From: Halomicrobium mukohataei DSM 12286
GTDB taxonomy: Archaea > Halobacteriota > Halobacteria > Halobacteriales > Haloarculaceae
Assembly: GCF_000023965.1 (NCBI RefSeq)
Contig: NC_013201.1
Location: forward strand, 120,001 to 152,000
Reading direction: 5' to 3'
DNA: 32,000 nucleotides
Position numbers and translations under genes: made by a program
Notes under the pieces: model-generated
Databases searched by the model: none
Told to the model about the DNA's origin: nothing
Seen by the model: the letters and a program-made list of their open reading frames with translations, nothing else
Part shown: positions 1-32,000 of the stretch, piece after piece
Position numbering within the stretch: position 1 is the first letter of the stretch
Layout: the number at the start of each line of letters is the position of its first letter

Positions 1-981
1 GTCGGTAGCAGCGATACCACGCCCGCGAGCGACGCGGGCGGCGCGAACGGAGACGGCCCCACTGTCGCAGTCGCCTCCTTTTTCAGCTTCTACGACTTCG
101 CACGGAACGTCGTCGACGGGACACCGCTTCGAGTGAAAAACCTCGTCCCGACCGGACTGCACGGTCACGGGTGGGAGCCGAATGCGAGCGTCACGAAAGA
201 GATCGTCGAAGCCGACGCGTTTCTCCACGTCGGTCCGGGGTTCCAGCCGTGGGCCGACCGCGCGATTCAGACGCTCGAAGACGACGCCGTCGACACACAG
301 TTGATCAACGCCCGTGAGGGCGTCGAAATGGTCGATCTCGCCGCGACGCTGGACCCCGAGGAAGAGGGGGTCGGAAAGCAGCAAGGGAAGGACCCACACT
401 TCTGGCTCGATCCCGACCGCGCGAAGAAATCGGTAGACAACATCGCCGACGGGCTCGCGAAACTCGCGCCCGACCAAGCCAACACTCTCCGAACGAACGC
501 CGAGACGTACAAATCCGACACCCTCGAACGGATCGACCGGGACTACCGGGCCATCTTCGATGCCGCCGACCGAAACGTCGTGCAGCTCGCGGCGCACAAC
601 GCCTTCCAGTACATCGGCGTCAAATACGACGCCGAGATGGTCCCCCTCGTTACGAACCTCGCAGCCAGCGGTGACGTCAAGCCCTCGGACATCACCGAGG
701 CGAAGGCGGTCATCGAGCGAAACGACATCGACTACATCGCAAACGGCGTCTTCGAGTCACGGAAGCCGGCGAAGCAACTGCTCGACGAAACGCGAGTCGC
801 CGGCTATCTCCCCGTCACCCCCTACGCGGGGGTCCGGGAAGACTGGGTCGAGAACGACTGGGGCTACGAGGAGATCGCCTACAACATCAACATGCCCACG
901 TTCGAGGTCGTCCTCGGCAACAAACGACCCGAGGAAGCCGGACCCGACGGCTGGGCCGACGAGTGGCTGAACTTCGAGTGA
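1..981 (+). CDS. Metal (Zn/Mn-type) ABC transporter substrate-binding protein, ZnuA/TroA-like; 5' end lies outside the window
   Basis: Frame 1 is open from nt 1 (VGSSDTTPASDAGGANGDGPTVAVASFFSFYDFARNVV...) and continues into the listed 133..981 ORF. It contains DPHFWLDP, typical of cluster-9 metal-binding proteins. The cognate ATPase and permease genes follow directly. Confidence 0.85.
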   Translation, partial: VGSSDTTPASDAGGANGDGPTVAVASFFSFYDFARNVVDGTPLRVKNLVPTGLHGHGWEPNASVTKEIVEADAFLHVGPGFQPWADRAIQTLEDDAVDTQLINAREGVEMVDLAATLDPEEEGVGKQQGKDPHFWLDPDRAKKSVDNIADGLAKLAPDQANTLRTNAETYKSDTLERIDRDYRAIFDAADRNVVQLAAHNAFQYIGVKYDAEMVPLVTNLAASGDVKPSDITEAKAVIERNDIDYIANGVFESRKPAKQLLDETRVAGYLPVTPYAGVREDWVENDWGYEEIAYNINMPTFEVVLGNKRPEEAGPDGWADEWLNFE

Positions 982-987
982 CCGCCA

Positions 988-1776
988 ATGAGCACACACT
1001 CCCCCGAGAACACCACGAGCTCGGAATCGACCGACAGTACCGAGCCGATCATCGAACTGTCCGGCGTCGACTTCGGATACACGTCTACCCCAGTCGTCGC
1101 CGACGTCTCGCTTCGGATCGACCCCGGTGAGTACGTTGCGGTCGTTGGTCCGAACGGGTCGGGAAAGTCGACGCTGATGAAGTTGATGCTGGGGCTGGTT
1201 CGACCGGACGAGGGCGTTGCTCGGCTCTTCGGCGAACCTTCCCACGAGTTCGACGACGGCTCCCGTCTCGGCTACGTCGCCCAGCACGCCAGCGCGTCCA
1301 AAGAGATGCCGATCACCGTCCGCGAAGTCGTAAAGATGGGTCGGTTCCCACACGTCGGCTTCGGTCGTCTCTCCAGTGCGGACTGGGGCATCGTAGACGA
1401 GGCGCTTGCCACCGTCGGCATGACGGCGTTCGCCGATCGCCGCGTGACACAGCTGTCGGGCGGTCAGCGCCAGCGGGCATTCATCGCCCGCGCGCTCGCC
1501 GGCGAGGCCGACCTGCTCGTGCTCGACGAGCCGACCGTCGGCGTCGACATGGAGTCCGTCGAGGCGTTCTACGATCTCCTGGATTCGCTGAACGGCAACG
1601 GTATCACAGTCTTACTCATCGAGCACGATCTGGGTGCGGTCACCGAACACGCCGAACGCGTCGTCTGTCTCAACCGAGAGGTCTACTTCGACGGACCGGC
1701 CACCGAGTTCGTCGAGAGCGACTCTCTGGCTCGCGCATTCGGCACCAGCGCGAACCTGCTGGGTGGGTCTCGATGA
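988..1776 (+). CDS. Metal ABC transporter ATP-binding protein (ZnuC-like)
   Basis: Walker A GPNGSGKST, ABC signature LSGGQRQR, Walker B LLVLDEP. The gene starts 7 nt after the binding-protein stop. Confidence 0.9.
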   Translation: MSTHSPENTTSSESTDSTEPIIELSGVDFGYTSTPVVADVSLRIDPGEYVAVVGPNGSGKSTLMKLMLGLVRPDEGVARLFGEPSHEFDDGSRLGYVAQHASASKEMPITVREVVKMGRFPHVGFGRLSSADWGIVDEALATVGMTAFADRRVTQLSGGQRQRAFIARALAGEADLLVLDEPTVGVDMESVEAFYDLLDSLNGNGITVLLIEHDLGAVTEHAERVVCLNREVYFDGPATEFVESDSLARAFGTSANLLGGSR

Positions 1777-2783
1777 TTCACCTCGCTGCCCTGCCGCTTC
1801 GAGTGGGACTGCTCGACCCCGTGTTCGAGCCGCTGTACTGGATTCTGGCGTCCTGGTCGGAGGTTCTGTCGTGGCTCGCCGGCCAGACAGGCCTCGAAAT
1901 CCTGCGGTACGGGTTCATGCATCGGGCGATCCTGGTCGGGCTCTGCATTGGCGTGATGGCACCGCTGATCGGGACGTTTCTGGTCCACCGCCAGCTCGCG
2001 CTCATCGGTGACGCACTCGCCCACACCGGATTCGCCGGCGTCGCGGTCGGACTGTTCCTGAACGCCGTCATCGACCTGGGGGTCTCGCCGTATCTGACGG
2101 CCGTCGTCGTCGCGATGATCGCAGCCCTGCTCATCGAGCTCATCTCGGAGGCGACGGACGCCTACAACGACGTCTCGATGGCGATCGTGCTCTCGACTGG
2201 CTTCGCGCTGGGGACGACACTGATCAGCATCAACGCAGGCGGGCTCGCTGTCGGTGTGAATCAGTTCCTCTTCGGCAATCTGTCCACCGTCTCGAACGAG
2301 AGTGCGGCGATACTGCTGGCGCTGTTCGGCATCATCATCGGCGTGATCGGGCTCACACGCAACCAGCTACTGTACGTCACCTTCGACGAGACGGCTGCTG
2401 CGGTGTCGGGTCTCTCGGTGAGCTGGTACAACCGCATCACGGTGATGCTGACTGCGATGGTCGTCGTCGGCGCGATGCAGATCATGGGCGTCATCCTGGT
2501 CGCTGCGATGCTCGTCGTGCCCGTGGCCGGCGCGAGTCAGGTCGCGCGGAGCTTCAACGAATCTCTCCTGATCTCGGTCGTGCTCGCCGAACTGGCAGTC
2601 ATTCTCGGCATCGGAGCGTCGTACTACGGTGAAGCGACCGCCGGGGGCGTTATCGTTCTCGTCGCGGTCGCGATTTACGTCGTCGCCGTCGTGCTCGGGA
2701 AGCTCCAGACCGCCTTCGGCGAGGAAGAGACACCCGAGATGGGCAGCATCGATACGACCGAATCCGTATCGAGGGGCGACTAA
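1773..2783 (+). CDS. Metal ABC transporter permease (ZnuB-like)
   Basis: Strongly hydrophobic multi-TM protein with an ATGA start/stop overlap with the ATPase gene. Family-typical stretches such as LIGDALAHTGFAGVAVG are present. Confidence 0.88.
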   Translation: MIHLAALPLRVGLLDPVFEPLYWILASWSEVLSWLAGQTGLEILRYGFMHRAILVGLCIGVMAPLIGTFLVHRQLALIGDALAHTGFAGVAVGLFLNAVIDLGVSPYLTAVVVAMIAALLIELISEATDAYNDVSMAIVLSTGFALGTTLISINAGGLAVGVNQFLFGNLSTVSNESAAILLALFGIIIGVIGLTRNQLLYVTFDETAAAVSGLSVSWYNRITVMLTAMVVVGAMQIMGVILVAAMLVVPVAGASQVARSFNESLLISVVLAELAVILGIGASYYGEATAGGVIVLVAVAIYVVAVVLGKLQTAFGEEETPEMGSIDTTESVSRGD

Positions 2784-2879
2784 CGATCCCCGAGGACCGA
2801 GAACAGAGACCAGATACCTCTCGAAGAGTGACCATCATGTCGAGACGCGGTCGAAACTCAGTACGGGACTGACAATCCG

Positions 2880-4290
2880 TTCCCGTGGATGTCCGAGTAA
2901 GTCAACCTGAACACGGAAGAGAACCTCTTCGAGACGAAGGTGTCCAAATACCAGAGCGGGAGTAGCCTCGACCGGTAGCATCCGACCGTGTTCCGCATAG
3001 CAACGTGGTCCCCTAGCTGTCTTCGAAGCATAGCTGTATATCCTGGCTGAGGAGACCTTACAGCGTCTCTCGGACGGAATATTCTCGACTAATGCCATCA
3101 ACAGAGCAATCGCGACGGGATGTCTTTCGAACCATTGCACAGTCACAGCACGTCGAGTGGCCTGTATACGGGTCGACACCGCTGTACGACCGCAGTTCGG
3201 TATCTGCTCTCCAATCAGACATTCGAACAGTCGCCAGAGTCTGGTTCGAACACGACATTCACGACTCGATTGGAGAGTTCGGTTCTCAGTACCCGTTGGG
3301 ATACGTCGATTTCGGGTCGCATGACGAGTATTCCACATTCGTTGTCTTTCGATACCAGCGGTTCGGGAGATGTACCGAGAGGCCGTCGGTCGGCTGCTGG
3401 AAGAGGTTGCAGAGACTGAGGAGTTCTTTCGAGCTGGAATCGTCGCGATCGACATCACCGAAGCCGATCCGTTCACGGGCGACCGAACGGGCCACGAAGA
3501 CGAGATCATCGGGACGAAAGAGCAGACCGACGAGTACGCCTATCAGTGGGCGACGGTCCAGCTGGTCGGGAACGCCGTCCCAATCGTGCTGGACGCGCGC
3601 CCGGTACGGAAAGGAGAGTCACGAAAGGAGATCGTCGAGGACCTGCTGGATTCGGCTGAGGACCTCGTTCATGTCGATAACGTCCTGATGGATCGGGAGT
3701 TCGATAGCCAACACGTTCTGGAGATGCTCAGCCAGCGCGGGCTTTCCTACGTCGCTCCGCAACGGATGCAGACCAGCGAGAAAGCGCAGGCGAAGCGATT
3801 GCTCCACCGTGATCAAGATCGATATGAGACTGACTGGAAGCTCCACCTCGGGAAGAACGAGTGGCACGAGACAACGCTAACCTACCGACGGAAAGAGGAC
3901 TCTGAACACGAGGACCACCGGCAATACTCGGTGTTCATGACGAATCGGGAGAGCGGGTACCTCACTGAGTACGGTTACCGGTGGGAGATTGAGAGCGGCT
4001 ACAAGAACATCAAGCGGTTTATGGCCGCGACAACCTCGAAGCATTTTGGACTCCGGTTTTTCTACTTCGCGTTCGCCTGTCTGCTGTACTCAATCTGGCG
4101 AGCGGTTGATTTGCTCGTCCAGGCCGCATTGACCGGCGAGTACGAGCATTCACCGATCGTGACGGCCGACAATACGCTCACGCTGCTAAAGAAGGAGACC
4201 GGAATCGGGTAGATAGCCGCTCAGTCTGGGCTAACGCCGATTCTCTGAGTGGCAACGCTGTCGGCACTCCCAGAAATCCACTGATATAGT
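2880..4290 (+). mobile_element. ISH3-family (IS4-like) insertion sequence; boundaries approximate
   Basis: GC drops right after the permease stop. The transposase remnant spans 3092-4212. Candidate imperfect terminal inverted repeats are CCGTGGATGTCCGAG (2881-2895) and CCCAGAAATCCACTG (about 4269-4283), 11/15 matches after reverse-complementing. The ~1.4 kb length fits ISH3-type elements. No clear target duplication was seen. Confidence 0.45.
3092..4212 (+). pseudogene. ISH3-family DDE transposase, split by a frameshift near 3362-3370
   Basis: The N-terminal part is in frame 2 (3092.., ...DEYSTFVVFRYQRFG). The remainder is in frame 1 (3370..4212, MYREAVGRLLEEV...). The C-terminal part carries the exact IS4-family Y(2)R(3)E(6)K signature in YGYRWEIESGYKNIK. 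The combined length is about 373 aa. Confidence 0.7.
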
Positions 4291-4576
4291 TGAAAGCATG
4301 ACATGCGGTGTCGCTTGAGAGGCGATCCGAAGCAGTTTCTGATCTCGGATTCGGTTGAAACCTCGCATCACAGGCTCGCTATCCCCGGTGTAGTCTCAAC
4401 ATCCCACTGGTGGATTTCTGTATATCGCTATGCACTTTATCACATCGCAAACTATACGCTCAGTACACTCTACTACACGAGAACAGACGAATCAGCCGAA
4501 ACAGCAATCACTCTTGATTCATCGAGGAATCGTAAGTAGATATTAGTGGATGGCCGCCGTCCGGTAAGCCGAGTCG

Positions 4577-5695
4577 ATGACAGCCAGCGAATCCGGGGGT
4601 TCTGACGGGGAAGATGACCTTCGAGACGCCCTCGATGCTTACCTGCGCTCGAAGGGCAAGGGGCCGAACAACGAGTCGGGGGCGTACCGACGCAACGCCG
4701 AGCGCGAACTGGAGCGCTTCGCCGACTACTTGCGCGACGACGGAACTACATCGCTCGCCGAGATCGACGCCGGCGATCTCCGCAACTACATCCGCGACGA
4801 GCTGACGACGCGGGGGCTCAAGCCCCAGACGGTCCACAAGTACTACGGCTACGTCTCGGCCTGGATCGGCTGGGCGCAGCGCGAAGGGCTCGTCGACGAA
4901 CACTACGGGATCCGCACCGACGCCCGTGAACCGCTCCCTGACCGGGACGGGCGCACCGAAGAGCGCCAACAGACGTGGCGACGCGAGGACCGCGAGGCGT
5001 TCCTCTCATATCTCGACGAACGCGCACACGAAGCGATCGACGCCGACGGCACCACTGCCTACGCGGCGACGCGAGACCGGGCACTCGCCTACCTGCTGGC
5101 CTTCGCAGGCGTCCGTGGGGCTGAGGTCCTCGCGATGCCCGACGACGATCGGCGCGACGGCGCGAACGCGGGCGACCTGAGCAACGCTGTCGACGCGCTC
5201 GACGTGCTCGGGAAGAGTCAGGCGTGGGAGACGCGGGCGGTCCCTCCACAGGCACGCCCCGCGATCGAGCGCTGGCTGACCGTCTACGATCCCGAACCGG
5301 AGTGGCCGCTGTTCCCCAGCTTCCACTACCCGTCGTTGTACGACCGACTGTCCGACGACGTTGACAGCGACGCACTCTCTGGCTACAGCGACATCTTCGC
5401 GGCGTTCCGCGACACCGACGCCCGTCCGCCGGCACTCACGACGGACGGCGCTCGCAGGCTGTTCAAGCGACTCTGCGCCGACGCCGCAATCGAGGTCGCC
5501 GAGGGCTACCTCCAGCTTCACGGCGCTCGTCGCGGTGTCGGCCGCGTGCTCGCGCTGCAGCAGGGCATCGACGCCGCCGCCGACCAGCTCGACAACTCAC
5601 CCGAGGTCGTTCGCGAAGCCTACTCCGAGGTCCTGGCGTCAGAACGAGCGGCGAAGACCGGTGACGCGTTCGAACAGCACGATGGGGACGAGTAA
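4577..5695 (+). CDS. Tyrosine recombinase / phage-type site-specific integrase (XerC/D-like)
   Basis: N-terminal SAM-like core-binding region (LRNYIRDELTTRGLKPQTVHKYYGYVSAWIGWAQREGLV). Catalytic-domain motifs AGVRGAEV (Arg), LHGARRGVG (His-x-x-Arg) and a C-terminal EAYSEV (candidate Tyr). Confidence 0.85.
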   Translation: MTASESGGSDGEDDLRDALDAYLRSKGKGPNNESGAYRRNAERELERFADYLRDDGTTSLAEIDAGDLRNYIRDELTTRGLKPQTVHKYYGYVSAWIGWAQREGLVDEHYGIRTDAREPLPDRDGRTEERQQTWRREDREAFLSYLDERAHEAIDADGTTAYAATRDRALAYLLAFAGVRGAEVLAMPDDDRRDGANAGDLSNAVDALDVLGKSQAWETRAVPPQARPAIERWLTVYDPEPEWPLFPSFHYPSLYDRLSDDVDSDALSGYSDIFAAFRDTDARPPALTTDGARRLFKRLCADAAIEVAEGYLQLHGARRGVGRVLALQQGIDAAADQLDNSPEVVREAYSEVLASERAAKTGDAFEQHDGDE

Positions 5696-6129
5696 ACCGA
5701 TGCCGTCGACCCGCACGGTTCGGCAATAGATGCCAAATTCGACGGCGAGACCGAACTGAACGACACGAAGATGGTTGCCCTCGACGAACTGGACGACTCC
5801 TGTCTCGAAGACCCGCTGGCGTACCCCATCGATCAGGCCATCACGTACTGTTTGATGTTGTAGACCGTACACGTCAGGACAATCTCACGGTACTATTCAC
5901 GCGCTCGTCCAGCAGAACCATGCGAATACTTCATAGCCAAATTAACGGGTTCGATCACAGCCCACTGAGTGTATCGTCGATTCTGGCGTTATGTGCGTGC
6001 CGTACGGTGCGATGATGCGGTATGAATCGATCGAAGTTGGATTATACGAATTCGTCACCACTGGAGTCTGATGACTGTGTCTTCAGCTACGATTCCAGTG
6101 CTGGCTACAGATTCAATATAAGCGTGTGA

Positions 6130-6138
6130 TCAAACCAT
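6130..6138. repeat. Target-site duplication TCAAACCAT, left copy, of the IS1595-family element
   Basis: An identical 9-mer abuts both terminal inverted repeats (6130-6138 and 7135-7143). Confidence 0.8.
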
Positions 6139-7134
6139 CGCTCTTGTGAAGCACGTTGTTGATTTTCAGAGTGCGGCGTTGAGAGCATGTTTGAGTGCTT
6201 CGTCACCTGGTTTTCTGTAGAGTTCACGGCGGAGTTCGAAGGCTCTGAGATACGGCGTTAGCTTGTCTTTCGAGACGCCTCGATGGGGCGAGAGCCACCG
6301 TCGCGTCAGCGACGCGTGGCTCTCGCAGCCGTTGACGTGTACTTCGCCATCAGCGTATTCACCGTCGCTGTGGACGACGTATTTGCGGGTGAATGAGTCG
6401 TCGTCTTCTAGTGGGTCGTAGGCCCGAAATCCGTCCGTATAGACGGTCAGTGACTCCTCTTCGTGGTCAGCAAGCAGGAGTCGAACGGTCGATTCGTCAG
6501 CGGATTTCGCTGGCACGACGTACCGCTCGTCCGAACCACGATCGACGAGCGTGAACACCGGCGGTTTGTCGCCGTCGTACGATCCCCGTCCACGCGTGGA
6601 CAGGCCACGCGAGCGCGACTCCTGGTCACGCTCGCGGCCTTTGAGACCAGCAGAGACGTACACTTCGTCGATTTCGACCGGTCCAGACAGCGTAATCGAA
6701 GGCGCGTCGAGAGTTCTGGCGAACTGCTCGACGTGCCGTCTCACCGTCCGGTAGGAACAATCAAGCTCTGCCTCGATTTGCCGAATACTCGTGTTGAACC
6801 GTAAGAACACGTAGATCGTGAAGTACCATTCTTTGAGCTTCAGCTTCGAGTGAGCGAAGATCGTGTCGGTCTTGTCGTTGAACGTGCGACCGCAATTCTT
6901 ACACAGATACCGTTGATACACCCGGTAGCTGCCGTTTCTGACCGTCAGGTCAGAACGGCAGCGGGGGCACTCGACGCCATCACGCCAGCGAACCTGTTCC
7001 AGCAGGTCCGCTGCAGCCGATTCCGACACGAACCGGCTTATTGGGAACATATCGGGCACCGCTAGCGCGGTGCCCTTGCCCTCTTCGACTTTCAGCTCCA
7101 GCCATCGCTATCAACAATCTCCTTCGCAAGAGCG
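6139..7134 (-). mobile_element. IS1595-family (ISH4-like) insertion sequence, apparently intact (996 bp)
   Basis: Terminal inverted repeats CGCTCTTGTGAAGCACGTTGTTGAT (6139-6163) and ATCAACAATCTCCTTCGCAAGAGCG (7110-7134) match at about 20/25 positions. The element has a single full-length transposase ORF and is flanked by a perfect 9-bp direct repeat. Confidence 0.85.
6166..7059 (-). CDS. IS1595-family transposase
   Basis: N-terminal zinc ribbon CPRCRS...CKNCGRTF, then KLKEWYFTIYVFLRFNTSIRQIEAEL and a DDE-type C-terminal domain. At 297 aa the length is typical for the family. Confidence 0.9.
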   Translation of the reverse strand: MPDMFPISRFVSESAAADLLEQVRWRDGVECPRCRSDLTVRNGSYRVYQRYLCKNCGRTFNDKTDTIFAHSKLKLKEWYFTIYVFLRFNTSIRQIEAELDCSYRTVRRHVEQFARTLDAPSITLSGPVEIDEVYVSAGLKGRERDQESRSRGLSTRGRGSYDGDKPPVFTLVDRGSDERYVVPAKSADESTVRLLLADHEEESLTVYTDGFRAYDPLEDDDSFTRKYVVHSDGEYADGEVHVNGCESHASLTRRWLSPHRGVSKDKLTPYLRAFELRRELYRKPGDEALKHALNAAL

Positions 7135-7143
7135 TCAAACCAT
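7135..7143. repeat. Target-site duplication TCAAACCAT, right copy
   Basis: Identical to 6130-6138 and lies immediately outside the right inverted repeat. Confidence 0.8.
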
Positions 7144-7228
7144 AATTAGAAATATAAAATACGCTACTATAATTTATTAGAATCTCTGATATAGAAATGA
7201 ATAAATATATGATGGAAAATGAGTTTGT
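7144..7228 (+). promoter_or_regulatory. Extremely AT-rich upstream/promoter region of the giant secreted-protein gene
   Basis: Hand count gives 12/60 G+C for 7141-7200. There are several TATA-like runs (ATATAAAAT, TATAATTTATTA, AATAAATATATG). The position is immediately 5' of the ATG at 7229. Confidence 0.35.
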
Positions 7229-10200
7229 ATGGCTACACGAACGAAAGTAATTTCTGTCTTTTTGACGGTACTTCTCGTGACCGCCACGTTCACGCCAGCA
7301 GTAGCAGCAGGATTACCAGCGAGTAGTGTCGGAAACGAGTCGACGCCGATCGATAGTGTCGGCAATCAGCCGACCGACACCGAGACGCCGACAGACGTAC
7401 AGACACGAACGGAGACTCCTGCAACAGAAACTGAGTCGGAAACAACTGCAACAGAAACGACGACCTCTGGGGCTCCAACGAGTACGCCGACGGCGACGAC
7501 AGAGACCGCCATACCGGTAACGCCGACGGAGACGAGAAACCGTTCCAAGGTGTCGGTCCCCGACAACGCACCGCCCCGACTGAAAAAGTCGGCCGCACTG
7601 GCGATTGTCGATCGGATCAACGCCAGTAACTCGCGTCACGTTGCACGCGCACGCGATCGCATCAACGGAACGCGGTCTGACTATCGTGGACCAGTTCGTG
7701 TCTCGAGTAGACAGGTATTCACCGACGACGGTATCGCGGTGCGGGCGTTGATGCGTCCCGCTCAAACGGGACACAGCAACGAGACCCGGCGCGCTGTCAG
7801 CCTCGTCTACCAGGCCGACAACCAGAGTGCTCGCATGGCCGTCGAAGACGCACGCTACGTCTTGAACCACTACGAGGGTGAACTCTCGGCGGCCAACCGC
7901 CAGCGAGCCGAGCGCCAACTTGAGGTTGCCGAGACGGCCCTCGACCGAGCAAATAAGTGGGGCACTCGCGACGCAGAGGGCCAGGCGTTCTACAAATCAC
8001 GTGCGACGGCAATCCCGCATCTCCGGACTGCCTACCAGCATGCACAGAAAGTCGTCGAGTTTGTCGGCCGCGATGTCGACACGACAGCGACGATCGACCG
8101 ACGTGTCGATCCCGTTCGGTCCGGCAACGACACCCGGCGGTACCGCATCGCGGGGAACGTCACCACCGTCGACCCCGCCGCTAATGAACAGGTGACGATC
8201 ACGATCAACGACAATCAGACGGTTACCACCAACGCCACGGCACGCCGCGGTGGCCACGGTCTGAACCGTTCGTACACGACGACGATCAATCTGACCGAGC
8301 AGGTGAACCGGATCGAGGTGACGACCGACGGAGAGACGGAGTCACCGGCCGTGCTCCGACTCGACGGTGACGGACTCCCCGACACCTACGAGCAGTCGGT
8401 GGCCGGAACTGATCCACTGAATCCGAACAGCAACTCCTCGCAGACAGCCCGTGACGAGAGCGCCAACGAGACAGTCGACGGGTGGGAGGACTTCGACGGT
8501 GACGGCCTCACGACACTTGAGGAGCGCCAGACCGGGACCGATCCGTTCGTGGCGGACACCGACAGTGACGGGCTCGCAGACCGTGTCGAGATGGCCTTCA
8601 CCCAGACCGACCCGGTCGTCGCGGACACCGACGACGACGGCACTGTCGACGGTGCTGAAGACCCCGACGGAGACGGCCTGCACAACGCCGCCGAGTACGC
8701 GAACGGAACCCTGCCCCAGATCGCCGACACCGACGGTGACCAACTGACCGACGGTGAAGAGACTCGAGAGTACGGCACGAACGCGACCAACCGAGACACC
8801 GACGAGGACGGCCTCGGAGACGGTGAAGAGATCGAACTCGGCACCGATCCGCTCGATCCGGATACCGACGGCGACGGCGTCCTGGACGGCAACGAGACGT
8901 TCACGACGACCGCGACCAACGAGTCACTCGGTGTCTCGGTCGAGATAACCGGTCGGGGCAACGTCGCGGAATCGGTCTCGGTTAGCGAGAATCAGCAAGA
9001 TTACCTACAGAACGGGCATATTGCAGATGCTGCGGTCACGTCAGTGACGTCCTTCGAAAGTGAGCGATCATTCGATAACGCGACGCTGACGTTCGAGTAC
9101 GATGACGAGACCGTGCCAGCTGGTGACGAGTCGAATCTATCTGTATTCTGGTACAACGAGTCGATCGGAACGTTCACGCCAGTCAACTCAACAGTCGATA
9201 CCGACTCAGATACCGTGACAGCGAACGTCTCGCACTTCTCGCGGTACGTCGTGTTCCATCGTCAAACATGGCTGGCACCATTCCAGCAGGATCCGCCAGA
9301 TGCAGATGAGGGACGCGGCGCAGAGATCAAGAACACGACAGTGCTCAACGAGACGTTTGACGACGGCCAGCTTGACGGATGGAACACCTCGACGGCTGGC
9401 GATGCGTTGGTTACGGTGCAGAACGACCAGCTCCAAATGCGCGTCTACAGATGTTCCCGGGCGCAGGCTTCGCGACCCATCAGGACCGTCCAGGGAAACA
9501 TCACAGTGTCGTTCGACTGGGGCCACGCAGCAGACGGGTACTGGGAGTATCCCGAGTGGGCATTCCGTAATGCCAACACTGGTGAGCGAATTCCCTACAC
9601 TATCGTCAAGGGTGAAGATGTCAGTAGCGTCGATAATCCAGGCCAGTCACGAACGGGCTCTCTCGTGGCTCGCGCGGCGGTCGACGGCGAGGTTCCGATC
9701 GAGTTCACGCTCCGTCCATCGGTCTACTGTAGCAACTCCGATCACAAAGACACGTACTTCACAGTCGACAATATCCAGGTGACCGAGACCAACACCTCGT
9801 CGGTGACCGATAGCGACGGTGATGGTATTCCGGATTACCGCGAAGAAGCCGGCCTGCTAGTAGGTAACGGAACGAGAATCGAGACAGACCCGACTGCGGC
9901 CGACACCGACGGAGACACCCTCACTGACAGTCAGGAGTTCGACTTCGACGATCCCGAGACCCATCCGACGACAGATCGGGAATTCTATGACACTGTCAGC
10001 GATCCGAACAAGCGGGACACTGACGGTGACGGTCTGAACGACGACATCGAACGGGAGGGCTGGGATATTCCGGTCGTCTCAGCTGACGGCGCTGACAGAC
10101 CGCTCCGCTTCGACTCAGCGTGCCAGCAGCGAGAAACTGACAGCGGGACCATCGAATGGAAGGGAGAAGACTGTACGCCAAATGACTATGTCCTTCAAGT

Positions 10201-11701
10201 CTCGTCTAGCCCGCTTACCGCAGATACCGATAGAGACGGTCTCACGGACGACGTCGAGCGTAACCGAACCTACACCGATCCGACCGCCGAGCGCACGTAT
10301 CAGGTGACCGTCAGCCACCAACAGTTCGTAAATCAGATCGAGTCGAATGGGAATCTACGACTGGCGAGAATGCTCGAAATTATCGACGAGAACCAAGCAC
10401 TATCTGACCTCCACCTTTCCGACGCTACTGACGACTTCGACTTCGTCATGACCGATGGCGACTCGCCGCGCGATCAAGCAGTGTTCACTGCACTTGATGG
10501 CGATAAGAGGACAGACCGCTGGCTCGATTCGGTCGAAGAGCGTTCTGAGAACACGGATCCATGGGACCCCGACTCGGACGATGATGGCCTCACTGACGGA
10601 CAGGAGGTCCATGGACTCACACAAGACCGGACTATCGGCGACTACCTGCAAGAAGATGAAGATGTGACGTTCACGACCGAACCGACGAACCCAGACAGTG
10701 ACGGTGATGGGTACTGGGACGGTTGGATCGGTGTCTACGACGTTGGACGGACTGACAACGTCGTACTGTATCGCGACCATCTCCAAAGTGGCGACGGGAT
10801 TGAAGCAGACGAGATGGTCTCCGAGCAGGCAGGCGTCCACGATATTGAAGAAGTCTCTTCGGCACTTGGAGCAGATCTTGATCGCGACGATGACATAGAA
10901 CACTCGAACATCCATATCGGTGAGCTACATTGGCAATTCTACGACGATAGCCAACTGGGGCACCCGAACGATGAGGAAACTACGCCATCCCCCTGTATAA
11001 CTGTTGAAGTTGACTACGACGATGATGTCGATCAAGCCGCCTTTGATGGGATCAACTGGTCGGAGAAGTTCTATCGGTTGTATGGTATGGATGTATCATA
11101 CAATATTGATGAGGAACTAGACGACCAAGATCTTGCAGCTGATAGACTTGACTTGGACGACGAGCGTCCGCCCACATCTCGTGACGATATTGACGAGATT
11201 GAGGAGAAGTTCCACAACAATCAGGATAGCGTCTACCTCTATTTAACGACTCAAGGTGCCGGAGGGTGGGCAGGAACCGGAGGGCGTGCCTCCAGTGATG
11301 GTGGTGGAAACTTCTTGGAGGACTACGGTATTGTGATTTTTGAGTTCAGTAGCCCACCGCCGAACCAAGTGGCAAAATTGCAGAAGGTGATCTCTCACGA
11401 AACTGGTCATGTGCTGTCTGTGGGGAAAAACGATGATCCCAACGACTTCTTGGGTAGTCCACGCGAACGGTATAGTGGGAGTCCGGACGATGGCACCCCC
11501 GAGCGGGTGATCTTGGAGACTGAAGAAGAGCAACAGCGCTACACACAGTGGAGCGTCATGCGTGCAGGTTGGAGAGAGACAGAATCATTGGCTCCCCCAA
11601 TGAACGGGAACTATACCCCATACAGTATAGAGGAACTGCTGACGATCGAATTCAATAATGCTGTCGGAGAAACCCATGGTTTAGCGAGAGGCCCCGCATG
11701 A
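7229..11701 (+). CDS. Giant secreted multidomain protein (1490 aa) with thrombospondin-type-3 Ca-binding repeats, a LamG/concanavalin-like module and a C-terminal HExxH (metzincin-like) module
   Basis: Signal peptide MATRTKVISVFLTVLLVTATFTPAVAAG, followed by a Thr/Glu-rich linker. About 14 D-x-D-x-D-G-x-x-D-x-x-E repeats lie in two blocks (~8359-8900 and ~9810-10730), e.g. DTDSDGLADRVE and DTDGDGLNDDIE. LNETFDDGQLDGWNTS...YFTVDNIQVTE spans ~9343-9790. HETGH is at 11396-11410, followed by WSVMRAGW (possible Met-turn). There are many N-x-S/T sequons. Confidence 0.85.
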   Translation: MATRTKVISVFLTVLLVTATFTPAVAAGLPASSVGNESTPIDSVGNQPTDTETPTDVQTRTETPATETESETTATETTTSGAPTSTPTATTETAIPVTPTETRNRSKVSVPDNAPPRLKKSAALAIVDRINASNSRHVARARDRINGTRSDYRGPVRVSSRQVFTDDGIAVRALMRPAQTGHSNETRRAVSLVYQADNQSARMAVEDARYVLNHYEGELSAANRQRAERQLEVAETALDRANKWGTRDAEGQAFYKSRATAIPHLRTAYQHAQKVVEFVGRDVDTTATIDRRVDPVRSGNDTRRYRIAGNVTTVDPAANEQVTITINDNQTVTTNATARRGGHGLNRSYTTTINLTEQVNRIEVTTDGETESPAVLRLDGDGLPDTYEQSVAGTDPLNPNSNSSQTARDESANETVDGWEDFDGDGLTTLEERQTGTDPFVADTDSDGLADRVEMAFTQTDPVVADTDDDGTVDGAEDPDGDGLHNAAEYANGTLPQIADTDGDQLTDGEETREYGTNATNRDTDEDGLGDGEEIELGTDPLDPDTDGDGVLDGNETFTTTATNESLGVSVEITGRGNVAESVSVSENQQDYLQNGHIADAAVTSVTSFESERSFDNATLTFEYDDETVPAGDESNLSVFWYNESIGTFTPVNSTVDTDSDTVTANVSHFSRYVVFHRQTWLAPFQQDPPDADEGRGAEIKNTTVLNETFDDGQLDGWNTSTAGDALVTVQNDQLQMRVYRCSRAQASRPIRTVQGNITVSFDWGHAADGYWEYPEWAFRNANTGERIPYTIVKGEDVSSVDNPGQSRTGSLVARAAVDGEVPIEFTLRPSVYCSNSDHKDTYFTVDNIQVTETNTSSVTDSDGDGIPDYREEAGLLVGNGTRIETDPTAADTDGDTLTDSQEFDFDDPETHPTTDREFYDTVSDPNKRDTDGDGLNDDIEREGWDIPVVSADGADRPLRFDSACQQRETDSGTIEWKGEDCTPNDYVLQVSSSPLTADTDRDGLTDDVERNRTYTDPTAERTYQVTVSHQQFVNQIESNGNLRLARMLEIIDENQALSDLHLSDATDDFDFVMTDGDSPRDQAVFTALDGDKRTDRWLDSVEERSENTDPWDPDSDDDGLTDGQEVHGLTQDRTIGDYLQEDEDVTFTTEPTNPDSDGDGYWDGWIGVYDVGRTDNVVLYRDHLQSGDGIEADEMVSEQAGVHDIEEVSSALGADLDRDDDIEHSNIHIGELHWQFYDDSQLGHPNDEETTPSPCITVEVDYDDDVDQAAFDGINWSEKFYRLYGMDVSYNIDEELDDQDLAADRLDLDDERPPTSRDDIDEIEEKFHNNQDSVYLYLTTQGAGGWAGTGGRASSDGGGNFLEDYGIVIFEFSSPPPNQVAKLQKVISHETGHVLSVGKNDDPNDFLGSPRERYSGSPDDGTPERVILETEEEQQRYTQWSVMRAGWRETESLAPPMNGNYTPYSIEELLTIEFNNAVGETHGLARGPA

Positions 11702-12171
11702 TCAATCTCGAATCATTGAATCGCCACCGATTCGGCTTGCTCGCGACGATGCTACTCCTCGTTGGAGTGGTGCTCGGGGCCGCTATCGCTGCCTCGTTTG
11801 TCTATCCTCGCCCACCACCAGAGCAACCCGCTAGTCTCCACGTGCATGGTGAACTTGAGCAGGACAATGAGACAGTCGTCTTCGATGGACGAGCAGAGTT
11901 ACATGGCGGGATAATGGGTGATTCGGTAAAGGGTGTCCGTGTGCTGTTCTACAACACGACAGCCATCTATCGGACTGTGCAAGTCGGCACGCTGATAGCC
12001 ACAACCGGCAACGATTCGGCTTGGAAATCCCCGATCACCATCACGCTCGCACAGACACCGGCACACGTAACGATCGAGTACGAATCGTTCAACAACGCCG
12101 ATCAGCGGCCGCTTGTGACTGAGGGTTTGAGACAGCAGAATGGAACACTCGTTCCCGACACCGGGAGCTGA
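11698..12171 (+). CDS. Small N-terminally membrane-anchored protein of unknown function, translationally coupled to the giant gene
   Basis: ATGA overlap with the stop at 11701. One N-terminal TM helix (FGLLATMLLLVGVVLGAAIAASFVY) precedes a beta-rich extracytoplasmic part. I recognise no family. Confidence 0.6.
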   Translation: MINLESLNRHRFGLLATMLLLVGVVLGAAIAASFVYPRPPPEQPASLHVHGELEQDNETVVFDGRAELHGGIMGDSVKGVRVLFYNTTAIYRTVQVGTLIATTGNDSAWKSPITITLAQTPAHVTIEYESFNNADQRPLVTEGLRQQNGTLVPDTGS

Positions 12172-12272
12172 TGGCTTGGTACCCAGAGGAGTTCTCCACT
12201 AGATCTGTTCAGGATTTTGCCGCCGACTAACGGTTACTGATGATGAGATCGAAAATCGATGCGATCTGACCG

Positions 12273-13213
12273 CTGTGCTCTGTTGAATCCGATGACGGCG
12301 ATTGGATAGCGTTGCTGTGAAGGTGGAAGCGAAGCGGAGAGAGTGAATGTACCAATGCCACTCTTCCGCTTCGTTACACAAGCCGCATCGCTGGCTCAAA
12401 AACGCTGTGCCGCCAGCCCCACGGCGGTGGTGAGTGACCCGGCTGGCAACGGATTTGCGGATTGGAAGCATCTGACGCTGCATTTCTTGCGGATCCACAT
12501 GGACGCGAGCTACCGCGAGATCGTCGATTGGGCGAGTGAGATGGATCGCGTTCGTGGCCTGTTGCAGTTGGCTCGGACCGACTTCCCGGCCCCCTCGACG
12601 CTGTGTCGATCCTTCGAACGGGTGCCGATCCGTATCTGGCGGCAACTGCTCCGTCGGTCGGCGACCCGCTGCGATCCCGGCAATCATGGGGCGCTGGATG
12701 CCACGTTTTTCGACCGTGAAGCGGCATCCAGCCACTACGTCGACCGGTCGGATCGCCACATACGCACGCTGAAAACGACGGCCCTCGTAGACACGGAGGC
12801 GTGTGCCGTCCTCGACCTCCACTGCTCGGCACACTGGCCCCACGATACACAGGTCGGCCGTCAAGTGGCGCTGCGCAATACCACTGAAATCGAGAGTCTC
12901 GCCGGTGACAAAGGCTACGACGATCAGTCACTGCGGGACGCACTGCGTTCCGAAGGCGTCCGGCCGGTCATCAGACACCGCTTGTTCGCGCACTACGATC
13001 ACGCCCACAACGCACGGTTGGACAGCGATCTCTACGGGCAGCGATGGATGGCCGAGACCGCATTCTCGGCCATCAAGCGCCGATTTGGTCCGCTGTCGGG
13101 CCGAGCGCGTGGTACCGCGAATTCCGAGAACTGGTACTCACCGTCGCCGTCTACAACCTCGAACAAGCCATCAAGGAGTGATCGCTACGCCGTCCCTGGA
13201 TTCAACAAGGCAG
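12273..13213 (+). mobile_element. IS5-family insertion sequence (~941 bp)
   Basis: Imperfect terminal inverted repeats CTGTGCTCTGTTGAATCC (12273-12290) and GGATTCAACAAGGCAG (13198-13213). Flanked by a near-perfect 8-bp direct repeat, TCTGACCG (12265-12272) and TCTGAACG (13214-13221). Confidence 0.7.
12343..13181 (+). pseudogene. IS5-family DDE transposase with a frameshift close to the C-terminus (~13090)
   Basis: Frame 1 gives family-typical DATFFDREAASSHY, DKGYDD and RWMAETAFSAIKRRFG. After ~13090 the conserved family C-terminus AWYREFRELVLTVAVYNLEQAIKE* is readable only in frame 3 (stop 13179-13181). Frame 1 instead runs on as non-homologous sequence to 13218. Confidence 0.7.
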
Positions 13214-13609
13214 TCTGAACGGGTTCATCGATACGCGCCAGAGAGTCCCGCTGGCCGAACCGCCGTCGCAGTCGTCGCGTCTCTGATTGGCGTGCCGGCA
13301 GCGGTCGTCGGGTTCTTCGGACTGGTCGGTAACCTCGTGGCCGGATTCTTGCTCCTCGTCCCCGCTCTGGCGATGCTCTACGTCGCCGCGCAGCTAACGG
13401 TCGGTGTCGTCAAGCAGGCGAACGACGCCCCGAAACCCCGATTTCACGACGAGCGAGACGACGCGGCCGAGACACCAGTCGAAACCCTGCGACGGCGATA
13501 CGCCGAAGGCGAACTGAGCCACGAGGAATTTCGGCAACGCCTCGATCACCTTCTCGACACTGAGACGTCGAAACGAGCGTCCGACGAATGTGACCGTCTT
13601 CTCGAATAG
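13214..13609 (+). pseudogene. SHOCT-domain small membrane protein, 5' end apparently severed by the IS5 insertion
   Basis: Frame 2 encodes ...RTAVAVVASLIGVPAAVVGFFGLVGNLVAGFLLLVPALAMLYVAAQLTVGVV (two TM helices), then ETLRRRYAEGELSHEEFRQRLDHLL (SHOCT-like). There is no ATG before 13374. This frame upstream is IS sequence. An internal GTG at ~13291 could still give a shorter product. Confidence 0.5.
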
Positions 13610-13843
13610 ATTTTCATCGAAACTGCAATATTGGACCCGGGTTCGATCGCCCCTTTTCGACAGCTATCACGTCACAGTGTCGTACCGACGAACAGTCTCT
13701 ACCGTCCCGTTCGCTCGTGTCGAGAAAGCGGCCAACGAAGTCGAATTTCTTGGCGTCTCCCCCGTTCGCCGTCGGCGGTCTCGCTCGCCGCGCTGGGACG
13801 ACGGCGAAAGAGTTTTTCTGAGTGGCCCCAATATTCGACAGGA

Positions 13844-14284
13844 ATGACGCTCCCTATCGACCCGACACAGATCGATCCCGACGACATCGGCGAGGCCCAG
13901 ACGACCCTGGAGATGGACCACGAGGACGCCGTCGAACACGTCCGAGAGGTGTTTACGGCTGCAGGCTTCGGCGTTCCGGTCGAGTTCTCGCCGTCGGAGA
14001 TGCTCAACGAGAAGGTCGACGCGGACCGGGACCCCTACTACGTCCTCGGTGCCTGCAACCCGGCCGTCGCGGATCGGGCGCTCGACGCGACCGACAACCG
14101 GCTCGGCGCGCTCATGCCCTGTAACGTCGTCGTCTGGGAGGAAGCGCCCGGCCGACAGCGCGTCTACCACGTCTCGATCATGCGTCTCGCGCGCCTGGTC
14201 GGCATGGCCCCCGACGACGACGTGATGGCCGATATCGTCGCCGACACCGGAGAGATGGTCGACGAAGCCTTCGAGAACCTCTGA
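13844..14284 (+). CDS. DUF302 domain-containing protein
   Basis: An ATG at 13844 is preferred over the basic, non-halophilic upstream extension. Family-typical PYYVLGACNPAVADRAL...LGALMPCNVVVWEE is present. Confidence 0.8.
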   Translation: MTLPIDPTQIDPDDIGEAQTTLEMDHEDAVEHVREVFTAAGFGVPVEFSPSEMLNEKVDADRDPYYVLGACNPAVADRALDATDNRLGALMPCNVVVWEEAPGRQRVYHVSIMRLARLVGMAPDDDVMADIVADTGEMVDEAFENL

Positions 14285-14285
14285 G

Positions 14286-14846
14286 ATGGGATTTCACACG
14301 TTCGACGCCGCGCGGGCGGACAAGCTGGAGGACGCGGCCCGGCGGTACCGCGCTCTCTCGGCCGAGGAACTGCTCTGGGCGCTCTCGCTGGACGGCGACG
14401 ACGTGATCGCGGATCTCGGCAGCGGGACCGGTTTCTACACCGACGACGCTGCTGCCATCGCGGACACGGTGTACGCCGTCGACGTACAGAGCGAGATGCA
14501 CGACTACTACCGGGAGAAGGGCGTTCCAGACAACGTCGACCTGGTGACCAGCGGCGTCGCCGACCTCCCGCTGGCCACTGACAGTCTCGACGCCGCGTTC
14601 TCGACGATGACGTACCACGAGTTCGCGGACGAGGCTGCCCTCGCGGAGATCGCACGGGTGCTGACCGACGGCGGGCGACTCGTCGTCGCCGACTGGGCGG
14701 CCAGTGGCAGCGGCGACGCCGGTCCACCTCTCGACGAGCGCTTTACGGCGTCGCAGGCGACGGACGCACTCCGAGACGCCGGCTTCACCATCGAACACGA
14801 CGCCGTTCGCCCTGAGACGTTCCTCGTGATCGCCACGAGACGGTAG
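14286..14846 (+). CDS. Class I SAM-dependent methyltransferase
   Basis: Motif I VIADLGSGTGFYT and a Methyltransf_11-like layout (DAAFSTMTYHEF...GGRLVVADW). The gene starts 1 nt after the DUF302 stop. Confidence 0.85.
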   Translation: MGFHTFDAARADKLEDAARRYRALSAEELLWALSLDGDDVIADLGSGTGFYTDDAAAIADTVYAVDVQSEMHDYYREKGVPDNVDLVTSGVADLPLATDSLDAAFSTMTYHEFADEAALAEIARVLTDGGRLVVADWAASGSGDAGPPLDERFTASQATDALRDAGFTIEHDAVRPETFLVIATRR

Positions 14847-14989
14847 GCCGAACTCCGTTCTGCTAGATGTTTTCGAGCGGCCGAACAGTCGCCCGGTGGG
14901 GAATCGTCGCTCTCACCGACGGTTCTGGATCGTCCTTTCAGCCACTCAGAGTCACTGTACGGCGCTGCCACGTTCGCCAACTGTTGTAG

Positions 14990-15009
14990 ATTTTAGGCTA
15001 TCCTAAAAT
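14990..15009 (+). promoter_or_regulatory. Iron-box-like palindrome, site a: ATTTTAGGCTATCCTAAAAT
   Basis: Perfect 8-bp arms ATTTTAGG/CCTAAAAT with a 4-bp spacer. One of six related sites in the window. Confidence 0.6.
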
Positions 15010-15025
15010 CGAAGGCCATTTATCA

Positions 15026-15043
15026 CTTTAGGATGGACTAAAA
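15026..15043 (+). promoter_or_regulatory. Iron-box-like palindrome, site b: CTTTAGGATGGACTAAAA
   Basis: Degenerate copy of the same motif, 35 bp centre-to-centre from site a. Confidence 0.45.
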
Positions 15044-15090
15044 CCTACGGTGAAAGACGGCGGAGACGAGGCACGACCGACGCGAAGAAA

Positions 15091-15207
15091 ATGCATATTG
15101 GCGAGTGGTCGGGCGAGGTCACCGCCGACGAGCTGCCGACGATACCAGGGGACGAACGGCTGTTCGACCGCGAGGCGCTCGCAGCGGCCGTCACCGGGTC
15201 GAACTAA
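15091..15207 (+). CDS. Candidate 38-aa acidic small protein (MHIGEWSGEVTADELPTIPGDERLFDREALAAAVTGSN); alternatively part of a small RNA
   Basis: This is the only acidic, high-GC3 reading frame between the site a/b pair and the next promoter. It is followed by a short hairpin plus T-tract. It is below the length cutoff of the supplied ORF track, and I recognise no homology. Confidence 0.25.
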   Translation: MHIGEWSGEVTADELPTIPGDERLFDREALAAAVTGSN

Positions 15208-15228
15208 CCGCTGATCCGCGGTCTTTTC
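15207..15228 (+). terminator. Possible terminator: ACCGC-TGATCC-GCGGT hairpin followed by CTTTTC
   Basis: A 5-bp stem directly after the TAA of the 38-aa ORF, followed by a T4 run. This is weak evidence. Confidence 0.2.
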
Positions 15229-15322
15229 GCTGTCTCGCTGCACCGGTCGCTCCGGCGTTCCAGTCGCTCGAAACCACCGGACGACGACCTGACGGACGCG
15301 AGCGAGAGAAACACTTATTACG

Positions 15323-15340
15323 TTTTAGGCTAGCCTAAAG
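15323..15340 (+). promoter_or_regulatory. Iron-box-like palindrome, site c: TTTTAGGCTAGCCTAAAG
   Basis: The inner 16 bp, TTTAGGCTAGCCTAAA (15324-15339), form a perfect palindrome. It ends 8 nt before the GTG at 15349. Confidence 0.65.
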
Positions 15341-15348
15341 ATCAACGG

Positions 15349-17205
15349 GTGAAATTCTACATGAGAGACGAGGCCAGTCGTGGCGTCTCGAGTACAGCGG
15401 TCGAGCGGCTCCGGACGACCCTGCAGACGGACCGCTGGCAGAGCGCCGATCGTGCGCTGCTCGCGAAGATGCTCGCGGAGTTCACCTACGAGAAACTCCT
15501 CGACCCCGAGGAGTACGCCGTCGACGGCGACTGGCGCGTCTATCGCGTCCCGCTGGGCGACACCACCTACGAATTCCGGGCACAGGAGCGGGTCTTCGAC
15601 AGCTACCGCGTCGATTCGTCGTCGATCCGGAAACGCGTCGGCGACGGTGCGTGGACGGCGGCGAGCGACGCGATCCAGTTCCTGCTCGACGCTCGCGAGA
15701 CGCTGGGGATCGACGATCAGACGGCGAGTTACCTCGTCCGGGAGTACAACAACACGCTCCTGGCGGACACACACATCGACGCCGACGCCGCCGACGCCGC
15801 CGACAGCATCCTGGATCTCGACGCGATGGAGATCGAAGGGGAGATGCGGGGTCACCCGTGGTTCACGGTCAACAAGGGGCGTGTCGGTTTCGACTACGAG
15901 GACTATCTCCGGTACGCGCCGGAGAACCAGCGTCCCCAGTCACTGCAGTGGGTCGCAGTTCGCCGGTCCGAGGCGACGTTCGCGAGCGTCGACGGGCTCG
16001 ATTACGACGGGCTGATGGAGACACACCTCGGCGACCACGTCGGCGAGTTCGAACGCCTCGTCTCGGAGCAGGGTCTCGAACCCGCCGGGTACTACCTCAT
16101 GCCCGTCCACGAGTGGCAGTGGCGGGACACGCTGGCCCAGCTGTTCGCGCCCGCGATCGCGGCCGACGAGATCGTGCCACTCGGAGACGGCCCCGACACG
16201 TACCTCCCTCAGCAGTCGATCCGGACCCTCACCAACCGTTCGGACCCGACGAAACCACACGTCAAGCTTCCGATGCGGATACTGAACACGATCGTGTATC
16301 GCGGTCTACCGGGCGAGCAAGCGCTGGCCGCGCCCCGCGTGACGGCGGCGGTCAAGGAGATTCGCGATCGGGACCCGTTCCTCAGTGACGAGTGTGACCT
16401 CGTGCTCCCCGGCGAGATCGCGAGTATCAACTACGAGCACCCCCAGTTTTCCCAGCTCTCGGGCGCGCCCTACCAGTACCAGGAGCTGCTGGGCGCGGTC
16501 TGGCGCGAGAGCGTCCAGTCGTTCACGACGGCCTCCGAGCGGGCGGTACCACTCTCCGCGCTGTTCCACCGCGATCTCGACGGCTCGCCCATCGTCTCCG
16601 AGTTCGCCTCTCGGGCTGGGCTCTCGCTGTCGGACTGGATCGACGAGTTCCTCGACGTCCTCTTCGAGCCGTTGCTGCACTACCTGTACAAGTACGGACT
16701 GGTGTTCATGCCACACGGGACGAACGTCCTCGTGATCCACCGGGACGGACGCCCGGTCCGGATCGCGGTCAAGGACTACGTCGACGAGATCGCGCTGAGC
16801 GACGAACGCCTCCCCGAGGCGTCCGCGATTCCCGACGATCTGTACGATCATCCCGACATCCTCCATCAGAAGGGGCCAGAGGCGCTGTGTCAGCACATCT
16901 TTGGGACCGTGTTCATCTGTGTCCTCCGATACGTTTCCGACCTCCTCGAACGGGAAGTCGGCTACGAGGAGACGACCTTCTGGCGGCAGGTCCGGGACAG
17001 CATCGAGCGGTACCAGTCGGCACACCCGGACCTGGAGCAGCGCTTCGACCGCTTCGATCTGTTCGAACCCGAGTTTACCCGCCTCTGTCTGAACCGCGGC
17101 CGCCTGACCGACTACGGGTACAGCGACGATCCCGAGCCACCGGGTGTGACCGCTCACGGGACCGTGACGAACACGCTCGCCGAGTTGGGCGACGATAGCC
17201 GGTAA
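15349..17205 (+). CDS. IucA/IucC-family NIS siderophore synthetase, IucC/DesD-like subtype (stand-alone)
   Basis: N-terminus ADRALLAKMLAEFTYEKLL, then GHPWFTVNKGRVGF, QQSIRTL and the FhuF-like C-terminal half (MPHGTNVLV...KDYVDE). An alternative ATG start is at 15361. Confidence 0.85.
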   Translation: MKFYMRDEASRGVSSTAVERLRTTLQTDRWQSADRALLAKMLAEFTYEKLLDPEEYAVDGDWRVYRVPLGDTTYEFRAQERVFDSYRVDSSSIRKRVGDGAWTAASDAIQFLLDARETLGIDDQTASYLVREYNNTLLADTHIDADAADAADSILDLDAMEIEGEMRGHPWFTVNKGRVGFDYEDYLRYAPENQRPQSLQWVAVRRSEATFASVDGLDYDGLMETHLGDHVGEFERLVSEQGLEPAGYYLMPVHEWQWRDTLAQLFAPAIAADEIVPLGDGPDTYLPQQSIRTLTNRSDPTKPHVKLPMRILNTIVYRGLPGEQALAAPRVTAAVKEIRDRDPFLSDECDLVLPGEIASINYEHPQFSQLSGAPYQYQELLGAVWRESVQSFTTASERAVPLSALFHRDLDGSPIVSEFASRAGLSLSDWIDEFLDVLFEPLLHYLYKYGLVFMPHGTNVLVIHRDGRPVRIAVKDYVDEIALSDERLPEASAIPDDLYDHPDILHQKGPEALCQHIFGTVFICVLRYVSDLLEREVGYEETTFWRQVRDSIERYQSAHPDLEQRFDRFDLFEPEFTRLCLNRGRLTDYGYSDDPEPPGVTAHGTVTNTLAELGDDSR

Positions 17206-17410
17206 GCGACGAGAATAAACCGTGTGAAACGGTTCGCTCACCGACCGCACTGCCGTCGCGCTCGGGCGTGCAGTGACTTTCGACGGTTCCAGTCTATCCG
17301 CCGGCTGCTGACGGTCGGTTAGCTCTCGGTGTATTATTTCGAATATTTCGAGTTTCTAGGACTTTTCCGCGATTTTTTACTAGAACTCCAACTATTACCA
17401 GTAGCTTTTT

Positions 17411-17432
17411 GTTTTTAGGCAGGCCTAAAAAC
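17411..17432 (+). promoter_or_regulatory. Iron-box-like palindrome, site d: GTTTTTAGGCAGGCCTAAAAAC
   Basis: Perfect 10-bp arms. It lies at the end of an AT-rich 290-bp intergenic region, 7 nt before the ATG at 17438 and 65 nt before the dat GTG. Confidence 0.65.
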
Positions 17433-17496
17433 AATCGATGACGAGCCATCACACGCTGTCCGGAGGGACGGCCTCCCGGACCGGAGGTGATCGTGA

Positions 17497-18867
17497 GTGA
17501 ACTACGCTGACGCGACGGCCGACCAGTTGCTCGCCCAGCAGGCCGCTCGCGAATCGAGCGCGCGGACCTATCCGCGATATCTTCCGCTGGCGATCGAGAC
17601 CGCCTCGGGACTGACGGTCGTCGACGTCGACGGCAACGAGTACTACGACTGTCTCGCGGGGGCGGGGACGCTCGCTCTCGGACACAACCATCCGGCCGTC
17701 GTCGAGGAGATGGAGCGCGTGCTCGCCGACGGGCGAGCCATCCACACGCTGGACATCACGACGCCGGAGAAAGAGCGGTTCGTCGACACGCTGTTCGACT
17801 GTCTCCCCGACGAGCTGACAGACACCGCGAAGGTCCAGTTCTGTAGCCCCGCAGGGACCGACGCGGTGGAAGCGGCACTGAAGCTCGTCAGAACGGCCAC
17901 CGGAAATCGGCCGATCCTCGGCTTCCAGGGCGGTTATCACGGGATGACTGGCGAGGCGTTGAGCCTCATGGGCAACACCGGACCGAAGGAGTCCTTGCCC
18001 GGACTGTCCTCGGCCGTCCACCATCTCCCGTACCCCTACACGTACCGGTGTCCGTTCGGGGCGGGCGGCGACGAGTGCTGGCGAACCAGCGCCCGGTACG
18101 TCGAACGGGTGCTCGACGATCCCGCGAGCGGCGTCGTCTCGCCCGCCGGCATGATCTTCGAGTCGGTCCAGGGCGAAGGAGGGTCCGTTCCCGCGCCGGC
18201 CCCGTGGTTGCGCGAGATCCGGCGTCTCACCGACGAACACGACGTGCCGCTGATCGCCGACGAGATCCAGACCGGGCTCGGTCGCACCGGAGAGCTGTTC
18301 GGCTTCGAGCACGCCGACATCGTCCCCGACGTCGTCACCGTCTCGAAGGCCGTCGGCGGTGGGCTTCCGCTCGCGGTCGTCGTCTACGACGAGGAACTCG
18401 ACGGGTGGGAGCCGGGAGCGCACGCGGGGACGTTCCGTGGCAACCAGCTCGCGATGGCGGCCGGAACGGTGACTATGCGACACGTCCTCGACAACGACCT
18501 CGATGCACACGCCGCAGCGATGGGCGAGCGGCTCCGCGAGCGTCTCGAAGACACCGCTGCGATCAGCGAAGCGGTCGGAGACGTTCGGGGACGTGGCCTC
18601 ATGCTGGGCGTCGAGTTCGTCGATCCGGCCGGCGAGCCCGGCCCGCAGGGCCATTACCCGCCCGACGGCGACCTCGCAGAGCGCGTTCAGGCCGAGACGT
18701 TCGATCGCGGGCTCATCGTCGAGACCGGCGGGCGCGACGGCGCGACCGCTCGGTTCCTCCCGCCGTTGGTCGTCTCCCCGAGACAGGTCGACGACATCGC
18801 CGAGCTGTTCCACCGCAGCGTTCGCGCGGCGATCGACGCCGACGAACGCGCGGAGGTGCTCGCATGA
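17497..18867 (+). CDS. dat: Diaminobutyrate-2-oxoglutarate aminotransferase (class III PLP aminotransferase)
   Basis: LAGAGTLALGHNHP, ESVQGEGG, DEIQTGLGRTG and the PLP-lysine context TVSKAVGGG. GTG start with GGAGGTGA 5 nt upstream. First gene of a chain coupled by ATGA overlaps. Confidence 0.85.
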   Translation: MNYADATADQLLAQQAARESSARTYPRYLPLAIETASGLTVVDVDGNEYYDCLAGAGTLALGHNHPAVVEEMERVLADGRAIHTLDITTPEKERFVDTLFDCLPDELTDTAKVQFCSPAGTDAVEAALKLVRTATGNRPILGFQGGYHGMTGEALSLMGNTGPKESLPGLSSAVHHLPYPYTYRCPFGAGGDECWRTSARYVERVLDDPASGVVSPAGMIFESVQGEGGSVPAPAPWLREIRRLTDEHDVPLIADEIQTGLGRTGELFGFEHADIVPDVVTVSKAVGGGLPLAVVVYDEELDGWEPGAHAGTFRGNQLAMAAGTVTMRHVLDNDLDAHAAAMGERLRERLEDTAAISEAVGDVRGRGLMLGVEFVDPAGEPGPQGHYPPDGDLAERVQAETFDRGLIVETGGRDGATARFLPPLVVSPRQVDDIAELFHRSVRAAIDADERAEVLA

Positions 18868-20375
18868 GCGGCGGGGCTCCCGACGCGACGGAGCGCCTGG
18901 ACCAGCCACCGGTCGACGACGCGTTCCTCGGGAGCGACGAGGGAAACCGCGCGTACGCGGCTGCGGCCGACGCGGCGACACGCGCCGTCGTGACCGCGAC
19001 CGACCGCGCGACGCCGTACTCCGGCGCTGACCCCGACACGCTCCGCGACCGGTTCGCGGGACGGCGTGTCCTCCCCGAGCGCGGGCAGTCTGTCGAAGAG
19101 ACGCTCGGCGAGGTCACGGACGAGGTGCTCTCGTCCGTCGTCGGCGTCTTCGACCCGGACTGTGTCGCTCACCTCCAGTGTCCGCCGACGATCCCCGGAC
19201 TCGCGGCCGAAACGCTCGTCGCGGGGACGAACCAGTCGATGGACTCGTTCGACCAGGCCCCAGCGCCCTCCGTCTGCGAGGAGCGGGTCGTCGACGCGCT
19301 CTGTGACCTCCTGTCGTTCCCTGCCGGCGCTGACGGCGTGTTCACGAGCGGCGGCACCCAGTCGAACCTCCAGGGCCTGCTCTTGGCCCGGGAGTGGTAC
19401 TGTCGGGAGCGACTGGACTGTGACGTACAGACCGAGGGGCTCCCCGCCGACGCCGACGACCTCCGAGTCGTCACCTCCGAGGCGGCTCACTTCACCGCGG
19501 CCCAGGCTACGGCACAGTTGGGTCTCGGCGAGGACGCCGTCGTCGAGGTCCCAACTGACGACGGCTACCGGATGGACCCGGACGCGCTGGACGCGACCCT
19601 CGCGGATCTCACAGCGGCGGGGTGCCGACCGTTCGCGCTGCTGGGGACCGCAGGGACGACCGACCACGGTGCCGTCGACCCGCTCCCGGCACTCGCCGAC
19701 CGCGCAGCCGAGCACGACCTCTGGTTCCACGTCGACGCCGCCTACGGCGGTGCGCTGCTGCTCTCAGAACGCGAGCGGTCGACGCTCGACGGGATCGACC
19801 GAGCGGACTCCGTCGCGGTCGACTTCCACAAGCTGTTCTACCAGCCGATCAGCTGTGGGGCCTTTCTGCTCGGAGACGGCAGCCAGTTCCGGCTACAGGA
19901 CCGCAACGCGGCGTACCTCAACCCCGAGGCCGACGACGAGGCGGGCGTCCCGAACCTCGTCGGGAAGTCCCTCCAGACGACCCGTCGGTTCGACGCCCTG
20001 AAACCGTACGTGACGTTCCGAACGCTGGGACGCGAGCGCCTCGCCGACTGGGTCGAGTACGTCGTCGACCTCGCGACCGCCGTCGGCGACGACGTTCGTG
20101 ACCACCCCGAGCTCGAACTGGTGTGTGAACCACAGCTGAGCACCGTCCTGTTTCGCTACCGGCCCGACGAGGGCGATCCGGACGAGATCAACCCGGCCAT
20201 CCGCGATCGGCTCCTCCGGGCGGGGCGGGCGGTGATCGCCCGCACCGAAGTCGGCGGGACGGCGACGCTCAAGTTCACCCTGCTGAACCCGCGCGCGACG
20301 CGCTCGTCGCTCCGCGCGCTGCTCGAATCGGTCGTCGAACACGGCACCGAGATCGAACGAGAGAGATCGACATGA
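18864..20375 (+). CDS. ddc: L-2,4-diaminobutyrate decarboxylase (group II PLP decarboxylase)
   Basis: The ATG at 18864 overlaps the dat stop (ATGA). Motifs include SGGTQSNL, HVDAAYGG and DFHKLFYQP (PLP Lys). I discard the Arg-rich 5' extension of the listed 18048 ORF. Confidence 0.85.
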   Translation: MSGGAPDATERLDQPPVDDAFLGSDEGNRAYAAAADAATRAVVTATDRATPYSGADPDTLRDRFAGRRVLPERGQSVEETLGEVTDEVLSSVVGVFDPDCVAHLQCPPTIPGLAAETLVAGTNQSMDSFDQAPAPSVCEERVVDALCDLLSFPAGADGVFTSGGTQSNLQGLLLAREWYCRERLDCDVQTEGLPADADDLRVVTSEAAHFTAAQATAQLGLGEDAVVEVPTDDGYRMDPDALDATLADLTAAGCRPFALLGTAGTTDHGAVDPLPALADRAAEHDLWFHVDAAYGGALLLSERERSTLDGIDRADSVAVDFHKLFYQPISCGAFLLGDGSQFRLQDRNAAYLNPEADDEAGVPNLVGKSLQTTRRFDALKPYVTFRTLGRERLADWVEYVVDLATAVGDDVRDHPELELVCEPQLSTVLFRYRPDEGDPDEINPAIRDRLLRAGRAVIARTEVGGTATLKFTLLNPRATRSSLRALLESVVEHGTEIERERST

Positions 20376-22177
20376 CGCGACTGACACGACACTACGACGA
20401 CTCGGCGCGCGAGATCGCGCGCCACGCCACGACGCACAGCTTCCTGAACTGCTACTGCCACGAGACTGCCAGTGGGGCGTTTCGACCCGCCGACGAGACG
20501 CCGATCGACACCGAGGGGACCGTCCTGTACTGTCCCCTCGAAGCCCAGGGCATCGACCTGTACGCGCGGGTCGCACACCGCTCGCCGACCGGGCGCCACC
20601 TCTTCGAGACGCCGGTGCAGTACCGCGTCGAGGAGACGATCCACGACTGTGACTACCTCACGCTCGCGACGCTCCTGACCAAGGAGCTCGAACTGACGCG
20701 CGGGGGCGACGCCGATCGGGACGAGCTGCTCGCCCGTGTCGTTTCGAGCTGTCGGGCGACGGCGCGGTTCGTCGACGCCCGTCGTGGCGACGACGCGCTC
20801 ACCGATCCCGAGGCGACGTTCCGCGAGGCCGAACAGTCGCTCGTGTTCGGCCACCTCATGCACCCGACCCCGAAGAGCCGGCGCGGGATGGGCCGAGACG
20901 GGCCGCGCTACGCGCCCGAGCTCGGGACGAGCTTCTCGCTGCACTACGTCAGCGCCGATTCGGCCGTCGTCGAGCAGGCGTCCACGCGCGAGCACAGCGC
21001 CGCCGAGTGGGTCGCGTCGGCCCTCCGAGACGATCCGACCGTCTCCGACGACGTCGTCGACCGCCACGTCGACGACGGGCGCGTCCTCGTTCCGCTTCAC
21101 CCCTGGCAGGCCCAGTACCTGCTCGACCGGGAGCCGGCACGGAGCTTGCTCGCCGACGGGCGTCTCGAATCGCTCGGAGCGATCGGCCGGGAGTTCGCAC
21201 CGACCTCCTCGGTGCGGACGCTGTACGCGCCCGAGTCCCCGTTCATGGTCAAGGGCTCGCTGGCGGTCAAGATCACGAACGCCGAGCGGACGAACAAGCG
21301 CCCGGAGTTGGACCGTGGCGTCGCGATCTCGGAACTGCTCGACACCGAACTCGGAGACGCGATCGACGATCGATTCCCCGCGTTCGACGTGATCCGAGAC
21401 CCCGCCTATCTGACCGTCCAGAGCGAGAGCGCCGAGTCCGGGTTCGAGGTCGTCCTCAGAGAGAACCCGTTCGCTCCGTCGGGCCGGCGGCGAGCGACGC
21501 CGGTCGCGGCGCTGTGTCAGGACGCCATTGCGGGGGCGTCCCGCCTGGAGCGGGTCGTTCGCGACATCGCACAGCGAACGGGGCAAAGCCCCGACGCGGT
21601 GAGCGTCGACTGGTTCGAGCGGTATCTGGAGACGGCGATCCGGCCGGTCCTCTGGCTGTTCCTCGAATGGGGGCTCGGACTGGAGGCCCACCAGCAGAAC
21701 ACGGTCCTGACGCTCGACGACGACGGCTATCCGGACCGTGCCTTCTACCGCGACAACCAGGGGTACTACTTCCCGGAGGGTGCCTACGATCGGATCGACG
21801 CCGTCTGTCCCGGCGTCGGCCAGCGGGCCGACACGATCTGCCCGGACGCCGTCGCCGACGAGCGGATCCGCTACTACGTCGTCCTGAACAACGCCTTCGG
21901 CGTGATCAACGCCTTCGGTACCGCCGGGCTGGTGGACGAACGTCGGCTCCTCGAACTCCTGCGCGACCACCTCTCGTCGCTCCGGCAGTTCGACCGTCCG
22001 TCCTCGTCGCTGCTCGACCCGCTCCTCCAGTCCGAGACCGTCCCACGCAAGGCGAACCTGCTCACGCGGTTCCGCGGACTCGACGAACTCGACGCCCCCT
22101 CGCTGGACGACCAGTCGGTGTACGCTGCCGTCCCCAATCCCCTGGTCGAGGAGTTCTCACAGGCGGTGATGCGATGA
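20372..22177 (+). CDS. iucA: IucA/IucC-family NIS synthetase, IucA-like paralogue 1
   Basis: ATTHSFLNCYCHET, EAEQSLVFGHLMHPTPKSRRG, HPWQAQYL, TSSVRTLY, EAHQQN. ATGA overlap with ddc. Confidence 0.85.
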   Translation: MTRLTRHYDDSAREIARHATTHSFLNCYCHETASGAFRPADETPIDTEGTVLYCPLEAQGIDLYARVAHRSPTGRHLFETPVQYRVEETIHDCDYLTLATLLTKELELTRGGDADRDELLARVVSSCRATARFVDARRGDDALTDPEATFREAEQSLVFGHLMHPTPKSRRGMGRDGPRYAPELGTSFSLHYVSADSAVVEQASTREHSAAEWVASALRDDPTVSDDVVDRHVDDGRVLVPLHPWQAQYLLDREPARSLLADGRLESLGAIGREFAPTSSVRTLYAPESPFMVKGSLAVKITNAERTNKRPELDRGVAISELLDTELGDAIDDRFPAFDVIRDPAYLTVQSESAESGFEVVLRENPFAPSGRRRATPVAALCQDAIAGASRLERVVRDIAQRTGQSPDAVSVDWFERYLETAIRPVLWLFLEWGLGLEAHQQNTVLTLDDDGYPDRAFYRDNQGYYFPEGAYDRIDAVCPGVGQRADTICPDAVADERIRYYVVLNNAFGVINAFGTAGLVDERRLLELLRDHLSSLRQFDRPSSSLLDPLLQSETVPRKANLLTRFRGLDELDAPSLDDQSVYAAVPNPLVEEFSQAVMR

Positions 22178-22803
22178 CCGCGCCCGCCACGTCGGTCGGC
22201 CGCGACGACAGCTTCCGGGCCCACGACGAGACGATCGACCGGACGATCGCGTTCCGTCCGGTCTCGCTGTCCGAGGATCTCGGCCGGCTGCACGCGTGGC
22301 TCAACGCCGAACACGTCCAGCCGTTCTGGGACCTGGCAGAACCGCTGTCGGTGTTTCGAGAGACGATGGCGGGGAAGCTGGCGACCGAGGGCGTGGGCTG
22401 TTACGTCGGATCGGTCGATCACGTCCCGATGAGCTACTGGGAGTGTTACTGGGCGACAGACGACGAGGTCGGCGAGCACTTCGACGCGAACCCGACCGAC
22501 CAGGGGCTCCACCTCCTCGTCGGCCCGCCGGAGTTCGTCGGACAGGGGCTGGCCGTCCCGCTCGTCAGAGCGATGCTGCGCTTTCAGTTCACACACGCCG
22601 AGACCGACCGGATCGTGGTCGAGCCCGACGTTCGCAACGAGGTCGTCAGACACGTGTTCAGACGCTGTGGGTTCGAACCGGTCCGAGAGATCGCCATGGA
22701 CGAGAAAGACGCGATGCTCATGTACTGCCACCGCGAGACCTTCGAGGAGACGATCTGGCCCGACGGCCGCGCCGCAGTGGCGGAGGTGAGAGCGAATGAC
22801 TGA
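22174..22803 (+). CDS. iucB: Siderophore N-acyltransferase (IucB/AlcB/DesC-like GNAT)
   Basis: The ATG at 22174 overlaps the preceding stop. Motifs include FRPVSLSEDLGRLHAWLN..HV.PFW and HLLVGPPEFVGQGL. Confidence 0.8.
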   Translation: MTAPATSVGRDDSFRAHDETIDRTIAFRPVSLSEDLGRLHAWLNAEHVQPFWDLAEPLSVFRETMAGKLATEGVGCYVGSVDHVPMSYWECYWATDDEVGEHFDANPTDQGLHLLVGPPEFVGQGLAVPLVRAMLRFQFTHAETDRIVVEPDVRNEVVRHVFRRCGFEPVREIAMDEKDAMLMYCHRETFEETIWPDGRAAVAEVRAND

Positions 22804-24145
22804 GACCGACCGTGGCCACGTCGACGTCCTCGGTGTGGGACTCGGACCGTTCAACCTCGGGCTCGCGGCCCTGCTCGCGGACACGGACGTCGAGGCGGCG
22901 TTCCTCGAACAGGCGTCGGCGTTCGCCTGGCACGAGGGGATGCTCATCGAGGGAGCGACCCTCGAAGTGCCGTTCCTCGCGGATCTGGTCACGCTCGCCG
23001 ATCCGACCAGTGAGTACAGCTACCTCAACTACCTGCGCGAGACCGACCGCATCTACGAGTTCTACTTCTACGAGACGTTCCAGGTGCCTCGTCGGGAGTA
23101 CGACGCCTACCTCGGCTGGGTCGCGGATCGACTCGACAGCTGTCGGTTCAGCCGCCGGGTCACGAGTGTCACCGAGATCGATGCAGGCTTCCGGGTCGAA
23201 GCCGTCGACCCGGAAACCGGCGAGCGGTACGCGTTCACTGCCGACGACCTCGTCGTCGGCGTCGGCTCACGGCCCTACGTTCCAGAGCAGTTCCGTGACT
23301 GTCTCGGCGACGCCGTCTTTCACACCGCACAGTACCGCGACCGCCGCGACGGCGCTCTCGACAGCGACGCGATCGCCGTCGTCGGTTCCGGCCAGAGCGC
23401 CGCCGAGGTCGTCTTGGATCTGCTCGAACGCCAGACCGATCACGGCTACCGCCTCGACTGGCTCACCCGGTCGGACGGTTTCTTCCCGATGGAGTACTCG
23501 AAGCTCGGCCTGCAACACTTCACCCCGGAGTACACGCGATACTTCTCCGACCTCGATCGGGAGACCAGAGACGAGACGCTCTCCGAGCAGGACCTCCTGT
23601 ACAAGGGGATCGACGTGCAGACGAGCGCACGGATCTACGACACGCTGTACGAGCGGTCTATCGGTTCGCGCGATCCCGACTTCGGGATGCTCGCGACGAC
23701 CGCCGTCGAGGATATCGAGGCGACCGACGACGGGTACCGTCTCACGTGCCACCAGACCCAGCAGGACGAGCGATTCGTCCACGAGGTGGCGACGGTCGTC
23801 CTCGGGACCGGCTACCACCGGCCGACGCCGTCGTTCCTGGGACCGCTAGAAGACGCGCTCGAACGCGATCCGAAGGGGCGGCTCCGTATCACCGAAGAGT
23901 ACCGCGTCGAGAGCGACTGTACGGGGCGGCTGTTCGTCCAGAACGCCGGGGTCCACACCCACGGCGTCGGCACCCCGGATCTGGGTCTGGGCTGTTACCG
24001 CAACGCCGTCATCGTCGAACAGCTCACCGGCCGCGAGGTGTATCCGATCGACGAGGACACGGTCTTCCAGGACTTCGACGTCGAACAGTTCCTCGCCGAT
24101 ACGTCCGCCGAGCGCGTCGGCAACCACTACGGAGGCCGCCGATGA
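22796..24145 (+). CDS. iucD: Diamine/lysine N-hydroxylating flavin monooxygenase (IucD-like)
   Basis: N-terminal FAD motif DVLGVGLGPFNLGLAALL and a second dinucleotide motif VVGSGQSAAE. 8-nt overlap with iucB. Confidence 0.85.
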   Translation: MTETDRGHVDVLGVGLGPFNLGLAALLADTDVEAAFLEQASAFAWHEGMLIEGATLEVPFLADLVTLADPTSEYSYLNYLRETDRIYEFYFYETFQVPRREYDAYLGWVADRLDSCRFSRRVTSVTEIDAGFRVEAVDPETGERYAFTADDLVVGVGSRPYVPEQFRDCLGDAVFHTAQYRDRRDGALDSDAIAVVGSGQSAAEVVLDLLERQTDHGYRLDWLTRSDGFFPMEYSKLGLQHFTPEYTRYFSDLDRETRDETLSEQDLLYKGIDVQTSARIYDTLYERSIGSRDPDFGMLATTAVEDIEATDDGYRLTCHQTQQDERFVHEVATVVLGTGYHRPTPSFLGPLEDALERDPKGRLRITEEYRVESDCTGRLFVQNAGVHTHGVGTPDLGLGCYRNAVIVEQLTGREVYPIDEDTVFQDFDVEQFLADTSAERVGNHYGGRR

Positions 24146-25917
24146 ACGCGAACGAACGTGCGAGGGCAGCCACGACGCACAGTTTCCTCAACTGCTATCT
24201 CCGTGAGACGGGTGCGTACGCCGTTCGCTCGGCAGAGAATACCCCGCTCGACGCGGATCCCGAGGAGGCGATCCACGTCCACTTCGAGACGCAAGGCGTC
24301 GACCTGTTCGTCCCGCTGGCGTACGAGTCCCCGACGGGCCGCCACCTGTTCGACCTGCCCGGCGTCTACCGGCTCCCGGACGGCGAGGTACTGAAACTCA
24401 CCTATCCGACGCTCGTCACGCTGGTGACGACGGAACTGGCAGCGGCGCGGAGTGGCTCGGGTGCCGCCGACGAACTGCTACTGCGGGTCATCCAGAGCTG
24501 CAAGAACGTCGAACGGTTTGTTGAAGCACGCCGTGGTGACGGGCTCGATAGCTTCGAGACGACGTTTCTCGAAGCCGAACAGTCGCTCGTCTTCGGTCAC
24601 CACCTCCACCCGACGCCGAAGAGCCGGGAAGGGATTCCACCACACAAGCGCGAGACGTACGCGCCGGAACTCGGCGGCTCGTTTCGACTGCACTACTTCG
24701 AGGTAGCCCCTTCGCTCGTAGAGCACGGCTCGGCGCTGACCGAGAGCGCGCCGGAGTGGATCGAACGGGCGCTCCGTGCCGACGATGCCGTCGACGAGTC
24801 CTTCGTCGCCGACCACGTTGACGGAGACGGCATCCTGATCCCGGCCCATCCCTGGCAGGCTGACTATCTTGAATCACAGCCACACGTTCGAGAGCACCTG
24901 GGTGATGACATCGTCTCGCTCGGCCCGGTCGGTCAAGTCTTCCATCCGACCTCCTCCGTCCGGACGCTGTACAGCCCAGACGCGCCGTTCATGGTCAAGA
25001 CGTCCCTCGGCGTCCGGATCACGAACTCCAAGCGAGTGAACAAGCGGCGCGAGTTGGACCGAGGAGCCGCCATCACAGAACTGTTCGATACGGCACTCGG
25101 ACGGACGGTAGACCGAAAGTTCCCGTCATTCGACATGCTCCACGACCCGGCGTACCTGACAGTGAACGTGGGAGGCGGGCCGGAATCCGGATTCGAGACC
25201 GTCCTCCGGAAGAACCCATACCAGGGCGACGCCGGAGCAAACGTCATGCCAGTCGTTGCCCTCTGTCAAGACGGCGTCGCTGGCATCTCACAGCTGGAGA
25301 CGATCGTCCGGACGCTGGCCGAGCGTGAGGGCCGTACGACCGAGGCGGTCAGCAAGGACTGGTTCGAACAATACCTGCAGACGGCAATCCGCCCCGTCCT
25401 CTGGCTGTACCTCGACTGCGGACTCGGCGTTGAAGCCCACCAGCAAAACGGCGTGCTCGAACTCGAAGACGGCTATCCCACGAGCTTCGCGTACCGCGAC
25501 AGCCAGGGGTACTACATCCCCGAGTCCGCGGCCGACGACCTCGACGCGCTCCTGCCAGGCGTGTGTGATCGAACGGACACCGTCTGTCCCGACGCCATCG
25601 CGGACGAACGGGTGCGCTACTACGTCGTCCTGAACAACGTCTTTGGCGTCGTCAACGCGTTCGGGACCGCAGGTCTGGTCGACGAGCGGGCCTTGCTCGA
25701 CGTATTCCGGACGGAACTGGAACACCTCCGACAGTACGACCACGCAGCATCGTCGCTCCTGACTGACCTGCTCACTGCAGAAACGATCAGTTGCAAGGCG
25801 AACCTACTGACGCGGTTCCACGACATGGACGAACTCACCGGGTCGCCCGAGACACAGTCGGTCTACACCGAGATTGACAACCCACTTGTCGCGACACAGG
25901 AGGCAAGTCAGCTGTGA
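24142..25917 (+). CDS. iucC: IucA/IucC-family NIS synthetase, IucA-like paralogue 2 (occupies the iucC position of the conserved haloarchaeal operon)
   Basis: The ATG at 24142 overlaps the iucD stop. Motifs ATTHSFLNCYLRET, EAEQSLVFGHHLHPTPKSREG, HPWQADYL, TSSVRTLY, EAHQQN are collinear with the 20372 paralogue. Confidence 0.8.
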   Translation: MNANERARAATTHSFLNCYLRETGAYAVRSAENTPLDADPEEAIHVHFETQGVDLFVPLAYESPTGRHLFDLPGVYRLPDGEVLKLTYPTLVTLVTTELAAARSGSGAADELLLRVIQSCKNVERFVEARRGDGLDSFETTFLEAEQSLVFGHHLHPTPKSREGIPPHKRETYAPELGGSFRLHYFEVAPSLVEHGSALTESAPEWIERALRADDAVDESFVADHVDGDGILIPAHPWQADYLESQPHVREHLGDDIVSLGPVGQVFHPTSSVRTLYSPDAPFMVKTSLGVRITNSKRVNKRRELDRGAAITELFDTALGRTVDRKFPSFDMLHDPAYLTVNVGGGPESGFETVLRKNPYQGDAGANVMPVVALCQDGVAGISQLETIVRTLAEREGRTTEAVSKDWFEQYLQTAIRPVLWLYLDCGLGVEAHQQNGVLELEDGYPTSFAYRDSQGYYIPESAADDLDALLPGVCDRTDTVCPDAIADERVRYYVVLNNVFGVVNAFGTAGLVDERALLDVFRTELEHLRQYDHAASSLLTDLLTAETISCKANLLTRFHDMDELTGSPETQSVYTEIDNPLVATQEASQL

Positions 25918-25972
25918 CTCGGAGAGCCGACGACCGACGACCGACCGAACGACCACTTCACCGGAGAAATCG

Positions 25973-26869
25973 ATGACAAACGACACCACAGTAGCCACCG
26001 ACGGATCGACCGGCGAACAGCGCGACCTAATCGACGAGGGCGTCCCGTGGGAGACCGACCAGGATCCCTGGCCAGACGACTACCAGGCGGCCGCAACCTT
26101 CACGTTCGACCTCGACGCAGGCGAATTGTGGCGGGCGGCAGGGAGCGTCGACCCGGAGTTCGCACGGATCAGCTATCGGGGAGAGTACGGTCCCAAAGTC
26201 GGCGTCCCGCGGATCCTCGACGTGTTCGACCGCCACGATGCTCAGTGTACTTTCTTCGTCCCTGGGAAAGTCGCTGCCGACTGGCCGGCCGTCGTCCAGC
26301 GAATACACGCGGCGGGTCACGAGATCGCTCACCACGGATACACCCACGACTCGCCACGGAACATGCCCCCGGAACGTGAGGAGCGCGAGTTCAAGCAGGC
26401 ACTCGACCTGTTCGACGACCTCCTCGGGGAGACGCCCACTGGCTACCGGACACCCGGTGGCACGACGGATCAGACGATGGAACTGGTTCTGGCCGCCGGA
26501 ATGACATACGACGCCTCCTCGCAAGCGACGGACGTACCGTATCTGCGAGACAGCGGCGACCTCGTCGAGATCCCGAACTGCTACCTGCTGGACGACTTTG
26601 TCTACTGGGGGTACAACATGTCCCCGGCGTTTGAGTTCCAGGCAGGAATCGCGCCGGTTCAGCAGGTGTTCGAGGCCTGGCGGGCCGAATTCGAGGGGCT
26701 CTACGATCGCCGTCGGCTGTTCGTTCCGACGATGCATCCCCAAGTCGTGGGCCGAGCGAGTCGCGTAGACATGCTCGACCGCCTGCTGGAACGCGTGCTC
26801 GCTACCGACGACACCTGGGTTGGGACGTGCGCGGACGTTGCCTCGCACTGGCACGAATCAGTCGTCTGA
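25973..26869 (+). CDS. Polysaccharide-deacetylase (NodB homology, CE4) family protein
   Basis: An ATG at 25973 is preferred over the basic extension from 25874. Motifs include TFTFDLD, CTFFVPG, GHEIAHHGYTHD and TGYRTPGG. Confidence 0.8.
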   Translation: MTNDTTVATDGSTGEQRDLIDEGVPWETDQDPWPDDYQAAATFTFDLDAGELWRAAGSVDPEFARISYRGEYGPKVGVPRILDVFDRHDAQCTFFVPGKVAADWPAVVQRIHAAGHEIAHHGYTHDSPRNMPPEREEREFKQALDLFDDLLGETPTGYRTPGGTTDQTMELVLAAGMTYDASSQATDVPYLRDSGDLVEIPNCYLLDDFVYWGYNMSPAFEFQAGIAPVQQVFEAWRAEFEGLYDRRRLFVPTMHPQVVGRASRVDMLDRLLERVLATDDTWVGTCADVASHWHESVV

Positions 26870-26879
26870 ACGGACAGCC

Positions 26880-27083
26880 ATGGAACTGACAACGACGACA
26901 GACCGGGACGGCAGCGAGAGCCAACCGGATCGGTGCCGCGTGTCGACTGAGACTGCCGGCTATAACTGTTTCAAGATATTCGCGACCACGGGGTCGCGAA
27001 ATTCAGTACAGACGTACAGCCGGCAGTATGAGCACCGGCCGGAGGCGTTCGCGACGACCTTCCCCGACGGGTGTCCGACATGA
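26880..27083 (+). CDS. Candidate 67-aa protein of unknown function, wedged between the deacetylase and MATE genes
   Basis: The ATG lies 10 nt after the deacetylase stop, and its TGA (27081-27083) overlaps the ATG at 27080 of the MATE gene (ATGA). Sequence MELTTTTDRDGSESQPDRCRVSTETAGYNCFKIF...; about 75% GC3 by hand count. I recognise no family. Confidence 0.4.
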   Translation: MELTTTTDRDGSESQPDRCRVSTETAGYNCFKIFATTGSRNSVQTYSRQYEHRPEAFATTFPDGCPT

Positions 27084-28492
27084 CTCTGTGGGGGCGACTC
27101 CGTGCTCTCTTCGACGGCCCGACCGACGACCTAACGACCGGCGGGATAGCCAGGCCGTTGCTCTGGCTTGCCATCCCTATCGCCGTGACGAACGCGCTCC
27201 AGACGGCGTACAACCTCGCCGACACGCTCTGGATCGGCCGATACAGCACCACGTCCCTCGCCGCGATGAGCTTCGCGTTTCCGATGGTGTACCTGCTGTT
27301 GTCTCTCGGTCTCGGCGTGTCGGTCGCCGGGAGTGTCCTCGTCGCCCAGCACACGGGCGCTGAAGACACGGAGGAAGCCAACTTCGTCGCCTCGCAGACG
27401 ATCACGTACGCGGCCGTCGCCTCCGTCGTTCTCGGTGCGATCGGCTACCTCTTCGTCGACGACCTGCTGGCGGTACTGGGTGCCTCGGGGGCCGTCCTCA
27501 CCGAAGCGACCGCGTACCTCCGGATCATCTCGCTGGGCATCGGGTTCCTCTTCACGTTCGTCGTGTTCATCTCGCTGCTTCGGGGCTACGGCGACACAGT
27601 CACGCCGATGCTGGTCATGTTCGGCTCCGTCGTCCTCAACGTTGCCCTGGACCCGATCCTCATATACGGATGGGGTCCAGTGCCCGAGCTCGGAATTCGG
27701 GGTGCTGCGTTTGCGACGGTCGCCTGTCGTGGACTCGCGGCAGCCTTCGGCGTCGCTCTCCTCCTGTACGGGACCCAGGGGTTACAGATTCGGCCCGCAA
27801 AGATGATCCCCGATATCGAATTCGGAAAAAAGATCGGTCGTGTCGGGCTGCCGTCTGCCGTCGAAGAGGGTGCGCGTGCGCTCGCTATCAACCTCATGCT
27901 GTTCATCGTCGGACTGTTCCCAACGGCCGTTGTCGCGGGCTACGGCGTCGGCATCCGCGTCTTCTCGCTGGTGGTCCTCCCCGCTGTCGCGTTCGCGAGC
28001 GGCGTCGAGACGATGGCCGGGCAGAACATCGGCGCGAGAGAACACGACCGCGCCGAGCGGACCGTCTCGTTCGCGGCGGTCGCCCTGTTCGGTGTGCTGA
28101 CGTTCGTCGGGCTGGTCGTGTGGGTCGGTGCACCTGTCATCGTGGACGTGTTCACCCGAGACCCGGATGTCGTCGCAGCCGGGGCGACCTTCCTTCGATT
28201 CGTCGCTCCGACGTTCGGATTCATCGGGGTCCGGCGGGCGTTCAACGCGGGCTTTCGCGGCGCCGGCAAGACAGGCACCGCCGCGATCATCGTCGTCGGC
28301 GTCCTCGGCGTCGTTCGCCTCTCGACAGCCTACGGCGCGGCCGACATCCTCGGACCGACCGGGATCTGGCTCGGGTTCGCACTGTCGAACGTCGTCGGCG
28401 GCCTCCTTGCGTTCGCCTGGTACTCCCGGGGGACGTGGCGGGGCACCGACCTGATGGGAGACGCCGGCCCAGAGCCGGCGGACGACGACTGA
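27080..28492 (+). CDS. MATE-family efflux transporter (candidate siderophore exporter)
   Basis: About 12 TM segments. MATE-typical N-terminus LLWLAIPIAVTNALQTAYNLADTLWIGR and an internal duplication. An alternative GTG start is at 27071. Confidence 0.85.
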   Translation: MTLWGRLRALFDGPTDDLTTGGIARPLLWLAIPIAVTNALQTAYNLADTLWIGRYSTTSLAAMSFAFPMVYLLLSLGLGVSVAGSVLVAQHTGAEDTEEANFVASQTITYAAVASVVLGAIGYLFVDDLLAVLGASGAVLTEATAYLRIISLGIGFLFTFVVFISLLRGYGDTVTPMLVMFGSVVLNVALDPILIYGWGPVPELGIRGAAFATVACRGLAAAFGVALLLYGTQGLQIRPAKMIPDIEFGKKIGRVGLPSAVEEGARALAINLMLFIVGLFPTAVVAGYGVGIRVFSLVVLPAVAFASGVETMAGQNIGAREHDRAERTVSFAAVALFGVLTFVGLVVWVGAPVIVDVFTRDPDVVAAGATFLRFVAPTFGFIGVRRAFNAGFRGAGKTGTAAIIVVGVLGVVRLSTAYGAADILGPTGIWLGFALSNVVGGLLAFAWYSRGTWRGTDLMGDAGPEPADDD

Positions 28493-28573
28493 CGGTCCCA
28501 CACGACCTTTCAGGCGGGAGCAGTTCGTGAAAAGACAGTTACTCCCACTCCATCACCGAAGACTCGCGGAGGA

Positions 28574-29755
28574 TCAGGCGCTGTCCGTGACGATCTCGGC
28601 GACGCGCTGGTGGTCGAACAGCTGGTCCTCCGTAAAGATGTCTGGGAAGAACGACTGGGCGAACCGTTCGAGCAGGAAGAGGTTGTGGAGCGGCCCCGCG
28701 TAAATCGGACCGCCACGGAACACTGTCTCGTTCTCGACGGCAGTCAACTGGCTGGCGACGGAGTGCTCTCGCATGAACGAGAGGACCGTGTTACGGAACT
28801 CTTCTCTGGACTTGTCGCCGTGGCCACGGAGGAGGATTGCGTCCGGGTCGACTTCGAGCAGCGTCTCGTAGTCGAGAGTGCCTCGGTCCGTGGTCGAGAG
28901 GCCGTCGACGCCGGTACCAGCGAACGCGTCGGTGATCCCGAGCGTGTGGAAGTGCTCCTTGTTCGCGCCCTTTCCAGAGAGCCGGTACGGATAGAACTCT
29001 TCGGGCTCGTTCTCGCCCTGCCACACCAGCGCAGCGTTCGGCCGCGCGTCCGGCCCCGGCACCCGAGCTTCGACATCGGCGACGACGTCGTCGTGAATGG
29101 ACCGGATCGCCTCGTAGCGCTCGCGTTCCTGGAAGACCGCCGCAACTTTCTCGAAAGCCTCGTACAGGGTGTAGTAGCGATACGTGTGCCAGTCGTCCGT
29201 CCGGCGGAAGATCGTGTTCCCGAAGAACGGTGCAATCTCGGACTCTAACTCCTCGATGTCTGACTGTTCGATGTTCTTGTACTTGTTGACGAGGAGGTTC
29301 GGATCCATCAGGTGCAAATCCCCTCCGATGTCGTAGAACACCTCCTTGGCGATACCGTCGCTGTATAGCTGTGTCAGTGCTGATACGTCTATCGAGACCC
29401 CATCCAGTTCGTCGTAGTGACGCGTAACGTAACGGGACTTGTACCAGACGGACTCCACTGCATCGCCGTGGCCCAGTGCAACCATCATGTCGATGTAGTC
29501 CGGATTGTAGACCGTCACCGACTCAGGGACACTGTCGAACTCGACGTCGCCTACTGGTTCCATCGTGACCGTGTACGACCGATTCTCCGTAGTGGTCTCG
29601 GCCTGGGTCTCAGAGGTCGTCGGTTGCTCCGTCGAGATCGACTCCGATTCGCTCTCGGAACAGCCGGCGAGAAGGCCGACGCCGAGGAGTGTGGTGCCGC
29701 CTTTGATGTATTCTCTGCGCGTCGGTACCCGGTGCGTGGTGTCATCCAGCGCCAT
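28574..29755 (-). CDS. Iron-siderophore-type ABC substrate-binding lipoprotein (FhuD/BtuF-like, PBP type 8), Tat-exported
   Basis: Twin-arginine motif TRREYIK and lipobox LLAGCS, then a Ser/Glu/Thr linker and a periplasmic-binding-protein body (ILLRGHGDKS..., GGPIYAGP). Two iron-box-like palindromes lie immediately upstream. Confidence 0.8.
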   Translation of the reverse strand: MALDDTTHRVPTRREYIKGGTTLLGVGLLAGCSESESESISTEQPTTSETQAETTTENRSYTVTMEPVGDVEFDSVPESVTVYNPDYIDMMVALGHGDAVESVWYKSRYVTRHYDELDGVSIDVSALTQLYSDGIAKEVFYDIGGDLHLMDPNLLVNKYKNIEQSDIEELESEIAPFFGNTIFRRTDDWHTYRYYTLYEAFEKVAAVFQERERYEAIRSIHDDVVADVEARVPGPDARPNAALVWQGENEPEEFYPYRLSGKGANKEHFHTLGITDAFAGTGVDGLSTTDRGTLDYETLLEVDPDAILLRGHGDKSREEFRNTVLSFMREHSVASQLTAVENETVFRGGPIYAGPLHNLFLLERFAQSFFPDIFTEDQLFDHQRVAEIVTDSA

Positions 29756-29757
29756 AA

Positions 29758-29776
29758 TTTTAGGCTAACCTTAAAA
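29758..29776 (-). promoter_or_regulatory. Iron-box-like palindrome, site e: TTTTAGGCTAACCTTAAAA
   Basis: Lies 2 nt upstream of the binding-protein ATG (minus strand). The minus-strand reading contains AGGTTAGCCTAA. Confidence 0.6.
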
Positions 29777-29794
29777 TACAAAAGCGTGTCGAAT

Positions 29795-29812
29795 TTTTAG
29801 TCTTACCTAAAA
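29795..29812 (-). promoter_or_regulatory. Iron-box-like palindrome, site f: TTTTAGTCTTACCTAAAA
   Basis: Second copy, about 36-37 bp centre-to-centre from site e. This matches the paired spacing of sites a and b. Confidence 0.5.
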
Positions 29813-30154
29813 TATAGGCCGGCGGACGAAACTGCCGCTAGTAGATTTATTGTCGTCCTAGACATTCAAATAATGCTGCATTCGCACAAATTTGGCTGGT
29901 TTGTGCCAGTCGCCAAGATTGGACTCCACTGCTCTATCGAAAATGCGGGACGGGAGTGGGATCATAGTGTCTCGGCGAGTTTCTTGATATTGTTGAGCGT
30001 GAACAGGAGGATGCTCTCACGGAACTGCCGATGGTAGTTCTAATTCCCACGGGAAAGTAACGCCGGCGGTCTGGGCTTTGACAAGAATCGTTCGAGACGC
30101 TTTAGCAACCGCCTCTCGAAATTCACACTACTGGAAAAGTCACCAGAGTAGCTG

Positions 30155-30346
30155 TTAGCAGCAGTCGCTTCCAGCGCCGCAGACCTCACCGTACTCGAGA
30201 CCAATCCCGTCGTTGATCGCTTCGTTACACTCGGTCAGCAGTGACTCGAACTCGTCAGCAGTCACCTCCGACTGTGCCATATCGAGGTCTTCACCGAGCG
30301 CTTCAGCGGCGATCAGAACTTCATCGTCGGAGGCGCTCAACAGCAC
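30155..30346 (-). CDS. Small acidic protein ending in ...VCGAGSDCC (vicinal C-terminal cysteines)
   Basis: The GTG start overlaps the stop of the upstream YlbF-like gene by 10 nt. The product is very acidic; a shorter ATG start (MAQSEV...) is possible. I recognise no family. Confidence 0.5.
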   Translation of the reverse strand: MLLSASDDEVLIAAEALGEDLDMAQSEVTADEFESLLTECNEAINDGIGLEYGEVCGAGSDCC

Positions 30347-30705
30347 CCACCTCCGGATGACTGCGCGAACTCCCGCCTGATCTGTTCGCTGATCACATCG
30401 TTCGTCTGTTCGAGTAGCGCCACGAGTTCCTCTTGCGCTGCCCGATGCTGTTGGATCGTCTCGTTGTTCGAGAGTTCGGTCTGTAGCTCCTGTAATTCGC
30501 TCATGACTGACGAGTCGAACTCGTCTCGCTGTAACTCCTGTTGTTTTTCTTGGTACGTTTCGAGCAGAGACTGCGCCTCCTCGTCGGCCTCGAGTTGTTC
30601 GCTCGCGTCGACGAACTGCTGATAGGTCTCCGAGTCTCGGAGCGTCTCGATGAACGCCTGCAACGACGCTTCGACGGCTGGTGCCTCCGATACACTTTCG
30701 CTCAC
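30337..30705 (-). CDS. YlbF/YmcA-like helical protein ending in ...SSGGGCC
   Basis: The GTG start overlaps the arsA stop (GTGA). Helical, Gln/Glu-rich sequence FIETLRDSETYQQFVDASEQLEADEEAQSLLETYQEKQQEL resembles the Com_YlbF family. The C-terminus is Cys-Cys. Confidence 0.7.
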   Translation of the reverse strand: MSESVSEAPAVEASLQAFIETLRDSETYQQFVDASEQLEADEEAQSLLETYQEKQQELQRDEFDSSVMSELQELQTELSNNETIQQHRAAQEELVALLEQTNDVISEQIRREFAQSSGGGCC

Positions 30706-32000
30706 GACACCGTCACCTCCTGTTCCGTCTCCGTAGTGAGTGCGTCCAGTCCGGTGATCTCTTCACCGAACGCGCGTAGTTCGTCCAGTCCAATCGGCTC
30801 GTCCTGACGTAGCGGGGCGAGCATCATCGGCACGTCGAACCGATCGTTGATCTTGCCGAGGTACTCCGCCTGCTGAGCGCGGCGATTCTCGAAGAAGGCG
30901 TTGTCACCGTATTCCTCGGGGAGCAGGTAGTTTGTGACCACCAGCGAAGTCTCGATCCCGACTTGATCTTTGAGGTCTGCGGCGGCCCGGTAGGCTTCCA
31001 TCATTGGGGTGTACTCAGGGTACATCACGAACGCGAACGTACTCCGTTCGGGGTCCTTCATCGTCTCGATGACCTCGTCGTACTGGTCGCCTTTCGCGGG
31101 CGCGGCACCCTTTGTCAGCGAACCCAAATCCATGAAGCCCTTCCAGTCGGAGGGGAGTTCGAGCAGTCGGAGCGTGTGTCCCGTGGGAGCGGTGTCAAAG
31201 ACGACGACATCGTAGCCGTCTTCGTCGAAGTAGCTCACGAACTTCTCGAGCGCGGCCATCTCTTCGGCACACGGAGACTCCAGTTCCTCTTCGACGTTCG
31301 CAATCGCCGCGTCCACGTCAATCTGTGTGTCCTCCTTGTCTTCGTACATCTCGGTGACGTGGTCGAGGACCTGCGTGCGGTACTCTTCGAGCGCTTTCTC
31401 CTGGTCAATCCGTGCCGCGTCGAGGTTTGCTTGACCGACCGATGTCGGCTCGTGGCCGACCGGTTCGCCGAAGATATCCTCAAGATGGGCGGCCGGGTCA
31501 GTTGTGACGACGAGCGTTTCGTGGCCAGCTTCGGCGAGTTTCGTCGCCGCCGTCGAGGCAATCGTACTCTTGCCGACGCCGCCCTTCCCAGTGAAGAAAA
31601 GATACCGCGTCTCATCGCCCGGTTGGAGCTGGTCGGCGACCGCCTCGGAGTCAGCCATCGACTCGAAGTCGACCGCAGTCTCTGCGTCTACATCGGTCGC
31701 CGTCCCAACGTCGACGGTCGCCTCGTCGCCGTCGTACAGTACGCCACCGACATCTGCGAGTAGATCGAGCCCTGCGATTTCGCCCGGCTGGAGTGGGTAC
31801 GTCGCCATCGCGTCGGCGTCGAACTCCGTCCGTGCGCGCTCGATAACTGCCTGCTCGTCTGCGCGTTTCCCCTGGAAGAACGGATCCTCACACACCGGCT
31901 CGGGGAGATAGCCGTTGATGATCAGCAGTTGGGACTCGATCCCAAGCTCGCCGAGGTCTCTTGCACTGCGCTCGATTTCGTCGATTGAGGAGTCCTCGGG
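30702..32000 (-). CDS. arsA: ArsA-family arsenite/antimonite-type ATPase, C-terminal half plus linker; 5' end outside the window
   Basis: The frame stays open past the listed start to nt 32000 (..LGIESQLLIINGYLPEPVCEDPFF..). P-loop FFTGKGGVGKST, TDPAAHL, the ArsA signature DTAPTGHTLRLL, and a conserved Cys context SPCAEEMAALEKF. Confidence 0.85.
   Translation of the reverse strand, partial: PEDSSIDEIERSARDLGELGIESQLLIINGYLPEPVCEDPFFQGKRADEQAVIERARTEFDADAMATYPLQPGEIAGLDLLADVGGVLYDGDEATVDVGTATDVDAETAVDFESMADSEAVADQLQPGDETRYLFFTGKGGVGKSTIASTAATKLAEAGHETLVVTTDPAAHLEDIFGEPVGHEPTSVGQANLDAARIDQEKALEEYRTQVLDHVTEMYEDKEDTQIDVDAAIANVEEELESPCAEEMAALEKFVSYFDEDGYDVVVFDTAPTGHTLRLLELPSDWKGFMDLGSLTKGAAPAKGDQYDEVIETMKDPERSTFAFVMYPEYTPMMEAYRAAADLKDQVGIETSLVVTNYLLPEEYGDNAFFENRRAQQAEYLGKINDRFDVPMMLAPLRQDEPIGLDELRAFGEEITGLDALTTETEQEVTVS

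What the first reader, a model, noticed from the sequence alone, without database searches (positions are those of the whole stretch)
15322..17432. Shared palindrome TTTTAGG-N4-CCTAAAA sits on both siderophore-biosynthesis promoters (candidate DtxR/Idr-type iron box)
One AT-rich palindrome occurs six times in this GC-rich window, always in intergenic DNA:
- 14990-15009 ATTTTAGGCTATCCTAAAAT
- 15026-15043 CTTTAGGATGGACTAAAA
- 15323-15340 TTTTAGGCTAGCCTAAAG (inner 16 bp perfectly palindromic)
- 17411-17432 GTTTTTAGGCAGGCCTAAAAAC (perfect 10-bp arms)
- 29758-29776 TTTTAGGCTAACCTTAAAA
- 29795-29812 TTTTAGTCTTACCTAAAA

The two copies covered here end 8 nt before the GTG of the stand-alone IucC-like gene and 7 nt before an ATG at 17438. 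The upstream half-site therefore starts about 25 nt before the first start codon. That is roughly where a TATA box would sit on a leaderless haloarchaeal mRNA, so a bound repressor would compete with TBP/TFB.

TTAGG-N4-CCTAA equals the first 14 nt of the classical DtxR/IdeR operator consensus TTAGGTTAGCCTAACCTAA. The minus-strand reading of the 29758-29776 site contains AGGTTAGCCTAA, identical to consensus positions 3-14. Haloarchaea encode DtxR-family metal regulators (Idr1/Idr2, SirR, TroR), but none is encoded in this window.
Basis: partly seen in the sequence, partly recalled or inferred. Interest (0 to 1): 0.75.

Follow-up and report, generated by a model that had tools for sequence, protein, structure and literature searches.

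The report
Haloarchaeal iron-repressor (TroR-type) operator boxes
The repeated palindrome is real and matches the published binding site of the iron-sensing repressor TroR of salt-loving archaea, so it most likely switches off siderophore synthesis and uptake genes when iron is plentiful; it is a correct rediscovery of a known element in one more species.

Summary
TTTAGG-N4-CCTAAA with at most 2 mismatches gives 6 hits against about 0.1 expected, even when only the AT-richer intergenic DNA is shuffled.

The window is Halomicrobium mukohataei JP60 plasmid NZ_CP039376.1. The consensus matches the experimentally defined TroR motif of Haloferax volcanii, TTTAGGC-NNN-CCTAAAANAN. That motif rests on ChIP-seq, RNA-seq and a reporter on the siderophore locus (PMC10783522).

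The box lies upstream of the dat gene in 47 of 47 further haloarchaeal genomes and in 0 of 32 bacterial dat loci. The plasmid holds 15 boxes against about 0.6 expected. Ten of them sit on all six siderophore-biosynthesis or siderophore-type binding-protein promoters, one of which belongs to a decayed gene.

The geometry is conserved. The order is an optional distal box, a BRE-like CG, a TATA-like TTT(T/A), about 4-5 bp, the proximal box, 2-10 nt, then an ATG. The proximal box therefore lies between TATA and a probable leaderless start.

The DtxR-family reading is supported, with four corrections:
- The regulator is TroR-type, not Idr.
- The full 19-bp DtxR/IdeR box is not matched.
- TATA lies upstream of the box rather than under it.
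- ATG 17438 opens a 20-codon upstream ORF, not the aminotransferase gene.

That upstream ORF, overlapping the dat start as GTGA or ATGA, is conserved in 22 of 27 genera. I found no description of it.

The parts
14990..15009 (.). Distal box of a tandem pair (ATTTTAGGCTATCCTAAAAT)
   Evidence: It starts 35 bp before the 15027 core, within the usual 33-37 bp spacing.
15009..15022 (+). BRE-like tCGAa (15009-15013) and TATA-like cATTTA (15017-22), in the gap between the two boxes
   Evidence: Sequence. The positions match the conserved CG (-18/-17) and TT (-9/-8) of 58 aligned dat promoters. Inferred, not mapped.
15026..15043 (.). Proximal box of the pair (CTTTAGGATGGACTAAAA, 1 mismatch)
15091..15207 (+). 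38-codon remnant of the C-terminus of an ABC substrate-binding protein. The tandem boxes upstream are the promoter of a decayed uptake gene.
   Evidence: tblastn hits fall inside annotated haloarchaeal ABC substrate-binding protein genes (47-57% identity, E down to 1e-5). By eye it resembles the C-terminal end of the intact window binding protein. No Pfam hit.
15314..15319 (+). TATA-like CTTATT, 4 bp upstream of the 15324 box core
   Evidence: Sequence. Same position (-10 to -5) as the conserved TATA-like element. Inferred.
15323..15340 (.). Single box on the promoter of the stand-alone IucA/IucC-family gene (TTTTAGGCTAGCCTAAAG)
   Evidence: Orthologous IucC-like genes of Hgm. borinquense and Hst. 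larsenii also carry a box upstream.
15349..17205 (+). IucA/IucC + FhuF-domain siderophore synthetase gene. The start is either GTG 15349 (9 nt after the box core) or ATG 15361 (RefSeq).
   Evidence: Pfam PF04183 at 1e-73 and PF06276. RefSeq start. The start codon is not resolved.
17405..17410 (+). TATA-like CTTTTT upstream of the dat-operon box
   Evidence: Sequence. Position agrees. Inferred.
17411..17432 (.). Single box on the dat operon promoter (GTTTTTAGGCAGGCCTAAAAAC). The perfect arms extend to 12 nt (17409-17420 and 17423-17434).
17438..17500 (+). 20-codon upstream ORF (MTSHHTLSGGTASRTGGDRE). Its ATG lies 8 nt after the box core, and its TGA overlaps the dat GTG as GTGA. The transcript is probably leaderless.
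   Evidence: The same arrangement is found in 43/58 promoters and 22/27 genera, against 1.2% in shuffled leaders.
17483..17492 (+). Shine-Dalgarno-like GGAGGTGATC, inside the 3' end of the upstream ORF and 5 nt before the dat GTG
   Evidence: Sequence. A GGAGG-like stretch recurs at this place in most leaders. Complementarity to the 16S 3' end is from general knowledge.
17497..25917 (+). [quoted passage not shown]
   Evidence: Pfam and RefSeq. Same gene order as HVO_B0046-B0041, which is one iron-repressed ~9 kb transcript in Hfx. volcanii.
28574..29755 (-). Peripla_BP_2 substrate-binding lipoprotein gene, homologous to HVO_B0047 (45% identity over the full length)
29758..29776 (.). Proximal box of the binding-protein promoter. 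On the minus strand the core ends 3 nt before ATG 29755.
   Evidence: Same layout as the dissected Hfx. volcanii hvo_B0047 promoter.
29779..29784 (-). TATA-like CTTTTG (minus strand) between the two boxes
   Evidence: Position as. Inferred.
29795..29812 (.). Distal box of the binding-protein promoter, 37 bp from the proximal box

Best explanation
The palindrome (t)TTTAGG-YNRG-CCTAAA(a) is the operator of an iron-sensing DtxR-family repressor. It is the counterpart of the TroR box of Haloferax volcanii.

Proposed mechanism:
- When iron is sufficient, a metal-loaded repressor dimer binds each box, one half-site per monomer.
- The promoter-proximal box lies about 4-5 bp downstream of a TATA-like element and 2-10 bp upstream of the first ATG. 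In these mostly leaderless organisms that ATG marks the transcription start.
- A bound dimer therefore covers about -25 to -5. It should block RNA polymerase recruitment or promoter opening.
- Where a second box is present, it starts 33-37 bp upstream and sits just beyond the BRE-like element. The two dimers then bracket BRE and TATA.
- When iron is scarce the repressor leaves, and the siderophore synthesis genes and the siderophore-type binding-protein genes are transcribed.

The two promoters inside the finding's coordinates (IucC-like gene and dat operon) each carry only the proximal box.

Shown here: sequence identity with the TroR motif, conservation, promoter geometry and association with iron genes.
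Shown elsewhere, in Hfx. volcanii: TroR occupancy, derepression in Delta-troR, and loss of iron control when both boxes are mutated.
Inferred: that the same happens in Halomicrobium, which protein does it, and the exact transcription starts.
For: Motif identity:
- The consensus from 135 unique boxes is TTTAGG[C/T]N[R][G]CCTAAA(A). The published TroR motif is TTTAGGC-NNN-CCTAAAANAN, with tandem copies about 30 bp apart.

Orthologous promoters:
- The Hfx. volcanii pHV3 locus has boxes at the hvo_B0047 promoter (tandem, 36 bp apart, 4 nt before the ATG) and before dat.
- The window's binding protein is 45% identical to HVO_B0047 and has the same promoter layout.

Conservation:
- A box lies upstream of dat in all 10 other plasmid-borne loci and in 47/47 genome loci. 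It is upstream of dat in 0/32 bacterial loci.

Regulon coherence on the plasmid:
- There are 15 boxes against about 0.6 expected.
- Ten sit on all six siderophore-biosynthesis or Peripla_BP_2 binding-protein promoters, one of them decayed.

Geometry:
- T is invariant at -8 and near-invariant at -9, within a TATA-like element. CG is conserved at -18/-17. An ATG follows the proximal box within 2-10 nt.
- The haloarchaeal promoter elements TTWT and CGAAA, and 72% leaderless transcripts, are reported.

Statistics.
Against: - No experiment exists for Halomicrobium.
- The H. mukohataei chromosome, where a TroR orthologue would be encoded, could not be searched here. The presence of the regulator is therefore assumed.
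- Transcription starts are inferred from ATG positions and TATA-like elements, not mapped.
- The Hfx. volcanii paper summarises the motif as about 100 nt upstream of start codons. Here, and at hvo_B0047, the proximal box lies 2-10 nt from an ATG.
- In Hbt. salinarum siderophore genes were assigned to Idr1/Idr2, and TroR bound some promoters only under iron starvation. Regulator assignment may therefore differ between genera.
- Five of the 15 plasmid boxes lie next to genes with no recognisable iron function.
Confidence: 0.85

Rival explanations
1. The boxes are operators, but in Halomicrobium they are read by a different metalloregulator than a TroR orthologue. Candidates are an Idr- or SirR-type paralogue, or the 154-aa non-canonical DtxR-like protein encoded on the same plasmid.
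For: - Haloarchaea carry 1-6 DtxR paralogues.
- In Hbt. salinarum siderophore genes were attributed to Idr1/Idr2.
- The plasmid encodes a DtxR-like protein (PF01325). One exact box lies in the intergenic region upstream of it (L003 47095).
Against: - In Hfx. volcanii only Delta-troR, not Delta-idr or Delta-sirR, derepressed the dat gene.
- The published Idr motifs are unrelated to this palindrome. One of them is at chance level here, with no copy in the box-bearing promoters.
- The box next to the plasmid regulator ends 8 nt before the divergent gene's ATG and lies 139 nt from the regulator's start.
- The Haloferax orthologue of that regulator has no box within 6 kb.
Confidence: 0.1
2. The palindrome is itself a basal promoter element, a special TATA/BRE variant read by one of the multiple haloarchaeal TBP/TFB paralogues. 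It would mark an iron-starvation promoter class rather than a repressor site.
For: - The arms are T/A-rich (TTTTAGG).
- The left arm of the proximal box lies about 20-25 nt before the first start codon, near where TATA boxes sit.
- Haloarchaea have several TBP and TFB genes (general knowledge).
Against: - A separate TATA-like element with an invariant T and a BRE-like CG is conserved upstream of the proximal box.
- The element is a strict palindrome and often occurs a second time upstream of BRE. Neither is expected of a directional TATA/BRE.
- In Hfx. volcanii, mutating both boxes abolished iron-dependent repression. Deleting troR left the intact promoter constitutively high.
Confidence: 0.03
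3. The palindromes act as RNA hairpins (terminators, processing sites or 5'-UTR structures) or are remnants of a mobile element's inverted repeats.
For: - Two copies can form stable hairpins as RNA (-9.2 and -11.3 kcal/mol).
- The region is rich in transposase genes.
Against: - The other four copies fold weakly (-2.0 to -4.9 kcal/mol), because the loop and mismatches vary while the half-sites stay fixed.
- The boxes lie upstream of the inferred starts.
- There are no Rfam matches.
- The boxes are conserved at orthologous promoters across 27 genera, not next to transposases.
- The conserved positions are the two hexamers, as expected for protein contacts, not stem complementarity in general.
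Confidence: 0.02

Closest known systems
TroR cis-regulatory motif of Haloferax volcanii (Martinez Pastor et al., NAR 2024, PMC10783522)
   Same: - Same consensus: TTTAGGC-NNN-CCTAAAA.
- Same target genes: the dat-bdb-iucABDC operon and a siderophore-type binding protein.
- Same tandem arrangement (33-37 bp start to start here, '~30 bp' in the paper).
- Same promoter layout at the orthologous hvo_B0047 promoter.
   Different: - Different organism and family (Halomicrobium, Haloarculaceae), with no experimental data.
- The two promoters in the finding's coordinates have a single box.
- This cluster has an extra stand-alone IucC-like gene with its own box.
- The paper summarises the motif as about 100 nt upstream of start codons. 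Here the proximal box is 2-10 nt from an ATG.
Classical DtxR/IdeR 19-bp iron box (TTAGGTTAGCCTAACCTAA) of Corynebacterium and Mycobacterium
   Same: - The TTAGG-N4-CCTAA core equals positions 1-14 of the consensus.
- Same regulator family.
- Same logic: a metal-loaded repressor on iron-uptake promoters.
   Different: - The full 19-mer is not matched: 4-7 mismatches, and the outer CCTAA is absent.
- The symmetry axis lies between positions 7 and 8 of the 14-mer rather than on position 10.
- From general knowledge, the 19-bp box accommodates two overlapping dimers. The haloarchaeal box looks like a single-dimer site, and a second dimer is supplied by a separate box about 36 bp away.
MDR1 of Archaeoglobus fulgidus, an archaeal DtxR homologue (Bell et al. 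1999, as cited in PMC3074139)
   Same: - An archaeal DtxR-family repressor.
- Its operators lie at or after TATA and act on an archaeal TBP/TFB/RNAP promoter. Blocking of polymerase recruitment is from general knowledge.
   Different: The operator sequence is different, GTT-N8,9-AAC. The organism, metal and target operon also differ.
Overlapping-gene translational coupling by termination-reinitiation (Huber et al. 2019, PMC6728339) and 5'-UTR small ORFs in Hfx. volcanii (PMC10117724)
   Same: - The upstream ORF ends in ATGA or GTGA on the dat start, the overlap class shown to couple translation.
- Small ORFs in 5' UTRs that extend into the next gene have been noted in Hfx. volcanii.
   Different: - Here the upstream partner is a non-conserved 16-26 codon peptide on a probably leaderless mRNA, placed directly after a repressor box.
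- It was not mentioned in any held paper that I searched.

Membership tests
Haloarchaeal TroR box (Hfx. volcanii TroR motif) | Sequence TTTAGGC-NNN-CCTAAAA, a semi-palindrome with 6-7 bp arms and a 4-bp centre counted from TTTAGG | tested here: met
   Six window sites have 0-1 mismatch to TTTAGGN4CCTAAA. The consensus of 135 boxes is.
Haloarchaeal TroR box (Hfx. volcanii TroR motif) | Location in non-coding DNA upstream of iron-uptake or siderophore genes, often in multiple copies | tested here: met
   All six sites are intergenic. They lie before the IucC-like gene, the dat operon, a Peripla_BP_2 binding protein and a decayed binding-protein gene. Across the plasmid, all three intact Peripla_BP_2 genes carry tandem boxes.
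Haloarchaeal TroR box (Hfx. volcanii TroR motif) | Same boxes at the orthologous promoters of the species in which TroR binding and repression were demonstrated | tested here: met
   Hfx. volcanii pHV3 carries boxes at L006 3234/3270 (hvo_B0047 promoter) and at 4572/4881 (before dat). The binding proteins are 45% identical.
Haloarchaeal TroR box (Hfx. volcanii TroR motif) | A TroR orthologue encoded in the same genome | not testable with these tools
   Only the plasmid could be retrieved. It carries one non-canonical DtxR-like gene.
Haloarchaeal TroR box (Hfx. volcanii TroR motif) | Iron-dependent occupancy by the regulator and derepression when it, or the boxes, are removed | not testable with these tools
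   This needs ChIP, EMSA or reporter experiments in H. mukohataei. It is known only for Hfx. volcanii.
Classical 19-bp DtxR/IdeR iron box | 19-bp palindrome TTAGGTTAGCCTAACCTAA centred on position 10 | tested here: not met
   The best alignments of the six sites have 4-7 mismatches. No conservation is seen beyond the A-run that flanks the 16-bp core.
Classical 19-bp DtxR/IdeR iron box | TTAGG / CCTAA recognition pentamers separated by 4 bp | tested here: met
   TTAGGN4CCTAA with <=1 mismatch recovers all six sites.
Idr1/Idr2 motifs of Halobacterium salinarum | WCGAS[C/A]TCGW or GTT-N8,9-AAC near regulated promoters | tested here: not met
   WCGASMTCGW gives 12 hits against 6.7 expected. None lies in the box-bearing promoter regions. 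The palindrome is unrelated to either motif. GTT-N8,9-AAC was not scanned because it is too degenerate.

The most novel reading that the evidence does not exclude
It opens a 16-26 codon upstream ORF whose TGA overlaps the dat start codon as ATGA or GTGA.

This box-ATG-uORF-NTGA-dat module is conserved in 22 of 27 haloarchaeal genera. The peptide sequences are not conserved.

The reading is that expression of the whole siderophore operon depends on leaderless initiation at a dummy ORF, followed by termination-reinitiation. This would be a translational layer stacked on TroR repression, and I found no description of it. A stronger version, in which the uORF tunes dat translation in response to iron or translational status, is not excluded but has no support.
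Probability: 0.5. Interest if true: 0.45.

Novelty: new member of a known kind. Interest (0 to 1): 0.27.

Why it matters
The finding shows that a reader working from sequence alone recovered a genuine regulon signal. It extends the experimentally defined TroR box of Haloferax volcanii to Halomicrobium and, through the comparison made here, to 27 haloarchaeal genera. The promoter grammar is precise: distal box, BRE/TATA, proximal box, leaderless start.

That grammar can be used to annotate iron regulons, transcription starts and start codons in haloarchaeal genomes. It also explains how one or two repressor dimers can shut an archaeal promoter.

For the field the box itself is not news. The conserved upstream ORF coupled to dat is a modest new lead on how haloarchaea translate the first gene of a leadered operon.

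Tried and rejected
- Leyn & Rodionov 2015 (PMC4285986) is the comparative-genomics paper on archaeal DtxR regulons and may already list these sites. It is not held, so I could not check whether H. mukohataei was covered.
- No supplements are held for the TroR paper or the Hfx. small-proteome paper. The held dRNA-seq supplements contain no entry for HVO_B0045-47. No mapped transcription start or ribosome-profiling evidence could therefore be obtained.
- I looked for a conserved RNA structure in the dat leader. RNAalifold on 20 equal-length leaders gave 0 pairs. The window leader folds no better than shuffles (z = -1.1). A riboregulator reading is rejected.
- The Rfam scan of the window gave no matches.
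- The plasmid-borne DtxR-like protein as the box binder or as a conserved regulon member is not supported. It belongs to a ~155-aa family in which Pfam finds only the N-terminal domain. Its Haloferax orthologue lies next to DUF2249 and COX1-like genes, with no box within 6 kb.
- The 54-codon GTG ORF at 15050 is Arg-rich and in the wrong frame, so it was rejected as a gene. The 38-codon ORF in another frame is a binding-protein remnant.
- The Idr motif WCGASMTCGW is at chance level.
- The first python attempt at the uORF null timed out on an unbounded loop and was rerun.
Full report
**Observation.** The six palindromes are at the stated coordinates with the stated sequences. TTTAGGNNNNCCTAAA with up to two mismatches finds exactly these six sites in 32 kb. 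Dinucleotide-preserving shuffles give 0.13 expected, and none of 100 shuffles reaches six. The shorter TTAGGN4CCTAA with one mismatch finds the same six.

The sites lie in AT-richer intergenic DNA, so I repeated the test on the 3,633 nt outside annotated genes (GC 0.53), shuffling each segment separately. That gives 0.07-0.11 expected, with a maximum of 2 in 2000 trials. No additional sites appear at three mismatches.

**Origin and gene content.** The window is 100% identical to Halomicrobium mukohataei JP60 plasmid unnamed1 (NZ_CP039376.1, 221,861 bp), positions 145420-177419. Pfam and RefSeq agree on the genes:
- a stand-alone IucA/IucC+FhuF gene (15349 or 15361 to 17205);
- the operon dat (17497-18867), bdb, iucA, iucB, iucD, iucC (to 25917);
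- a polysaccharide deacetylase and a MATE exporter;
- a Peripla_BP_2 substrate-binding lipoprotein on the minus strand (28574-29755).

The 38-codon ORF at 15091-15207, downstream of the 14990/15026 pair, matches ABC substrate-binding protein genes of other haloarchaea. By eye it resembles the C-terminal end of the intact window binding protein. That pair is therefore the promoter of a decayed uptake gene. No DtxR-family gene lies in the window.

[quoted passage not shown] It was often present in more than one copy at siderophore and iron ABC-transporter promoters. The dat gene hvo_B0046 was derepressed in Delta-troR but not in Delta-idr or Delta-sirR. In the hvo_B0047 promoter, either of two tandem motifs about 30 bp apart sufficed for iron-dependent repression, and mutating both abolished it.

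The window sites fit this motif base for base. A consensus from 135 unique boxes collected here reads (t)TTTAGG-[C/T]-N-[R]-[G]-CCTAAA(A).

The Hfx. volcanii locus itself shows a tandem pair 36 bp apart ending 4 nt before the HVO_B0047 ATG, plus boxes before dat. The window's binding protein is 45% identical to HVO_B0047 over its full length. Its promoter has the same layout: distal box, 20-bp gap with a TATA-like element, proximal box, 3 nt, ATG.

**Conservation.** All ten other plasmid-borne haloarchaeal dat loci that I fetched carry one to three boxes just upstream of dat. They are from Haloferax, Halobacterium, Halomarina, Natronorubrum, Halarchaeum, Halogeometricum, Halostagnicola, Haladaptatus, Halorussus and Haloprofundus.

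A scan of one genome per species with the dat protein returned 47 haloarchaeal and 32 bacterial loci. All 47 haloarchaeal loci have a box within about 150 nt upstream of dat. None of the 32 bacterial loci has one upstream of dat. They show only three two-mismatch hits, one about 750 nt upstream and two inside or beyond the gene, in AT-rich DNA.

**The rest of the plasmid.** The whole plasmid, fetched in five pieces, holds 15 boxes with two or fewer mismatches against about 0.6 expected.
- Ten sit on six promoters: the two siderophore-synthesis promoters, all three intact Peripla_BP_2 binding-protein genes (each with a tandem pair ending 3-4 nt before the ATG), and the decayed one.
- The other five are next to small or hypothetical genes, one HTH-like fragment and trxA.

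That is not met on the replicon that could be tested.

**Promoter geometry.** I aligned 58 dat promoters on the proximal box. Positions are counted from the first base of the 16-bp box core.
- The distal box starts at -33 to -37, most often -36.
- A conserved CG lies at -18/-17 inside 'aaTCGa', resembling the haloarchaeal BRE CGAAA.
- A TATA-like 'cTTT(t/a)' lies at -10 to -5, with T invariant at -8 and near-invariant at -9.
- The box itself follows.
- An ATG follows 2-10 nt after the box.

The proposed haloarchaeal promoter elements are TTWT and CGAAA, and 72% of Hfx. volcanii mRNAs are leaderless (PMC4983044). The simplest reading is that transcription starts at or just before that ATG. The proximal box then covers about -25 to -5, and the distal box lies just upstream of BRE.

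All four promoters in the window fit: CTTATT at 15314-15319, CTTTTT at 17405-17410, CATTTA at 15017-15022 and CTTTTG at 29784-29779 on the minus strand.

For the proximal box, steric exclusion of RNA polymerase or of promoter opening is more likely. That is how the archaeal DtxR homologue MDR1 is understood to work (general knowledge, not tested here). The two promoters inside the finding's coordinates carry only the proximal box.

**Relation to the classical DtxR/IdeR box.** Nothing is conserved beyond the A-run that flanks the 16-bp core. The symmetry axis is also different. From general knowledge of DtxR/IdeR-DNA structures, two dimers share the 19-bp box, each reading pentamers 4 bp apart. 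On that basis the haloarchaeal box looks like a single-dimer site. This is an inference.

The published Idr1/Idr2 motifs of Hbt. salinarum (GTT-N8,9-AAC and WCGAS[C/A]TCGW) are unrelated. The second occurs here at chance level, with no copy in the box-bearing promoter regions. 'Idr-type' is therefore not the best label. 'TroR-type' is.

**Which protein binds in Halomicrobium.** This could not be settled. The plasmid encodes a 154-aa 'metal-dependent transcriptional regulator' with only the N-terminal DtxR domain recognised by Pfam. An exact box lies in its upstream intergenic region, but that box ends 8 nt before the ATG of the divergent gene. The regulator belongs to a widespread ~155-aa haloarchaeal family. 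Its Haloferax member sits next to DUF2249 and COX1-like genes, with no box within 6 kb. I therefore treat it as an unlikely binder.

**The ATG at 17438.** It does not start the aminotransferase gene. It opens a 20-codon ORF whose TGA (17498-17500) overlaps the dat GTG (17497-17499).

Across 58 promoters, 43 have an ATG within 12 nt of the box that opens a 16-26 codon ORF ending in ATGA or GTGA on the in-frame dat start. Nine have the ATG fused in frame to dat. Shuffled leaders give 1.2% and 2.0% respectively. A relaxed scan finds the overlap arrangement in 46 loci. It occurs in 22 of 27 genera.

The peptides are not conserved. Only three features are: the ATG, a GGAGG(TG) stretch before the dat start (GGAGGTGATC at 17483-17492 here) and the four-base overlap. 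There is no conserved RNA structure and no Rfam match.

The stand-alone IucC-like genes of Hgm. borinquense and Hst. larsenii show the same box-ATG-short ORF arrangement, with overlap or abutment.

Overlaps of this kind couple translation by termination-reinitiation in Hfx. volcanii (PMC6728339). Small ORFs in 5' UTRs that run into the next gene have been noted there in general terms. I found no mention of this particular one. It supports the inferred leaderless start next to the box, and it is the only part of the locus that may be new.

**Verdict.** The element is a further instance of the already characterised haloarchaeal TroR box, so the finding itself is of low novelty.

Remaining uncertainties:
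- the identity of the regulator in this organism;
- the exact transcription starts;
- the start codon of the IucC-like gene (GTG 15349 or ATG 15361);
- the function of the conserved upstream ORF.

Noticed in passing
window 17438-17500 (and L006 4903-4953, L007 4900-4950, L016-L063): A short, probably leaderless upstream ORF (16-26 codons) starts 2-10 nt after the proximal box and ends in ATGA or GTGA on the dat start codon. It is conserved in 43-46 of 58 promoters and 22 of 27 genera, against 1.2% in shuffled leaders. The peptides are not conserved, and there is no conserved RNA structure.
   Followed up: yes
window 15044-15320: The DNA behind the tandem boxes at 14990/15026 holds only a 38-codon remnant (15091-15207) matching ABC substrate-binding protein genes. 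It is an iron-regulated promoter left on a decayed gene.
   Followed up: yes
window 15349 / 15361: RefSeq starts the stand-alone IucC-like gene at ATG 15361. An in-frame GTG at 15349 lies 9 nt after the box core, where other promoters have their leaderless ATG. The start codon is unresolved.
   Followed up: partly
L003 46492-47125 (plasmid 96492-97125): A 154-aa DtxR-like regulator gene (only PF01325 recognised) is divergent from a 287-aa membrane-protein gene. That gene's ATG is preceded at 8 nt by an exact box (47095-47110). The Haloferax orthologue of the regulator has no box nearby.
   Followed up: partly
L004 45241-45256 (plasmid 145241-145256, 164-179 nt before the window starts): A perfect 16-bp palindrome, ATTAGACTAGTCTAAT, lies about 56 nt upstream of the ZnuA-like metal ABC transporter operon whose 3' part opens the window (window 1-2783). 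It differs from the TroR box and may be the operator of another metalloregulator.
   Followed up: no
L003 44348, L003 45452, L004 45071, L005 42879: Further boxes on the plasmid lie next to genes with no obvious iron link: a 66-aa ORF, a 79-aa membrane protein whose ATG abuts the box, a site inside annotated RS16425, and a site 33 nt before trxA. They are possible new regulon members or chance two-mismatch hits.
   Followed up: no
L006 4572-4698 (Hfx. volcanii pHV3, between HVO_B0047 and dat): An exact box is followed after 3 nt by an unannotated 35-codon ORF (MAVSQDMGVSPAVTAAWFVEGEPPLMEVFRRAKAR). It is a candidate TroR-regulated small protein or leader.
   Followed up: no
L011 3197-3291 and L012 2001-2091: The stand-alone IucC-like genes of Hgm. 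borinquense and Hst. larsenii are also preceded by a box, an ATG 3-4 nt later, and a 24-codon ORF that overlaps (ATGA) or abuts (TAATG) the gene start. They are divergent from glnA2-like genes that carry their own box.
   Followed up: partly
window 2835-7060 and 12343-13218: Transposase genes and fragments (DDE_Tnp_1, IS1595) and an integrase-like ORF separate the metal ABC transporter from the siderophore cluster. This part of the plasmid is a mosaic.
   Followed up: no
window 7229-11701: A 1490-aa protein with a bacterial thrombospondin type 3 repeat (PF18884) and otherwise no recognised domains, followed by an overlapping 157-aa ORF.
   Followed up: no
window 30155-30705: Two small acidic proteins ending in Cys-Cys are annotated as halo-CC-star proteins HcsS and HcsL. 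HcsL matches the YlbF/YmcA family. They lie directly upstream of arsA on the minus strand.
   Followed up: no
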